From positions 1-56,831 of the forward strand of contig WQTE01000001.1 of NCBI GenBank assembly GCA_009786445.1: a stretch of 56,831 bases of DNA, read 5' to 3'. Positions within the stretch are counted from its first letter, which is position 1; every line of letters begins with the position of its first letter. This DNA comes from Oscillospiraceae bacterium (lineage in GTDB: Bacteria; Bacillota; Clostridia; Oscillospirales; Oscillospiraceae). The position numbers and the translations under genes are program-made. The notes beneath the pieces were generated by a model. The model did no database searches and was not told the origin of the DNA. It saw nothing but the letters and a program-made list of their open reading frames with translations. This document shows, one piece after another, positions 1-56,831 of this stretch.

Positions 1-33
1 TAGAGAAAAATTGTTTAACTAGGAGGATGAACA

Positions 34-390
34 ATGGCAACAGTCTTAATCGTTGACGACGCAGCATTTATGCGGATATCGATTAAAAACATGCTCACAA
101 AAAACGGCTATGACGTCGTTGGCGAGGCTGAGAATGGTTTAATCGCCGTCGATATGTACAAGGAGCTGCAGCCCGACATCGTCACTATGGACATCACTAT
201 GCCGGAAATGACCGGTCTTGATGCTCTTAAGGAAATCACAAAGATTGACCCTCAATCAAAAGTTGTCATGGTTTCTGCTATGGGGCAGGAAGCAATGGTT
301 CGCGATGCAATCGTTTCCGGTGCAAAAGGCTTTATTGTAAAACCGTTTAAAGAGGATGGCATCATTGCAGCGTTGAAAAAGCTCGCCTAG
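34..390 (+). CDS. cheY: CheY-like single-domain response regulator
   Basis: 118 aa receiver domain. Acidic pocket (IVDDAAFMR), phospho-acceptor Asp in DIVTMDITMPEM, conserved VSAMG and KPF motifs. AGGAGG RBS upstream. Lies directly upstream of cheA. Confidence 0.9.
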   Translation: MATVLIVDDAAFMRISIKNMLTKNGYDVVGEAENGLIAVDMYKELQPDIVTMDITMPEMTGLDALKEITKIDPQSKVVMVSAMGQEAMVRDAIVSGAKGFIVKPFKEDGIIAALKKLA

Positions 391-445
391 TATATTTTTA
401 TATTATTCCGAGGCTTTCGGTTTTTCGCTGTGTATATGACCCATT

Positions 446-2629
446 ATGGCCCACTGTATTTTTAAGTACTATGAAATGGTAGGTAACACTATGATGCGTG
501 AACTAGACCCCATGTTGGACGTGTTTATCTTTGAGACTCAGCAACTGCTCGAGTCTCTTGAGGAAACGCTTCTTAAAAGTGAGAAAGAGAAGAACTTAAC
601 AGATGATCACATCAACGAAATTTTTCGGGTTATGCACACTGTTAAAGGTTCTGCGGCGATGATGTCCTTCGACAACCTGACAAAGCTCGCTCATGCGCTT
701 GAGGATATGTTTGATAAAATCCGCGAGGGCAAGACCCGCAAGGATGTTGAAGCTATTGAGGGCGTAACAGAACTTGTTCTTGAAGCCGGAGACAAACTCA
801 GAGTTGAGGTTGACAAACTTTTGTCCGGTGCTGAATCAGATGGTGATTTTACAGAGCTCAGTGGTAGGATACATCGTTACACAGATGTAATTATGGGTCC
901 TGCACCTGCTGCGGCTGCACCTGCACCTCCACCTGTAGCGAGCGAGGCACCACCTCCACCTGTGGAAAGTGAAGTCTCTGCACCGCCACCCGCTGCTGCG
1001 GCGCCGCCTCCGCCTCCGCCGCCCCCGAGCGACATACCCACCGGCGATGATATGAGCGAACCTGCCGATGCTGACCACACAGATTATGGTACTCCGCTTT
1101 ACAAGGTCAGGTTAACCTTTGAGCAAGGTTGCCAAATGGAGAATCTGCGTGCCTTTGGTGTCGTCACGGCTTTAAATGACTATATCCAAAGACTTATTCA
1201 TTATCCTATGGACCTGGAAGATTCAGAGTCCAGTGAAGTAATCGTTAAAAATGGATTTACACTATTTGTTCAAACCGGAGAGAATCCGGATTCTCTAAAG
1301 AAGTTGGTAGAATCTATTATGTATGTTGAAAATTCGAGTGTCATTTCCCTACCTCCTGACAGCGACGAGCTTCCTCCATCAATGAGGGCTAAACCTGCTG
1401 CCGATGAGAAATCGCAGGTGGTTGAGGAGAGCAAACAATCTCTTACTGAAACTGCTGTCAAACAGAACTTTATCAGTGTCAATGTAAATAAACTCGACAA
1501 ACTCATGAATCTCATGGGTGAGATTGTCACAACCGAGTCTATGGTTACAAAGAATCCTGAGGTAGCCAGTCTCCACATTGATTCATTTGAGCGCAGCAGC
1601 CAAGAACTCAGGAAACTCATCAACGAGCTCCAAGAAATTGTTATGTCCATACGTATGCTACCTGTTTCAAACTCATTCCAGAAGATGCGCCGTATTGTAC
1701 GTGATGTCAGTAAGGCTGTCGGCAAGGAAGTTGAGCTCGTTCTCATCGGTGAGGAAACAGAGGTTGATAAAAACATCATTGATAATCTCTCAGACCCACT
1801 CATGCACCTCATCCGCAACGCTGTTGACCACGGCATTGAGAAGCCCGATGCCCGTTTGAAGGCAGGTAAACCTTCTCAAGGCACGCTCACTCTCGAAGCC
1901 AGAAGCACCGGCGGCGATGTTGTTATCCTTATTTCAGACGATGGTAAAGGGCTTGACCGCAAATCTATTTTGCGTAAGGCAAACGAAAAGGGTATCACCA
2001 CAAAGCCTGATGCTGAGTATACCGATAACGAAGTCCATCACTTGATTTTCCACCCCGGTTTCTCGACAAACGAAGAAGTTACCGAGTTCTCGGGTCGCGG
2101 TGTCGGTATGGATGTTGTCAAGCGTAATATTGACAAGGTTGGCGGCACTATCTCCCTCGAAAGCACCCCGGGCGAAGGAATGAGCGTTCAAATCCGTATT
2201 CCGCTCACACTTGCTATCATCGACGGCATGAAGCTGCGTGTCGGAAAACTTCTCTTCATCGTTCCGATGCTTTCCATTCAAGAGTCATTTAAACCCAACG
2301 ATGGTGATGTTTTCCTCGATCCTGATGGCAGTGAGATGATTATGATTCGCGGCGAATGTTATCCCGTACTCAGGCTGTACAAAATTTTCAGTATTGAGTC
2401 TGACTACGAGACCCTTGATAATGGAATTCTCGTTATGATTTCCACCGATACTACCACATTTTGCTTGTTTGTTGATGAACTTATCGGTGAGCAACAAGCT
2501 GTTATCAAACCACTTCCCGAATACATTCAAAAACACAACACAGGAATGCACGGTCTCGGAGGTTGTGCAGTTCTCGGAGATGGTTCAATCAGTCTTATCA
2601 TTGACATTAACACCCTGGTCACTGACTGA
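446..2629 (+). CDS. cheA: Chemotaxis histidine kinase CheA
   Basis: Hpt motif HTVKGSAAMM. HATPase N-box DPLMHLIRNAVDHG, G-boxes DDGKGLD and GRGVGMDVV. C-terminal CheW-like domain. Long Pro/Ala-rich linker after P1. The true start may be ATG 491 (MMRELDPMLDVF...). Confidence 0.9.
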   Translation: MAHCIFKYYEMVGNTMMRELDPMLDVFIFETQQLLESLEETLLKSEKEKNLTDDHINEIFRVMHTVKGSAAMMSFDNLTKLAHALEDMFDKIREGKTRKDVEAIEGVTELVLEAGDKLRVEVDKLLSGAESDGDFTELSGRIHRYTDVIMGPAPAAAAPAPPPVASEAPPPPVESEVSAPPPAAAAPPPPPPPPSDIPTGDDMSEPADADHTDYGTPLYKVRLTFEQGCQMENLRAFGVVTALNDYIQRLIHYPMDLEDSESSEVIVKNGFTLFVQTGENPDSLKKLVESIMYVENSSVISLPPDSDELPPSMRAKPAADEKSQVVEESKQSLTETAVKQNFISVNVNKLDKLMNLMGEIVTTESMVTKNPEVASLHIDSFERSSQELRKLINELQEIVMSIRMLPVSNSFQKMRRIVRDVSKAVGKEVELVLIGEETEVDKNIIDNLSDPLMHLIRNAVDHGIEKPDARLKAGKPSQGTLTLEARSTGGDVVILISDDGKGLDRKSILRKANEKGITTKPDAEYTDNEVHHLIFHPGFSTNEEVTEFSGRGVGMDVVKRNIDKVGGTISLESTPGEGMSVQIRIPLTLAIIDGMKLRVGKLLFIVPMLSIQESFKPNDGDVFLDPDGSEMIMIRGECYPVLRLYKIFSIESDYETLDNGILVMISTDTTTFCLFVDELIGEQQAVIKPLPEYIQKHNTGMHGLGGCAVLGDGSISLIIDINTLVTD

Positions 2630-2650
2630 TAAATTGCATATATCAATACA

Positions 2651-2681
2651 CAAAGGGGCGTTGATACGCTCCTTTGTTTAT
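2651..2681 (+). terminator. Candidate intrinsic terminator after cheA
   Basis: Stem CAAAGGGGCG / CGCTCCTTTG (one mismatch), 6-nt loop, followed by TTTAT. Confidence 0.5.
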
Positions 2682-2712
2682 AGTTTGTGCACGATTTTGT
2701 AACACTTTTTTG

Positions 2713-2741
2713 TTGACTTCTGCTTTTTTTTGGAGTAGAGT
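2713..2741 (+). promoter_or_regulatory. Candidate sigma-70-type promoter of the atp operon
   Basis: TTGACT (2713-2718), 17-nt spacer, TAGAGT (2736-2741), just upstream of the atpI-like ORF. Confidence 0.35.
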
Positions 2742-2753
2742 AATTCTTTAGAA

Positions 2754-3068
2754 ATGAGGTTGGTTTTAATGCATATAGCATTAGGTCTTATCATTGGTAT
2801 GATTTCGGGCACTATCCAATTTTTTATGCTGTCTAAATTCACAGGCGCCATATCCCAAGGCAAAGTCAGCAACAAAACTGTTTTGTTTGCACTTACACAA
2901 TTTCTTTTTCCTTTTGCTGTCTTGGTTATCTGTGCTTTTTTCATTCAGGACAGTCTCATGTGGGCGGGAATCGGCATGGGTGCAGCTCTCATAACTTCCG
3001 CAGTTGTAAAGTTTTTGATTTCCTCTCGCACAAGCAATGTAAAATCTCGGCCATCCGCAAAAAAGTGA
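2754..3068 (+). CDS. Small membrane protein, AtpI/AtpZ-like (ATP synthase protein I position)
   Basis: 104 aa with 3-4 hydrophobic helices. Occupies the position immediately upstream of atpB that atpI has in F-type operons. Assigned by position and hydrophobicity only. Confidence 0.5.
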   Translation: MRLVLMHIALGLIIGMISGTIQFFMLSKFTGAISQGKVSNKTVLFALTQFLFPFAVLVICAFFIQDSLMWAGIGMGAALITSAVVKFLISSRTSNVKSRPSAKK

Positions 3069-3092
3069 TTTTACTCTAGGTGGTGAAGTAGG

Positions 3093-3980
3093 GTGTTTAA
3101 CATAATATTTCTCTGCATCTCTATCCCCCTTATTTTAGGTGGAGTCCTGTGGCGCCGAAAGATTGACTCCACTATCCATGCGGATACGCCTGTCCCAACA
3201 CCTGTAAAGCGGCTCCGGCTTATTTCTGTTTCTGTTGCTGTTCTGGGCGGTTACATATTTGTCACACGCCTGCTTTCGATAATTTTTGGTCCCCGCGAGA
3301 GCGAGGAGCTCGGTTTTTCGCTCTGGCAGGAGCGGATTGATGTTTTTGGCTACAGTCTGAGTTATACTGTGATTTACACTTGGCTTGCCATGGCGATTTT
3401 GATTATTTTGGCTCTGATACTTCGATTTACCGTGTTCAAAATCCCCAAGGATGAACCGAGCGGTGTGCAAAATGCTGTTGAGCTTATCGTTGAGGCTGTC
3501 GGAAATTACACTCAGGCTCAGACACACGGTGCCGGCGAGATGCTTGCCTCGTACATTCTCACCATTGCATCACTCATGATTACCAGCGCTTTCCTTGAGC
3601 TTTTCAGGATTCGCCCGCCGATGTCCGATATCACAATGACTTTTGCGCTTGCCCTCATTACATTTATTTTGATAAATATTTACGGCATTCGCAAAAAGGG
3701 CGTTGTTGGCAGGATAAAATCTCTTGCTTCCCCGACTCCGCTTGTTTTTCCCTTTAGGGTTATCTCCGATATGGCAATTCCGGTTTCCATGGCGTGCCGT
3801 TTGTTTGGCAATATGCTTGGTGGTCTGATTGTTATGGATTTACTTTATACAGCTTTGGGGACGGGAGCTGTCGGTATTCCAAGTGTCGCCGGTCTCTATT
3901 TTAACGCTTTTCATCCGATTATACAGGCTTTTATCTTCGTCACTTTGACTTTAACATTTATTAATGAGGCTACTGAATGA
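3093..3980 (+). CDS. atpB: F0 ATP synthase subunit a
   Basis: 295 aa polytopic membrane protein with the stator arginine motif (MACRLFGNMLGG). GTG start. Operon position before the c subunit. Confidence 0.85.
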   Translation: MFNIIFLCISIPLILGGVLWRRKIDSTIHADTPVPTPVKRLRLISVSVAVLGGYIFVTRLLSIIFGPRESEELGFSLWQERIDVFGYSLSYTVIYTWLAMAILIILALILRFTVFKIPKDEPSGVQNAVELIVEAVGNYTQAQTHGAGEMLASYILTIASLMITSAFLELFRIRPPMSDITMTFALALITFILINIYGIRKKGVVGRIKSLASPTPLVFPFRVISDMAIPVSMACRLFGNMLGGLIVMDLLYTALGTGAVGIPSVAGLYFNAFHPIIQAFIFVTLTLTFINEATE

Positions 3981-4020
3981 TTTTGTGGTTATTTTTTGAC
4001 TCGAATTTTTAAGGAAAGGC

Positions 4021-4245
4021 ATGGTCATTATTATGGATACTATCGGAATTTCACTAGCACTTTTATCTTGTGCTACGGCTGCGATTGCAATGGGTTTTGC
4101 CACAGGGAAGGCTCTTGATGCGGTTGCACGCCAGCCTGAGTCGTCAGGTAAGATTAACAGCATTTTGCTTTTGGGTCTCGCACTAACCGAGTCCGCTGCA
4201 ATCTACGGGTTTGTAATCGCTCTTATCTTGATTTTCACCCGGTAA
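4021..4245 (+). CDS. atpE: F0 ATP synthase subunit c
   Basis: 74 aa helical hairpin with ARQPE loop and carboxylate in LALTESAAIYG. Confidence 0.9.
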   Translation: MVIIMDTIGISLALLSCATAAIAMGFATGKALDAVARQPESSGKINSILLLGLALTESAAIYGFVIALILIFTR

Positions 4246-4290
4246 GCGCTGCCCGCCTCTAACAAAGCACCTTGAAAGGGTTGATGAGTT

Positions 4291-4758
4291 TTGGATATTC
4301 ATCCTGAAGATGTAATAATCAGCATCATAAATGTTGTCGTGCTCTTCATTTTGCTGCGCCTGATTCTCTGGAAGCATGTTATCCGCTATCTTTCTGAGAG
4401 GTCAGCACGTATCAAAAAGCAGTTTGACGATGCGAAAGACAAAGAGCAGCAAGCCTTGACTCTTATGTCGCAGTATGATGAAAAAATCGGAAACCTTGAT
4501 GAGCGAGACCGTGAGATGCTGCTTGCGAGTAAAGAGCGGGCATCAAAAGAGGCTGAGTTGATTTTGGAAAAGGCGCATGATGATGCCGCTATTATGATTC
4601 GCGATGCTGAAAATCGTATAGCTATGGAGAAAACTCAAGCGCTGGAAGAAGCTCATGAAGAAGTAACAAGACTGGCTGCGGACATGGCTTCACGCATTTT
4701 ACACCGCGAAGTTTCCGCTTCGGACAACGAAAATGTAGTAGAAGACTTTTTTAAGTAA
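4291..4758 (+). CDS. atpF: F0 ATP synthase subunit b
   Basis: 155 aa with a single N-terminal TM helix, then a long charged coiled-coil-like region. TTG start. Operon position. Confidence 0.8.
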   Translation: MDIHPEDVIISIINVVVLFILLRLILWKHVIRYLSERSARIKKQFDDAKDKEQQALTLMSQYDEKIGNLDERDREMLLASKERASKEAELILEKAHDDAAIMIRDAENRIAMEKTQALEEAHEEVTRLAADMASRILHREVSASDNENVVEDFFK

Positions 4759-4800
4759 TCAAACTCACGCAGATAATATGATAAACTATCGAGGTGAATT

Positions 4801-6537
4801 ATGGACACCAGACCTATTTTGATTGTGGTTTCAAAAAATGACGAGCATCTTATTTCGTCCATAAAGACAGGTTTTGAGAACAAGTTTGAAAGAACTCTCG
4901 ATTTTGAGATTGTGGAAAGCCGGAAGATAGCAGGTGGTTTTATTGCTGTTATTGATGGTAATGTGTATGATGCGAGTTTTTCTTCGCGATTGCACGAGCT
5001 TTCCCGCCGGATGATTCACCCTGATGAGAAAACTTCTGCCACCGAATCTTCTTTCTCTTCTGTTGGTGCTATCTTAAAAGAACGTATTATGGCACGTGAG
5101 CCTGACCCTATCGTTTATGAATACGGTATTGTCAAAAGCTATAGTGATGATATTGTTCATGTTGAGGGACTTGCAAGTTGCCACTACGGTGAGCTTTTGA
5201 CTTTTGACGGCGGGGCTGTCGGGCTTGCTCTTGACCTCGTTTTAGGTGGTGTCGGTGCTGCGCTTCTTGGCGGCAGCGTTTCCACCACGAGCCTTGTAAG
5301 AAAATCGGGGCGCATTGCTGAGATTTGCGTTGGTGAAAAGACCTTGGGTCGTGTCATTGACCCCTTAGGTCAACCACTTGATGGCAGAGAGCTAAACGCC
5401 GATAAGTTCCGCCCTATTGAGTCTCACGCACCGTCACTCATGGATCGCTCGCCTGTTAATACCCCGCTGGAAACAGGCATTTTGGCCATTGACAGTATGA
5501 TTCCTATTGGGCGTGGTCAAAGAGAGCTTATTATCGGCGACAGACAAACAGGCAAAACTTCTATTGCTTTATCCGCGATTTTAAACCAAAAAGATACCGG
5601 GGTTCTGTGTGTCTACTGCGCTATCGGACAAAAGACCTCTACCGTTTCAAGTCTGGTGCACACTCTTGAAACCGCCGGAGCTATGGCGCACACTGTAGTT
5701 GTCGCAGCTATGGCTCACGATACGGCTGCCATGCAATATATTGCTCCTTATGCCGCTTGCGCAGTCGCAGAGGAGTTTATGTATAGCGGGAAAGATGTGC
5801 TCATTGTCTATGACGACCTTTCAAAACACGCTGTCGCCTACAGGACCATGTCGCTTCTGCTTCGCCGGCCTTCAGGGCGTGAGGCTTATCCCGGCGATGT
5901 TTTTTATCTGCACAGCCGTCTGCTGGAACGTGCAGCTAAGCTCTCTCCCGAGCTTGGAGGCGGTTCTATGACAGCTTTGCCTGTTATCGAGACGATGGCA
6001 GGTGATATTTCAGCGTATATCCCGACAAATGTCATCTCTATAACTGACGGGCAGATTTATCTTGAAACTGCAATGTTCAACGCAGGTCAGCGCCCTGCCG
6101 TCAATGTTGGGCTCTCTGTTTCACGTGTCGGCCGCAGTGCGCAAAGAAAGGCTATGCGTGCTGTATCCGGTAGTTTGCGGCTTGAGATTGCACAGTACAG
6201 AGATATGGCAGTTTTTGCTCAGTTTGGAGCTGATATCGACTCTGCTACTTCTTCAATGCTCCGGCGCGGTGAGCGTCTTGTGAAGCTTCTGGTTCAGCCC
6301 AGAGAGCGCACATACAAGCTGTCTGAGCAGGTTGTTTTGCTTTTGGCGGCGGAAGATGGCTTGTTTGACAAATTTGAGCTTGCCGCAGTGACCGAAACTG
6401 CCGCTGCTCTCCTTGAGTTTACTAAGGAGAACGCAGGGGCTATTTTGGATAATATTGATAGCATAACAGAGCTTCTTGATGGTGACAAAGCAGCACTCCG
6501 GCAGGTTTTTGAGAAATTCTTGCCAAAGCAAGCATAA
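4801..6537 (+). CDS. atpA: F1 ATP synthase alpha subunit carrying an N-terminal delta(OSCP) C-terminal-domain-like segment
   Basis: 578 aa. Residues about 95-578 are a canonical alpha subunit (GDRQTGKTSIA Walker A, LIVYDDLSKHA, GREAYPGDVFYLHSRLLERA). Residues about 1-72 (..IAGGFIAVIDGNVYDASFSSRLHELSRRM) resemble the C-terminal domain of subunit delta. There is no separate atpH between atpF and this gene. Confidence 0.85.
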   Translation: MDTRPILIVVSKNDEHLISSIKTGFENKFERTLDFEIVESRKIAGGFIAVIDGNVYDASFSSRLHELSRRMIHPDEKTSATESSFSSVGAILKERIMAREPDPIVYEYGIVKSYSDDIVHVEGLASCHYGELLTFDGGAVGLALDLVLGGVGAALLGGSVSTTSLVRKSGRIAEICVGEKTLGRVIDPLGQPLDGRELNADKFRPIESHAPSLMDRSPVNTPLETGILAIDSMIPIGRGQRELIIGDRQTGKTSIALSAILNQKDTGVLCVYCAIGQKTSTVSSLVHTLETAGAMAHTVVVAAMAHDTAAMQYIAPYAACAVAEEFMYSGKDVLIVYDDLSKHAVAYRTMSLLLRRPSGREAYPGDVFYLHSRLLERAAKLSPELGGGSMTALPVIETMAGDISAYIPTNVISITDGQIYLETAMFNAGQRPAVNVGLSVSRVGRSAQRKAMRAVSGSLRLEIAQYRDMAVFAQFGADIDSATSSMLRRGERLVKLLVQPRERTYKLSEQVVLLLAAEDGLFDKFELAAVTETAAALLEFTKENAGAILDNIDSITELLDGDKAALRQVFEKFLPKQA

Positions 6538-6601
6538 AGTAAGCATTTAATTTTGCAGATGATATGCTGTTTGCGTACTGTTTTCGAGTGAACAATATCA
6601 T

Positions 6602-8933
<2,332 letters not shown>

Positions 8934-8949
8934 TGGGGTAGGTACTTCT

Positions 8950-9357
8950 ATGAAACTTTTCAACCTAAAAATTCTTACTCCTGAGCGAGTGTTTTTTGAC
9001 GGAGAAGTTGAGGCTGTTTCAGCCGATGCTCCTGATGGGAATGTTACGATTTTAGCTGATCACGTACCTTTTATCATGCCTGTCGTTGTTGGGGATATTA
9101 AGATAAAAAAAGATGGCAAATGGAATGAGTCTGTCAATTCCGAGGGGTTTTTGGAAGTTCGCTTAGACGGTGTGCTGATTTTTGTTCAGTCTTGTTTGCA
9201 CCCGGAAGAGATAGACCTGAGCCGTGCTGAGGCTTCGCGCAGACTTGAGCTTGAACGTCTACGCCAGAAGCAGAGTATGAGTGAGTACAAATCTTCTCAA
9301 ATTGCTCTGGCCCGTGCCGTCGCCCGCTTGAATCTGGCGAAAAAATCGTTAAATTAA
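8950..9357 (+). CDS. atpC: F1 ATP synthase epsilon subunit
   Basis: MKLFNLKILTPERVFFDGEVEAV... is a typical epsilon beta-sandwich N-terminus plus C-terminal helices. I prefer the internal ATG 8950 over the ORF-track start at 8911, which overlaps atpD. Confidence 0.85.
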   Translation: MKLFNLKILTPERVFFDGEVEAVSADAPDGNVTILADHVPFIMPVVVGDIKIKKDGKWNESVNSEGFLEVRLDGVLIFVQSCLHPEEIDLSRAEASRRLELERLRQKQSMSEYKSSQIALARAVARLNLAKKSLN

Positions 9358-9372
9358 AATCAGAGGATTAGT

Positions 9373-10263
9373 ATGCTTGAGTTTTCTAAATTACAGATTA
9401 GTGATATTGGTAGGTTAAGACCATTTATACGTAGCGGCAATACCAGAGTTTGCAATAATACTGTCGGCAGCATTTTTATGTGGAGAGATTATTTTTCCAC
9501 GGAGTATGCCATTTGGGGAGATAGTGTCATCTTTAAAGTGAAGGCTAGACACGATGATATTGACACTATGTTTTCCATCCCGCTCGGCGGCGATTACATT
9601 TCCGGAACCGATAAGGTCAACGAGTACTGCCATGGTCATAATATCCCTGTCGTCTATTACGCTTTGACCGAGAACGACCTCGAACCTCTCCGGTCAATTT
9701 ATAGCAGCCACGAGCTTTTTTCTGATGATGACTGGGGTGATTATGTTTACAATGCTTCCGACCTTATCACTCTTGCCGGCAGGAAGTATAGTGGTAAGCG
9801 CAACCACATAAACCAGTTTAAAAAAGATAATCCTGATTACTCTTTTGAGGAGATTACTTCCGCTAATTTCGCTGAGGTCAGAGATTTTTACGATGAACTT
9901 AGCCGCGATTTAGTTTTTACTTCCAAGACTGCATCGGAAGACCACGACAAGACTCTTGAGGTGCTTTCTAACTACGAGGCTTATGCCCCTCTCGGCGGGC
10001 TTTTGCGCACTCGCGGCTCTGTTGTCGCTTTTTCTGCCGGAGATATTATCGGTGATATGCTTTTTGTACATATCGAAAAAGCTGATACACTTTTCAGAGG
10101 TGCATATCAAGTTATTAACAATGAGTTTGCCAAGCATTTTGCTTCTGACGGTATTTTATTTATCAACAGAGAGGAAGATGAGGGCGACCTGGGTCTACGC
10201 TTTTCAAAAAACTCCTATCACCCTGTAGAGATTACAAGAAAGTACATTTTTATCGTCCTGTGA
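9373..10263 (+). CDS. DUF2156 / LPG-synthase-C-like (GNAT-fold) domain protein
   Basis: 296 aa. The N-terminal pattern (..NNTVGSIFMWRDYFSTEYAIWGD..) and length match the family as I remember it. Only 15 nt downstream of atpC. Confidence 0.55.
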   Translation: MLEFSKLQISDIGRLRPFIRSGNTRVCNNTVGSIFMWRDYFSTEYAIWGDSVIFKVKARHDDIDTMFSIPLGGDYISGTDKVNEYCHGHNIPVVYYALTENDLEPLRSIYSSHELFSDDDWGDYVYNASDLITLAGRKYSGKRNHINQFKKDNPDYSFEEITSANFAEVRDFYDELSRDLVFTSKTASEDHDKTLEVLSNYEAYAPLGGLLRTRGSVVAFSAGDIIGDMLFVHIEKADTLFRGAYQVINNEFAKHFASDGILFINREEDEGDLGLRFSKNSYHPVEITRKYIFIVL

Positions 10264-10460
10264 TATAGCCGCAAGCCAGTCCCTGTGAAAATGATTGTGT
10301 CTTAGGCGTAGCAAATTAGCGACTCACGGCGAAATTTCGGAAAAGTGCTCGCACTGTCTGAGCGAAGCGAGTTTGCGAGCACCCGAAATGAGCCGATGAG
10401 TCGCTTTTTGCGGATGCCGTTAAGCAATCATTTTCACAGGGACTGGCTTGCGGCTATATC
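10262..10460. repeat. 199-nt palindromic intergenic element with 36-nt perfect terminal inverted repeats
   Basis: 10262-10297 (GATATAGCCGCAAGCCAGTCCCTGTGAAAATGATTG) is the exact reverse complement of 10425-10460. The 127-nt core is itself an imperfect palindrome. Fills the convergent gap and overlaps the eda 3' end. Confidence 0.85.
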
Positions 10461-11069
10461 GCTCGCTACCTTTGAGAGTTCTGTTATTCTTTCAAAGTTG
10501 CCGCTACTTATATCTTTTTTCTCGCACAGCCAACTGCCGCCTACTGCATGGATGAATGGAGCACTTAAATATTCCTTGAGATTTTTAGCCGATACGCCTC
10601 CTGTGGGTATAAACTTAACTCCGCCAAACGGACCTGCCAATGCTTTCATTGCAGAAAGGCCTCCATAGACGTTTGCGGGAAAAAACTTTACTATGTTTAA
10701 ATCCAGTTTCAGAGCTTCCATTATTTCGGTAGGGGTCACACATCCGGGTACAACAACTATTTTATTGTCTACACACCATTTTACTACCTCGTAGTCAAAT
10801 CCCGGTGAGACTATGAACTTTGCACCTGCATCTACCGCTGCTTTGCATTGCTCAAGTGTTATCACAGTTCCCGCACCGACACAGATATCGGTACAGCCCT
10901 CTGCTACTTGTTTTATGGAGTCCAATCCTGCTTCAGTTCTGAGTGTAATCTCCATAACATTGATTCCACCCGCTAATAAGGCTTTTGCGGTATTTATTGC
11001 ATCTTCCGATTTTTCCATGACCACAACCGGAACAATACCGCTTTTTTTCATTTCGGCAATAATATCCAT
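10434..11069 (-). CDS. eda: 2-dehydro-3-deoxyphosphogluconate / 4-hydroxy-2-oxoglutarate aldolase (KDPG aldolase)
   Basis: 211 aa. Motifs GIVPVVV..., GGINVMEITLRT, GAGTV, KFFPA, FIPTGG are typical of Eda-family class I aldolases. Confidence 0.85.
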   Translation of the reverse strand: MDIIAEMKKSGIVPVVVMEKSEDAINTAKALLAGGINVMEITLRTEAGLDSIKQVAEGCTDICVGAGTVITLEQCKAAVDAGAKFIVSPGFDYEVVKWCVDNKIVVVPGCVTPTEIMEALKLDLNIVKFFPANVYGGLSAMKALAGPFGGVKFIPTGGVSAKNLKEYLSAPFIHAVGGSWLCEKKDISSGNFERITELSKVASDIAASQSL

Positions 11070-12028
11070 TATACTTTCCCTTTATACTTTTTCGCTGCTG
11101 TTTCCATCAACATATAGAATGCCTGTCCTTCTGAAGCATAACCGGAGTGGTCAAAGTGGGGAGCTCCGCAGACTTCAGTGACTAAGCCGTATCTGTCAAT
11201 TTTTGTGTTGACCGCTGCGCTCATTTTGTTTGCCGCTTCAAGATAGCATCCTTTATCCAGTAATCCTTCGGCAAGTCCCCTGTAGATGGTGTATGCCATC
11301 ATTTGCGGGAAGTTTGTCTCAACGAAAGTTTCGGGATTATCTAAAACATCGTGGAAAAGACCATCTTCACGCATATGTGGAAGTGCACCATCAAGCAATG
11401 TTGTAATTTTACCCAAGAGTTTTTTTCTCTCTGTTCCCGCGCTTTCGGGCAGAGCCGAAAGCACTCTCATTATTCCCGCCAGTGCCCAGCCATTTCCTAC
11501 GCCCCAGACATCGCTGCGTATGAATTTCTTTTCATTTTCGTTATACATATGTCCCAGCAGGTTTTTTTTGGGGACAAATAAAGTATCCCAATAGCCGTCG
11601 ATTTGTTTTATGGCTTCTTTATAGTTACCTGCCGCAGCGAGGTAAGGGGGGAGCATATATACTGAATCTATCCAAAACTCCGGCTTATCCATCACGTGAT
11701 ACAAGATTCCATCTGCGCTTCTCGGCGCAGTTTCCAAAACCCATCTATCGAGCTTTTCCAGCGCATCTTTAAATATTGGGTCGCCGGTTTTTTCGTATGC
11801 AAATAATATTGGCTCACCGGCGGCTACAGGGTCTGTCACTGCGTTATGATGTCCAATCATAGCAGGTCGCCCATCGTCAATTTGACGATGGACGGCCTCT
11901 CGTGCCAAGCAAATAGTTTCCTCTTCGTCTCCGCATTCTAAAAACGCCTGAGCCACAACGCCATGCTCCCAAGGATACCTTTGCATCGCCAGCGTCATGA
12001 GTTTTACCTGCTTTAGCTTATTATTCAT
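11069..12028 (-). CDS. Glycoside hydrolase family 88/105-like (unsaturated uronyl hydrolase-like)
   Basis: 319 aa (alpha/alpha)6-type pattern: RYPWEHGV, FWIDSVYMLPPY (catalytic Asp context), GVGNGWALAG. Start overlaps the eda... see note: its stop overlaps the eda start by 1 nt. Confidence 0.6.
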   Translation of the reverse strand: MNNKLKQVKLMTLAMQRYPWEHGVVAQAFLECGDEEETICLAREAVHRQIDDGRPAMIGHHNAVTDPVAAGEPILFAYEKTGDPIFKDALEKLDRWVLETAPRSADGILYHVMDKPEFWIDSVYMLPPYLAAAGNYKEAIKQIDGYWDTLFVPKKNLLGHMYNENEKKFIRSDVWGVGNGWALAGIMRVLSALPESAGTERKKLLGKITTLLDGALPHMREDGLFHDVLDNPETFVETNFPQMMAYTIYRGLAEGLLDKGCYLEAANKMSAAVNTKIDRYGLVTEVCGAPHFDHSGYASEGQAFYMLMETAAKKYKGKV

Positions 12029-12075
12029 TTAAAAAACCATTCCTTTCAGCAATCTTACGGCAAATAATGTCTGCC

Positions 12076-13614
12076 TTAAGCCTTACTTGCAAGTTCCTGT
12101 ATTCTTCCGTAAAAATCCCTTAGTTCAACGAGGTAATCTGAGTACAGCTTAACATATTTTTTGTATGTTTCGTGCATCTCCATGTTTGGTGTGTATTCTT
12201 TTTCCTTTGTGATATGTTTTTTCACGGTTTCCTTTAAGTCTCCGAACAGCCCTATACCGTTTCCTGCAAGCACAGCGGCTCCCCACATCGCACAATCACT
12301 ACGATTTATCGTGAAATACGGGCGCGCTGCAACATCTGCACTCATCTGTGACCACACCGGATTCTTTGCTCCGCCGCCTATTATACGGACAGGTGTACCC
12401 TTATATTCGGGGTATATCCTATCTTTGCTCTGTATTGCAAGGGCTAGGTCATAGGTGAACGACTCCAGTAACGCACGATAAAAATGCTCTGTACCGTGAC
12501 TCCAATCAAAACCCATCCACATTCCGCGCAGAATGCCGTCAGAAGGCATTGAGCTTCCGCTCAAGAGACCTATTGACATAAGTCCGTTGCACCCGGGTGT
12601 GAGGTCTGCAATCTTGCTGTCCAAATCACGGAAAACTGCGCCCAGATCCTCGCCCTCTTTACGCACAAACGTGTTTACATACCAGTCAATTGTAATGCCC
12701 GACCCTGCCGCAAAATGCACTGTGTAAAACTCTCCCGGAACAGGAGACGCCATTGCATCAAATCTTCCGTATTCGGAATCTGCACGGTATTCAGGCACAC
12801 AACATGAAATCTGCCCGTAGGACGATGCTTCAAACACACCGTCTCCCGGTTCGACCGCCGCAGAGCCCAAACAACCCGCTGCTTTGTCGCCCGCACCTGA
12901 AACTAGTGCGATTCCCTGCTTTAATCCTGTAATTTTTGCCGCTGATGCTGAGAGCTTGCCGCAAACCGTATTAGAAGTGACAACACGCGGCAAAAACTTC
13001 TTATCAAGCCCGATTGCATCACAGGTTTTATCCGACCAGTCATCGGCATTAACATCACATAATCCCGTCCATGCCGAATAGGTACGATCCATTACGGCAT
13101 CTTCGATGTCCAGCTCACCGAGTCGCCCGATAACATAGCCGGAAATCATAAGATACTTGGAGATTTTTTTAGCCTCGTCGGGAAATTCTGTTTTGAACCA
13201 CTCATATTTTGGTGCCATCTGAGGGAAATTCGTGCCTCCCACGCGCAAGAAATGGTCTTTCAGCGTTTCCATCTGCCTGTTGGCATACGGCATATAGCGG
13301 CTATCCAGTGAGCATGACCAGGTTGTTATGTCATTCCAATCCTTGTCCACACCCATAAATCCCGCCATCTGCCCTGTAAACGCTACGGCAGCAACATCCC
13401 CGGATCTATCACCCAGCTTTTGTACCGTCTTTTTCATACAGGCAACAACAGACTCATAGAGTTCCTCACCCTTTTGGATAAAGATGCCCGGCCCAGGTCG
13501 GTAGTCTTTGACACTTTCGATAGCCTCTGTTATGAACTCACCTGCTTCGTTGTAAACTCCAACCTTGATGAAACTGGTTCCCAAGTCAACAGCCATAAGT
13601 AATGTGTTTGACAT
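12076..13614 (-). CDS. FGGY-family carbohydrate kinase (xylulokinase-like)
   Basis: 512 aa. N-terminal MAVDLGTSFIKVGVY actin-fold phosphate-1 motif, and a C-terminal GGGAKNPVWSQM motif. Confidence 0.8.
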   Translation of the reverse strand: MSNTLLMAVDLGTSFIKVGVYNEAGEFITEAIESVKDYRPGPGIFIQKGEELYESVVACMKKTVQKLGDRSGDVAAVAFTGQMAGFMGVDKDWNDITTWSCSLDSRYMPYANRQMETLKDHFLRVGGTNFPQMAPKYEWFKTEFPDEAKKISKYLMISGYVIGRLGELDIEDAVMDRTYSAWTGLCDVNADDWSDKTCDAIGLDKKFLPRVVTSNTVCGKLSASAAKITGLKQGIALVSGAGDKAAGCLGSAAVEPGDGVFEASSYGQISCCVPEYRADSEYGRFDAMASPVPGEFYTVHFAAGSGITIDWYVNTFVRKEGEDLGAVFRDLDSKIADLTPGCNGLMSIGLLSGSSMPSDGILRGMWMGFDWSHGTEHFYRALLESFTYDLALAIQSKDRIYPEYKGTPVRIIGGGAKNPVWSQMSADVAARPYFTINRSDCAMWGAAVLAGNGIGLFGDLKETVKKHITKEKEYTPNMEMHETYKKYVKLYSDYLVELRDFYGRIQELASKA

Positions 13615-13687
13615 AGTAGAAAATCCTCCTGTTTAAAATTGCATAGCCGATTGCGACGCTCAAAACCGCCAGCTTCGCAATTGCCTA

Positions 13688-14737
13688 TTAGAATATTGTC
13701 CTTTCAGTAGCTTCCGGGCTTATAAATACTTTCATAAGTTTTGTGTTAGTTTGTATTTCTTTTAATGCACTTTCAAGCTCTGAGAGGGGAACAACCATCG
13801 AGTACATATGTGAAGGGTCAATCCGTTTGTATTTAAGAATACTTATTGCAACAGCCCAATCATTGCCGATACCGGCACAGGAGCCGGTAACCTTCTTCTC
13901 TCCTACAACAAACTCGAACGGTGATAATCCGGCTCTATCATCGGTAGCGCAGATACCAAAAGCAACAAGTTTTCCACCGCGACGCAGCATTGCGAAGGCT
14001 TGCTCGTAGGTCTTGCTGGTTCCAACCGCTTCAAGGACATAATCAGCCCCAACGCCACCGGTAAGTTTCATTACTTCGGCTATTGAATCGGGAGTTTGAT
14101 TAATGTTGATAAAATAATCTGCTGCCCCCATTTTGCGAGCAACCTCTAAGCGGTCAGCGTTACCATCAATAATAATAACCGGTGCCGCCCCACGAAGTTT
14201 CGCCATAGAAGCATGTAAAACGCCCAGACCTGCACCAATTACCACAACGCTTGAACCAAGTTCACAATCCATGCGTTGTGATGCCTGTATGGCGGTAGTT
14301 AAAGGCTCTACCATTGCAGCTTCATAATCATCAAGGCTGTCCGGTATCAAGAAACAATTTTTCCACGGTACTTTTACATACTCAGCAAAACCACCATGTG
14401 TATGGATACCCAATTGCGTAAATGTTTCACACAACAATTCATCGCCGCGGCGGCAGAAATAACATGTTCCGCAGGATATGCAAAGGTCTGCCGCAACCCT
14501 GTCGCCGACTTTTAACCCTTGAGCGTTTTTGCCAACCTCATCAATAATGCCCCAAAACTCATGGCCTGTGATAAGAGGTAACTTTTCTGATGCATATTTA
14601 CCTGTGAAAATACTCCAGTCAGAGCCGCAGATACCACATAACTTGACTTTTATTAATACCTCATCATCATTGATTTGAGGAATGGGAATATCTTCATATA
14701 CCATTTTGTTAGGTGATTTAACAACTTGTGCTTTCAT
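13688..14737 (-). CDS. Zn-dependent MDR dehydrogenase (sorbitol/threonine dehydrogenase-like)
   Basis: GICGSD, GHEFWG, structural-Zn Cys cluster (CISCGTCYFCRRGDELLC), GAGLGVL Rossmann motif. Start set at MKAQVV... (ATG 14737). The ORF-track extension to 14797 overlaps the upstream gene. Confidence 0.8.
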   Translation of the reverse strand: MKAQVVKSPNKMVYEDIPIPQINDDEVLIKVKLCGICGSDWSIFTGKYASEKLPLITGHEFWGIIDEVGKNAQGLKVGDRVAADLCISCGTCYFCRRGDELLCETFTQLGIHTHGGFAEYVKVPWKNCFLIPDSLDDYEAAMVEPLTTAIQASQRMDCELGSSVVVIGAGLGVLHASMAKLRGAAPVIIIDGNADRLEVARKMGAADYFININQTPDSIAEVMKLTGGVGADYVLEAVGTSKTYEQAFAMLRRGGKLVAFGICATDDRAGLSPFEFVVGEKKVTGSCAGIGNDWAVAISILKYKRIDPSHMYSMVVPLSELESALKEIQTNTKLMKVFISPEATERTIF

Positions 14738-14762
14738 CGTTTTCACTTTGCAGCCCGCCTTT

Positions 14763-15737
14763 TTATTTTGTGAATAATTTATCGTGCCTACCTTCATATG
14801 GAGCTTGAATTAACAGTGGTTTTAAAAACTCAATTGTCTTATCCATACCATCAGCACGACTCATAGTAACATCTTCATGTTCATAAGAAAGTACGCCGTT
14901 ATAGCCCACCATTGCAAGTTCGGTTATAACCTTTTTCCACTCAACGCTACCCCAGCCGGGGATGCGGAAACGATAGGTGCGGTCAAGACGTTGCCAAGAA
15001 CCTTGCATAAGGATTCCGCCATATCCAATGTTGTGGGCAACTATTTCCCCATCTTTAGCATGAACAGTAAATATGCGGTCTTTTAGCGCATTGATGTATG
15101 ATTCAACATGAAGTCCCAGGTAGATTATATTTGCAGGGTCTAAGTTGAAACCAAGGCATGGATGATTGTCCGCAAGTTCCAGCGCACGCAGAGAGGTATG
15201 AATATCATAAATAAAATTGTTTGGGTGAGGTTCAACGGCAAACTTAACGCCATATTCTTTAAACTTATCAAAAATAGGAACAAAATGTTCTGCAAAACAC
15301 TGTTCCTCATACTCCCAACCTTTTGGATATGGGAAGGGGAAATACCTTCCGAAGTTTTCAACCCCTGTAAAACCGATTACAACGTCAACTTCAAGCTCGT
15401 TGGCAAGTTGAGCAGATGCTATAAGGCTTTCAGTTCCGAATTTAATTTTCTCCTCTTTTGTTCCCTTGAAAATGCCATCGGTATCTGCACCATGAGGTCC
15501 CATAATCAACAGAGAATCTGCGTGGTTGCTTAACGCAGAAATTGATAATCCATATGACTCAATCATTTTACGCATAGCCGCAGCTTTACCATTTTTCAGC
15601 CATTCCTGCGTGTCACATTGACCGTTACCATCGTATGTTGCAATTTCAAGAGCCTCGTAACCTCTTTCAGAAACCATTTTTGCAACTTCTTCTAATGGTT
15701 TTTCTGAATAGTTTTGTGTAACAAATCCAATTTTCAA
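14763..15737 (-). CDS. Sugar phosphate isomerase/epimerase (xylose-isomerase-like TIM barrel)
   Basis: AP_endonuc_2-like pattern (FAVEPHP, HAKDGE, SYEHED). Start set at TTG 15737 (LKIGFVTQNY), preceded by a GGAGGAG RBS. The upstream 36 codons of the ORF track look non-coding. Confidence 0.7.
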   Translation of the reverse strand: MKIGFVTQNYSEKPLEEVAKMVSERGYEALEIATYDGNGQCDTQEWLKNGKAAAMRKMIESYGLSISALSNHADSLLIMGPHGADTDGIFKGTKEEKIKFGTESLIASAQLANELEVDVVIGFTGVENFGRYFPFPYPKGWEYEEQCFAEHFVPIFDKFKEYGVKFAVEPHPNNFIYDIHTSLRALELADNHPCLGFNLDPANIIYLGLHVESYINALKDRIFTVHAKDGEIVAHNIGYGGILMQGSWQRLDRTYRFRIPGWGSVEWKKVITELAMVGYNGVLSYEHEDVTMSRADGMDKTIEFLKPLLIQAPYEGRHDKLFTK

Positions 15738-15789
15738 ACTATATCTCCTCCATTTTGCCAATGTGTATTCATGCCTATCATTGTCATAT

Positions 15790-15803
15790 CGTTTTGCAAA
15801 ACG
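15790..15803. promoter_or_regulatory. Perfect 14-bp palindrome CGTTTTGCAAAACG (operator candidate)
   Basis: Self-complementary 14-mer about 50 nt upstream of the TTG start of the TIM-barrel gene, downstream of the SDR terminator hairpin. Confidence 0.35.
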
Positions 15804-15825
15804 CCAAGGAATAGTATACCTCCTA

Positions 15826-15873
15826 AGAGTAAAAATAATATCCACTTACTTGCCCCGCAGGAGCAGGGCAAGT
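15826..15873 (-). terminator. Candidate intrinsic terminator downstream of the SDR gene
   Basis: Minus-strand stem ACTTGCCC / GGGCAAGT (15848-15855 / 15866-15873), followed by a T-rich tract (..TATTATTTTTAC). Confidence 0.5.
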
Positions 15874-15905
15874 ATAGTGTAAAAAATGAATGTGCGGCGC
15901 TTATT

Positions 15906-16667
15906 TTATTTCTCTTGATTAGGTTGACCGTTCCACGCTGAAAGACCGCCGTCAACAGGCAAGTTCACACCACACATATGGTCTGCCGCATCTGATGCGA
16001 GAAATACTATTGCGTTTGCACAGTGTTCAGGCTCGCAAAGCCTCTTGTCGGGCATGTTCTTTCTGAAACTCTCTAAAACTGCCTCGGATGCGCCTGTGAG
16101 GAACATAGGAGTTTTGACAGCACTCGGAGAAACTATATTGACTCTTACGCCTTGTACAGAGTAGTCCATCGCCATCGCTCTTGACATCGCATGAACCGCG
16201 CCCTTGGTTGCGCAATAGAGCGACATATTGTAGTCCCCGCCCATTCCGGATACAGACGATACATTGACTATTGCACCTTTTTTCTTCGCTAACATTTGCG
16301 GTGCTAAAGCCTTACAAGTGTTGAAAACACCTCTCACGTTTATGTCAAACTGGAAGTCATAATCGTCCATCGGTGCTTCATGCAACAGACCTACGCGGAA
16401 TACTGCGGCGTTATTTACAAGCACATCGCATCCACCGCTTGCCTTTACGTCCGCTGCCAGTGCATCTACTTCGGCAGGCTTGGAAACATCCAGTGTTTTC
16501 ATAGCCACCTTGTCTCCGAATGTTTTAGCAAATTCGTCATACGTTTCTTTCAGGGTTTTTTCGTTGTAATCTGCGAGAAAAACTTTGTCGCCAAGTTCAA
16601 GGAATTGCTTTGCTGTAGCCTTTCCTATACCGCTGGCACCCCCGGTCACTACTACGTTTCTTGCCAT
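15906..16667 (-). CDS. SDR-family oxidoreductase (KduD/FabG-like)
   Basis: TGGASGIGKA cofactor motif, NNAAV, catalytic S...YCATKGAV (YxxxK). Only 50 nt downstream of the last BMC-P gene, with no terminator in between. Confidence 0.85.
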   Translation of the reverse strand: MARNVVVTGGASGIGKATAKQFLELGDKVFLADYNEKTLKETYDEFAKTFGDKVAMKTLDVSKPAEVDALAADVKASGGCDVLVNNAAVFRVGLLHEAPMDDYDFQFDINVRGVFNTCKALAPQMLAKKKGAIVNVSSVSGMGGDYNMSLYCATKGAVHAMSRAMAMDYSVQGVRVNIVSPSAVKTPMFLTGASEAVLESFRKNMPDKRLCEPEHCANAIVFLASDAADHMCGVNLPVDGGLSAWNGQPNQEK

Positions 16668-16717
16668 AATACACTTCCTTTATTTTATTATTTGGACACC
16701 AAGTTTTTAGGTATCCA

Positions 16718-16975
16718 TTATTTATAATCAATTGTATAGTGGTCAATAACTCCGCAAATCGTTATGTCTGCCACAATGTCCCTATCTCCCAACACCATAT
16801 TGCTTGCCCCACCGTCAGCAACAACGAGAACAGTGTCGCCAACGCCCGCATCTGCAACATCAAATGCGATTTCACGGCTACCGCTCTCGTTTTCAACTAT
16901 CATGAGTTTGTGCCCGGAAAACGATTCATCTTTAACTGTTGAAACTACGTTCCCTACTACTTTTGCAATTCGCAT
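16718..16975 (-). CDS. BMC vertex pentamer protein (BMC-P, EutN/CcmL/PduN family), paralog 3
   Basis: 85 aa. MRIAKVVGNVVSTVKDESFSGHKLMIV... is the typical EutN/CcmL N-terminal beta-barrel pattern. Confidence 0.85.
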   Translation of the reverse strand: MRIAKVVGNVVSTVKDESFSGHKLMIVENESGSREIAFDVADAGVGDTVLVVADGGASNMVLGDRDIVADITICGVIDHYTIDYK

Positions 16976-16978
16976 ATT

Positions 16979-17245
16979 TTACAGTTCCTCGTTGTAGCTG
17001 TCGATAAAACCTACTATTGCGGCATCGGCAGGTACCAACGGTTGCCTAAACACGCGAGAGGCTTCCTTTGAACCTATCAGATAGACAAAGTCGCCACTCC
17101 CGGCTTGCCTTGTCGCATCGGCAGCCACAATCAGCTTGGTCTTTTTACCATTTTCTATAAGTCTTACTACCAGAAGAGGCACACCTTCCAAGCCCTCAGA
17201 CTTGACAGAAGATACGACCGTTCCGCTCACTTCTCCAGTGTACAT
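16979..17245 (-). CDS. BMC vertex pentamer protein (BMC-P), paralog 2
   Basis: 88 aa. ..GEVSGTVVSSVKSEGLEGVPLLVVRL...VAADATRQAGSGDFV..IVGFID matches the EutN/CcmL pattern. Confidence 0.8.
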   Translation of the reverse strand: MYTGEVSGTVVSSVKSEGLEGVPLLVVRLIENGKKTKLIVAADATRQAGSGDFVYLIGSKEASRVFRQPLVPADAAIVGFIDSYNEEL

Positions 17246-17246
17246 A

Positions 17247-17558
17247 TCACTCGCTCCCGCCTACCTGCGCCTTATCGAATATCCGCGCTCCGCTAACATC
17301 GATATGGTCAATTATCGCCACAATCGAGTTATCCACCGGTTTTCCGTCGGTAGCATTCGTTTGACGTGAAGAACTTCCACTTACAGTCATTACCACTTCT
17401 CCGGTACCTGCACCAACTGTGTCAACACTCACCAGCAATGGTCCGGTTTCCTTAAACGAATCTAAGTCAATCGCCCGGACCAAAAGCAACTTCATGCCCG
17501 AAAGTTTTTCGGTTTTGTTTGTGCTTACTACTGTGCCAACAACCCTGCAAATTTGCAT
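17247..17558 (-). CDS. BMC vertex pentamer protein (BMC-P), paralog 1
   Basis: MQICRVVGTVVSTNKTEKLSGMKLLLVRAI...VDTVGAGTGEVV..IVAIID. Start taken at the internal ATG 17558. The ORF track starts at 17579. Confidence 0.8.
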   Translation of the reverse strand: MQICRVVGTVVSTNKTEKLSGMKLLLVRAIDLDSFKETGPLLVSVDTVGAGTGEVVMTVSGSSSRQTNATDGKPVDNSIVAIIDHIDVSGARIFDKAQVGGSE

Positions 17559-17597
17559 ACTAATGACCATTCCTTTCACTTGGATGCTTCATGCAAC

Positions 17598-18659
17598 CTA
17601 GTCTTCCGGCTTGAACAAAACCTTTGTAAATACTTCCGTTCGGTTAAACATCATTTCAAACGCTTTTTGACCATCTTCCAAACGATAACGGTGTGTAATC
17701 AGCGGGTTGACTTTAATTGCGCCCGACTGCATGAATCTAAGCGCTGTCTCCCATTCATGTATTGGTAGTGGGTTTGGCAATGAATTCCACGATCCGCGTA
17801 TGGTTATTTCGCCGCGTAATATGTGGGCAATCGCATCGTTGGGATAAACTACGTCGTCATATGTTATACCGCAATAGATGACCGTTCCGCTTTTCTTTGC
17901 TGATTGAAGAGACTGTACATATGTGATTTTGTTGCCTGCCAGTTCGACTGCTGTATCTACTCCGCCCGAAGTCAGTGCAATAATCTCCTTGACAGGGTCC
18001 TCCTGCATTGCGTTAATGCCTTTTGTTGCGCCCAAGCGTTCGGCAAGCCTAAGCTTTTCATCAGAAATATCAACCGCATAAACAGTTGTGTAGCCGAGTG
18101 CTCTAAACCATTGAACGGTCATATAGCCAATCGCGCCCATACCATACACTGCGGCAGAACCTCCTGCTTCCACTGTTCCGCTCTGGCGAACAGCGTGCAG
18201 TGCAACGGACATCGGGTCAGCCATGCAACCCATTTCATAGTCAACATTTGAAGGCAACTTCAAGCAATTTGCAGATTCTATCACTATGTATTCCGCCATT
18301 GCGCCATCGCGGCGTGAACCATAATAGTCGTAATTATCGCACATATGGTATTTTGCCGATTTGCAATACTCACAAACACCGCAAGGTATCATCGGTAATG
18401 CAGTCACTCTGTCGCCTACTTCAACGTTTTTAACACCGGAACCTATTTCAAGAACCTCACCTGCAAATTCATGTCCGATTGTTGTCGGGAAACTGTAGGT
18501 GCCTTTGACCATAACGCGTGCTATGTCAGAACCGCAAACCCCGCAGCTTTTAACTTTTACAAGTACCTGTGAGTCTTTCTCTATTACAGGCACATCTACC
18601 TCAACGCAACGTATATCACCGGGAGCAAAAAGGCGCAGTGCTCTCATTTTTGAAGCCAT
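17598..18659 (-). CDS. Zn-dependent MDR alcohol/polyol dehydrogenase inside the BMC operon
   Basis: CGVCGSD, GHEFAG, structural Zn cluster (CGVCEYCKSAKYHMC), GMGAIG Rossmann motif. No obvious terminal extension. Confidence 0.8.
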   Translation of the reverse strand: MASKMRALRLFAPGDIRCVEVDVPVIEKDSQVLVKVKSCGVCGSDIARVMVKGTYSFPTTIGHEFAGEVLEIGSGVKNVEVGDRVTALPMIPCGVCEYCKSAKYHMCDNYDYYGSRRDGAMAEYIVIESANCLKLPSNVDYEMGCMADPMSVALHAVRQSGTVEAGGSAAVYGMGAIGYMTVQWFRALGYTTVYAVDISDEKLRLAERLGATKGINAMQEDPVKEIIALTSGGVDTAVELAGNKITYVQSLQSAKKSGTVIYCGITYDDVVYPNDAIAHILRGEITIRGSWNSLPNPLPIHEWETALRFMQSGAIKVNPLITHRYRLEDGQKAFEMMFNRTEVFTKVLFKPED

Positions 18660-18674
18660 ACTCTTTCTCTCCTT

Positions 18675-19481
18675 CTAATACGCCGTGCCGGCAGCGGCAG
18701 GTTTTCCGGTCGATTTTCCACAGGCTCCGCAGACAATTACAACACCGGAGCTTGTTCCTAAGCGGTTTGCACCTGCATCTATCATTGCTTTTGCTGTTGC
18801 AGCCTCTTTAATGCCACCGGAAGCTTTAACTCCGATTTCACTGCCTACAACCTTGCGCATCAAGCTGACATCTTCCACAGTTGCTCCACCGGTGGAAAAC
18901 CCTGTAGAGGTCTTAACGAAGTCTACTCCGACCATTTTACAGATAGCGCATACACGCACTTTTTCCTCATCGGTCAGCAGACTTGTTTCGATAATTACTT
19001 TGAGCAAAGCACGTCCTGACACCGCCATATAAATCGACTCTATGTCGTTTTTGACATAATCCCAGTCGCCTGATTTGACAGCACCAACGTTTATTACCAT
19101 GTCGACTTCTTTTGCGCCGTTTTCGACTGCTTCTCTTGCTTCGTACACCTTGGTTTTTGTGGTTGTCGCACCGAGTGGGAAGCCTATAACGGTGCAAACT
19201 TTTACATCGCTGCCTTTAAGGCAATCGCGACTAAGCGGAACAAACCAAGGGTTTACGCAAACCGAAACAAATCGGTGCTCCATCGCTTCTTTGCACAGCT
19301 TTTTGACATCACTCTCTGTTGCTTCTGCTTTGAGCAATGTGTGGTCAATAAAGTTGCAAAATCCGCTGTTCTTGCAATTTGAAGAACTTCCACCACTGCT
19401 CCCTGTATTAAGAGATTTTTCGTTGCGCAGTTTTTGGTATATCTCTTCAGTTATTTTTTCAATTAATAAATCCATGTCCAT
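18675..19481 (-). CDS. deoC: Deoxyribose-phosphate aldolase (DERA) with about 43-aa N-terminal extension (encapsulation-peptide-like helix + Gly/Ser linker)
   Basis: Core [11 protein letters not shown]...VCVNP...[10 protein letters not shown]...LKVIIET...[15 protein letters not shown]...GVKASGG is collinear with Firmicutes DeoC, including the Schiff-base Lys context VKTSTGF. It is preceded by [34 protein letters not shown]. Confidence 0.9.
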
Positions 19482-19550
19482 GTCTATCGTATTTCATCCC
19501 TTCTTATAGCATTTTTACTCAAACAACTACCGAATCCTCGGTGTCGTGAC

Positions 19551-19829
19551 TTATTTGCCTTTGGGGAGAATTTTTTCCACGTCTTCATGCGGGCGCGGAA
19601 TAACATGTACAGATACCAATTCGCCGACACGCTTTGCTGCTGCTGCTCCTGCTTCCGTGGATGCTTTAACTGCACCAACATCGCCGCGTACCATGACTGT
19701 GACGAGTCCGCTACCGATTTGCTCTTTGCCCAGAAGTGTGACATTTGCAGCTTTTACCATTGCATCTGCTGCCTCAACTGCTCCCACGAGACCTTTTGTT
19801 TCTACCATTCCTAATGCTTGCTTTTCCAT
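19551..19829 (-). CDS. BMC shell hexamer protein (BMC-H, PduA/EutM-like)
   Basis: 92 aa. [53 protein letters not shown]... is a canonical single BMC domain. Confidence 0.95.
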
Positions 19830-19893
19830 ATTCTATTAATTTCCTTTCTAAATTTGAATGTTTTCCTAAAATAACTTTGACCTCATTTTTTAT

Positions 19894-20400
19894 TTATGAA
19901 GGCAAAATGATTTCCACTTCTTCATGGGGACGCGGTATTACGTGTACCGATACAAGCTCCCCAACGCGCTTGACTGACTGTGCACCTGCTTCGACCGCCG
20001 CTTTGACTGCGCCGACGTCGCCGCGCACCATAACAGTGACCAGACCGCCGCCTACCGTCTGCTTGCCTACAAGGCTAACATCGGCAGCTTTTACCATCGT
20101 ATCCGCAGCTTCAATTGCGCCTACGAGTCCGCGGGATTCTACCATACCCAGTGCTTCCAGTTTCATTGCTCTCCCCTCCTTTCCTGTTTTTACGGGAACT
20201 TCGCTTTTTGTTACTTTTGCCGTCGTTGCATTTTTTGTTGCCGCTGCGGGTGCAGTTTTCGTTGCCGCTACACTTGCCACTGCGGGCGAAGTTTTGGTTG
20301 TAGCCGCGCTTTTCTTTTCGGGTGCAGCTACGCTTTTTGTTGCAGTTGCAGTTGCGGTTGCAGCTTTCGTTGCAGTCGCGCTTTTCTTAGTCACCGCCAT
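19894..20400 (-). CDS. BMC-H shell protein with 78-aa Ala/Thr/Lys-rich N-terminal extension (alternative short form from ATG 20166)
   Basis: C-terminal 90 aa ([35 protein letters not shown]...) is a canonical BMC-H. The upstream in-frame 78 codons are low-complexity A/T/K. Strong RBSs precede both ATG 20400 (AAGGAGGG) and ATG 20166 (AGGAGGGG). Confidence 0.8.
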
Positions 20401-20413
20401 AAAAGCCCTCCTT

Positions 20414-20959
20414 TTATATCAATGCTTCGCGGATAGATTCATGCGGAGCAGGAATAACTGATGTACGCGCTATCATTCCTTCACATTCCGGGACAGATTT
20501 TCCGACCCGTACAGCTTCGCTTACCGCACTAACATCTCCGGTTAGCACAACATATGATTTTCCGCCTAATCCGCGCCCCAGCCGTATTTCTATCAGCAAT
20601 ACGTCCGCCGCTTTGACTGCGGCATCTGAGGCATGAATACATGAGGCAAGGGAAAATGTCTCTATTACACCAATCGCTCCGGTTTCCGGAATCTCCGCTG
20701 CGCCGTTTATAGCCTGAAATACTTGTTTATGTACATTCGGAATCAGCAAACTATCGACAATATTCTCGGCACCCGTCGCAACTCCGGCTTCCACTGAACT
20801 TTTGACAGCGGCAACACTGCCGCGCACCATAACGACAAACTTACCCGAACATACGGGATTTGCCGCAGTAAGCGTTGTCGCCGCAACTTTAAGCATACTG
20901 TCTCCGGCTTCTATTCCGGCTGCAATGCTATTGAGTTCTACCAGTCCCAGTGCATCCAT
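20414..20959 (-). CDS. pduT: Tandem-domain BMC shell protein (BMC-T, PduT-like)
   Basis: 181 aa with two BMC domains ([22 protein letters not shown]..., [22 protein letters not shown]...). Cys37 in NPVCSGKF is in register with the pore [4Fe-4S]-ligand Cys of PduT. Confidence 0.8.
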
Positions 20960-22302
20960 TATGCGTTTCCTCCTACAGCTTGTATTTCAACAAATCCATT
21001 GTCCACTGCCGCCACCACACCGGAGATACTGGCGTGGACATTAGCTCCCAGTTGACCTTCGGGTATGTTTCCGATTATATCACCCGGCTTAACCGATTGC
21101 CCTTTTTTCACACAAGGGGTGCACGGTGCTCCGATATGTTGTTTGAGTGGGATTTTTACACGCTCTGTCTTAATTGGCTCACGTTCCATAGGTGCGGGTA
21201 CATCGTAAGCACGAATTCCCAATCTGCTGACGAGTCGGCTTACAGGCAGATTCTTGACGGTGCGCTCGGCTGACACTCCTATCGACTCTTTATTCTCAAA
21301 CGGAACTTTTTTCTTAAGAAGCTCGCTTTTTAGCATTCCCATAATTCTGCTCGGTAATAGTTCCATCGTGCAAGCGAAGTATGAACATATCCCGCATTCG
21401 CAGCAACTTATCACTTGCTCGGGGACCATGCCGTCGCCGCTTCCGAAAGCTATCGCTCTCATCGCCTTGTGCGGCGATGTTTGCTGTCCCAGGGTGTTTC
21501 GGGGACACATCAGTGTGCATTGGTTACATCCGCAACACGCCGCACGGCTGAGCTTTATCTGGCTTTGCAGTGGCGAGGTCTTTTTGGTTATTAGCCCGTG
21601 ATCCTTTTTCAGCACTATGATGCCACCCAGGGTTTTGGTTACAGGTGTGTCCCAATCTGATGTGACTGCTCCCATTGCAGGACCACCGAGCAGTAGCGCA
21701 TACTCTTCTTCGTTTGCCGGACCGTCGGCATACTCAACCAGCTTACGTACAGACGTTCCGATTGGTGCTAAAACCGTAACCGGTTTACTTACCTCTCCTG
21801 TAATCGTCACATACTTGTGAGTAACAGGGTTATCATCCATTGCCTCTGCAACGTTTACGAGCGTATTGACATTTAGCACCACCGCGCCTTTGGCTATCGG
21901 TATACCGCCGACAGGAACTACCTCTCCGGTTACTTCATATACAAGTGCCTGTTCATCTCCGGCAGGGTAATAGTTGCTAACGGTAAGTAGCGAAATGTCC
22001 TTTTTTGTGTCAGAAATAACTTTTTTCAGGCTCTTGACGGCTTGTTTGTATTTTTCTTTCAAGCAGATGACACCGCGCTTCGCACCTGCCAGTTCCATCG
22101 CAATGTCCACGCCTTTTACAACTTGAGCCGCATAATGTTCCATAATTTGCTGATCAACCCGCAAAAGCGGCTCGCACTCTGCGCCGTTTGCTATAATCAC
22201 TTGCGCCTGCGCCCCAAGTTTAACATGGGTCGGGAAGCCTGCGCCGCCTGCGCCGACGATTCCTGCCGCACGTATTTTTTCAATGTGTGATGTCGCAGCC
22301 AT
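20959..22302 (-). CDS. pduS: PduS-like flavo-iron-sulfur protein (RnfC/NuoF-like, 2x[4Fe-4S])
   Basis: 447 aa. GAGGAGFPTHVKL nucleotide/FMN motif, and two ferredoxin-type Cys clusters (CCGCNQCTLMCP; CCECGICSYFAC). C-terminal barrel-sandwich-like segment. Its stop overlaps the BMC-T start by 1 nt. Confidence 0.75.
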   Translation of the reverse strand: MAATSHIEKIRAAGIVGAGGAGFPTHVKLGAQAQVIIANGAECEPLLRVDQQIMEHYAAQVVKGVDIAMELAGAKRGVICLKEKYKQAVKSLKKVISDTKKDISLLTVSNYYPAGDEQALVYEVTGEVVPVGGIPIAKGAVVLNVNTLVNVAEAMDDNPVTHKYVTITGEVSKPVTVLAPIGTSVRKLVEYADGPANEEEYALLLGGPAMGAVTSDWDTPVTKTLGGIIVLKKDHGLITKKTSPLQSQIKLSRAACCGCNQCTLMCPRNTLGQQTSPHKAMRAIAFGSGDGMVPEQVISCCECGICSYFACTMELLPSRIMGMLKSELLKKKVPFENKESIGVSAERTVKNLPVSRLVSRLGIRAYDVPAPMEREPIKTERVKIPLKQHIGAPCTPCVKKGQSVKPGDIIGNIPEGQLGANVHASISGVVAAVDNGFVEIQAVGGNA

Positions 22303-22344
22303 AAATAACTTAATCTCCTGTATTTTGTAAGGTCAATGTTAGCG

Positions 22345-23778
22345 TTAAAGAATGTAGAACGAACCTGACAGGGCGCATCTTCGGGCACGCACAAAGCTCT
22401 TTGCCGAGGTAACGCCTTCCCCTGTAGGTGTTGCAATTGTAAGACTTGTATGACCTTCTCCTTCAAGTCCCAGCCCCGCAAACGATGGTGCATTTTTCAC
22501 AAAAATCGTTGTATCGAGTGCTCTTGCAGCAATCGTGAGGTTATCAATGTTCTTTGAGTGCATTATTGCTGTGTGGAGGTATCCGTTTTCTGCGGCTACC
22601 GCCCTTTTCACGGCTTCTTCAAAACTTCCAACCGATACTATGGGTAACACAGGCATAAGCATTTCTGTTGTGACAAGTGGATGTTCCGCCTTGCATCTGC
22701 ATATTATGAGAACAGGCTCGCCACTATAGTTTATTCCGCAGCTTTTGAGGATATGTGTTGCGCTGCGCCCTACGAAATTTTTATTTGCAGCCAGTCCGTG
22801 TTTTGTTTCGGCAATAACGGTACGGGCAATAATCTCAACTTCCCTTTCGTCAGCTAAGTAGCATCCTGCCGCAACCATGTTCTCAACCAATCTACTTTCA
22901 ACACTGCTTACAACAAAGACTTCTTTTTCAGCTATGCACATTACGTTATTGTCAAATGATGCCCCGCGGGTGATGTCTTTTGCGGCTTTTTCTATGTCAG
23001 CAGTTTCGTCAACTATAACAGGAGGATTCCCGGGACCTGCCGCTATGACTTTTTTGCCGCTTCTCATCGCAAGGTTTACAACAGCCTCTCCGCCTGTTAT
23101 CGCGAGCATTCTTATTTGTGCGTGTTCCATCAGTTCTTTGCCTGTCGCTGCCGAGGGCTGCACAACAGTGCCTAAAAGGCTTGATACTCCGCAGGTTTCT
23201 CTGATTGCTCTGTTAAGTATTTTTACAGCTTCGTTTGATGCATTTTTCGCACCCGGATGCGGATTAAATACCACTCCGTTTGCTCCTGCAATCATGCTCA
23301 AACTGTTATTGATAATTGTGGCTGTGGGGTTTGTAGACGGTGTAATAGATCCGATTACGCCATACGGCGCATGTTCAATCAAAGTTAGTCCATTGTCACC
23401 GGAATATGCTGTCGGGATAAAGTCTTCCAAACCCGGGGTTTTTTCTGCGGCAACGCGATTTTTCGCAATTTTGTGTGCTACAACGCCATAGCCTGTTTCC
23501 TCATGCGCCAGCTTCGCAAGAAGCTCTGCATTATCTACAGCGGCACGGCGCATGGCTTCAATGACCTCTGCGCGTTTTCTGACAGGTAACCTACTAAACT
23601 GCGCTTGACTCTCAGAAACCGCTGAAACTGCTTGACTAATGGTTTCGTAGACACCATCCTCCCGGACAGTGTGAGCAGAAAATGCTCCGGGCACAGGCGC
23701 GTTGGCACCGTTGATGCCGTCAGTGCTTACTCCCATTTCAAGCAATATTTCTTTAATTTGGGTGTCAGTCATTCCCAT
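22345..23778 (-). CDS. CoA-acylating aldehyde dehydrogenase (PduP/EutE family) with N-terminal encapsulation-peptide-like helix
   Basis: 477 aa. Catalytic Cys context FDNNVMCIAEKEVFV, and EutE/PduP-like length. The N-terminus MGMTDTQIKEILLEMGV resembles PduP/EutE targeting helices. Confidence 0.85.
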   Translation of the reverse strand: MGMTDTQIKEILLEMGVSTDGINGANAPVPGAFSAHTVREDGVYETISQAVSAVSESQAQFSRLPVRKRAEVIEAMRRAAVDNAELLAKLAHEETGYGVVAHKIAKNRVAAEKTPGLEDFIPTAYSGDNGLTLIEHAPYGVIGSITPSTNPTATIINNSLSMIAGANGVVFNPHPGAKNASNEAVKILNRAIRETCGVSSLLGTVVQPSAATGKELMEHAQIRMLAITGGEAVVNLAMRSGKKVIAAGPGNPPVIVDETADIEKAAKDITRGASFDNNVMCIAEKEVFVVSSVESRLVENMVAAGCYLADEREVEIIARTVIAETKHGLAANKNFVGRSATHILKSCGINYSGEPVLIICRCKAEHPLVTTEMLMPVLPIVSVGSFEEAVKRAVAAENGYLHTAIMHSKNIDNLTIAARALDTTIFVKNAPSFAGLGLEGEGHTSLTIATPTGEGVTSAKSFVRARRCALSGSFYIL

Positions 23779-24179
23779 TATACACTGCTCTCCTCATTTA
23801 TGATTTCCATTCCCAACTCGCGTGCTCTGTCCGCTGCGAGTGGTGTAATTATACAGTTTTTTCCGATATTCAGTACAGTCTGCCCTGACCTATGCAGAGA
23901 AATTATGTCGTCCTCAAGCAGTAATTCGCTTCGCACTTCACTGCTGTTTTGTTTTCCCTTTGTGTTGCAGCAGCCATCGCATATTTTAAGCTCTGATTCT
24001 ACGATTTCTCTGAGCAACTGCTTCAAAAGCTTAAAAAGGTCGGCTGATATTTTCACTTTATCGCCCTTGCCTGAGCAGCAACCTTGACCAAGTGCTTTTG
24101 GTGCTTCGGCAACTCTATTTTTCACGCCGAACCTACTCTCGGTATCTTCAACCAAACGTTTTATCTCTGCATCAGTCAT
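23778..24179 (-). CDS. Small Cys-rich BMC-associated protein of unknown function
   Basis: 133 aa. Two GCCxxKG motifs (GCCSGKG, GCCNTKG), each next to an amphipathic helix (AEIKRLVEDTESRF; DLFKLLKQLLREIVE). C-terminal ..IITPLAADRARELGMEI module. Its stop overlaps the AldDH start by 1 nt. Confidence 0.6.
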   Translation of the reverse strand: MTDAEIKRLVEDTESRFGVKNRVAEAPKALGQGCCSGKGDKVKISADLFKLLKQLLREIVESELKICDGCCNTKGKQNSSEVRSELLLEDDIISLHRSGQTVLNIGKNCIITPLAADRARELGMEIINEESSV

Positions 24180-24200
24180 TTTAAAGACTTTCCTTTCAAA

Positions 24201-24800
24201 CTAATCCGGCATTAAAATCTCTATGCTCTGCCCATCCGTAAGCCCCGCTGCTGTGGCTTCATCGCTGTCGAGATGTAGCTCCACGCACTCTTTCTCACTT
24301 ATGCGCACAAGCACCTCTTCAAAAATCATTTTCCGCTCACCACTGTTCACAGCGGCACAAAGCTTTTGTCCATCCGATAAACGGTATATAGTCGCATACT
24401 CACGAGATATGTACAGACTCCGCGCCGATGCAGCAGCACCATGTTCCAAAACAACTTCCCCTTGCGGTCCGCGTAATATGCACTTTGCGCATTTGCCAAA
24501 ATCCCCGTTAAAAACTCGTAAACCTTTTATTCCTATTTGTAATGCTTCGGTAAAACTTATGTTTACCAGTGTTTTTTCGTATTTACCCGAAGCTGTCACA
24601 ACCTGTTTTAGTGTGTTTTTTGGTCCGCACACATCCAGTGTGCCTATAGACCCGCTCCCAAAAAGAGTCTGCTTGTCTGCCGGGCTTAGGTGAACATGAG
24701 TCGGCATAACAACCGTCCGGGCATACAATCCTTCCCCCGCTTTGGCAAAAGCCGCAAACAATCCCATTTCAACTCGGCATTTCAGCTCATCTTTCTGCAT
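24201..24800 (-). CDS. pduL: PduL-type phosphotransacylase (divergent second repeat)
   Basis: 199 aa. First-repeat motif PTHVHLSPADKQTLFG and C-terminal GERKMIFEEVLVRISEKECVELHLDSDEATAAGL match PduL. The second-repeat RHIHM position reads RSLYI. Confidence 0.75.
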   Translation of the reverse strand: MQKDELKCRVEMGLFAAFAKAGEGLYARTVVMPTHVHLSPADKQTLFGSGSIGTLDVCGPKNTLKQVVTASGKYEKTLVNISFTEALQIGIKGLRVFNGDFGKCAKCILRGPQGEVVLEHGAAASARSLYISREYATIYRLSDGQKLCAAVNSGERKMIFEEVLVRISEKECVELHLDSDEATAAGLTDGQSIEILMPD

Positions 24801-24852
24801 CAGTTCACTTCCTGTAAAATCTATCGCCCAACTACCTTTAGCGCATCATTAA

Positions 24853-25602
24853 TTATATGCTTCCCAGAATCTCGTTCATGCTCTCCGGAGCCAGGCTCGC
24901 ACCACCTATTAAAAATCCATCAACACCATCAAGTGCAGCCACACCAGCAATATTATCCGGCTTAACGCTGCCACCGTATAGTAGCGGAACCTTGGAGCCT
25001 TGTTCGCCAAATTGCTCTATCAGAACCCTGCGTATCCAACCCATCGTCTCACTTATCTGCTCGGGACCTGCGATTTTCCCTGTGCCTATTGCCCAAATCG
25101 GCTCGTAAGCGATGATTAGCGGCGATATCTTCGCACCAATGAGCCCGCCAATAATCTGACGGCAGAGAACTTTGTGATATTCGCCACTTTCACGCTCCTG
25201 CAAAGTCTCCCCTATACATACCAGCGGGGTTATGCCGTTTCGCTGTGCGGCACGGACTTTTAGGTTAACCTGTATGTCGGTTTCGTGGAACATGCTACGG
25301 CGTTTGCTATGCCCTATAATAACGTGGGTTCCTCCTGCATCAAGCAGCATTTCTGCTGATATTTCGCCTGTATATGCGCCATCTTTTTCCCAGTGCATAT
25401 TTTGCAGACCCACCACAATATTCTTCTTTTTCGCAGTTGCACTGATTAAAGGCAAAGCTGTCGCCGGAACAAAAAGCATTATCTCTATTCCATCCCTGCA
25501 CTCCGGCCTAAGGGCATTAAAATATTCTTTCGCCTCCGTCCCGGTCATATACATTTTCCAGTTTCCGGCAACTATTAAATTTTTGTTTTTACCCTCACTC
25601 AT
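24853..25602 (-). CDS. tpiA: Triosephosphate isomerase (operon-dedicated paralog)
   Basis: 249 aa. AGNWKMY (Asn/Lys), IIGHSKRR (His), AYEPIWAIGTG (Glu), YGGSVKP. First gene of the BMC operon. Confidence 0.9.
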   Translation of the reverse strand: MSEGKNKNLIVAGNWKMYMTGTEAKEYFNALRPECRDGIEIMLFVPATALPLISATAKKKNIVVGLQNMHWEKDGAYTGEISAEMLLDAGGTHVIIGHSKRRSMFHETDIQVNLKVRAAQRNGITPLVCIGETLQERESGEYHKVLCRQIIGGLIGAKISPLIIAYEPIWAIGTGKIAGPEQISETMGWIRRVLIEQFGEQGSKVPLLYGGSVKPDNIAGVAALDGVDGFLIGGASLAPESMNEILGSI

Positions 25603-25641
25603 AGGAACTCCATTTCATTTAGGAACGTTTGTTACTGAGCT

Positions 25642-25657
25642 AGTTACTCTTGTAACT
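25642..25657. promoter_or_regulatory. 16-bp palindrome AGTTACTCTTGTAACT (operator candidate at the BMC operon transcription start)
   Basis: AGTTAC / GTAACT arms separated by 4 nt, directly abutting the minus-strand -10 box. An extra GTTAC half-site lies at 25631-25635. Confidence 0.45.
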
Positions 25658-25686
25658 ATTGTATCAGTTGTAAACATCCCTGTCAA
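25658..25686 (-). promoter_or_regulatory. Sigma-70-type promoter of the BMC operon
   Basis: On the minus strand: TTGACA (25681-25686), 17-nt spacer, TACAAT (25658-25663). About 55 nt upstream of the tpiA ATG. Confidence 0.6.
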
Positions 25687-25729
25687 TAGTTTTTTATTAT
25701 ATCATATGTGAATTTTGTCTCTGTATTTC

Positions 25730-25758
25730 TTGACAAAACCTTATGCGAGCTGTATCAT
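25730..25758 (+). promoter_or_regulatory. Sigma-70-type promoter of the divergent kinase-isomerase-lacI unit
   Basis: TTGACA (25730-25735), 17-nt spacer, TATCAT (25753-25758). About 38 nt upstream of ATG 25796. Confidence 0.6.
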
Positions 25759-25795
25759 AATTCTATTGTTTATTACTGCATGGAGGTTTGCACAT

Positions 25796-27298
25796 ATGGC
25801 AGAAAAAGTGTACATTTTATTCGATTACGGTGCCAGCCACGGAAGATGCATAGCTGCGAAGTTTGATGGTGAACGGATTTGCATGGAAAGCATCTATGAG
25901 TTCGACAACGTTGCTGTTAATTACGCAGGGGTTTTGTATTGGGATATCCTGCGCCTCTCGAGCGAATTGAAGGAAGGACTCAAAAAAGCCTGTAGCTTAT
26001 ACCCCCAGGCTGTATCAGTGGGCATTGATACATGGGGCTGTGATTTTGCATTTATCGACAAACACGGCAAACTTCTTTCAAACCCTGTAAATTACCGTGA
26101 TGAAGCGCGTTATAGGTATAAGGACGATTTGGATAACACCATTTTTGGTAGTGAATATGAAGTGTTTAAGCTTGGCGGGGCAAACACAAACAGCATAATG
26201 TCGCTTTATGAGCTTTACGCAAATAAAAGGGATGATTCATCTGCTCTCAAAAATGCGGATAGATTGCTTATGATGCCCGATTTGCTCAATTATTTTCTGA
26301 CCGGCATTCCCACAAACGAATACACAAATGCGACAATGACATTGATGGTCAATCAAACGGAGAAAAAATGGGAGCAGTCGTTTATTGAGCGTTTGGGTTT
26401 GCCTTCTCATATATTCGGCGACCTTATAATGCCGGGCACAAAGATTGGCAATATCCAGAGCAGAGTCGCCGAAGAACTAAATATTCCTGCGCTTCCTGTG
26501 ATAAACGTAGCCACACACGATACTGCAAGTGCCATTGCGGGTGTGCCGCTCAGTGGGAGCGGTAATTGGGCGTTTTTGAGTCTCGGCACTTGGATGATAC
26601 TTGGTGTTGAGAGCAATAAGGTCTATAGTGACGAAAAAACCTTCGCAACCGGATTTGGCAATCAAGGCGGGTGTGAGGGTAAAAATAATTTGGTCAATTT
26701 GGTCACCGGATTATGGGTATTGCAACAATGTTATGAACGTTGGTGCGCAGAAGCGGGTTCTCGACTCGGCTGGGAAGCCGTGAATAAAGCAGTTGCAGAT
26801 GCCCCTGACCCCGGTCTTGCTTTTATCGATTTGGATGCCGCTGAGTTTGTCCATCCAAACCCAAATATGCCGAGTGTCGTGCAGCAATACTGTTCGGCAC
26901 GCAATATGCCCGTTCCCCAAGGGATGGGGGCAATTGCAAAATGCATCAACAACAGTCTTGTACTCAAGGTTAAGAGTTGTTATCACGATATGGTTGAGCT
27001 GACAGGTGCTGAAATAGACACTCTTTACCTCTTTGGGGGCGGCTCAAAAAACAGATTTATATGCCAAGGTGTCTCAGATGCTCTGGGTGTGAAGGTCAAA
27101 GCAGGTCCTGCTGAGACAACTTCAGTTGGCAATGTACTGATGCAGATGATGGGAACAGGTGCCATTTCATCGCTTTCCGAAGGGCGCATAATTTCGGCTA
27201 AGTCCTCCGAGTCGGAAATTGTCGAGTATTCGCCGGGAGATACCGCTAAATGGGTATCTTACTATGAAAATTACAAAAAAATAATGTTTGAGGAGTAG
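25796..27298 (+). CDS. FGGY-family carbohydrate kinase (rhamnulokinase-like)
   Basis: MAEKVYILFDYGASHGRC... and overall pattern resemble RhaB-type FGGY kinases. GGAGG RBS before ATG 25796. The ORF-track start at 25715 overlaps the promoter. Confidence 0.7.
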   Translation: MAEKVYILFDYGASHGRCIAAKFDGERICMESIYEFDNVAVNYAGVLYWDILRLSSELKEGLKKACSLYPQAVSVGIDTWGCDFAFIDKHGKLLSNPVNYRDEARYRYKDDLDNTIFGSEYEVFKLGGANTNSIMSLYELYANKRDDSSALKNADRLLMMPDLLNYFLTGIPTNEYTNATMTLMVNQTEKKWEQSFIERLGLPSHIFGDLIMPGTKIGNIQSRVAEELNIPALPVINVATHDTASAIAGVPLSGSGNWAFLSLGTWMILGVESNKVYSDEKTFATGFGNQGGCEGKNNLVNLVTGLWVLQQCYERWCAEAGSRLGWEAVNKAVADAPDPGLAFIDLDAAEFVHPNPNMPSVVQQYCSARNMPVPQGMGAIAKCINNSLVLKVKSCYHDMVELTGAEIDTLYLFGGGSKNRFICQGVSDALGVKVKAGPAETTSVGNVLMQMMGTGAISSLSEGRIISAKSSESEIVEYSPGDTAKWVSYYENYKKIMFEE

Positions 27299-27304
27299 TA
27301 TTAT

Positions 27305-28462
27305 ATGAAATACCCTCGTATATATCTTGTTCTGGATAATTGTTTTGCCATAAAGCGTTGGGTGCATCCTTCGGATTGGATGGGACTTGTCAGGGATATT
27401 GGTTTTAATTATGTTCAGGCAAGCACAGACAATGAAATTGATCCGTTATTTGCCACCGATGAGTACATGGACGACTGGTTTTCCGAGGTAGAGCGGCAAA
27501 GCAAGAAAACAGGCGTTAAGCTTGTGAACTTCTATACGGGCTATCAAACTTACAGGACAGCAGGGCTTGCCCATTATGACCGCCGCATCGTGGAACACCT
27601 GAAAAAGAACTGGATATATAATCTGGTTAAGAGAATCGGAAAATCCGATGCTGACGGATTGGGTTTTTGTTTCTTTGCAATACCTGAAAATGTAATGCAA
27701 AACCCCGACTTACACAAGCAAGTGCTTGATAGTTTATTTGAGGATTTGTATGATATTGCAGCTTACGCACATGCACAAGGTGAGGTTAAGGTCAGTCTTG
27801 AACAGATGTATGTGCCGTACCAGCCACCTTTTACAATTGAGGAGTCCAAGGAGTATTTAAGGCGGGTGTATTCTCACGACAGCAAGCCTCTCTATGTCAC
27901 GCTCGATACGGGGCACATGGTTGGGCAACATCGGTTTTTGCGACCTACCGCTGAAGACATCGACAAAAGCTTCGCCCTTTCTGAGCCTGATATTTGGCTT
28001 GGGGGCGACAGTGTGCATGAAGTTTGGCGCACACAGAAAACAAGTGGTAAAGGCTCCAGTCGTTGCGATGCGGTACTGGCAGAGATGGAGAAATACCCTT
28101 ATATGTTCGCTACCGCTTATGACACTGACCCGTACATCTGGATTGAAAAGCTGGCAAAGTACTCTCCAATCTTTCATATGCAACAGACGGACGGCACTAA
28201 ATCAGCTCATGCTCCTTTTACGCCGGAAACCAATAAGACCGGAATCATCACCGGGGATAAGCTTTTACGTGCTATCCTAAAATCCTACGAAGACGGCGAT
28301 GAACTACAACCTCCGGTGGAAGATATCTATCTCAGTTTCGAGATATTTGCCTCAAACATGGACAAAAAGCCGGATATATTAAGAGGGCTTAAACAGACAC
28401 TTGAGTATTGGCGTCAATTTGTGCCCGAGGATGGCATGACGCTTGATAAGTTGGTGAAATAA
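27305..28462 (+). CDS. Xylose-isomerase-like TIM-barrel protein (putative sugar isomerase/epimerase)
   Basis: 385 aa. Weak TIM-barrel isomerase pattern (LDTGHMVG, HMQQTDG). GAGGAG RBS. 6 nt after the kinase stop. Family assignment is tentative. Confidence 0.45.
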   Translation: MKYPRIYLVLDNCFAIKRWVHPSDWMGLVRDIGFNYVQASTDNEIDPLFATDEYMDDWFSEVERQSKKTGVKLVNFYTGYQTYRTAGLAHYDRRIVEHLKKNWIYNLVKRIGKSDADGLGFCFFAIPENVMQNPDLHKQVLDSLFEDLYDIAAYAHAQGEVKVSLEQMYVPYQPPFTIEESKEYLRRVYSHDSKPLYVTLDTGHMVGQHRFLRPTAEDIDKSFALSEPDIWLGGDSVHEVWRTQKTSGKGSSRCDAVLAEMEKYPYMFATAYDTDPYIWIEKLAKYSPIFHMQQTDGTKSAHAPFTPETNKTGIITGDKLLRAILKSYEDGDELQPPVEDIYLSFEIFASNMDKKPDILRGLKQTLEYWRQFVPEDGMTLDKLVK

Positions 28463-28469
28463 CTTCTTT

Positions 28470-29498
28470 TTGGGAGGGGGATGTAATATCGCTAATATCA
28501 TCGACGTAGCAAAGCTCGCAGGGGTTTCAAAATCAACTGTTTCAAGAGTGATTAACAATAACGGCTATGTGGACACGGAAACAAGAAAAGCTGTTACCGA
28601 TGCAATTGCTGAGCTCAATTACACGCCAAGTTCTTTCGCTCAAAGCATTCGTACTCGCAAGTCAAAAACCATCGCGATGATGGTTCCTGATGCTTCAAAC
28701 ACTTTTTATACAGAGCTGTTTAAGGTTGTTGAGGATGTTGCTTTGGAATACGACTATATGGTTATCGTGTGCGACACGAGGCTTTCTTACGAGTATGAAC
28801 TCATGCTTGCAGATAGGTTGCTCAAGCGTCACACAGATGGACTTTTGTACTTTACCCAGCAAAGAACTGAGGAAAATCAAGAATTTTTCATTAACCTGTC
28901 GAAAAAAATTCCCGTTATTTTCATGGACTATGCTTTTGCAGACATACCGGACATCTCATGTGTCGCCGTTGAGGGGATGCAGAGTACTTCCGCTGCGGTA
29001 AAGTTTCTGTTCAATAAGGGTAAACGAAATATTGCTTATGTCAACTTGCCGGGCGATAAAAACGTGACAATGCTCCGTTTTGAGGGTTATAGGCAAGGGC
29101 TTGAGTTATGCGGCCTTGAGTATGACCCGGAAATGGTTGTTGTCCGTGCAGAGCTTTCCGATTCCCTTGTTAATACGGGATATTGTTCGGCGCAAGCTTT
29201 GCTAAACAGAAACGAGCAAATAGATGCTATTGTCGCCGCTTCCGATCAACTTGCCGTAGGTGTCCTGAAATACTTAAAGCATGTCGGTATAAAGATTCCT
29301 GAGCAAATCAGCGTTGTGGGATTTGATAACCTTGACCTATGCACAATCACCGAGCCGACTCTAACGACCATCGCACAACCCATTGAAGAAATGGGCAGGG
29401 AGGCCACGCATCTGCTGCTTAGTAAAATTTATAACAGTGCAGTAAAGAACAAAAAAATAATATATAACGGCATGTTAATTGAAAGACAAAGTACATGA
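28470..29498 (+). CDS. LacI-family transcriptional regulator
   Basis: N-terminal HTH IIDVAKLAGVSKSTVSRVINN..YV plus a periplasmic-binding-protein-like sugar-binding core. The start codon is ambiguous (TTG 28470 versus in-frame ATC 28488 behind a strong SD). Confidence 0.85.
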   Translation: MGGGCNIANIIDVAKLAGVSKSTVSRVINNNGYVDTETRKAVTDAIAELNYTPSSFAQSIRTRKSKTIAMMVPDASNTFYTELFKVVEDVALEYDYMVIVCDTRLSYEYELMLADRLLKRHTDGLLYFTQQRTEENQEFFINLSKKIPVIFMDYAFADIPDISCVAVEGMQSTSAAVKFLFNKGKRNIAYVNLPGDKNVTMLRFEGYRQGLELCGLEYDPEMVVVRAELSDSLVNTGYCSAQALLNRNEQIDAIVAASDQLAVGVLKYLKHVGIKIPEQISVVGFDNLDLCTITEPTLTTIAQPIEEMGREATHLLLSKIYNSAVKNKKIIYNGMLIERQST

Positions 29499-29523
29499 CA
29501 GGGGCTGTTGCCCCGGAAGCGCA

Positions 29524-29568
29524 AAAAGAGGAGCCGATCAAGTGGTTGACTGCCCCTCTTTTTAGTTT
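29524..29568. terminator. Candidate bidirectional terminator between lacI-family gene and M24 gene
   Basis: AAAAGAGG ... CCTCTTTT stem with A-tract and T-tract flanks. A preceding small GGGGC/GCCCC hairpin lies at about 29501-29514. Confidence 0.5.
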
Positions 29569-29590
29569 TGCCTTGTTTTAATTCGCCGTG

Positions 29591-30739
29591 TCAGTCTATG
29601 ACTAAGATGCCCGGTCTTTCCATTGTCACACCATCAATTGTTTTTGTGATTTTTGGGAAACTCATGGGCTTTGTTACCATCAGCGGTCCGTCCGACATCA
29701 CTATAAATGCATCTTCCGTCTTTGTTCCATCGATAACAGGCTGGTAGCAGTAGCACTGATTTTCCACGGTTATTTCATGCATCGTCTCGCTAACACTATA
29801 GTACCTGTTATAGTAGCTCTGAGGACCGCCTTGGGCGTGCTTATAGTACATTGGTCCTTGCCCAAACTCCTCATAGCTTGCTTTCCCTATCCTGTGCGGA
29901 ACAATTTCATCAACGCCCGCTTTTGTCGCAGCAATCATGCGACATTCAATCTCACAGGTTTTGTCGAATTGAGTGAGAAATTCTTGTGTCGGATTGCCAT
30001 AATATACCATTCTCGTTGTGGTCGTGATAAGACCTTTGTATCTGCCATTGCACGATACCATCAAAAGCTTATCGCTTTTCTTCATCGTTGGTATAGGATG
30101 TCTGTGATTGTATACTCGTTCATCAGATGCCACTAAGAACAAAACTTGACCAATTTCGTGTGGCCATAATGCGTTTGATACGCCGGCAACAATGTCAAAC
30201 TCCGTCATTCCCGGCTTTGTTGTGGCTAAGTACGCCTCCAGCGCAGTAGACATTGTATCACCAAGGTATTGATATCTGCATATCTCATTGTGGGTCAGTG
30301 ATGCATGGAGATTTTTAATGTGTGCCCCTATCATGCGGCATTTTCCAAAGTGTGTGTCACTGCCGACCTTCGCCAAGTCACCTGCAAACTTTTCGATATA
30401 TTCAGCATTTTTGTTATCAAACCAATTTTGAGATACAACCTCAAAGCCCAGTTCTTCGAGCTGTTGTTCTTCCCTCATTCTGCGGTCTTCAATTTCATTT
30501 GTGATTATATAACGCTTGCCTTCTTTTGTAATTAAGGCGGCAGCACAGGAGCCTTCCATGCAAATGGTAATGACACCGTCACCACCGGCGGTTATCCAGG
30601 CAAAGTTGGGTGCCAGAGTCAGGTAGAGTGCATTTAACCCTTCTTTTTCCAGAAATTCCTGAATTCGTGCTACTTTAATTTCTATTTCCTTGGTTCTCCC
30701 CGCAATTGTTTTGTCCTCCGGATATCGCTGCATACTCAT
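29591..30739 (-). CDS. M24-family (creatinase/prolidase fold) protein lacking canonical metal ligands
   Basis: 382 aa with an N-terminal creatinase_N-like domain and a C-terminal pita-bread region. The DxG...SDxTRT block reads VSCNGRYKGLITTTTRM, and the HxxGHxxG block reads HAQGGPQS. Confidence 0.65.
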   Translation of the reverse strand: MSMQRYPEDKTIAGRTKEIEIKVARIQEFLEKEGLNALYLTLAPNFAWITAGGDGVITICMEGSCAAALITKEGKRYIITNEIEDRRMREEQQLEELGFEVVSQNWFDNKNAEYIEKFAGDLAKVGSDTHFGKCRMIGAHIKNLHASLTHNEICRYQYLGDTMSTALEAYLATTKPGMTEFDIVAGVSNALWPHEIGQVLFLVASDERVYNHRHPIPTMKKSDKLLMVSCNGRYKGLITTTTRMVYYGNPTQEFLTQFDKTCEIECRMIAATKAGVDEIVPHRIGKASYEEFGQGPMYYKHAQGGPQSYYNRYYSVSETMHEITVENQCYCYQPVIDGTKTEDAFIVMSDGPLMVTKPMSFPKITKTIDGVTMERPGILVID

Positions 30740-30829
30740 TGATTGTCATTGCTCCTTTCAGATATAAATCAGCATTAAAATTAGTTTGTATCACATAGAC
30801 CTCTATTGTGACTTTCAGGTAGGTAAGAT

Positions 30830-30865
30830 GCCGGGATTTGAACCATGTTTAGCCCGAATCCCGGC
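30830..30865 (-). terminator. Intercistronic hairpin after the binding-protein gene
   Basis: 9-bp stem GCCGGGATT / AATCCCGGC with an 18-nt loop. No clear T-tract. Confidence 0.3.
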
Positions 30866-30888
30866 ACCTTGGGTTTCACAGGGGTCGC

Positions 30889-31944
30889 TTAGTTGAGGAA
30901 GTCAGCAGCGTTGTCTATTGTGATGAGGTGGATTTCCAGTGGGATGAGTTCCGGCAATGTGTGTCCATCAAGGAACATTGCAGCAATCTCAACACCTGCC
31001 CAGCCTTGACGGAAGAAACTCTTATCAACCGTAAAGTCTAGTCTGCCTTCAAGCACTGCACGGATTGCCTCTTGGTTACCGTCAATGCCACCAATGAAGA
31101 TGTGGTTCTCGTCGTTGTTGCGTCTGCCCGCGGCTTCAAGAGCAGCCAGTGCGCCAAGTGCCATTTCATCGTTGCAGGAGAAAACCATTCTCAGGTTGGG
31201 GTGCGCTTGCAGAAGGTTTTGCATTGTCATGTAGGCTGTGGCTCTCTCGAATCTGGCATCAACCATGTCAACGATTTCAATTCCGGGGTAAAGAGCGAAC
31301 GTATCAACCGCGCCTCTAGTCAAGTCGATTGTTACCTGACCGCCGGAAGGTCCTTGCAGCAGAACAACTTCGCCCTCACCACCGGCAAGGTATGCGAGTT
31401 GGTGTGCCGCATATTGAGCACATGTGTAGTTGTCGGCTATTATGAAGGTTTCAAAGAACGCATTTGTTCCCTCTGCGTTAATCCATGTATTAAGATTAAT
31501 AACAGGGATATTTGCTTCATTGAGGGAGTATACTGCCGGAACAATGCCTATTGAGTCTGAAGGAATGAGGACATAAATGTCAAGTCCCCTCGCAATTGCT
31601 TGCTCGATAAGCTGGATTTGCTCAAGGTTGTCGTTTGACACTACCGGTGCTTGAATCAAGAGGTCACCAATACCAAAGTGCTCCGCCGCTGCTCTGGCTC
31701 CCGCTGCGGCTTCAATCCATACCGGATTGGTGTAGTCTTTGAGCATGAGAACCATTGATGATCCTACCGCTCCCGGAAATGGATACCCGGCACCCGGCAC
31801 TTCATCAGGCGCACGGGGTGCCTCAAAGACCGGTGCATCGGGATCTGCGATAGGTGCTGCTGCCTGCTCCGGAGGTGCACAAGCCGCTAACAATGCGACC
31901 ATCAGAGCCATTGCAAGGATTGTTGCTAATATTCTTTTTTTCAT
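30889..31944 (-). CDS. Sugar ABC transporter substrate-binding lipoprotein (ribose/xylose-type PBP)
   Basis: Signal peptide with lipobox LLAAC. Type-I periplasmic-binding-protein pattern. Adjacent to permeases and ATPase. Confidence 0.8.
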   Translation of the reverse strand: MKKRILATILAMALMVALLAACAPPEQAAAPIADPDAPVFEAPRAPDEVPGAGYPFPGAVGSSMVLMLKDYTNPVWIEAAAGARAAAEHFGIGDLLIQAPVVSNDNLEQIQLIEQAIARGLDIYVLIPSDSIGIVPAVYSLNEANIPVINLNTWINAEGTNAFFETFIIADNYTCAQYAAHQLAYLAGGEGEVVLLQGPSGGQVTIDLTRGAVDTFALYPGIEIVDMVDARFERATAYMTMQNLLQAHPNLRMVFSCNDEMALGALAALEAAGRRNNDENHIFIGGIDGNQEAIRAVLEGRLDFTVDKSFFRQGWAGVEIAAMFLDGHTLPELIPLEIHLITIDNAADFLN

Positions 31945-31998
31945 GTGTTTTCTCCTTCTTTATTTCGTCATACGCTCCCGTATGCTGAGATATTTGGG

Positions 31999-32979
31999 TT
32001 AGCTGAGCCGTTTGACCATGTACGCAGTCCTGGTCTGTTCCAGCACGGCTGCCACAACTATGATAATACCGAATACCAGCGGATGCCATAAAACAGATAC
32101 TCGCCAGACATTAAGAAGGTTGAATATAAACAGCATTATAAGTACACCTTGTATAGCATTTATAACGCCTCCCTTGCCTCCACCTTGTCTGCTGCCGCCT
32201 ATAAGCGAAGCCGCAAGCGCATTTAAGGCAAAATCTCTGCCAAGAAATGCTTCAGCAACATCCAGACGCGATACAAACAGAAGCCCCGCAATGGCTGCCA
32301 GTGCACCGGATATTGTGTAAACAGCGGTTATAACAGCATCATTGCGAACACCCGATAATTTTGCTGCTTGAGGATTTGAGCCAACCATGTAAATTTGTCT
32401 TCCAAAGGTCGTTTTTAAAGTAATAAGTGCCAGAATAACGAATAGGGCAATCGCAATGTAGAAGATGTTTGAAATGCCAAAGATTGTTCCCCAGGCAACA
32501 CTCAAAAATTCATCGCTGAAGCCGTAAATCATGACACCACCCATCATGATGAACGTCAAACCCCTTGCCGCCCAGTCCATACCGTATGTGGCTATAAACG
32601 GTGGTACTTTTGCTTTGGTGATTATTATGCCGTTGGTCATACCAAACATGGCACCTACGACAATGCATATAATGATTCCCGTGACGATATCCGAGCCACC
32701 CTGTATAATCCACATTGCCGCAAAACATGTTGAAAATGCCGCAACAGAACCCTGCGATAAGTCAAGCCCTCCTGCTACTATTGCAAGTGTCATTCCCATT
32801 GTATAAATCAACACATAGGGAGCTTGCATAGTGAAAACGTTTATCATATTTTGCACGGGATCCTGAATCACTGCACTTGAAGCGATGATGATTCCAACCA
32901 ACAGTATCGGGCGGTAGTACATAATCAGGACACCGCCAACTTTCTTTATGTTTCCGTTCAATGCACCTGTCATTGCCAT
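31999..32979 (-). CDS. Sugar ABC transporter permease (RbsC/BPD_transp_2 type)
   Basis: 326 aa polytopic. GGLDLSQGSV and ..IGGSRQGGGKGGV motifs are typical of monosaccharide-type permeases. Confidence 0.85.
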   Translation of the reverse strand: MAMTGALNGNIKKVGGVLIMYYRPILLVGIIIASSAVIQDPVQNMINVFTMQAPYVLIYTMGMTLAIVAGGLDLSQGSVAAFSTCFAAMWIIQGGSDIVTGIIICIVVGAMFGMTNGIIITKAKVPPFIATYGMDWAARGLTFIMMGGVMIYGFSDEFLSVAWGTIFGISNIFYIAIALFVILALITLKTTFGRQIYMVGSNPQAAKLSGVRNDAVITAVYTISGALAAIAGLLFVSRLDVAEAFLGRDFALNALAASLIGGSRQGGGKGGVINAIQGVLIMLFIFNLLNVWRVSVLWHPLVFGIIIVVAAVLEQTRTAYMVKRLS

Positions 32980-33950
32980 ACACGCCTCATTTCTTCTCTT
33001 TTCCTACGCTCGTTAAGTAATACACTCATGCTGACCACCACGAGAATAACAACGCCGATAATCGCAAATTGCCAAGAGGGTGTGAATCCTAACATGCTTA
33101 TTCCGTTTCTTAGGAGAGCTATGAAGAGTGCTCCGGCGAAAGTACCTACAACCCCGCCACGTCCGCCATCAAACGGGGTTCCTCCTATCAAAACAATCGC
33201 TATGGCGTTAAACTCAAAACCATCTCCGACGGTGGCGTTTCCGCTGTTAGTCATCCCGGAGATTAAAACGCCCGCCAAAGCTGCCATGGCTCCTACAATC
33301 ATAAAGGAAATAACATATACTTTCTTCGTTTTAATACCCGAAAGCTCAGCTATAGATTCCGAGCCGCCTGTTGAATATATTTTGTATCCAAAGCTGGTTT
33401 TCCTCAAAAAGAAATACATTAGCGCAAACACTATCATGCCCACCCATATGATTACAAATATATTCAGTATCCTGCCCGTGCCGATCCACATGAGATCCCT
33501 GCTGCGTGCATGAATAATATCTCCTCTGCTTATGACCAGTGAAACACCCCGGGCAATGGACAGAGTGGCAAATGTGGCTACAAAGTGGTTCAGTTTCTGA
33601 ACCCCAATCAAGTATCCATTGATAAATCCTACCGCTGCTCCTGCCGCAAGCCCACCGAGAATCCCGACAAAAACCGGCATCCCCCACGCTATGATAAGCG
33701 AAGTCACAATGGTGCTCAGCGACATAACAGATCCTGCTGATATATCAATCTTACCAAGCATAATCGCTATGGTCATTCCACACGATATTATCAGAAGAAT
33801 CGAGAAATCCCTGAGAACATTGTGTATGTTGAACCACGAGAAAAAGCCTTCTGCCTGGAAACTCAGAAATATGAATAACGCAATAATTGCTATATATAAC
33901 CCCAAGCTGTCCTTGAGTTGCTGTCCAAGTTTTAAATTACCAATTTTCAT
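32970..33950 (-). CDS. Sugar ABC transporter permease (RbsC type), second subunit
   Basis: 326 aa polytopic. GKIDISAGSV and IGGTPFDGGRGGV motifs. Overlaps the downstream permease start. Confidence 0.85.
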   Translation of the reverse strand: MKIGNLKLGQQLKDSLGLYIAIIALFIFLSFQAEGFFSWFNIHNVLRDFSILLIISCGMTIAIMLGKIDISAGSVMSLSTIVTSLIIAWGMPVFVGILGGLAAGAAVGFINGYLIGVQKLNHFVATFATLSIARGVSLVISRGDIIHARSRDLMWIGTGRILNIFVIIWVGMIVFALMYFFLRKTSFGYKIYSTGGSESIAELSGIKTKKVYVISFMIVGAMAALAGVLISGMTNSGNATVGDGFEFNAIAIVLIGGTPFDGGRGGVVGTFAGALFIALLRNGISMLGFTPSWQFAIIGVVILVVVSMSVLLNERRKREEMRRVWQ

Positions 33951-33968
33951 CTGCGTCGGCTACCCTCC

Positions 33969-35459
33969 TTACACTGATACAGCGAGAATTTTTTCTTGTG
34001 TTGCCTCTTCACGAGTGAATTCCGCGGTTATTTTTCCGTCTTTCATAACATATATCCTATCGCAAACCCCCAACAATTCCGGCAGGTCTGACGAAACCAT
34101 CAATATACCTTTGTTTGGTTGCTTTACAAAATCATTCATGATGGAATATATCTCTGCCTTTGCTCCAACGTCTATGCCTCGAGTGGGTTCATCAAAAATT
34201 ATCACATTACACTCGGCGCAAAGCCATTTCGCAACTATTACCTTTTGTTGGTTTCCTCCGCTGAGAAGATAAACCGGTTTATTGATGGATGTCGTTCTTA
34301 TGTTGAGTTCTTGGACATATTTCTCTGAATACTTTTTCTCTACCCTGCTGGACAAAATTCCGGCAGGAAACAACCTCCGCAAGCTTGCCTGTATGACGTT
34401 CTGGCGCAGAGGTCTGTCAATTGCTGCGCCTTCCACCTTGCGATCCTCGGGTATAAACCCAAGTTTCAGCCTGGTTGATGCAACTGCTGACGTTTTTTTG
34501 TATTCTTTGCCGAAAATTTTCACCTTTCCGCTTTCAACCTTTTCGCCGCCAAAAATGGATTTTACCAATTCTGTACGACCTGCTCCAACAAGACCGGAAA
34601 TTCCCACTATCTCGCCTTGTTTTAAGTTTATATTGATATCCTTAAAGCGATAAGAGGCAATATTTTCTGTGCTTATAAGTTCTTCACCCGGCTCATTAAA
34701 ATCCCTGTTATATTGATCTTTTATTTCTCTGCCCACCATCAATTTGATGATTTCATCAATATCGGTTTCATCCGCTTTGAGGGTTTTAACCATAATGCCG
34801 TCCCTCAGTACAGTTATTCTGTCGGCAATCTGCCTTATTTCCTCTAGTCTGTGGGAGATATAAATTACTGAAACGCCTTCATCTCGGAGTTTGAAAATCA
34901 TTTCAAAAAGACGTGTAATCTCTCTGTTTGTCAATGCCGCTGTGGGTTCGTCCATTATAAGGACTTTTGTGTTTTCGTAACTAAGTGCTTTTGCCACCTC
35001 TACCATTTGCTGCTGTGCTACACCCAGTGTGCCGACTTTTTCGTCAACGTCTACATCCATGCCCAAAAAGTCAAGTATTTCTTTGCTCTTTCTGTTTACC
35101 TCTGCTTCATCAACTATGCCTAAAATTTTGTTCTTCAGAGGCTCACGACCAAGGAAAATATTTTGCCCAACCGTGCGGTAATTTAGCAAGTTGAACTCCT
35201 GGTGAATTATGCTGACACCAAGCTTGCGTGGATCTATTTTGCAGGGGTTTATGACTTTTCCATCCAAGGTTATCTCTCCGCTGTCTTTTTCAAAAACCCC
35301 GGAAATTATTTTCATTAATGTAGATTTTCCCGCACCGTTTTCACCAACCAGTACATGCACTTCTCCTCGTTTTATGTCCATGTCTGCATCAAACAGTACT
35401 TGCACCCCTGCAAAACTTTTATTTACACCCCTGATGGTCATTACTACATCGTCCGGCAT
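33969..35459 (-). CDS. Sugar ABC transporter ATP-binding protein (duplicated NBD)
   Basis: 496 aa. GENGAGKST Walker A, LSGGNQQK signature, and two NBD halves as in RbsA/MglA. Confidence 0.9.
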   Translation of the reverse strand: MPDDVVMTIRGVNKSFAGVQVLFDADMDIKRGEVHVLVGENGAGKSTLMKIISGVFEKDSGEITLDGKVINPCKIDPRKLGVSIIHQEFNLLNYRTVGQNIFLGREPLKNKILGIVDEAEVNRKSKEILDFLGMDVDVDEKVGTLGVAQQQMVEVAKALSYENTKVLIMDEPTAALTNREITRLFEMIFKLRDEGVSVIYISHRLEEIRQIADRITVLRDGIMVKTLKADETDIDEIIKLMVGREIKDQYNRDFNEPGEELISTENIASYRFKDININLKQGEIVGISGLVGAGRTELVKSIFGGEKVESGKVKIFGKEYKKTSAVASTRLKLGFIPEDRKVEGAAIDRPLRQNVIQASLRRLFPAGILSSRVEKKYSEKYVQELNIRTTSINKPVYLLSGGNQQKVIVAKWLCAECNVIIFDEPTRGIDVGAKAEIYSIMNDFVKQPNKGILMVSSDLPELLGVCDRIYVMKDGKITAEFTREEATQEKILAVSV

Positions 35460-35485
35460 ATGATCCCTCCTGATTATTTGCCTGT

Positions 35486-35935
35486 TTAGTCGTCTCCGAA
35501 GCTGCCGATAACGCCTTTTTTCATTATCATGCAGGCATAAAGGGCAGGTTCACTGGTCTGAATCGTAACAAAACTGTTTTTTGCGCGCTCGTAGAAGTCA
35601 AAACGATCTATCTTCGCCAGCTCTTTATAAGCTTTGCAAAAATCATTGCGCTTGATTATTTGGTCATACTCGTCCCAAATAGGTGGAACTCCCTTAAACA
35701 AATCCCCGGGCTGCATTACAACAACAGGGTCGTCTACGAATACATCAAGCGGCATGAACTGCAATATTGCATCCACTAATTCCGTCGCCTTTAGCCCTTT
35801 GGTATAAACGCAACGCTGCGACATCGTCCTTGAGGGGAAGTTTATATCCCCAATTACTATATCATCTCCGTGGCCCATTTCCATGAGCGCATGCATAAGA
35901 TCCGGCGGTATACATTCTGGTATGTTTCGCAACAT
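35486..35935 (-). CDS. RbsD/FucU-family sugar mutarotase
   Basis: MLRNIPECIPPDLMHALMEMGHGDDIVIGDINFP matches the FucU/RbsD N-terminal motif (..L..MGHGDE..). Start taken at ATG 35935. Confidence 0.75.
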   Translation of the reverse strand: MLRNIPECIPPDLMHALMEMGHGDDIVIGDINFPSRTMSQRCVYTKGLKATELVDAILQFMPLDVFVDDPVVVMQPGDLFKGVPPIWDEYDQIIKRNDFCKAYKELAKIDRFDFYERAKNSFVTIQTSEPALYACMIMKKGVIGSFGDD

Positions 35936-35959
35936 AATCAACAAGCCCCTTTCCGATAA

Positions 35960-36946
35960 TTACTTAAATATTGCTTCTCTGACTGCGCGAACCGTCTTGT
36001 TGGGATTGCCTTCCTCAATAAGCTCTCCAAGTACGTCAAAGCCAATCAAGTCAACCGCTTGGTCAAATTTCTTCATGAACATAACGCTCTCTTTTGTGCT
36101 TTCATACTGATCTTCGCGATACGGGAAAATATCGATGGACATAAAGCCGTCATATCCCACTTTGCGTAGTGCATACATCATCTCGATATACTCCATGTAC
36201 CTCAATGAACCTGCAATCATGTCGTCGTCCCACAAGTTGTAGTTGTCATTGACGTGCATCATAAACAGTTTGTTGTATCGTGCAGCTACTTCAATGTTTT
36301 GCGCAACATTTTGCTGGGTGTAGAAAACATGCCCGGAATCAATCGCAACGCCTACGTTATCGCGGTCAATTTCCATGCACATGAGAAGTGCGGAAAGTGT
36401 GGTATCAACCAAGCAACGCTGGCGCGGCTCACGAATCTTTCCTTCGAGCGTCAGCTTTATCTTAGGATTATAGTCTGCAAGTTCACGCACATTCTTGATG
36501 AGGTAGTCGTATTGTTTTGTATAGTTGGTCTGTAGCGGATAATCAAACCCATCTTGACCTAACCACAGGTTCACGCTCGGCTCACCCACAAGCTTAGAGT
36601 TAAAGTCAATATTCTGCTTGAGAAGTTTCATTGCATCAGCACGAACTGCCGGGTCTGCCGCGGTAATTGAGCCATGACGCCATTTTCTTTCACCAAATAC
36701 GAGAGGCAGTACCGATGAGCATACAAACCCGGCTTCTGTCAAAATCTCGTTTACTGTATCAGGATCGGAGAGAGGTCCTGTCGGTGCTTGGTAGAGATCC
36801 GCACCCTGAAGCACCCCCATATCCTTAAGTCTGCTTATAACATCGGGGAATTCCACTTTTTCGTTCGCCGGATCCTTGTATCCGTCTTTCATGAATCTGT
36901 CGTATGTTTGCCCAAGAGATCCAATAATCGCACTGTACTTAATCAT
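35960..36946 (-). CDS. Sugar phosphate isomerase/epimerase (xylose-isomerase-like TIM barrel)
   Basis: 328 aa. VAIDSGHVFY, MHVNDN and other TIM-barrel metal-site-like motifs. Confidence 0.6.
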   Translation of the reverse strand: MIKYSAIIGSLGQTYDRFMKDGYKDPANEKVEFPDVISRLKDMGVLQGADLYQAPTGPLSDPDTVNEILTEAGFVCSSVLPLVFGERKWRHGSITAADPAVRADAMKLLKQNIDFNSKLVGEPSVNLWLGQDGFDYPLQTNYTKQYDYLIKNVRELADYNPKIKLTLEGKIREPRQRCLVDTTLSALLMCMEIDRDNVGVAIDSGHVFYTQQNVAQNIEVAARYNKLFMMHVNDNYNLWDDDMIAGSLRYMEYIEMMYALRKVGYDGFMSIDIFPYREDQYESTKESVMFMKKFDQAVDLIGFDVLGELIEEGNPNKTVRAVREAIFK

Positions 36947-37032
36947 AACTCATATAGTTCCTTTCATTCATAAACACTACACTTTAGTGTGTATTATACA
37001 CAACGGTTTTGCCGAAAAATAACTAACCTGTT

Positions 37033-38046
37033 TTACAGCCTAAGGTCAACGAGGATTTCTATGCCCTCTCCCTTACGTAATATCTCTATCCCCTTGCCCA
37101 CATCGTCAAGCGGTAGCGTATGGGTGATAAGAGGTTCCAAGTCAAGTTTTCCGCTTTCAAGTAATTTTACTGCCGCCGGGAAAGATGCATTTGCCAACCA
37201 TGTGCCGATTACCGTAGTTTCTCTGGTTGTGAGGTCAAAGGGCTTAACTACCTCCTCTGCATTGCTGTTGAGACCGAAAAGCAGTGCAGTTCCACCCTTT
37301 CTTGTGTTTGAAGCGCAGGTGTTGAGCTGGTTGCCTACAACGTCAATTGCATAGTCCACACCTATGCCCGTCGCCTCAAGAACAACCTTGCTTAAATCTT
37401 CATTGAGAGGGTCAACAACTATATCCGCACCACACTTGAGTGCGACATCCCTACGGGACTTGACAGGTTCCGATAGTATGACCGGAAATGCGCCTGCTGC
37501 TTTTACAATCTGCACGAACAGCAACCCTATCGCTCCCGCTCCGCAAACTAAGACACTGTCGCCGGGAGAAATCGGTAATTTATTTTTTCCATTTAACAAG
37601 CACGCCAATGGCTCAGCGAATGCTGCAATTTTCGCCGGCAAGTCTTTACTTATTTTAAACGCAACTCTTTCTGAGATTTTGACATATTCGGCGAAACCTC
37701 CGTCTGCTTCTATGCCCATGGGTATAATATTTTCACAGAAGTTGGGCAGGTTTTTTTTGCAGAAAGTGCAAACTCCGCAAAAATCATTGGGATTCGTTAC
37801 CACTCTATCGCCAACTTTCAGACTTGTAACGCCCAAGCCGACCTTGACAACTTCACCGCACAACTCGTGACCCAGTATTGTGCCCGGTTTTGCCGCATAG
37901 CCGGGTGGGACAGACATTATATGTACATCCGTGCCACAGATTGAGCACATCTCAACCTTGACTATGACATCATCGGGTTTTTCGATTTTTGGTACATCAA
38001 CTTCCTTGATGTTTAGTACTCCCTCGCCTTCAAAAACAGCGGCTCT
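37033..38046 (-). CDS. Zn-dependent MDR dehydrogenase
   Basis: CSICGTDVH, GHELCG, structural Zn Cys cluster (CGVCTFCKKNLPNFC), GAGAIG. Start taken at MRAAVFEG (ATG 38046). ATG 38067 is also possible. The ORF-track start at 38175 is unlikely. Confidence 0.75.
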   Translation of the reverse strand, partial: RAAVFEGEGVLNIKEVDVPKIEKPDDVIVKVEMCSICGTDVHIMSVPPGYAAKPGTILGHELCGEVVKVGLGVTSLKVGDRVVTNPNDFCGVCTFCKKNLPNFCENIIPMGIEADGGFAEYVKISERVAFKISKDLPAKIAAFAEPLACLLNGKNKLPISPGDSVLVCGAGAIGLLFVQIVKAAGAFPVILSEPVKSRRDVALKCGADIVVDPLNEDLSKVVLEATGIGVDYAIDVVGNQLNTCASNTRKGGTALLFGLNSNAEEVVKPFDLTTRETTVIGTWLANASFPAAVKLLESGKLDLEPLITHTLPLDDVGKGIEILRKGEGIEILVDLRL

Positions 38047-38598
38047 CATTTTTTCACCCATAAATAACATGTCGCCTTTCTTTAAAGTTAGCACCGAGCC
38101 TTGGAAAGCTCTAATAATTGCTCTTTTTACATATGGAAGCGGCCACCTCTGATGCACATATGGTATCGTTCCCACGTAGTATAAATTAAATTGTACCAGC
38201 TACTTTTTACGATGTCAATAGCAAATCACCCCTTAGTTATCATAATTGCATAGCTATTGCGTTAAATCTTCGCCGTTTTTGTGCAAATTCACATCACACT
38301 AAATCACTGTAATTGCTACATAATGTGCTAATATTACTCGTAAATAATTGACATACAATGTGCAAAATTCACAAAATTTCAATAACTACAGAGGTTTCTG
38401 TTATACGCCGACCGCCGTAAATAATGTGCCTGTAGAAATTGACAGGCCCGCTTATCTTGTACGTGTTTTTCAAAGTGCAAAATAAGGGCAGTTGCACCAA
38501 AAAAATCGCTTTTTTACCATAAGTATATTTGACTTATTTCGGCGTTATATGTTAAACTGAAATTGAATTATCTTGATAAAAGAAAGGGGCTTTGACTA

Positions 38599-39000
38599 AT
38601 GGCAAAAATTACCGGTCTTGCGCACGTCGGCGTATTCGTAAAGGACATTAAGAGGTCGCAAAAATTCTATACAGAGGTGCTTGGCTTCAAAACTCGATGG
38701 GAGTGTGAGTTCACGGAAGGTGACAACACCTACACAATTTGTATCGTTGAAAACGGCAATCTTGTAATCGAACTGGTCAAAATGAAATATCCTGATGAGC
38801 GCACGGGCAACGGCGTTGTCGGACACATCGCTATGCTGGTTGATGACCTTGAAGGGATGATTGAGCAACTGAATACTCATAACATTAAGTTTGATACTGA
38901 TGCTCCGGTTCACAAGAGCAATATGCTTGAAAACGGCAGCAAATGGATTTTCTTCCGCGGCCCCGATGACGAACATCTTGAACTTACGCAAATACTATAA
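38599..39000 (+). CDS. VOC/glyoxalase-family protein
   Basis: 133 aa. ITGLAHVGVFVKDIKRSQKFYTEVLGF and GHIAMLVDD are typical glyoxalase/bleomycin-resistance fold motifs. AAAGGGG RBS. Confidence 0.8.
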   Translation: MAKITGLAHVGVFVKDIKRSQKFYTEVLGFKTRWECEFTEGDNTYTICIVENGNLVIELVKMKYPDERTGNGVVGHIAMLVDDLEGMIEQLNTHNIKFDTDAPVHKSNMLENGSKWIFFRGPDDEHLELTQIL

Positions 39001-39165
39001 GTGATATAGCCATAACAGAGGCGCTGTTGCAAAACACTAAACTTGTCACTGCCAGAGTCCGAAGGATCTTTCTCGTAAGGCATTTTTCGAGCAAAAAGAT
39101 TCTCCGCTGCGCTCGCAGTGACAAGTTCTTTTCTTGCTGTTTTGCTACAGCCCCCTTAGTTTTAT
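39001..39165. repeat. About 165-nt imperfect palindromic intergenic element (second copy-like element)
   Basis: 13-bp perfect inner stem AACTTGTCACTGC (39040-39052) / GCAGTGACAAGTT (39115-39127). Outer arms are partly complementary (GTTGCAAAAC / GTTTTGCTAC). Begins GTGATATAGCC right after the VOC stop, and overlaps the 3' end of the convergent transglutaminase gene. Confidence 0.65.
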
Positions 39166-41433
39166 GTACAACACTTCTGCTGTATTTACTTCGGTGACAT
39201 CGGGAGGTATGTTTGCAAAGTGCAGGCGCATCTGCGCATCTGTAATAATGCCAAACGATGAGTCCATCATATCTTGTTCTTCAAGCTGCGGCTTTATACG
39301 TTTATTATACTCCGTCAGTGTTTCACCGGGGTTTACTTCTGCGCCCATTTTGCGAAGTTGCTCCATAATATCCGAGTAATAGAAGCTGAATCTCCCCGGC
39401 AAATCGGGGAATTTTTTGAGTACGCGCTTAACCGAGTAATTGCGGCGTTTTCTGAGCAGCAGGAATACAAGTATCAGAGCAACAAGGATAAGCACAAGCA
39501 TTGCCGCAAAAATGAAGGGGTGCACAACTCCGGCGAGTTCAGCAAACAGCCACTCATTGTAAAAAGGTACACCGAATAAGTAAAAGTCCATATCCCACCA
39601 CTCATAGATTATAAATTCCTCTGCAAGCACCGAAGGTGCATTAAGTGGTATGTCAGGATTCCAATTCAGAGGGTCAAACGGTGTCCAGCCAAGCCCGCTG
39701 AAATATATTTCAGCCCAAGCGTGCGCCGTTCTGCCTGTCGCATAAAATATATTGTCCAACGCAGGGTCCCGAATCAGCGAAAACCCTGTGACATATCTGG
39801 ACGGAAGCCCAACTGTACGTGCCATTACTGCCAGAGCTGTCGCAAAATACACACAGTGACCTTCCCCCGTTTCAAAGAAATGCGCAACGAAATCCATGTC
39901 ATCCGGCGGCACTACAGGACTGAGGGTGTACGAAAAATTATCACCAATCCAATTAGACAGAGCTGTCGCTTTTAAAAATGGAGAGGTCTCGTCACCAATG
40001 ACATAAAGTGCTGTTTCGCGCACAATATCCGGCAGATTTTCAGGTAGGACTGTATATCGCTCAACTATTTCAGGAAAGCGTGGGTCTTCATCAACAAGAG
40101 ACTCAAAGGATAATATAGTCTCGTAGAAAAGCGGTGCATCCCTGTTGATTACACGCGCGTTTATAATGATAGTCTCATTTATCGGGACAGGGGATGGCAA
40201 AAAGAGTTCTGCGCGCTCATTGAAGAGCAAGTTATCGTCTAATTCGGGTGACTCAAAACTTACATTACGTATCCCTGCACTGGTAAACACAGTTGTGAAA
40301 AACTCCGTCGCATAGGTTATAATCAATCTTACATCTTTTGTGATTGCATCGAACGCATCACGCACTGAGTCACCACCATCGGGCATACGAGAATCAAAGG
40401 TGTTGTTACGGGTGACTCGCCAGAATACGCTGTTAAAGCGGCGTGGTCTGTCTTCTCTGCCGGGCAACCAGCTATAGCCGGTATAGTAGTCCATCACAGT
40501 TCCGCCGAGAAGCAGCGGTGTATTTGTGACTACAGTTAGCATATACCCGTCGCTCAGTGTGGCAGGTCCTCCCAAGCGGTTTCCGGGGGCACCAAAGCCC
40601 ATGGCATTAATATCGAAACTCACCACAGTATCGATAGGTACAGGGTTTAATAGAAGGTCAATGTCCGAAATGACATTAGCCAGTGGGCGAAACTGAAAAA
40701 ACGAGCCTGACGGCGAAAATACAACAAGACTTAATAATACTGCAAGTGCTGCAATCGGCACTGCTATAAGCTGCGCAGGCGGGCGAAAGCGTTCACCTCC
40801 TTTGCGCACGCTTTTTTCTGCCGCACGGTAAAATGCGCGCGGCAGTAAAATAATTATACCTGCCGTAAATATCGAAATAGGCAGGTGATGGCCGTAAAAC
40901 CCTCCACTGAGGATAATTACTGCGATAAATGGAGCTATACAAAACCAGACAGAATAAAGCCGGCGAATAAGAAAAAACACAGCCAGCGTTACCAGACAAA
41001 TTATAAAGTATGTAAGGTTTATATGTTCGGCACTTTGAGAGAAAATTTCGTGTTCGGGTACACCACTGAAAAACCAAGCACCAAATTCGGCCCAATGGGA
41101 GAGCCGCTCAACTAAGCTCCCTACGTGACTGTAATACACTCCTATAGCACCCAGCGCTATTACAGCCAATAGTGGAGCAAACCACCAACGCACCCGCAAA
41201 ACCCTATACGCAAATACGCCCAAAGCTGTAAGTCCCAATATCTGCCACGTCCCAAGCGGAACATAGAAAAACTGTAAAGTTGTCAAAACAAGATTTATTC
41301 CGCTCGAAACAAGAAAAACGGCAATACTGTCCACGAGGATACCGCTTCGCAAGATTGCAGTTTCCTTAATCGTTTCATAATGATTTGCTGTTTTTGTTGC
41401 CGTGCCCATAATTACCTCGCAGTCTTTCCGCAA
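39145..41433 (-). CDS. Transglutaminase-like membrane protein (TgpA-like)
   Basis: 762 aa. N-terminal multi-TM region. Cys-His-Asp core (GEGHCVYFATALAVMAR; TAHAWAEIYFSGLGWTPFDP). C-terminal TM plus tail. Confidence 0.8.
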   Translation of the reverse strand: MRKDCEVIMGTATKTANHYETIKETAILRSGILVDSIAVFLVSSGINLVLTTLQFFYVPLGTWQILGLTALGVFAYRVLRVRWWFAPLLAVIALGAIGVYYSHVGSLVERLSHWAEFGAWFFSGVPEHEIFSQSAEHINLTYFIICLVTLAVFFLIRRLYSVWFCIAPFIAVIILSGGFYGHHLPISIFTAGIIILLPRAFYRAAEKSVRKGGERFRPPAQLIAVPIAALAVLLSLVVFSPSGSFFQFRPLANVISDIDLLLNPVPIDTVVSFDINAMGFGAPGNRLGGPATLSDGYMLTVVTNTPLLLGGTVMDYYTGYSWLPGREDRPRRFNSVFWRVTRNNTFDSRMPDGGDSVRDAFDAITKDVRLIITYATEFFTTVFTSAGIRNVSFESPELDDNLLFNERAELFLPSPVPINETIIINARVINRDAPLFYETILSFESLVDEDPRFPEIVERYTVLPENLPDIVRETALYVIGDETSPFLKATALSNWIGDNFSYTLSPVVPPDDMDFVAHFFETGEGHCVYFATALAVMARTVGLPSRYVTGFSLIRDPALDNIFYATGRTAHAWAEIYFSGLGWTPFDPLNWNPDIPLNAPSVLAEEFIIYEWWDMDFYLFGVPFYNEWLFAELAGVVHPFIFAAMLVLILVALILVFLLLRKRRNYSVKRVLKKFPDLPGRFSFYYSDIMEQLRKMGAEVNPGETLTEYNKRIKPQLEEQDMMDSSFGIITDAQMRLHFANIPPDVTEVNTAEVLYIKLRGL

Positions 41434-41445
41434 ATAGGCATTTTG

Positions 41446-42585
41446 CTATACCAAATCTAAATCCGCGAAATTAATTTTATCGTCTTCGAGTGTTTCTCCC
41501 AAAGATGGTGCAAACAGCAAGATTTGCCTACCGCTCTGCGAAATTGCAGAGAGTGTATCGGATATTTGTTTGTCTTTTCTTGATGTTATTACATAAAAAG
41601 TGCTGAAATTTGCGTGGCTTTCAAAATAATATCGCAGTGCTAAGTTGATATCGCCTTGCGCATCAAACTCTATGACAGCAAGATAATCTATAATTTTTTG
41701 TAAATCGTTCGGGCTTTTCCCTTCAATTATTGATTCGCTTTCATCCGAGCTGACAAGGGTTACGATATGACCTGAAAGCAAGCAGTGATTTACTGCTGCA
41801 ACAGCACATTCGCAAGCTATGTCGTTATAACGCAGAGCATCTTCTCCCTCAAAACCGCTTTCACAGGTGTCAATAAAGATTATGGCTGAAGCTTCCATCG
41901 GGATGTCATAGCGTTTGACGTGAAGTTCCCTTTTACGCACCGAAAGTATCCTGTGAATACGTTTAAAAGCATCGCCGAATCGGTACAACCGGGTGTCGTA
42001 ATACTCTTCTCCGCCGTCTGACTGGTGCTGTGCGCTGACACCTTCAAGCATCGTCCCATCGCTCGCCGAAATACCCGTAGAGTCAAGCTGCAATACCCTC
42101 GGATATACAACAAGCTTTTTTAAGCGGTAGTTTGGCAAGCGCCGCAAGTCAAAACGCATATGCAAAATTCCGAACATATCAACTACTTCAAGCGTAGTTA
42201 TGCCCACTTCATACATACCACGATACTTGCAGGTCATCGAAACCTCGTAACATACCATATCCCGAGGTGGTATATTTATTATCAGCTCCTCAGTATCGTA
42301 GGGCAACACCGTCTGCACTGCGGCACGTATCGAGCTTAATGGAAACGGTGCATTATTGGTTACATGGATTTTTAGTGTCGCTATATCACCTTTTTCTGCA
42401 CTTACATCGCCGAGTTCATATAGGCAGGAAAAACTATAAAAAGTCCACAGACTAAGTCCCAGCGCAACGGCTGTCAAGAAAAAAAGTGTAGTGAATAAAA
42501 AATAAAATTCCCATCGTCCTGTACCGAGCCCTGCAACTAAAAGCAAAAACATTAAAAGGTAGTAGCCTACCCGAAAACGTTTCAT
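41446..42585 (-). CDS. DUF58 domain protein
   Basis: 379 aa with two N-terminal TM helices and a vWA-like remainder. Classical position between the MoxR ATPase and the transglutaminase gene. Confidence 0.65.
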   Translation of the reverse strand: MKRFRVGYYLLMFLLLVAGLGTGRWEFYFLFTTLFFLTAVALGLSLWTFYSFSCLYELGDVSAEKGDIATLKIHVTNNAPFPLSSIRAAVQTVLPYDTEELIINIPPRDMVCYEVSMTCKYRGMYEVGITTLEVVDMFGILHMRFDLRRLPNYRLKKLVVYPRVLQLDSTGISASDGTMLEGVSAQHQSDGGEEYYDTRLYRFGDAFKRIHRILSVRKRELHVKRYDIPMEASAIIFIDTCESGFEGEDALRYNDIACECAVAAVNHCLLSGHIVTLVSSDESESIIEGKSPNDLQKIIDYLAVIEFDAQGDINLALRYYFESHANFSTFYVITSRKDKQISDTLSAISQSGRQILLFAPSLGETLEDDKINFADLDLV

Positions 42586-42590
42586 CGCAG

Positions 42591-43538
42591 TTATTTGACC
42601 GCAGGAACCGCAATCTGTTGCTTTATTTCCTGCAATATGGTGGGGACTGTGTTTTTTTGCGCATACGCCTTGGAGCGGAGTATTATCCTATGCGCCAGCA
42701 CAGGCTCAAGCATTTTATGCACATCGTCAGGTAAGACGTAGCCGCGCCCGTTTAAAAGAGCTTCACCCATGGCTGCGCGCATCAGAGAAATAGAGCCACG
42801 CGGTGAAACTCCCAACAGAACTTCCTTATGTTCACGGGTTTTACGTGAAATATCAATTATGTAATCCGATATCAGGTCAGTACAAATAGTTTTATCAAGC
42901 AGGTCTTGCATTTTGGTAACTGTCTCTGCATTCGTCACCGCCTCAAGATTTGCAACACTGATTTTTTCCCTGTTGCGCTCAAGTATTTGTCTTTCGTCGT
43001 TTTTTTCGGGATACCCTATGGATATGCGCATTAGGAAGCGGTCAAGCTGCGCCTCCGGCAGTGAGTAGGTGCCTGTAAGTTCTACAGGGTTTTGTGTCGC
43101 CATCACTGCAAATGGACGAGGCAAATCGTAGGTAATGCCGTCAACGCTGACTTGCCCTTCCTGCATAGCCTGTAGCAGTGCCGATTGCGTTTTTGGGTTG
43201 GTGCGGTTGATTTCATCGGCGAGCAGTATTTGTGTCATCACTGCCCCCGGAATGAATTGCCTCTCGTTTGTTTTCAAGTCGAACATCGTAAAGCCCGTCA
43301 CATCGGACGGCAATACATCAGGAGTGAATTGCAAGCGTGTAAACGAGCAGTCAACACTCTCGGCAATCGCTGAAACAAGAGTTGTTTTTCCCAAGCCCGG
43401 TACATCTTCAATCAGGGCGTGTCCGTTGCATATAAGGCAAATCAGCACAAGGTTAATCGCCTCGGCTTTGCCGACAATCACTTTTTCTACATTTGTGCGT
43501 ATTTTGTCTAAAATGTCTTTTGCTTCGGTAACATTCAA
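42591..43538 (-). CDS. MoxR-family AAA+ ATPase
   Basis: 315 aa. GLGKTTLV Walker A, LLADEINRTNPKTQSALLQAMQE Walker B / sensor region. Confidence 0.9.
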   Translation of the reverse strand: MNVTEAKDILDKIRTNVEKVIVGKAEAINLVLICLICNGHALIEDVPGLGKTTLVSAIAESVDCSFTRLQFTPDVLPSDVTGFTMFDLKTNERQFIPGAVMTQILLADEINRTNPKTQSALLQAMQEGQVSVDGITYDLPRPFAVMATQNPVELTGTYSLPEAQLDRFLMRISIGYPEKNDERQILERNREKISVANLEAVTNAETVTKMQDLLDKTICTDLISDYIIDISRKTREHKEVLLGVSPRGSISLMRAAMGEALLNGRGYVLPDDVHKMLEPVLAHRIILRSKAYAQKNTVPTILQEIKQQIAVPAVK

Positions 43539-43566
43539 CGTACACAGCCCTCCCGTATTACATCAT

Positions 43567-43974
43567 TTACTTACCTGAGCTTCCGTATCCTATTTCTTCC
43601 AATCTTTCTTCTAATTTTTGAACCAACGACTTTTTATCTGCCGGTAATGGGCTGAACGTGACGACCATTCGCACGGTTTCATTGCCGACAACATGGCACT
43701 CATGTGTTGCTCCCTTTGGCACAAAGAGGCAGTCGTTCGGCCCAAAGTCAAACCGCTCGCCGTTAATGATTTGATAGCCATATCCCGATGTGTAGTAAAA
43801 CACGTGGTCGGCATCGGCATGAATATCTTTGAGTGCCCGCCCTCCGGGACGGATTTCGGTCACAAACATTGCTATAGTGTCTGTAGCAGCTATAGTCCAG
43901 GAGTTGCTCTCCTCATGCAGCGGTGCAACGCCGGGTATCAAGTCCTTTGTGCTGACTTTATATGGTTTTTTCAT
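43567..43974 (-). CDS. Cupin-domain protein
   Basis: 135 aa. HADADHVFYYTSGYG...GPNDCLFVPKGATHE is a two-motif cupin pattern. Confidence 0.7.
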   Translation of the reverse strand: MKKPYKVSTKDLIPGVAPLHEESNSWTIAATDTIAMFVTEIRPGGRALKDIHADADHVFYYTSGYGYQIINGERFDFGPNDCLFVPKGATHECHVVGNETVRMVVTFSPLPADKKSLVQKLEERLEEIGYGSSGK

Positions 43975-43997
43975 AGTAATTTTCCCTTCAACTCATT

Positions 43998-45191
43998 TCA
44001 TCTTGCTGATTTATAGATTTCTATCATTTGTTTTTTGTCCAGTTTCATGAAGTTGCCGATGGTGATTGTCCCCCCGCGTGAGCATTTATCCGCCATGTCT
44101 TCGATATCTTCATCTGAAATATCCTTGCCTACAAGAGCCGTCATGTTTATGGGCATGTCTATTGATTTAAAGTAATCCTCTGTGAGTTTTATTGCTTCAA
44201 GAGCTGTTTTTTCCGGATTTGCTTTATCCTCCGTGAGGTCGAAAACATTGACACCATATCTGACAAAACGCGCTACATTTGTATTATAGACATATCTTGC
44301 CCAAGCGCCCCACACAGCAGCAAGACCCGCACCATGTGTAACATCGTATTTTCCGCTAAGTTCATGCTCAAGCCTGTGCGGTGCAAAGTCGGGTAACAGT
44401 CCAAGCCCTGTGAGGTCGCTGTGAGAAAGGCTTCCCGCCCACATGACTTCGGAACGTGCCTCGTAGTCGTTGGGTTTTTCCATACATATTTTGCCGTAGT
44501 GCATAGTCACTTTGAGTAACTGTTCAGAAATGCGGTCTGTCATTTCGTTGCTCACTCCCGGGGGATTCGGCGGTGAGAAGTAACGGTCCATAGTGTGCAT
44601 CATAATGTCAACTACGCCCGATGCCGTCTGGTAGGGAGGCAGTGTATAGAGCAGTTCGGGATCCATTATCGTAAACTTTGGACGCATAAGGTCTCCGCCT
44701 ATTACGACCTTGATGCCGCCGTCTTCATTTGTGATAACGGTATTTTTGCTTGTTTCGCTTCCTGCTGCGGCGAGTGTCAGAATGTTGCCTGTCGGCAGTG
44801 CCGCTTTAATGGGCTCTTTACCCATGTAGATATCCCAAACATCTGCTTCATTTGCCGCCGCCATTGCAATGCCTTTTGCGCTGTCTATTACACTGCCGCC
44901 GCCCACTGCCATAATGAAGTCTATCTTTTCTTTTTTAACCAGCTCCGCACCCTCGCGTACCAACGTCAGCCTCGGGTTAGGCACAACACCGCCGAGCATC
45001 ACATAGTCTATGCCCTGCTCCTTCATCGAAGCGATAACTGTGTCCATCAAGCCATTTTTCAGTACTCGGTCACTGCCGTAGTGTAACAGTACCTTTGTTC
45101 CCCCGTATTGCTTGATGGCACCGCCAACCTTCGGAGCTCCGCCTTTTCCAAAAAAAATCTTGGTCGGAGTGTAAAATTCAAAACTATTCAT
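43998..45191 (-). CDS. Iron-containing alcohol dehydrogenase (butanol dehydrogenase/YqhD-like)
   Basis: 397 aa. FYTPTKIFFGKG, AVGGGSVIDSAKGIA, and a His-rich metal motif region (HSDLTG...HRLEHELSGKYDVTHGAG). Confidence 0.85.
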   Translation of the reverse strand: MNSFEFYTPTKIFFGKGGAPKVGGAIKQYGGTKVLLHYGSDRVLKNGLMDTVIASMKEQGIDYVMLGGVVPNPRLTLVREGAELVKKEKIDFIMAVGGGSVIDSAKGIAMAAANEADVWDIYMGKEPIKAALPTGNILTLAAAGSETSKNTVITNEDGGIKVVIGGDLMRPKFTIMDPELLYTLPPYQTASGVVDIMMHTMDRYFSPPNPPGVSNEMTDRISEQLLKVTMHYGKICMEKPNDYEARSEVMWAGSLSHSDLTGLGLLPDFAPHRLEHELSGKYDVTHGAGLAAVWGAWARYVYNTNVARFVRYGVNVFDLTEDKANPEKTALEAIKLTEDYFKSIDMPINMTALVGKDISDEDIEDMADKCSRGGTITIGNFMKLDKKQMIEIYKSAR

Positions 45192-45224
45192 ATTGAGGTT
45201 CCTTTCTTTTTTAAGAGATTATTA

Positions 45225-45261
45225 TATCCGGGGCAGTAAAAACACACAGCACTGCCCCGGA
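45225..45261 (-). terminator. Perfect 12-bp GC-rich hairpin between permease and Fe-ADH genes
   Basis: ATCCGGGGCAGT / ACTGCCCCGGAT with a 13-nt loop. Only a weak T-tract on the minus strand. Confidence 0.45.
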
Positions 45262-45297
45262 TTGTATCACACTTGCGGATAATATGCTATTGCTAAA

Positions 45298-46347
45298 TTA
45301 TGTAGCTTCTTTTGTTCCATCCAAACGTCTTTGGAGAAGTACTGCGCCGATAACAATTAAGCCTCTTGCCGCACCGTGCAGGAACGGGTCTACGCCCATA
45401 ATGGCAAGCAAGTTGGTCATAACACCGAGTGTAAGCACACCAAAGAAAGTGCCTGAAATCCTGCCCTTTCCACCTGCCATGCTGGCTCCTCCGATGACAA
45501 CTGCGGCGATAGCATCCAGATTATGCTCAACACCGGTAGCAGCACTACTGATGGCTCCTACACGTGCTGTTTCTACAACCGCACCCAGTGCAACCATGGC
45601 ACCGCAAATTGCAAATCCGAGAATTCTTATTTTGTCAACCTTGATACCTGAGAGCTTTGCGGCTTTTTCGTTGCTGCCCGTGGCGAATATATGACGTCCT
45701 GTGGCTGTATGCGATGTAAATAGGTACATCAGAACGCACAGCGCAATCCAGTATATAATCGGAAGTGGTATACCTATAAAATCATCGGTCTGGAACAGAT
45801 TGACATTTGAGATGTTTTGATAAATCCGTGCCACTTCAACATCTCTGTCTGCTCCGACACCTCCGGGCGGGATTCCGACCATAAGTCCGCCGCCCGTCAG
45901 CCCGTACAGGACAATGGAGCGGAATATAGTCATTGTACCGAGAGTAACGATGAAAGACGGCACCTTGAATTTTGCAACCAGAACGCCTTCCAGAAGACCT
46001 GTTATTATACCCGCTGCCACACATGCAAGCATGGCTAGGAATATGTTACGCGTTGCATTAAAGACTTCAATAGAAATCCATCCGACCAACGCAAGCTGTG
46101 CGCCTACAGATAAGCTGACACCGCCCAATACAATAACCAAGGTCATGCCCAAGGCAATAATGCCTATGATAGCGTTATGCCGCATGATATTAAGAATGTT
46201 TACCGGTTGGAGGAATATTTCCCCCCTGAGTATTATTGCCATTATGAATAGTAATAAAAAGGCGAATAACGCGGCATTATTACCAAGAAACCTCATGATA
46301 TCCTTGCCCCGTATGTTGCGTACCTTTGTAAGAGCATGATCGAGCAT
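45298..46347 (-). CDS. Sugar ABC transporter permease (RbsC type)
   Basis: 349 aa polytopic. GGVSLSVGAQ and IGGASMAGGKGRISG motifs. Confidence 0.85.
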   Translation of the reverse strand: MLDHALTKVRNIRGKDIMRFLGNNAALFAFLLLFIMAIILRGEIFLQPVNILNIMRHNAIIGIIALGMTLVIVLGGVSLSVGAQLALVGWISIEVFNATRNIFLAMLACVAAGIITGLLEGVLVAKFKVPSFIVTLGTMTIFRSIVLYGLTGGGLMVGIPPGGVGADRDVEVARIYQNISNVNLFQTDDFIGIPLPIIYWIALCVLMYLFTSHTATGRHIFATGSNEKAAKLSGIKVDKIRILGFAICGAMVALGAVVETARVGAISSAATGVEHNLDAIAAVVIGGASMAGGKGRISGTFFGVLTLGVMTNLLAIMGVDPFLHGAARGLIVIGAVLLQRRLDGTKEAT

Positions 46348-46409
46348 TGTTTGGCCTCCTAAAGCAAATTATAGTTTATAGTTTGATGTGGGTTTCATAA
46401 CGCAGGTTT

Positions 46410-47933
46410 CTATGCTGTCGCAGCAGTCTTTACTGATTCATCGACACCACCCGTTGCAAGGAACATAATTTTTTGTTCCGTAGCCTCGGAGCGGTCAAGT
46501 TCTGCACGTATCTCTCCTTCGAACATTACAAAGATACGGTCACACAGCATTAATACTTCGGGAGCCTCGCTCGAAAGCACAAAGAAGCTTACGCCTTGTT
46601 GTGCAAGCTGCATTATCAAGCTGTAGATTTCAAGCTTTGCCCCAACGTCAACACCTTGCGTTGGGTTGTCCATTATAATCAAATCCGGGTTAGTGCCAAG
46701 AGCCTTTGCCAGCACTGCCTTTTGTTGGTTGCCGCCGGATAAGCTTGTTATAGGATTTTTTACGTTGTGAACACTCATAGAGAGTTCTTTGATGTACTTA
46801 TCTGTAAATCCGCGCTCTTTCCTTCGGCTGATGAGCAAGAGGTTTTTCAGCTTTTCTACAACAGACAATGTCATATTTGTAGCGATGTTCAAATCCTTTA
46901 CTATGCCGTTTTCTTTACGGTTTCGCGGAACATAGGATACGCCCCCTTTAAGGGATTTGTTGCGAGAATTCATTTTGACCTTTTGACCTCGGAGTATTAT
47001 TTCTCCTTTGTAGGGAGAGTTAGCGCCAACGACACTTTCAAAAAGTTCATTGCGCCCATCACCCAGCAGCCCTGTAAATCCTACGATTTCGCCTTTTTTT
47101 ATTGAAAAGTCTGCATTTTTGAATTCTCTTTCACGCTCAAGACCTTTTACTTCAAGAAGCATATCTCCTGTTTCACGCTTAACGTAAAGTCCGTCATAGC
47201 TTAGCTCTCGCCCTACCATGTGGGTAGCTATCACATGTTCGTTTATCGTGTCGTCTATTAATCCGGTAGCTACCATATACCCATTGCGGAGCACCGTGTA
47301 GCGGTCGCATATTTGCATGACTTCACCCAGTTTATGTGAAATAAACACTATGCTTATGCCTTGATCTCGCAATGAGCTCATCATCTTAAATACATTGGCA
47401 ATCTCAACATCAGTGAGTGATGCTGTTGGTTCATCCATTATTATTATCTTCGCATCGTGCATGAGTATTCTCGCGATTTCTACGACCTGCTTATAGGAAG
47501 TGTTGAGTTCCCTGACAGGGGTTTTCGGGTCAAGGTCAACCCCCACGCGGTCTAAAATCTCTTTACTCTTTTCAATCATGGTTTTTTTATCGAGAAGCGG
47601 ACCTTTTTTAATTTCGTCTCCGATAAATAGGTTTTCAAATATCGTCAAGTCATTTAAAAGAGTTAATTCTTGATGCACAAAACCTATGCCGAGCTTTTTA
47701 GCGGCGATAGTGTCCGCTATTTTTTTTAGGGTTTTACCCCCAATTTCGATTGTTCCCTCATCGGGTGGCAGTACACCGCCCAATATGTTCATGAGTGTGG
47801 ATTTGCCTGCGCCATTCTCTCCGAGCAGAGCGTGGATGCTTCCCTTGTACAGATTAAGTTCTACACCGTGTAAAACTTTGTTCTCGGAAAATGATTTATC
47901 TATGCCTTTCATGCTTACGACTATATCAGACAT
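46410..47933 (-). CDS. Sugar ABC transporter ATP-binding protein (duplicated NBD)
   Basis: 507 aa. GENGAGKST, LSGGNQQK, IIMDEPT. Confidence 0.9.
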   Translation of the reverse strand: MSDIVVSMKGIDKSFSENKVLHGVELNLYKGSIHALLGENGAGKSTLMNILGGVLPPDEGTIEIGGKTLKKIADTIAAKKLGIGFVHQELTLLNDLTIFENLFIGDEIKKGPLLDKKTMIEKSKEILDRVGVDLDPKTPVRELNTSYKQVVEIARILMHDAKIIIMDEPTASLTDVEIANVFKMMSSLRDQGISIVFISHKLGEVMQICDRYTVLRNGYMVATGLIDDTINEHVIATHMVGRELSYDGLYVKRETGDMLLEVKGLEREREFKNADFSIKKGEIVGFTGLLGDGRNELFESVVGANSPYKGEIILRGQKVKMNSRNKSLKGGVSYVPRNRKENGIVKDLNIATNMTLSVVEKLKNLLLISRRKERGFTDKYIKELSMSVHNVKNPITSLSGGNQQKAVLAKALGTNPDLIIMDNPTQGVDVGAKLEIYSLIMQLAQQGVSFFVLSSEAPEVLMLCDRIFVMFEGEIRAELDRSEATEQKIMFLATGGVDESVKTAATA

Positions 47934-47952
47934 TATTTTTCACCTTTTTATG

Positions 47953-47981
47953 TGGCGGGGCATAGCGTATATGCCCCGCCA
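47953..47981 (-). other. Intercistronic perfect hairpin after the binding-protein gene
   Basis: 12-bp stem TGGCGGGGCATA / TATGCCCCGCCA with a 5-nt loop, between the SBP stop (48016) and the ATPase start (47933). Typical position of an mRNA-stabilising or attenuating hairpin in ABC operons. Confidence 0.5.
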
Positions 47982-48015
47982 GTGTTTGATAGTTTTTATT
48001 TGTGTGCGTTATGCC

Positions 48016-49062
48016 TTAGTATGGCGTATCATCGTTGAACCATTCTGCAACGTTGTCTCTGTCAACGAGGTTTGGCGGAATAATCGTCTCTCTTGGTGCT
48101 CCTCTGCCCATTACGATGTCATATGCGTATTGTATAGCTTGCATAACCATGGACGGATGGTATGTGTATGTGAAGAGATAGATTTGGTCAGCATAGTCGT
48201 CAATTGCGCGGAACCAGACCTGCCAGCCGCCGGAGCCTGAAATACTTTGGATATCATCAAGTCTGCCTGCTTCTCTTACAGCATTCAGTACGCCGATTGA
48301 AGAAACGTCGTTGATAGAAATGATAGCATCAAGTGTGCCTACAGGGTTGGCGACAAGAAGTGCTTCTACTTGCTCCATAGCATCGTCAAGACTGAATGTT
48401 GTTGTTGTGAAGTGGATAATATTTATATCCGGGAAGTCTGGTATTACTTCTTGGATACCTGCCCAACGATGAGCATCAATTGCGCCTGTTTCCGGTGCGC
48501 GTTGAATCGCTACTGTACCTGAACCGCCAATGAGTTCGAATGTACGGCGTGCAATTCTTCTGCCGATTTCAGGGTTGTCGCCTGTCAGATATGCGCTCCA
48601 GCCCGGAGAATAAACCCAACGGTCAAACAGAACCCAAGGAACTCCGGATTCGTCGATACGGTCAGCAGCAGGTGTAACTTCTGCATTGTGCGGAAGAAGC
48701 ACGATGAGTGACGGATTCATTGCAAGTGCAATGTCGATTTGAGCAGACTGGTCAGCCACGTCTGTGGATGTCAGATAGTAAAAGCCCATTTTGTTGTCTA
48801 AGTCCAGCTCGTTTGCTTTCTCGCGAGCAAAGAAGTATACAGCTGCATGCCAGTCATGCACAGGGTTCAGTGCCAATAGTACGATGGGGCCCATACCGTC
48901 CTCGGGCTCGGGTGCGGGATCTTCACCTGGAGGTGCCGGATCCGCTGCAGGTGCAGGTGTCGGTGCTGGTGTCGGTGCCGGTGCCGCCGGGGCACATGCT
49001 GCCACCATCACCACCATCATAGCTACTACCAGTAAGATGCCTAAAATTTTACGTTTTTTCAT
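48016..49062 (-). CDS. Sugar ABC transporter substrate-binding lipoprotein
   Basis: Lipobox VAAC followed by a Pro/Ala/Thr-rich tether (APAPTPAPTPAPAADPAPPGEDPAPEPE) and a PBP-type domain. Confidence 0.75.
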   Translation of the reverse strand: MKKRKILGILLVVAMMVVMVAACAPAAPAPTPAPTPAPAADPAPPGEDPAPEPEDGMGPIVLLALNPVHDWHAAVYFFAREKANELDLDNKMGFYYLTSTDVADQSAQIDIALAMNPSLIVLLPHNAEVTPAADRIDESGVPWVLFDRWVYSPGWSAYLTGDNPEIGRRIARRTFELIGGSGTVAIQRAPETGAIDAHRWAGIQEVIPDFPDINIIHFTTTTFSLDDAMEQVEALLVANPVGTLDAIISINDVSSIGVLNAVREAGRLDDIQSISGSGGWQVWFRAIDDYADQIYLFTYTYHPSMVMQAIQYAYDIVMGRGAPRETIIPPNLVDRDNVAEWFNDDTPY

Positions 49063-49437
49063 TCATTTCTCCTCTCAAAATTTACAAAAGTATTAATTTT
49101 TTGTTTCTTCCTATAATACAGTCTGAATTCGCTCGTGCTGGTAGTTGCATTTGCGAAGCCGACTCTATTAACCACGAAATTGAGGCATAATTGCGTATGC
49201 ATTGCAACAGTAAAAGATGTATTAACTTTATCCGTAAAATGCTACCATTTCATCCAGTAGCATTTGTGCTTTTAAAACGAACAACTGTTCCGCAATCGCA
49301 ATGTTACCACACAAAATTTCATAAATCAATAATAATTTTTTAATTATACATAATTTTGTAATATTCAACAAATAATTTCATCCATTTTTATGACATCGTA
49401 CAGTTTTGTATTTTTTTATATTTTTTTGTGTCAATTG

Positions 49438-49466
49438 TTGACTTAACGCTTTTATAGCTATATAAT
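49438..49466 (+). promoter_or_regulatory. Near-consensus sigma-70 promoter of the ADH-sorC unit
   Basis: TTGACT (49438-49443), 17-nt spacer, TATAAT (49461-49466). Confidence 0.65.
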
Positions 49467-49468
49467 GA

Positions 49469-49506
49469 TTACAAATGTAACCAGACATTACATCGGACAC
49501 TACATC
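49469..49506. promoter_or_regulatory. Operator-like repeats just downstream of the -10 box
   Basis: Inverted repeat TTACA-AA-TGTAA (49469-49480), followed by a tandem direct repeat GACATTACATC / GACACTACATC (49484-49494, 49496-49506). Confidence 0.4.
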
Positions 49507-49539
49507 ACTTATTTTTGTAAACTTTAAAGGAGAGTATAT

Positions 49540-50583
49540 ATGTTAGCTTATCTTCTCGACCAAAACGGCTCAATTTCAATACAAAACGTTCCCGAGCCAA
49601 GTCCGGCAGAGCAAAACGCCATTCTCAAAGTGAAGTCGGCATCTATTTGCGGTACTGATTTTCGGACGTTTATGCACGGCAACACCAAAATAGACCCTCC
49701 CAGAATTTTGGGTCATGAAAGTGCGGGCGAGATTGTCCACGCAGGAGCTTTTGCAAAGGCTCACGGCATAGAGCCCGGTCAAAGGGTAACTGTTGCTCCC
49801 GCCATCGGGTGCGGTGAGTGCTGGCCTTGCAAAACCGGACACACCAATATGTGCGACAACTTAACAACCTTGGGCTTTCAGTATGAGGGCGCGTTTGCAG
49901 AGTATATGGAAATACCGATGCAAGCTATTAAGATGGGTAATGTTTTGCCTATACCTGAAAACGTAGATTATGACGATGCGGTTTTGGCAGAGCCGGCTGC
50001 GTGCGGGCTGAATGCTCAGTCTTATCTCCACATCACAAAAGGCGATTACGTAGTTATATACGGCAGCGGATTTATAGGCTGTGTACACGCCGAACTTGCA
50101 AAACTTGCAGGGGCAGACAAAGTTATTATGGTTGAGATTGCGGCGCCGCGCCGTGAAATCGCAGAGCAGATGGTGCCCGGCATAGAAATTATCGATCCGG
50201 TTGCTGAAAATACCGCAGAGCAGATTTCACGCCTTACCGGCAAGCGCGGTGCAAATGTAGTTATAACCGCACTTTCTGTACCGCAGATTCATACCGAGGC
50301 GCTTGAGGTTGCTTCAAAAATGGGCCGCATAAGCCTGTTTGGCGGCATACCCGGCGATGGCAAGGGGTATCTTGACAGCAATTTGATACATTATAAAGAA
50401 TTGTGCGTGTATGGTGCTCACGCCACGCCGCCTTCTATGATAAAAGATCTCTTAAATCGCGTTGCCGCGGGCAATATGAATCTTAAAAAATATATCACTA
50501 AAAAACTTCCCCTAACCGAAATTGAAAGCGGCTTCATAGCACTCAGAGACGAAAACGCAATGAAAATCGTGCTCAACCCATAA
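49540..50583 (+). CDS. Zn-dependent MDR dehydrogenase (threonine/sorbitol dehydrogenase-like)
   Basis: ICGTDFR, GHESAG, CGECWPCKTGHTNMC, GSGFIG. AAAGGAGAG RBS. Confidence 0.8.
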   Translation: MLAYLLDQNGSISIQNVPEPSPAEQNAILKVKSASICGTDFRTFMHGNTKIDPPRILGHESAGEIVHAGAFAKAHGIEPGQRVTVAPAIGCGECWPCKTGHTNMCDNLTTLGFQYEGAFAEYMEIPMQAIKMGNVLPIPENVDYDDAVLAEPAACGLNAQSYLHITKGDYVVIYGSGFIGCVHAELAKLAGADKVIMVEIAAPRREIAEQMVPGIEIIDPVAENTAEQISRLTGKRGANVVITALSVPQIHTEALEVASKMGRISLFGGIPGDGKGYLDSNLIHYKELCVYGAHATPPSMIKDLLNRVAAGNMNLKKYITKKLPLTEIESGFIALRDENAMKIVLNP

Positions 50584-50621
50584 AACATATCGCAAGAATA
50601 TGAGAGGAATGGTCATTTTAT

Positions 50622-51584
50622 ATGGATTACAAAAGAATAGATCTACTGGTCAATGTCGCAAAACTTTATTATGAGCACGGATATAACCAGAATATGATTG
50701 CAAAAAAACTCAATCTCTCTCGACCGTATATATCAAAACTGCTCTCACAAGCTATGGATGAAGGGATTATTACTATTAAGATTAACGATCCTTCCCACAC
50801 CGAAACCCCCTTAGAGAGGGAGCTTAGACAGCGCTTTGCTTTGCGTAAAGTTATAATCGTGCCTCAGAGCATGGATAAGACCCCGCTTGCAAAAGTCGGT
50901 CTTGCCTGTGCCAGATACTTAAATACTATTGTTTCCAGTGACGATGTTGTTGGTGTTTCGTGGGGCTCAACCATGTTTGCTTGTGCACAAAACGCCATTG
51001 CTAGAGAAGACCTTACAGGTGTCACCGTTGTGCAGCTTTGCGGTGGTATTACGAACATTGACCGCAACATATATGCAAGCGAAATACCGCAGCTTTTTGC
51101 TACGGCGTTCGGTGCTTCACCATACATTCTGCCTCTGCCCGCGATAGTAGATGATGCCCAGGTCAAGCATTCTATGCTCACCGACAGCACCATAAATCAT
51201 GTCATGGACTATGCGCATAAAGCGAATATTGCTATCTTCACCGTTGGTCAATTCGGGGAGGATAACGCTTTGATTCATGCGGGTTATCTGTCCGGTTTTC
51301 CACAAAAAAAGCTGGATGAGGCGGGAGCTGTTGGGGATGTCTGCTCACACTTCATTGACGAAAAAGGAAATCTTTGCGATACAGGTCTTGACGAGAGAAC
51401 TATAGGGCTTTCTTTGGGAGATCTAAAGAAAAAGGACTATCGCATTGCTGTTGCCGTAGGTCAGAAAAAAATCAGAAGTATCTGTGGCTCGCTCAACGGC
51501 GGGTACGTAAATGTACTCATTACCGATGAAGACACAGCACACGGTGTAATAACTCGCCTTGACAAACTGGCATCACGCTCCTGA
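50622..51584 (+). CDS. SorC/DeoR(B. subtilis-type)-family sugar-phosphate-binding transcriptional regulator
   Basis: N-terminal HTH (LVNVAKLYYEHGYNQNMIAKKLNLSRPYISKLLSQAMDEGII) plus a C-terminal sugar-binding domain (VGVSWGST..., ..GAVGDVCSHFID..G), as in CggR/DeoR/SorC. Confidence 0.8.
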   Translation: MDYKRIDLLVNVAKLYYEHGYNQNMIAKKLNLSRPYISKLLSQAMDEGIITIKINDPSHTETPLERELRQRFALRKVIIVPQSMDKTPLAKVGLACARYLNTIVSSDDVVGVSWGSTMFACAQNAIAREDLTGVTVVQLCGGITNIDRNIYASEIPQLFATAFGASPYILPLPAIVDDAQVKHSMLTDSTINHVMDYAHKANIAIFTVGQFGEDNALIHAGYLSGFPQKKLDEAGAVGDVCSHFIDEKGNLCDTGLDERTIGLSLGDLKKKDYRIAVAVGQKKIRSICGSLNGGYVNVLITDEDTAHGVITRLDKLASRS

Positions 51585-51614
51585 TTTTGTTGGTCGTCAG
51601 TCTTGTTTAGAGCT

Positions 51615-53069
51615 TTAAGTCATGGGTAGTTCATCGCCCCTGTCAACTATTGCAAATCTGTCGAGCAGGGCGTTTTGAAGTGCCATTCGTGTGATGAAAA
51701 ATCCTGTATTTTCTCCGTTTTTCACAATCAAAAACTGCGAATGGTATAGCGCATAGAGTTCCATGGTTTCACTGCTGCCGTCAAGCATGTGTAGTGTTAC
51801 CGTGTAGTTCGGCGAGGCGCCGAGTGGGACTTGCTCCTGCGTTATGCCGCTTTGCATGATGCTCAAGGCTGATATGTACAGCCTTCGGGCATTTGTTTCG
51901 CTGATTTCTACATCGTCGAGAAATCCCGTCAAACTGTCATTTTCGCGGTCATGTTCAAGCCTCAGCACACGGGTTTCATCCTCCAGTTCAAATGTAACAA
52001 AACCTACATCTACGATATTATGCAGCCACAGAAGTCTGGCTCGCAAAATAGCGGGCTGTATGTTGAGAAACAGGTATTCTCCGGCTCTGTCCAGGAGCAC
52101 CGCATCATAGCCCTCAATCATAACGTAGGTTCCTGTCCCGTCTGCATTGCGATTACCTATCAAAAGCGTTCTCTCCCAGCTCTCCGACGAAAGGGTGAGT
52201 CTTGACGGTGTATCAAGCCCAAATATTGATAAGTCTGTCGGCCGCTTTGCCTCAACACTTGAAGGCATTATTTGTATAAAGTCCTCTAAAAGCGAGGTTT
52301 GAACCATGTGATCGCTGGCATCACCCACTATTGGCTGCAACATTTGATATCTGGCTGCGCCCAGCGTTAGGAAAACTTCTTCGTCCGTGCGCCTGTAAAA
52401 CTCCAGCACAGTATCTTCTCTTTCAATGAGAATATGGTCAAAAATATCCATAATTGATTCTGCTCTCTCAAGGATTGAGTGCGGGATAAAAGTGAGGTCG
52501 TACATATCCTCCAGCGTGATTAGAAGAAGGCTGCTCTGCCGCTCAGTCAGTATTACAATTTCACGGCTGCCTTCACTGCGTGCAAAACGTCCCGTGCCTA
52601 CAACCTGCTCCGCACCGAGCATAAATCTCTCCGATGAACCATCTGTGCGGTTTATTTCCCATGTCAAAACAGGGTCGTTTAAACCGAACATATTGAGCTC
52701 ATCATCTGTGGCGTTTTCCGCTATCACAGCCACATTTGTCAATGATATGGCACCTAAGAAAACCGCGTTTAGCCTTGATCTCTCTCCCGGAAAAACCGGG
52801 TCGTCTGCATCGAGTTTCAGCTCAAAGCTTCCATTATCTGTCGTCTCTTTGAGCAAACTATAGTGCGCTCCGTACCGTGGTGTGAAAATTACCGATGCAA
52901 CTTCGTCTAAAGCAATGTTTACTAAATCAGCCCGCACGATTTCTTCGGGCGGCGGGATGTCTTGCTGATTGCTCTCAGGTTCACCCTGAGGCCAGAGAGT
53001 CAGTGCCGCAATACCTGCCGACAACAGTACCACTGCGGCTATTGCAATAATGAGATTTTTCCGTCGCAT
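51615..53069 (-). CDS. DUF4340-like membrane-anchored protein
   Basis: 484 aa with an N-terminal TM anchor and a repetitive beta-rich ectodomain. Characteristic position downstream of a GldG-like gene. Family call rests on context and memory. Confidence 0.5.
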   Translation of the reverse strand: MRRKNLIIAIAAVVLLSAGIAALTLWPQGEPESNQQDIPPPEEIVRADLVNIALDEVASVIFTPRYGAHYSLLKETTDNGSFELKLDADDPVFPGERSRLNAVFLGAISLTNVAVIAENATDDELNMFGLNDPVLTWEINRTDGSSERFMLGAEQVVGTGRFARSEGSREIVILTERQSSLLLITLEDMYDLTFIPHSILERAESIMDIFDHILIEREDTVLEFYRRTDEEVFLTLGAARYQMLQPIVGDASDHMVQTSLLEDFIQIMPSSVEAKRPTDLSIFGLDTPSRLTLSSESWERTLLIGNRNADGTGTYVMIEGYDAVLLDRAGEYLFLNIQPAILRARLLWLHNIVDVGFVTFELEDETRVLRLEHDRENDSLTGFLDDVEISETNARRLYISALSIMQSGITQEQVPLGASPNYTVTLHMLDGSSETMELYALYHSQFLIVKNGENTGFFITRMALQNALLDRFAIVDRGDELPMT

Positions 53070-54556
53070 TATTTATGCCTCCGTCTGCGCCAAATTAGTA
53101 TTCCCGCTGCTATTATCAGAAGCGGTAACGCTATTACCATCAGAATAAGTACTGTTCGGGCACCTGCCGAACTCACAAGCAGATGACCTGTCGCAAGGTT
53201 TCTTGCCGGGATGAACACCCGTTCACCAAATGGGTTTAAGTCGTTTGCCAAGTCTGCAAGAAAAAACACATTGTAAAATGTCTCAGAAAATATCGCCAAA
53301 AACGGGTCATCAAACATGGCTGCCCCAACGACAATCAAGTTTGCCCAGACTTGAGTCCCCTCTGCATCTCGCGTAAGATGGCGGATGTTGTAGGCAATGG
53401 TAAATGGGCCGGATGCATCTCCCGGTTCTCTTTCCCACGTGGTCACAGTTCCATCAAGAGCCTTGGCATATGAACTGGCAGAAACAGTGCGCACCAGCGG
53501 GAACATATTTTCCATAACGCCTTCTCCCCTGACGGCACGTAACGGGCGGGCTGTGCGAATGCCTACAGGGATGTCCAGTGTGAATACGGCAGAAGCCTCT
53601 GTGGAAGGCAATGCTCCTGCTGAGACAACAGCGCCGATTACTCCGTGCTGCGGGATGAATGTATTTTCTTCGTCAAATATCAGTTTGTTTTCCACCGCAA
53701 CGCCCCATTCTGCGAGAAATGCATCCAGCACAGGGAGCTGCACAGTATTGAAGTCATAAATAATCATTACGTTTCCGCCAAGGGACATAAACTGCTCAAG
53801 TTTTATTATCTCTTCGCTTAGAAAGTCAAATTTTGGTGCTGCCGAAACCACTAAAACAGTGTCTTCGGGGATTTCTTCAAGAGCTAGGTTTATCGAGGAG
53901 CTGATATAACCGCTTCTTTCAAAAATTTGCCTCATATGTTCTGTACTGTCTTCGCCGTGATTTTCAACAAATACAATACGCGCTATACTCTCGTTTAAAA
54001 CGTACACCAGTGCGCTGATAAACTCTTGATCTACTCTGAGGCTTGTCTCCACAGGCCGCCCGAAGTTGTCTGTTCTTTGTACAAACAGACTTGCTACCGG
54101 TACTCTTGTTGCACGTCTTTCGCTGATGAATACTATATCGTTGCGGGTCATATCCGTAAGCTCGGTATGGGCCTCCACAAGAGCAGATAAAGAGTTCCCG
54201 TAATTTGGCCCGTCAAAGACGTTTAGGTCAGGATTTACATACTGCACTCTGATACGCCCGCCGGTCGTAGCGGAGTAGTTTGTGAGTATAGTCGAAATCA
54301 TGGCGAGATTGTTGTTTGCAAGCCAGGTTGATTCCTCTGCCATTACTACTATATCAACTGTTTCATTGACTCCACTCAAAAATTCTGCGGCTCTGTCAGA
54401 CAGCGTGAATATTCCGGCTTCTGTTAGGTCAAGTTTTAAGAAGAATCTTTCTGTCAACATACTCACAAAGATATTGACAAGAACTATTAGTGCAAGAAAT
54501 ATTACAGTGACTATTAGTGAAAAACTGTGTTTCTTCAATTTTTCTATCATTTTCAT
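53069..54556 (-). CDS. GldG-like ABC-transporter auxiliary protein (ABC_transp_aux)
   Basis: 495 aa with N- and C-terminal TM anchors flanking a large extracytoplasmic domain. Follows the ABC-2 permease. Confidence 0.6.
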   Translation of the reverse strand: MKMIEKLKKHSFSLIVTVIFLALIVLVNIFVSMLTERFFLKLDLTEAGIFTLSDRAAEFLSGVNETVDIVVMAEESTWLANNNLAMISTILTNYSATTGGRIRVQYVNPDLNVFDGPNYGNSLSALVEAHTELTDMTRNDIVFISERRATRVPVASLFVQRTDNFGRPVETSLRVDQEFISALVYVLNESIARIVFVENHGEDSTEHMRQIFERSGYISSSINLALEEIPEDTVLVVSAAPKFDFLSEEIIKLEQFMSLGGNVMIIYDFNTVQLPVLDAFLAEWGVAVENKLIFDEENTFIPQHGVIGAVVSAGALPSTEASAVFTLDIPVGIRTARPLRAVRGEGVMENMFPLVRTVSASSYAKALDGTVTTWEREPGDASGPFTIAYNIRHLTRDAEGTQVWANLIVVGAAMFDDPFLAIFSETFYNVFFLADLANDLNPFGERVFIPARNLATGHLLVSSAGARTVLILMVIALPLLIIAAGILIWRRRRHK

Positions 54557-55288
54557 TTAACCTTTCCTCCTTTTCTCAATAACTCGCGTTGTTAAGAACA
54601 AGAAAAAGGCGCAGACTGAAACGAAAAATACTATTGTATCCAGTGCCAGAAGTCCTCTGGTTATATCGCTATACCTTCCGAATATTGAGATAAACATGAA
54701 TATACGCATTATAAATGTAGGAAGTACCCCACTCGCATAAAAGAACAGTGCAACAATTTCGAGAATATAAAGGGCTATGAAGATTGCCAGTGAACCTATT
54801 GCCGCTATTACTTGATTTTCTGTCATTGCTGATACGAATACACCTATTGAGATGTAGGCTGCTCCTATGCTGATGATTCCGATATAGTTGCCTACCACTT
54901 CATCAAGATTGAAGCCACCGAATATGTATAGAGCAATGGGCCATAAGATGGTAAGCGCAAGCAGACAACCAAAAACTGCAAGTGACGAAAAGAATTTACC
55001 TAAAACTATCGCCGTCGAGGTGACCGGAGCGGTCAGTAGCAGTTGGTCTGTTTTCTGCTTGAAGTCTTCGGAAAAGACTCGCATGGTGAGGATAGGTGTT
55101 ACAAACATCATAACCAGGAGCATAAAGCTAAATATGCCCGCCAGCGACATCGATGCTCCCAAGATGTTAACGAGGTAAAAGTAGAGATTGAGAACTAAAA
55201 TGTACGAACTTATATATACATACCCAATCGCTGATGTGAAATATGCGCCGAAGTCGCGCTTAAAAATTGCTTGCATCTTAATGAACAT
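54557..55288 (-). CDS. ABC-2-type transporter permease (GldF-like)
   Basis: 243 aa with about 6 TM helices, directly downstream of the ABC ATPase. Confidence 0.7.
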   Translation of the reverse strand: MFIKMQAIFKRDFGAYFTSAIGYVYISSYILVLNLYFYLVNILGASMSLAGIFSFMLLVMMFVTPILTMRVFSEDFKQKTDQLLLTAPVTSTAIVLGKFFSSLAVFGCLLALTILWPIALYIFGGFNLDEVVGNYIGIISIGAAYISIGVFVSAMTENQVIAAIGSLAIFIALYILEIVALFFYASGVLPTFIMRIFMFISIFGRYSDITRGLLALDTIVFFVSVCAFFLFLTTRVIEKRRKG

Positions 55289-55302
55289 TCCTTTCTTCTG
55301 AG

Positions 55303-56241
55303 CTACTTGCCTTCCTCTGTTAATTGCAGGAAGATGTCTTCTAAAGAATCATTTTGCGGGCGGAGCATGAGCAGTGGATAACCTGCTTTTGAAAGTTCGT
55401 AAAACAGCGGTTTTCGGATATCCACGCCCGACTCGTTTTCTACGAGAAAATCTATGCTTTCGGGTTCCATTTTTCCGAGAGGTTTTACGCTGCTGACTCC
55501 GCTTATGTTACTTATAAGAGTTTGTACTTCATCGGACGACCCTGCGACACGGATTATTTGAGTGCGATTGCCTTTAAGGTTTGAGGTCAGGTTTTCAGGG
55601 TTATCGTCTGCGACTATCACTCCGTTTGAGATTACCAGAACGCGCTCACACACTGCGGAAACCTCGGGCAGTATGTGGGTCGATAGGATTATCGTGCGTT
55701 GCTTGCCCATTTCTTTGATGACATTCCTAATTTCCACGATTTGCCGTGGGTCCAGACCTATTGTCGGCTCGTCTAAAATCAGGACATCCGGATCTCCAAG
55801 CAGTGCTTGTGCAAAACCTACGCGTTGTTTATATCCTTTTGATAGATGCCCTATGACCCTGCTTCTGACATCGGCAAGACCCAGATTTCCGCATATTTCC
55901 GAGATATGCGACTTTCTGTCATCTATTTTGATTTCCTTCAGGTCATATACGAAGTCGAGATATTCATTTACTGTCATTGCATGGTATAGCGGAGGCTGCT
56001 CGGGCAGATAGCCGATATGCCGCTTTGCTTCAATTGGAGTTTTTTGCATGTCGATACCTGCTATCTCAACTTTTCCTGTGTCAGCAGAGAGATAGCCTGT
56101 TATTATGTTCATCGTTGTAGTTTTTCCCGCTCCGTTCGGCCCGAGAAACCCCACAATTTGTCCCTCCGGAACCGAAAATGAGATATCGTTAACTCCACGG
56201 TTTTTTCCGTAACTTTTTGTCAGGTTGCTTACTGTTATCAC
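55303..56241 (-). CDS. ABC transporter ATP-binding protein (GldA/ABC-2 subfamily)
   Basis: 312 aa. GPNGAGKTT Walker A, LSKGYKQRV signature, LILDEPT Walker B. GTG start behind an AGGAGG RBS. Confidence 0.9.
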   Translation of the reverse strand: MITVSNLTKSYGKNRGVNDISFSVPEGQIVGFLGPNGAGKTTTMNIITGYLSADTGKVEIAGIDMQKTPIEAKRHIGYLPEQPPLYHAMTVNEYLDFVYDLKEIKIDDRKSHISEICGNLGLADVRSRVIGHLSKGYKQRVGFAQALLGDPDVLILDEPTIGLDPRQIVEIRNVIKEMGKQRTIILSTHILPEVSAVCERVLVISNGVIVADDNPENLTSNLKGNRTQIIRVAGSSDEVQTLISNISGVSSVKPLGKMEPESIDFLVENESGVDIRKPLFYELSKAGYPLLMLRPQNDSLEDIFLQLTEEGK

Positions 56242-56451
56242 TTTTTATTTTCCTCCTGCGCATCATCTGCATTAGAATACACCTTTTTTCAGAGATATGT
56301 TCGCATAGTGGAAAGTGGTCTCCACTTTTTCCGCCATTTTCAAGACCTGTTGCATAGTCTCAATTAGTTAGTATTGTTATTTACCAGTATAACAGATAAT
56401 GGGCTGTTTGCGTAGATTTTTTTAATTTAAAAGATTGACATGGTAAATTAA

Positions 56452-56482
56452 CAGAGGACTGACCTTATCGATCAGTCCTCTG
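56452..56482 (-). terminator. rRNA operon terminator hairpin
   Basis: 11-bp perfect stem CAGAGGACTGA / TCAGTCCTCTG with a 9-nt loop, immediately downstream (minus strand) of the 5S 3' end, followed by TTAATTT. Confidence 0.6.
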
Positions 56483-56487
56483 TTTGT

Positions 56488-56603
<116 letters not shown>

Positions 56604-56708
56604 TATCTAATTGACAATGTAGTACTGCCAATTATGTCTGCACCTTGAAAGCTGAACAAAGATATGTCTGTGATGTAAAGCAAATTCGTCTGTTTGCCTG
56701 CGATAATA

Positions 56709-56831
56709 TAGATCAAGCCCTCGGGTGATTAGTACCGGTCAGCTAAACACATTACTGTGCGTACACCTCCGGCCTATCGACGATGTAGTCTTCATCGACC
56801 CTTACTCCATAAAGGATGGGAGAACTTATCT
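56709..56831 (-). rRNA. rrl: 23S ribosomal RNA, 3' end (partial; continues beyond the window)
   Basis: The plus strand reads ..CAAGCCCTCGGGTGATTAGTACCGGTCAGCTAAACACATTACTGTGCGTACACCTCCGGCCTATCGACG... This is the reverse complement of the conserved 23S 3'-terminal domain (..TTAGTACCGGTCAGCT..CCTATC..). The exact 3' end is approximate. Confidence 0.85.

Follow-up and report, generated by a model that had tools for sequence, protein, structure and literature searches.

More than 200 SPU loci have been catalogued; the SPU4 subtype was described by Sutter et al. 2021 (PMC8217296) and curated by Dwyer et al. 2024 (PMC11585597). [quoted passage not shown] Of the 29 SPU4 loci, 18 have an RPI, and the current definition of SPU is DERA plus AldDH (PMC11585597). 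The sole SPU system with biochemical data is the SPU6 locus of Chloroflexi bacterium GWB2_54_36, whose DERA cleaves deoxyribose-5-P and complexes with an inactive RPI (Dwyer, Sutter and Kerfeld 2024; PMC11585597). An earlier note on the DNA studied here had stated that such systems were not demonstrated experimentally; this holds for shell and physiology, and has been overtaken for the SPU DERA by the 2024 work.

We examined a 56.8-kb stretch of DNA (the window) for which the nearest named genome is a Defluviitaleaceae MAG from termite gut. Thirteen minus-strand ORFs at 16718-25602 had the coordinates and order that the note had given: TIM, PduL, eut_hyp-like protein, AldDH, PduS, PduT, two BMC-H, DERA, Zn dehydrogenase and three BMC-P (Table 1). 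The gene-by-gene contents were borne out by the ORFs and by family profiles; PF00936, PF03319, PF06130 and PF00171 were matched, DERA was matched by TIGR00126, and the curated cut-offs of NCBIfam profiles were reached by DERA, AldDH and TIM. The cluster is an SPU-class metabolosome with a DERA signature, a full shell set and an AldDH/PTAC core, as first proposed, and can be narrowed to SPU4, since it matches the published SPU4 description (PMC8217296) in full except for the absence of a pfam02502 RPI. We consider it likely to be a functional SPU4-type metabolosome operon of an uncultured Clostridial bacterium. With SPU4 catalogued in 2021 and the key enzyme tested in 2024, the cluster is thus a further example of a type already known. 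Of the several 1-nt overlaps reported between genes, those at 23778 and 20959 were seen; the remaining genes are separated by 1-69 nt.

Table 1. Positions of the organelle genes and associated sites within the window, with the matches on which each assignment is based.
Feature	Position	Strand	Evidence
Short-chain dehydrogenase (SDR)	15906..16667	-	NF052558 259.7 bits vs cut-off 270
Three BMC-P paralogues	16718..17558 (17247-17558, 16979-17245, 16718-16975)	-	PF03319 3.2e-27, 1.3e-17, 2.6e-20
Zn-dependent medium-chain (MDR) dehydrogenase, no extension	17598..18659	-	PF08240 + PF00107
Class I deoxyribose-phosphate aldolase (DERA), N-terminal encapsulation helix + Gly/Ser linker	18675..19481	-	TIGR00126 294.7 bits vs cut-off 117.3
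Canonical BMC-H, 92 aa	19551..19829	-	PF00936 2.1e-29
BMC-H with N-terminal extension	19894..20400	-	PF00936 1e-28, residues 83-158
PduT-type tandem-domain trimer (BMC-T single layer)	20414..20959	-	PF00936 twice, 1.4e-42
PduS-type flavin/iron-sulfur oxidoreductase	20959..22302	-	PF01512 9e-47, PF13375, PF13534, PF10531; TIGR01945 264.8 bits
CoA-acylating aldehyde dehydrogenase (AldDH), EutE/PduP type	22345..23778	-	NF011927 614.7 bits vs cut-off 403; PF00171
Small eut_hyp-type protein	23778..24179	-	Weak TIGR02536 match, C-terminus only, 26.9 bits
PduL-type phosphotransacylase (PTAC), N-terminal amphipathic extension	24201..24800	-	PF06130 5.4e-28
Triosephosphate isomerase (TIM) paralogue	24853..25602	-	PF00121 3.7e-82; TIGR00419 152.8 bits vs cut-off 130.6
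Second conserved site AGTAACAAACGTTC	25623-25636	-	Near candidate operator (region 25623..25655)
Candidate operator TTACAAGAGTAAC	25643-25655	-	Immediately 3' of -10 box
Sigma-70-type promoter	25658..25686	-	TTGACA, 17 nt, TG-n-TACAAT; consensus scan 11/12 positions, extended -10
Probable remote regulon partner	49469..51584	+	Operator copy 49469-49481, Zn dehydrogenase 49540-50583, regulator 50622-51584

Nearly all window ORFs of at least 150 aa were scanned. No diol dehydratase, ethanolamine lyase, glycyl-radical enzyme or class II aldolase was found among them, in agreement with the earlier note, and no B12 enzyme genes were found in the 56.8-kb window; within the same limits no canonical B12 or glycyl-radical signature enzyme, which the note had said would reclassify the locus, adjoins it. 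RpiB was likewise not found in the scanned ORFs, nor by tblastn of the window with 17 RpiB seeds; 11 of the 29 curated SPU4 loci also have none. That the cluster is a decaying or satellite locus, with its true B12-dependent or glycyl-radical signature enzyme elsewhere in the genome, would fit the truncated eut_hyp protein, the missing RPI and an unusual TIM substitution, and the genome is incomplete, with just 56.8 kb of it in view. This reading is scarcely credible, however: none of the 13 ORFs is disrupted, separate organisms keep the gene order at 41-98% identity for most genes, the operon itself encodes a targeted aldehyde-producing enzyme, and no further signature enzyme is encoded by published SPU loci.

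The window and SPU4 have in common an AldDH, a PF01791 DERA and an eut_hyp-type protein, each with an N-terminal EP, together with a PduL PTAC, a TIM and PduS with a 181-aa PduT (181-182 aa in catalogued SPU4 loci). [quoted passage not shown] The order AldDH-PduS-PduT-H-H-DERA is shared with Lachnospiraceae/Dorea loci (L010, L011, L015; related loci are given by L numbers). Unlike SPU4, the window has an eut_hyp protein reduced to a targeting helix and C-terminal domain, a TIM without an EP, and a long low-complexity N-terminal extension on its first BMC-H. A GatD-like Zn dehydrogenase follows DERA directly, whereas the SPU papers name only Fe-type PF00465 alcohol dehydrogenases.

The DERA core (residues 41-257) aligned strongly with the solved DERA 8qps, at about 65% identity by eye, with the catalytic Asp (VDMVIN) and both Lys (LKVIIE, VKTSTG) present; we take the C-terminal Tyr to be conserved as well. 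AlphaFold2 predicted a helix at 3-24, disorder at 25-40 (pLDDT <50 at 25-35) and a confident barrel. The helix motif is kept across Clostridial and Synergistales loci, upholding the targeting-helix-like extension proposed from the letters. The ADH, AldDH and PTAC encoded together in the locus would alone be enough for ethanol oxidation, and an ETU-like ethanol/acetaldehyde organelle would have the Zn dehydrogenase oxidise ethanol and AldDH and PduL process the product, DERA serving as an accessory sink or source. We regard this as very improbable, because the best-conserved encapsulation helix in the locus is that of DERA, DERA defines all the related loci (even L003, where AldDH and PduL are both missing), and the TIM and DeoR-like regulator indicate a sugar-phosphate input.

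The AldDH targeting motif T-D-x-Q-I-K-E-I-L-L-E-M-G is kept in relatives, and the PduL motif ...LFAAFAKAG in L005 and L007. The ORF first described only as Cys-rich proved to be a truncated eut_hyp-type protein: a targeting helix (3-16 by AlphaFold2) is followed by a Cys-rich disordered linker, a helix and a 50-aa beta-alpha-beta-alpha-beta domain (79-128, pLDDT >90). Aligned with full-length members, it is missing their central flavoprotein-like domain; exhaustive HMMER showed its C-terminal domain in 35 relatives, and Foldseek returned no significant match. The TIM (best PDB match 1b9b) has no clear targeting extension and reads GHSKRR where GHSERR is canonical, an E-to-K change found otherwise only in L007, with the catalytic K, H and E present.

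The hexamer, tandem trimer and pentamer genes make up the complete shell set that the note had described. The PduT-type protein (best NCBIfam match TIGR02526, 139.6 bits, under the cut-off of 250.3) has its pore cysteine at Cys37, within a P-V-C-S-G-K-F motif kept in Clostridial relatives. The first BMC-H, whose domain is 76% identical to that of the next gene, carries a 78-aa low-complexity, Ala/Thr/Lys-rich extension encoded by a 6-nt tandem repeat. It has ATGs at 20400 and 20166, each preceded by a Shine-Dalgarno sequence, so the extension may not always be translated; L003, L005 and L009 have extensions that differ in length and sequence, and L007 has none. The canonical BMC-H is 95-98% identical in L005, L007 and L009. 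The BMC-P paralogues that align pairwise are 33-36% identical and each has its own orthologue in relatives; the first most likely starts at 17558 rather than 17579.

Protein families, catalytic residues, helices, synteny and the operator motif were read from the sequence itself; the enzyme chemistries and cleavage of deoxyribose-5-P by an SPU DERA are established elsewhere. We infer the substrate in the host organism, the encapsulation and the role of the Zn dehydrogenase as follows. Two hexamers, one PduT-type trimer and three pentamers would form the shell, and N-terminal amphipathic helices, whose motifs are conserved among relatives, would recruit DERA, the acylating AldDH, PduL and the small eut_hyp-like protein. 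As for SPU6, deoxyribose-5-P would give acetaldehyde and glyceraldehyde-3-P. AldDH would convert acetaldehyde, NAD+ and CoA to acetyl-CoA, and PduL would form acetyl-phosphate, regenerating CoA; NAD+ could be regenerated in either of two ways: the adjacent Zn dehydrogenase would turn a second acetaldehyde into ethanol, or PduS would send electrons out via an iron-sulfur centre at the PduT pore. TIM would equilibrate the triose phosphates for glycolysis.

Several points stand against this model. No deoxyribose-5-P supplier (phosphopentomutase, nucleoside phosphorylase or PfkB deoxyribokinase) was found in the 56.8-kb window, the first and last as already noted from the letters; the eut_hyp protein is truncated; and the TIM has no targeting extension and the E-to-K change. 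The Zn dehydrogenase, also without a targeting extension, was nearest to a sugar-alcohol-phosphate dehydrogenase rather than to known ethanol dehydrogenases: its top NCBIfam match was galactitol-1-phosphate 5-dehydrogenase (GatD; 253 bits, below the cut-off of 550) and its top PDB match the same enzyme (4a2c, 213 bits), so that its earlier naming as a Zn-ADH acting on ethanol or acetaldehyde is not supported by its nearest characterised relative. Its orthologues lie right after DERA in L003, L005, L007 and L009 (69-77% identity), and a neighbour-joining tree placed it in one clade with locus-associated dehydrogenases of Lachnospiraceae, Christensenellaceae and Synergistaceae; it is probably an organelle-associated alcohol dehydrogenase. 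The model does not account for a second conserved MDR dehydrogenase or for the FGGY kinases, which are pentulokinase-like in Christensenellaceae-type loci and L003 and weakly xylulokinase-like in the window, L007 and L027.

The same organelle might be fed differently, by a free sugar or polyol taken up through a ribose-type ABC importer, converted by MDR/SDR redox steps and phosphorylated by an FGGY kinase. The GatD-like dehydrogenase would then act on a sugar (alcohol) phosphate instead of acetaldehyde, and the substrate of DERA would be either the 2-deoxy-aldose phosphate so formed or deoxyribose-5-P from a kinase outside the PfkB family. Besides the GatD kinship, two MDR orthogroups are found repeatedly with SPU4-like loci, across four bacterial families, an FGGY kinase directly follows the targeted DERA in Christensenellaceae loci (those checked being pentulokinase-like in L022 and xylulokinase-like in L027), the downstream FGGY kinase of the window has orthologues in L007 (74%) and L027 (61%), ribose-type ABC importers flank L005, L007, L009, L015 and L022, and nucleoside-catabolic genes are absent nearby. 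Yet the dehydrogenase and kinase matches to named equivalogs all fall well under curated cut-offs and so do not fix a specificity; the DERA score exceeds the DeoC equivalog cut-off by far, and the enzyme retains its KASGG and GTS loops, which we take to be the phosphate-binding loops. The closest match of the associated regulator is Bacillus DeoR, which senses deoxyribose-5-P; metabolosomes are expected to include an alcohol dehydrogenase; no known natural polyol becomes a DERA substrate by one oxidation; and no link between FGGY kinases and deoxyribose was found in the literature searched. On balance we think such a feedstock unlikely.

The preferred SPU4 model can be set beside other known systems. 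Like the window, SPU6 encodes an AldDH, a BMC-P triplet and a DERA that is extended at its N-terminus and retains the Asp/Lys/Lys residues. It differs in its C-terminal AldDH EP, 70-residue DERA extension (40 residues in the window), RPI partner, double-layer BMC-T and GntR regulator, and in having no PduL, PduS/T or TIM; the window has all of these and a DeoR-like regulator. The PDU/EUT systems of Salmonella enterica follow the same aldehyde-trapping logic: the acylating AldDH bears an N-terminal EP, CoA is recycled by a PTAC and NAD+ by an alcohol dehydrogenase, PduS and PduT form a redox pair, and the shell combines hexamers, trimers and pentamers. Their signature is a B12-dependent dehydratase or lyase, whereas that of the window is a cofactor-free class I aldolase; the window lacks genes for B12 handling or reactivases, has three pentamer paralogues where they have one, and encodes an MDR Zn-type dehydrogenase instead of an Fe-ADH. 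GRM5 and PVM fucose/rhamnose microcompartments also use a sugar-phosphate aldolase to yield an aldehyde and a triose phosphate, and GRM5 components include Zn-type dehydrogenases, as here; their aldolases are of class II (PF00596) and give lactaldehyde and DHAP, and the window has none.

The near-consensus promoter proposed upstream of the operon was confirmed (Table 1). A GGAG ribosome-binding site precedes the tpiA ATG, and the promoter architecture is kept in L005, L007 and L009. We propose TTACAAnnGTAAC as a candidate operator; it follows the -10 box in the organelle promoter and again in that of the regulator gene, 24 kb away. The exact pattern TTACAANNGTAAC has just two copies in the window, the second at the equivalent point of the promoter that serves the DeoR-like regulator pair, and the candidate operator is kept in orthologous promoters. 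The regulator is Bacillus-DeoR-like, of the SorC family (PF04198; NF053881 343.9 bits, below the equivalog cut-off of 420). In L007 the regulator and second Zn dehydrogenase stand divergent beside the organelle operon (69-77% identity), and in L009 the regulator (65% identity) stands beside it, adjoining a different Zn dehydrogenase; the remote pair is probably a regulon partner of the organelle operon. Transcription would start from the strong promoter at 25686-25658, and the DeoR-like regulator may well repress it by binding just past the -10 box. In Bacillus subtilis the dra-nupC-pdp operon is under DeoR, which senses deoxyribose-5-P; a DeoC aldolase and a SorC-family DeoR-type repressor are common to that operon and the window. 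The Bacillus system is fed by a nucleoside transporter and phosphorylase, both absent from the window, and to our knowledge has no shell, targeting helix, dedicated AldDH or PTAC.

Beyond the last BMC-P, an SDR closest to acetoin reductase/2,3-butanediol dehydrogenase follows after 50 nt without a terminator-like site, and is probably co-transcribed with the organelle operon; orthologues at 80-82% identity hold the equivalent position in L007 and L009. The gene order recurs on independent metagenome contigs and a MAG (L005-L009), and so is not due to chance; protein identity across these syntenic loci is 41-98% for most genes, with the small eut_hyp-like protein at 36%. The earlier note had offered the flanking sugar genes as context. 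Most of these (rhamnulokinase-like FGGY, LacI, GH88, KDPG aldolase, mutarotase) are neither kept beside related loci nor provided with the organelle operator; the FGGY kinase and ribose-type ABC importer do recur, together with the DeoR-like regulator, two MDR dehydrogenases and the SDR. New here are the GatD-like dehydrogenase next to DERA as a conserved orthogroup across SPU4-like loci, the recurrence with such loci of a second Zn dehydrogenase, Bacillus-DeoR-like regulator, FGGY kinase and ribose-type ABC importer, and the candidate operator common to the organelle and regulator promoters.

The 13 closely spaced minus-strand ORFs of the window form an intact, conserved metabolosome operon of the SPU4 type (a subtype of the sugar-phosphate-utilising, SPU, microcompartment class), a type that is already known and partly characterised. 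Their order agreed exactly with that listed in the earlier note, and the HMM scans it had proposed, run with Pfam and NCBIfam, returned the families it named. A promoter-like site was also found where the operon promoter had been claimed (TTGACA-17-TACAAT with an extended TG), with a GGAG ribosome-binding site between it and tpiA; no terminator-like site was seen 3' of the last pentamer gene. The statement that several junctions overlap by 1 nt held for two of them (at 23778 and 20959), the rest being gaps of 1-69 nt.

Features of the window and of related loci, with coordinates and the family matches or remarks on each
Feature	Positions	Strand	Match or remark
ATP synthase alpha subunit	4801-6537	+	578 aa
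GH88 unsaturated glucuronyl hydrolase and KDPG aldolase	10434-12028	-	end of same-strand run downstream of operon
SDR	15906-16667	-	50 nt past last pentamer gene
Three EutN/CcmL pentamer proteins (BMC-P)	16718-17558	-	PF03319; 33-36% identity among alignable pairs
Zn-dependent medium-chain dehydrogenase (MDR)	17598-18659	-	PF08240/PF00107
DERA	18675-19481	-	TIGR00126, 294.7 bits vs cut-off 117.3; between BMC-H and BMC-P genes
Two single-domain BMC-H	19894-20400, 19551-19829	-	BMC domains 76% identical
PduT-type tandem-domain shell protein	20414-20959	-	181 aa; pore Cys37; adjoins PduS
PduS	20959-22302	-	PF01512, PF13375, PF13534, PF10531
EutE/PduP-type acylating AldDH	22345-23778	-	NF011927, 614.7 bits vs cut-off 403
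133-aa eut_hyp-like protein	23778-24179	-	without Pfam match
PduL phosphotransacylase	24201-24800	-	PF06130, 5.4e-28
TIM	24853-25602	-	PF00121, 3.7e-82
Palindromic site, organelle promoter	25623-25655	-	candidate operator
Organelle promoter	25686-25658	-	-35 and -10 elements
Mutarotase/ABC cluster	30.9-36 kb		contig-specific
Fe-ADH	43998-45191		outside operon
Palindromic site, dehydrogenase/DeoR-like promoter	49469-49481	+	candidate operator
Second Zn dehydrogenase	49540-50583		paired with DeoR-like gene
SorC-family, DeoR-like gene	50622-51584		NF053881, 343.9 bits, below cut-off 420
PduL fused to eut_hyp module	L005:4934-5815		293 aa
Second DeoC paralogue	L022:7045-7866		clears TIGR00126 cut-off
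Serine recombinase and MobA/VirD2 relaxase	L022:17270-20514		just past flanking ABC importer

The shell set is complete, as had been claimed, with two BMC-H, one PduT-type BMC-T and three BMC-P by PF00936/PF03319 family matches. The first BMC-H carries a 78-aa Ala/Thr/Lys-rich N-terminal extension, arising partly from a GTTGCA tandem repeat, and a strong Shine-Dalgarno sequence precedes both the long-form ATG (20400) and the BMC-domain ATG (20166); the first BMC-H proteins of relatives have N-terminal extensions of other lengths and sequences, or none. Within residues 96-102 the operon TIM reads GHSKRR, compared to GHSERR in the other locus-associated and housekeeping TIMs with the exception of that of L007 (a related locus from another genome); the Glu-to-Lys change is common only to L007 and is thus not a sequencing error. 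Pfam scans of nearly all window ORFs of at least 150 aa bore out the stated absence of diol dehydratase, ethanolamine lyase, glycyl-radical enzyme and class II aldolase.

SPU, defined by Axen et al. 2014, is among the most widespread microcompartment types, the catalogue of Sutter et al. 2021 listing over 280 loci that come from 26 phyla and fall into seven subtypes (PMC8217296). A curation of 206 loci by Dwyer, Sutter and Kerfeld in 2024 gave SPU a new definition, DERA plus AldDH in a shell-gene locus (PMC11585597); no later SPU4-specific work was found in a literature search. The SPU assignment of the earlier note agrees with that definition: the window has a DERA gene among shell genes, an acylating AldDH, an N-terminal extension on DERA and a BMC-P triplet, and it leaves the definition of SPU unchanged. 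As catalogued, SPU4 loci belong to Clostridiales or Bacillales and encode AldDH, PF01791, PF02502, PTAC and TIM, with N-terminal encapsulation peptides (EPs, targeting helices) on AldDH, DERA and PTAC, and a eut_hyp (TIGR02536) protein with an N-terminal EP of 30-40 aa; they have two similar BMC-H and no double-layer BMC-T, and no BMC-T is consistent bar a PduS-associated single-layer trimer in 14 loci, the catalogued PduT proteins being 181-182 aa (PMC8217296). The window matches this description point by point except for RpiB, its eut_hyp-like protein being a short form with a weak TIGR02536 match: a PduL-type PTAC and TIM are both present, as are two similar BMC-H and a PduS-linked single-layer BMC-T without any double-layer BMC-T, and the length of its PduT lies within the catalogued range. 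RpiB (PF02502) was absent from the scanned window ORFs of at least 150 aa, and a tblastn search with 17 RpiB seeds was likewise negative, ruling out a copy hidden in a small ORF. RpiB is a signature in the 2021 catalogue and is not universal in the 2024 curation (PMC8217296, PMC11585597); since the RpiB-type isomerase (RPI) occurs in just 18 of 29 SPU4 loci and in no SPU5 locus (PMC11585597), the window remains SPU-compatible. The earlier statement that nothing about the class had been demonstrated experimentally stands for shell, encapsulation and physiology in a native host, no native host having been shown to build or use such an organelle; for the enzyme it is outdated, because a truncated SPU6 DERA cleaves deoxyribose-5-P and complexes with RPI without isomerase activity (PMC11585597).

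Residues 41-257 of the window DERA align full length to solved DERAs (about 65% identity to 8qps by eye). The residues used to recognise EC 4.1.2.4 (E. coli K167, the Schiff base, with K201 and D102) are all in place as the Schiff-base Lys (LKVIIE), the second Lys (VKTSTG) and the Asp (VDMVIN), so that deoxyribose-phosphate aldolase activity is predicted for the window enzyme. These motifs are invariant in 40 relatives, together with the KASGG and GTS loops, which we take to be the phosphate-binding loops. The targeting-helix-like extension described in the earlier note was supported by the start of the alignment at residue 41, by structure prediction and by conservation. An AlphaFold2 model (40-sequence alignment) has a helix at 3-24, a disordered Gly/Ser linker at 25-40 (pLDDT below 50 at residues 25-35) and then a confident barrel, and no other part of the protein has a hydrophobic moment as high as that of the N-terminal helix. 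The helix motif M-D-[IL]-x-x-L-I-x-x-I-T-x-E-I-Y is kept in Lachnospiraceae, Christensenellaceae and Synergistales loci; housekeeping DERAs (Lysinibacillus, Clostridium, other loci) match the window DERA only from residue ~34-44 on. AldDH, PduL and the 133-aa protein each have a conserved helix of similar kind at the N-terminus; TIM and the Zn dehydrogenase have none.

The 133-aa protein is that called a Cys-rich ORF in the earlier note. Its TIGR02536 match is confined to the C-terminal 54 residues (26.9 bits vs cut-off 152.6). A word-indexed homologue search recovered only the protein itself, so that an exhaustive HMMER search was needed; this gave 35 relatives, alike only over the last 50-80 residues. 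In family members of full length (220-250 aa) the targeting helix at the N-terminus is followed by a central domain, then by a linker that varies and is often rich in Cys, and last by the conserved C-terminal motif LLxExDVxxLHRxGxxxLxxxxxxIITPLAxDRARDLGxEL; the window protein keeps the EP helix and the C-terminal domain, and the central domain is missing from it as from the L007 and L009 forms. Its AlphaFold2 model has a helix at 3-16, a disordered linker, a helix at 46-65 and a confident beta-alpha-beta-alpha-beta domain. Foldseek of this model against PDB gave no match at E <0.05, and Pfam returned nothing for six family members. Cys clusters occur in the linker of about a third of the family; because these cysteines are disordered and unconserved, a conserved metal site was rejected, and with it "Cys-rich" as a functional hallmark. 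In locus L005 a short eut_hyp module (helix, linker and C-terminal domain) is fused to the C-terminus of PduL, a hint that the two proteins may be physically linked; that the 133-aa protein serves as scaffold or adaptor is our guess.

The DERA of the window also occurs on several metagenome contigs with the gene order kept, and the full order (TIM - PduL - (eut_hyp) - AldDH - PduS - PduT - H - H - DERA - Zn dehydrogenase - P - P - P) is kept in relatives with 72-75% identical DERA. Across the operon, identity to relatives ranges from 36% (133-aa protein) and 41% (PduL) up to 98% (BMC-H). Of the species-representative genomes, the Defluviitaleaceae MAG Co191P1bin70 matched best (74% identity); its name follows the scheme of a termite-gut MAG study, and the type is now seen in an uncultured Clostridial lineage that is probably of the termite gut. 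When 80 loci from species-representative genomes were annotated against the window's proteins, the Clostridial and Synergistales loci sorted into four layouts. Loci L005-L009 have the window order and no RpiB. The Lachnospiraceae/Dorea type (L010, L011, L015) has RpiB and the order Zn dehydrogenase - TIM - eut_hyp - AldDH - PduS - PduT - H - H - DERA - P - RpiB - P - P. The Christensenellaceae/Synergistales type (11 loci, including that of the cultured Christensenella hongkongensis HKU16) lacks RpiB and runs from a shell/AldDH block through a second targeted DeoC paralogue, a DeoR-like regulator, one or two Zn dehydrogenases, the targeted DERA, an FGGY kinase and TIM to an ABC importer. The reduced type (L003), also lacking RpiB, keeps TIM, eut_hyp, shell genes, DERA and Zn dehydrogenase; in L003/L004 (contigs of 712 kb and 1.07 Mb) the three BMC-P, two BMC-H and targeted DERA are present and AldDH, PduL and PduS/T are absent, which, for want of AldDH, places these loci outside the published SPU definition. 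RpiB was present in four of these Firmicute-type loci and absent from about 15.

The second DeoC paralogue (in L022, the HKU16 locus, with equivalents in L014, L016, L018, L020, L023, L027, L038, L052, L059 and L087) is 31-35% identical to the window DERA and has its own targeting helix in the four loci where the N-terminus was read (L014, L022, L027, L038); the Christensenellaceae/Synergistales organelles would thus hold two different aldolases. Two further observations were made among the loci. Upstream of 10001 in L033 (Guopingia tenuis NSJ-63), seven DeoC-like paralogues (222-225 aa, 32-35% identity to the window DERA) lie ahead of a SorC-type regulator gene and a DERA of housekeeping length. 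The recombinase and relaxase genes beside L022 indicate that this locus may lie on or beside a mobile element.

The "Zn-ADH" next to DERA was confirmed as a Zn MDR fold. PduQ and EutG are Fe-ADHs (PF00465), whereas the operon enzyme is a Zn MDR and not of the PduQ family, and the sole Fe-ADH in the window is not one of the operon genes; the DERA-adjacent dehydrogenase may nonetheless work like PduQ. Those parts of the SPU papers' texts that were available mention only Fe-type alcohol dehydrogenases (PMC8217296, PMC11585597). By reading of its sequence, the enzyme has a structural-zinc Cys4 motif, an NAD-type Asp after the second Rossmann strand and no terminal extension. Its best NCBIfam match was galactitol-1-phosphate 5-dehydrogenase (253 bits vs cut-off 550), its best PDB match the same enzyme (4a2c, 213 bits), and its next relatives the dehydrogenases for threonine, butanediol and sorbitol. 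When all MDR proteins of the window and the loci were placed in a neighbour-joining tree, one clade comprised the locus-associated dehydrogenases of all four layouts, and a second clade held the window enzyme paired with the DeoR-like gene along with the second locus dehydrogenase of L007, L014, L020, L027, L032, L052 and L087. We favour an alcohol dehydrogenase/acetaldehyde reductase as the most likely role of the DERA-adjacent enzyme, with somewhat better than even confidence, because the metabolosome paradigm predicts an ADH and because, for fermentative redox balance, an acetaldehyde reductase would pair naturally with DERA. Both Zn dehydrogenases, the SDR and the FGGY kinases have only matches below equivalog cut-offs in NCBIfam and PDB, so that their specificity is ambiguous.

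We examined if the flanking genes point to the feedstock. Phosphopentomutase and PfkB deoxyribokinase are absent from the window, as had been noted, and no nucleoside phosphorylase was found in it. The flanking sugar genes as a clue to the feedstock, put forward in the earlier note, held up in part: an FGGY kinase and ribose-type ABC importers recur beside related loci, and the rhamnulokinase-like kinase and mutarotase are unconserved there. The downstream FGGY kinase has orthologues in L007 (74% identical) and L027 (61%), pentulokinase-like FGGY kinases occur in L022 and L003, and PfkB kinases lie beside the loci in L005 and L009. The SDR is kept in its position at 80-82% in L007 and L009, and is nearest to meso-2,3-butanediol dehydrogenase/acetoin reductase (259.7 bits, just under the cut-off of 270). 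This contig alone carries the divergent rhamnulokinase-like kinase, the 385-aa barrel and LacI, and likewise GH88, KDPG aldolase and the mutarotase/ABC cluster; GH88 and KDPG aldolase are absent from the corresponding place in relatives. The GH88, KDPG aldolase, rhamnulokinase-like kinase, LacI and mutarotase genes were rejected as parts of the system, being unconserved beside related loci and without the operator described below.

The conserved neighbours fit free-sugar import and phosphorylation better than nucleoside phosphorolysis, and the doubt expressed earlier on free deoxyribose as feedstock is reasonable. A more far-reaching proposal would have SPU4 organelles fed by an imported free sugar or polyol under a DeoR-type regulon and not by nucleoside/DNA breakdown, as the published model assumes. 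The two MDR orthogroups (one nearest galactitol-1-P dehydrogenase), the pentulokinase-like FGGY kinase and the ribose-type ABC importer would then constitute an unrecognised upstream pathway, either an FGGY-family deoxyribokinase route or one via a new 2-deoxy-sugar phosphate, and the DERA-adjacent dehydrogenase would act on a sugar phosphate. The two Zn dehydrogenases have no explanation under the DNA-scavenging model; a literature search found no paper linking FGGY kinases to deoxyribose, and we think the proposal improbable. An erythritol-like tetrose-phosphate route would draw upon the same families as in Brucella (FGGY kinase, AP_endonuc_2, TIM and RpiB homologues, SorC regulator), and the 385-aa barrel has a weak hit to EryC; it was rejected since it has no place for DERA and the barrel is unconserved beside related loci. 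The accessory set travelling with Clostridial SPU4 loci (two Zn dehydrogenases, DeoR-like regulator, FGGY kinase and ABC importer) is not discussed in the available parts of the SPU papers' texts (PMC8217296, PMC11585597). These conserved accessory genes, with a candidate DeoR-type operator, are the main residual interest of the locus, along with cultured carriers such as HKU16 that allow testing of SPU induction, substrate and physiology; Anaerotruncus colihominis is among the SPU4 carriers that published work names.

The SorC-family gene of the window is closest to Bacillus-type DeoR, which senses deoxyribose-5-P in B. subtilis. In L007 and L009 its orthologues adjoin the organelle operon in divergent orientation, and in the Christensenellaceae-type loci they lie within the locus. 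Comparison of upstream regions revealed a common architecture at the organelle promoters of the window, L005, L007 and L009 and at the window promoter of the dehydrogenase/DeoR-like gene pair: -35 TTGACA, -10 TAnAAT and, directly thereafter, nTTACAAnnGTAAC. A second site, AGTAwCAwAyGTTC, occurs in the organelle promoters. The palindromic site TTACAAnnGTAAC lies right after the -10 of two window promoters 24 kb apart, and it is kept in the organelle promoters of the three relatives. The exact 11-base pattern has two copies in the 56.8-kb window, at these two promoters, compared to ~0.03 expected for an 11-base pattern; since the pattern was derived from the same regions, the fair count is a single further copy of the organelle site within the window. 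This further copy has the same promoter position and stands before the one gene pair that adjoins the operon in a relative, and no operator site was present at the window's flanking sugar genes. We read the shared site as a candidate operator of a single regulon, which would tie the organelle promoter to the DeoR-like regulator. In two Lysinibacillus loci the operator was matched exactly in the region before deoC, which at first seemed to favour a Bacillus DeoR operator; these matches lay inside the apparent 3' end of the preceding coding region and were dismissed as chance.

Apart from the organelle genes, no separate delta gene was evident between the ATP synthase b and alpha genes of the window, and the alpha subunit has a weak OSCP/delta-like N-terminal match.

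Follow-up and report, generated by a model that had tools for sequence, protein, structure and literature searches.

Why does a deoxyribose-phosphate aldolase (DERA, or DeoC) that is encoded among the shell genes of a bacterial microcompartment (BMC) begin with a long N-terminal segment, and what might that segment do? The window, by which we mean the whole stretch of 56,831 nucleotides analyzed here, raises this question in a compact operon on its minus strand. We consider it probable that the segment is a functional encapsulation peptide (EP) on an active DERA of a sugar-phosphate-utilization (SPU) microcompartment of the SPU4 type, in a Clostridia-like Firmicute. The nearest named genomes for the enzyme are Clostridia MAGs (Defluviitaleaceae, with 74% identity, and Oscillospiraceae). 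The operon reads as follows, from its first gene to its last.

24853..25602, minus strand: triosephosphate isomerase (TPI; PF00121, E = 4e-82, match from residue 10), without an N-terminal extension
24201..24800, minus strand: PduL-type phosphotransacylase (PTAC; PF06130)
23778..24179, minus strand: eut_hyp-type protein of 133 aa with an EP-like N-terminal helix (TDAEIKRLVEDT) and a C-terminal match to TIGR02536
22345..23778, minus strand: acylating aldehyde dehydrogenase (AldDh; NF011927, 614.7 bits) with an EP-like N-terminal helix (TDTQIKEILLEM) and a linker, the Aldedh match beginning at residue 44
20959..22302, minus strand: PduS/RnfC-like Fe-S flavoprotein (Complex1_51K, SLBB, Fer4_17, RnfC_N)
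20414..20959, minus strand: PduT-like tandem-domain BMC-T(s) with two BMC domains and a PVCSGK motif, adjoining the PduS homolog
19894..20400, minus strand: BMC-H of 168 aa with an N-terminal extension of ~80 aa rich in Ala, Thr, and Lys (Pfam BMC at residues 83-158)
19551..19829, minus strand: BMC-H shell protein of 92 aa (Pfam BMC, E = 2e-29)
18675..19481, minus strand: DERA/DeoC, 268 aa plus stop (open reading frame, with the profile and structure matches given below)
17598..18659, minus strand: Zn-dependent medium-chain dehydrogenase (ADH_N, ADH_zinc_N), directly 3' of DERA and without an EP
16718..17579, minus strand: BMC-P (EutN/CcmL) triplet at 17247-17579, 16979-17245, and 16718-16975 (PF03319 in all three)

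The DERA gene is thereby flanked on both sides by shell genes. N-terminal helices like that of DERA occur on AldDh and the eut_hyp protein, and there are none on TPI or the Zn-dehydrogenase. An 86-aa open reading frame at 19484-19744 runs across the BMC-H gene in a different frame; we took it as spurious.

The identity of the enzyme and the integrity of its active site, both of which had been proposed in the initial annotation, are well founded. The open reading frame starts with ATG, and its translation is identical to the sequence quoted there. The equivalog model TIGR00126 (deoC) matches residues 43-249 with 294.7 bits against a cutoff of 117.3, Pfam DeoC also matches, and the top match among solved structures, 8qps (E = 8e-83), is a DERA. 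Alignment places D102, K167, and K201 of E. coli DeoC at D127, K190, and K219 of the window DERA; all three residues are unchanged across 66 homologs, and K190, the Schiff-base lysine, lies within DFVKTSTGF. The sequence marks of DeoC (EC 4.1.2.4), namely, an equivalog match, the Asp/Lys/Lys set, and a C-terminal Tyr, are all present. Given a core identity of 60-66% to housekeeping DERAs, the enzyme likely cleaves 2-deoxyribose-5-phosphate, a substrate that we infer from homology only, as we infer encapsulation and binding partners from the evidence below. The flanking genes suggest sugar/polyol uptake and not an obvious deoxyribose route.

The protein itself divides into four parts, which are listed here together with the sequence upstream of its start codon.

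19497..19503, minus strand: Shine-Dalgarno-like GAAGGGA, 15 nt 5' of the ATG (from the sequence)
19425..19478, minus strand: candidate encapsulation-peptide helix, residues 2-19 (AlphaFold2 pLDDT ~80, top hydrophobic moment, pattern kept in 57 homologs)
19362..19424, minus strand: flexible Gly/Ser-rich linker, residues 20-40, with C36 and with C42 just beyond it (pLDDT <50 at residues 26-38)
18732..19361, minus strand: DERA TIM-barrel core, residues 41-250, with D127, K161, the Schiff-base K190, and K219 (pLDDT above 90, E. coli DeoC alignment, invariant columns)
18678..18731, minus strand: C-terminal tail, residues 251-268, with C251-x-x-C254 and the terminal Tyr268 (low pLDDT; Tyr shared with E. 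coli Y259)

How large is the extension? The initial annotation had counted about 43 extra N-terminal residues. Extra residues are certainly there, but their number is somewhat lower: because 44 residues precede the IDHT motif in the window DERA and 6-25 (mostly 6-8) do so in non-BMC Firmicutes DERAs, the true extension is ~37-40 aa. Alignments to solved DERA structures begin at query residues 35-44, with the best matches at 41-43. The solved chains of untagged length have 2-12 residues ahead of the aligned region, and a few chains have longer N-terminal segments.

Structure prediction for residues 1-45 had been suggested as a check on an amphipathic helix followed by a flexible Gly/Ser linker, and the outcome agrees with both. 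In an AlphaFold2 model of the whole protein, built with 66 homologs (mean pLDDT, 88.1), residues 2-19 form a helix at a pLDDT of ~80 and residues 26-38 are disordered at a pLDDT of <50; the TIM barrel runs from ~41 to ~252 at a pLDDT of >90, and the C-terminal tail is of low confidence. The extension of ~40 aa is thus a helix plus a linker, with no strands in the model. The highest helical hydrophobic moment of the entire protein falls at residues 6-19. The maximal 14-mer moment is 0.67, compared with 0.40 ± 0.12 in shuffled sequences (P = 0.0125, corrected for window selection), and the moment peaks at 90-100 degrees per residue, which is the periodicity of an alpha helix. A fixed window of 18 residues (4-21) does not differ significantly from shuffles (P = 0.10), and the case for an encapsulation peptide leans mainly on conservation and context.

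Conservation was examined in 57 extended homologs. At least 93% of them have a hydrophobic residue at each of positions 3, 6, 7, 10, 14, 15, and 18, and at least 96% have a polar or charged one at each of positions 2, 4, 8, 9, 12, 13, 16, and 17. The mean frequency of the top residue is 0.81 in the core, 0.64 in the helix, and 0.25 in the linker, and the linker varies from 11 to 36 aa through 19 distinct lengths, all of them in frame. Published work defines an EP in just these terms: an amphipathic helix of ~18 residues at a terminus, joined to a disordered linker with little conservation.

An EP should also be a terminal extension that non-BMC homologs lack. The genomic context of DERA was therefore compared over 85 loci, 80/85 of them from named genomes, with shell genes located by tblastn and the longest in-frame DERA open reading frame taken at each locus; a DERA was classed as extended when an alignment-anchored length criterion gave it 30 aa or more at the N terminus. 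Shell genes lay near 30 extended DERAs and were not found near 17, while the short DERAs divided into 0 with shell genes nearby and 38 with none (Fisher p = 3.9e-11). For instance, the extended homologs of loci L001 and L002 lie within syntenic BMC loci, and the close homologs of L003 and L004 have a short DERA in non-BMC contexts. The 17/47 extended DERAs that form the exceptions have no shell gene in the available flank; some of the contigs are short, and some of the exceptions, in Ignavibacteria and Acidobacteriota, have a different, longer type of extension (65-105 aa). EP-like helices are present on the DERAs of loci L031, L033, and L081.

These results agree with a published pattern. All SPU-associated DERAs have been described as carrying an amphipathic N-terminal extension that non-BMC DERAs lack (Dwyer, Sutter and Kerfeld 2024), and the same authors regard DERA as the universal SPU signature enzyme, the role that the initial annotation had assigned to the aldolase along with an encapsulation peptide. 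Both assignments stand, the latter as a prediction that draws on an extension absent from non-BMC homologs, a conserved helix with a variable linker, and a gene placed between shell genes.

The type of microcompartment can be approached through gene content. A pfam01791 aldolase and an aldehyde dehydrogenase are encoded with shell genes, which is the combination that marks SPU loci. SPU4 is found for the most part among Bacillales and Clostridiales (Sutter et al. 2021, Supplementary Data 2). Its published contents are AldDh, a pfam01791 protein, PTAC, TPI, and a eut_hyp protein with an EP in the form of an N-terminal extension of 30-40 aa; PduS-associated BMC-T(s) is found in 14 SPU4 loci, and N-terminal EPs are on AldDh and most pfam01791 proteins (Sutter et al. 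2021). The window has PTAC, TPI, a eut_hyp protein with its EP, three PF03319 genes as the BMC-P triplet, two similar BMC-H proteins, and a PduS-associated BMC-T(s); it lacks BMC-T(dp), and its host belongs to the Firmicutes. Judged by its genes, the locus would be an SPU4-type sugar-phosphate-utilization microcompartment, since it matches the published description nearly point for point. An RpiB-type isomerase (PF02502/pfam02502) had no match among 40 proteins from the larger open reading frames of the window and was likewise absent from the syntenic loci L001, L002, and L005. Lacking RpiB does not exclude SPU4 membership, because the published curation accepts loci without RPI, with RPI in 18/29 curated SPU4 loci and none in 11/29 (Dwyer, Sutter and Kerfeld 2024). 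The Zn-dehydrogenase that follows DERA holds the same position in L001 and L002 and occurs in only 4/30 shell-containing loci overall; as a conserved partner of DERA, it was rejected as a defining feature.

Taken together, every property of an EP that can be computed is found in the extension, and the encapsulation-peptide reading is supported. It draws on the anatomy of the segment, its pattern of conservation, its association with shell genes, and an intact active site, all of which this analysis shows. The 18-residue amphipathic helix presents a hydrophobic face made of M3, L6, I7, I10, I14, Y15, and L18, and the disordered Gly/Ser linker of ~21 residues tethers it to the TIM barrel. The hydrophobic face may bundle with the helices of AldDh and the eut_hyp protein, dock on shell hexamers, or do both. 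Dimeric DERA would thereby be pulled into a cargo core that is later enclosed by the shell. Inside, DERA, as a class I deoxyribose-5-phosphate aldolase, would be the signature enzyme that generates an aldehyde, which would be trapped and then converted by AldDh and PTAC, while PduS and BMC-T may handle redox balance.

Could the helix serve cargo condensation and nothing else? It would then be an oligomerization module that bundles with other EPs, with no direct shell contact, and the assembly would be recruited through another protein. Several observations are consistent with this. Metabolosome enzymes are driven to condense by their EPs, which associate with one another in trimeric bundles, and three proteins of the window operon carry helices that are similar to one another. 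The SPU6 DERA aggregates at full length in E. coli and is made soluble by deleting the extension, which is the sole experiment on an SPU DERA extension that we found (Dwyer, Sutter and Kerfeld 2024). Condensation is, however, compatible with shell binding and does not exclude it, the published view permits either or both (Dwyer, Sutter and Kerfeld 2024), and the results computed here do not discriminate between the two. We regard condensation as the sole function of the helix as possible but unlikely.

The linker and the C-terminal tail invite a further alternative. The initial annotation had remarked on an unfamiliar C-terminal tail, and the remark is only partly right. In the window DERA, 24 residues follow RLGTS, compared with a median of 15 for non-BMC DERAs, and this extra tail length of ~9 residues is unusual, as is the CxxC. 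DERAs as a rule have a flexible tail that is rich in Gly and closes with Tyr: a terminal Tyr is found in 29/38 short and 38/47 extended DERAs, and Tyr259 of E. coli DERA reportedly moves into the active site when the enzyme is in its closed state. In the window DERA, C36-x5-C42 of the linker and C251-x-x-C254 of the tail make up a 2+2 arrangement of cysteines, which is kept, including the C-x5-C spacing, in its two closest relatives (P0002 and P0003). At least two cysteines are present within one of the two segments, linker or tail, in 35/47 extended DERAs, and 22/47 have a CxxCxxCxxxC motif in the tail just ahead of the terminal Tyr; tail cysteines occur in 0/38 short DERAs. The full CxxCxxCxxxCP motif is found in many enzymes from Christensenellaceae, Synergistaceae, and Lachnospiraceae, and the tail of one relative (P0104) exceeds the Pfam gathering cutoffs for Fer4_7 (31.4 bits; cutoff, 27) and Fer4 (24.9 bits; cutoff, 21.1).

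Such a pattern could mean that the extension and the C-terminal tail form a metal, Fe-S, or redox-switch site that regulates the Tyr268 tail, either besides targeting or instead of it. This idea, to which the conserved cysteines, the Fer4 matches of the relative, and the mobile Tyr of the E. coli enzyme all lend some weight, is doubtful on present evidence. The window DERA has no Fer4 match at E <= 1, and in place of the Fer4-clan motif it has only C251xxC254. Relatives that are ~75% identical (P0005-P0010) sit in BMC loci and have no cysteine in either region, which means that the family can do without these residues. Linker and tail are both disordered in AlphaFold2, and the tail of P0104 is disordered too (pLDDT <50) in a model that was a monomer with no cofactor. 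The helix itself has no Cys here, and its conservation is independent of Cys content.

The cysteines nevertheless offer a lead of their own. A speculative and rather improbable proposal is that BMC-associated DERAs repeatedly acquired Cys clusters on both segments that flank the barrel and that these cysteines bind Fe-S or metal, or form a redox-sensitive disulfide, gating the tail Tyr, and hence aldolase activity, by the redox state of the lumen. Such gating might involve the co-encoded PduS flavoprotein and the PduT-like BMC-T, and in the DERA dimer, two single motifs could jointly make a two-cluster ferredoxin-like unit. Sutter et al. 2021 and Dwyer et al. 2024 make no mention of tail or linker cysteines, and a literature search on DERA, microcompartments, and 4Fe-4S found nothing relevant. 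This lead is the only element of the locus that is possibly new, and the Fe-S, metal, or redox control that it implies is possible and unproven. If true, a ferredoxin-like Cys motif found only in BMC-associated enzymes, and placed on the catalytic tail of class I aldolases, would give cargo activity a form of redox or metal control that is new. A DERA with the full Cys motif from a cultured organism is that of Christensenella hongkongensis HKU16 (locus L019).

Two further readings fare much worse than the encapsulation-peptide reading. The helix is amphipathic and ABC transporter genes are present in the window, which might suggest a membrane anchor that holds DERA to the cytoplasmic membrane close to the sugar ABC transporter; we rejected this as very improbable, since 10/22 of the first residues are acidic or basic, the hydrophobic face is narrow, the extension follows shell genes and not transporters across the 85 loci, and the helix is of the same kind as the EPs on AldDh and the eut_hyp protein of the operon.

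The last reading, that the start was mis-called, the extension is untranslated, and translation actually starts close to the DERA core, draws on the Shine-Dalgarno spacing and on database annotations of close homologs that often start near the core, and we consider it practically excluded for want of an alternative start codon and given a helix conserved at the protein level in 57 homologs with linker indels that preserve the frame. The spacing of 15 nt for DERA compares with 11-13 nt elsewhere in the operon and is at the long end but still compatible. An in-frame TGA lies five codons 5' of the ATG (at 19481). The initial annotation had allowed that translation from an internal codon would remove the extension; no ATG or GTG occurs between M3 and the IDHT motif, and the sole TTG, at L49, is inside the conserved IDHTLLK strand. 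With no ATG, GTG, or TTG from M3 until L49, an internal start that deletes the extension yet spares the barrel is not possible. As for the annotations, of which P0039 with 219 aa is one example, the homolog at locus L005, a BMC locus, is annotated with 219 aa, but its full open reading frame has 263 aa and starts MDKNLDMDLLIERITDEIYRKL, with the same helix, so the short annotations of DERA homologs are wrong. The same artifact has been described, in that automated annotation frequently truncates the SPU DERA extension (Dwyer, Sutter and Kerfeld 2024). The strongest evidence for a translated extension is evolutionary: the helix is kept as protein, and the linker indels are in frame.

What, then, does the locus contribute? 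The findings for the window DERA mainly confirm an SPU4-type sugar-phosphate microcompartment with a targeted signature aldolase. EPs on SPU DERAs are already published, so at the family level the window DERA adds nothing new and opens no new question. The result helps annotation, in that the DERA extension is often trimmed away by gene callers, and it supplies a compact candidate EP of ~40 aa for engineering.

Comparison with known systems places the enzyme more precisely. Housekeeping DERAs of Lysinibacillus, Clostridium, and Caldifermentibacillus are 57-66% identical to the window DERA over the core, and housekeeping DeoC from Firmicutes and E. coli has the same catalytic residues and a flexible tail ending in Tyr. 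They differ in having 6-25 residues before IDHT, tails of 14-15 residues without Cys, and no shell genes nearby.

The EPs of PduP and PduD, from the propanediol-utilization BMC, are alike in pattern only, each being a terminal amphipathic helix of ~18 residues with a poorly conserved, disordered linker. The PduP EP depends critically on its hydrophobic face and most of all on its central Ile (I10); in the family of the window DERA, position 10 is Ile in 93% of extended homologs. The cargo enzyme and the BMC type are different, and targeting was shown by experiment for PduP and PduD, whereas the window DERA extension is a predicted EP.

A nearer comparison is the SPU6 DERA of Chloroflexi bacterium GWB2_54_36; no other SPU DERA has been characterized biochemically (Dwyer et al. 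2024). The SPU6 DERA too is BMC associated, has the D/K/K catalytic residues, and carries an N-terminal amphipathic helix that non-BMC DERAs lack. Its extension, however, has ~70 residues, with a helix of ~25-30 and two beta strands, versus ~40 in the window, with an 18-residue helix and a disordered linker. The SPU6 enzyme also complexes with RPI, whereas the window DERA has no RPI partner.

Closest of all are the DERA loci of SPU4. They share with the window AldDh, PTAC, TPI, an EP-bearing eut_hyp protein, the BMC-P triplet, two similar BMC-H proteins, and PduS next to BMC-T(s), as well as the N-terminal EP on the aldolase and the often truncated database starts of close homologs. The window differs in its lack of an RpiB-type isomerase, which is a known minority state (11/29), in a TPI without an EP, and in a DERA followed by a Zn-dependent dehydrogenase in place of a pfam00465 alcohol dehydrogenase.

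Cys clusters are confined to the N-extended (bacterial microcompartment [BMC]-associated) deoxyribose-phosphate aldolases (DERAs) among the 85 loci compared, of which 47 encode extended and 38 encode short enzymes. A CxxCxxCxxxC motif is present in the catalytic C-terminal tail of 22 of the 47 extended DERAs, and tail Cys residues were found in 0 of the 38 short ones. In the relative P0104, Pfam Fer4_7 and Fer4 both exceed their gathering cutoffs; other examples of Cys clusters include the relative P0028 and the DERAs of loci L007-L020, L024, L035, L049, and L084. The window DERA carries a 2+2 Cys version, divided between tail and linker. Two sugar phosphate utilization papers, Sutter et al. 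2021 and Dwyer et al. 2024, make no mention of these DERA clusters. The Cys-bearing segments and three other products of the BMC operon are as follows.

18678-18731, minus strand, Cys segment in the C-terminal tail of the window DERA
19354-19376, minus strand, Cys segment in the linker region of the window DERA
19894-20400, minus strand, one of two BMC-H shell proteins, with an N-terminal extension
20414-20959, minus strand, BMC-T adjoining the PduS homolog, with a PduT-like PVCSGK motif
23778-24179, minus strand, eut_hyp-type protein of 133 aa

The eut_hyp-type protein combines a helix resembling an encapsulation peptide (EP) at its N terminus with two Cys clusters, GCCSG and CDGCC; the window locus therefore encodes at least two putative cargo proteins with Cys-rich disordered segments. 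For the BMC-T, the PVCSGK motif hints at a pore that holds an Fe-S cluster and at an electron conduit across the shell. The BMC-H has an ~80-residue low-complexity stretch, rich in Ala, Thr, and Lys, preceding its BMC domain; because its counterparts in related loci span 104 to 138 aa, this extension is variable in length.

Faecalicatena contorta ET52 (locus L009) encodes an EP-bearing DERA (at about 10001-10741) with a tail that stops just short of the Cys-motif position. The 10 kb to each side of the gene contain no shell genes, and this DERA may be the remnant of a lost BMC locus.

A second, longer type of DERA extension, 65 to 105 aa with a helix and a V..GA.RI element, occurs in Ignavibacteria (L039, L046, L060, and L061), Acidobacteriota (L055, L068, L069, L077, L078, and L080), and Bacteroidetes (L071). 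Cys clusters are frequent in these extensions (e.g., MCGCTSECFHRCP or YCDEGICAPCGHC). The available flanks yielded no shell genes, and these loci may encode satellite cargo for BMC loci at a distance.

Two further regions belong to the surroundings of the BMC genes (10434-16667, minus strand, and 25715-35944). The window BMC operon continues unbroken into genes encoding an SDR, a xylose-isomerase-like TIM barrel, a Zn-dehydrogenase, an FGGY kinase, GH88, and KDPG aldolase. Its flanks hold a second FGGY kinase, a LacI regulator, a ribose-type ABC transporter, and RbsD/FucU. The scan of 40 window proteins revealed neither a PfkB deoxyribokinase nor RpiB. What feeds DERA may be a sugar or polyol, instead of or besides DNA-derived deoxyribose.

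Several GenBank entries for BMC-locus DERAs are cut to about 219 to 225 aa (locus L005 and homologs P0088, P0021, and P0014). At L005 (7869-8660), the longest open reading frame encodes 263 aa and restores the EP; an annotation artefact of the same kind is described by Dwyer et al. 2024.
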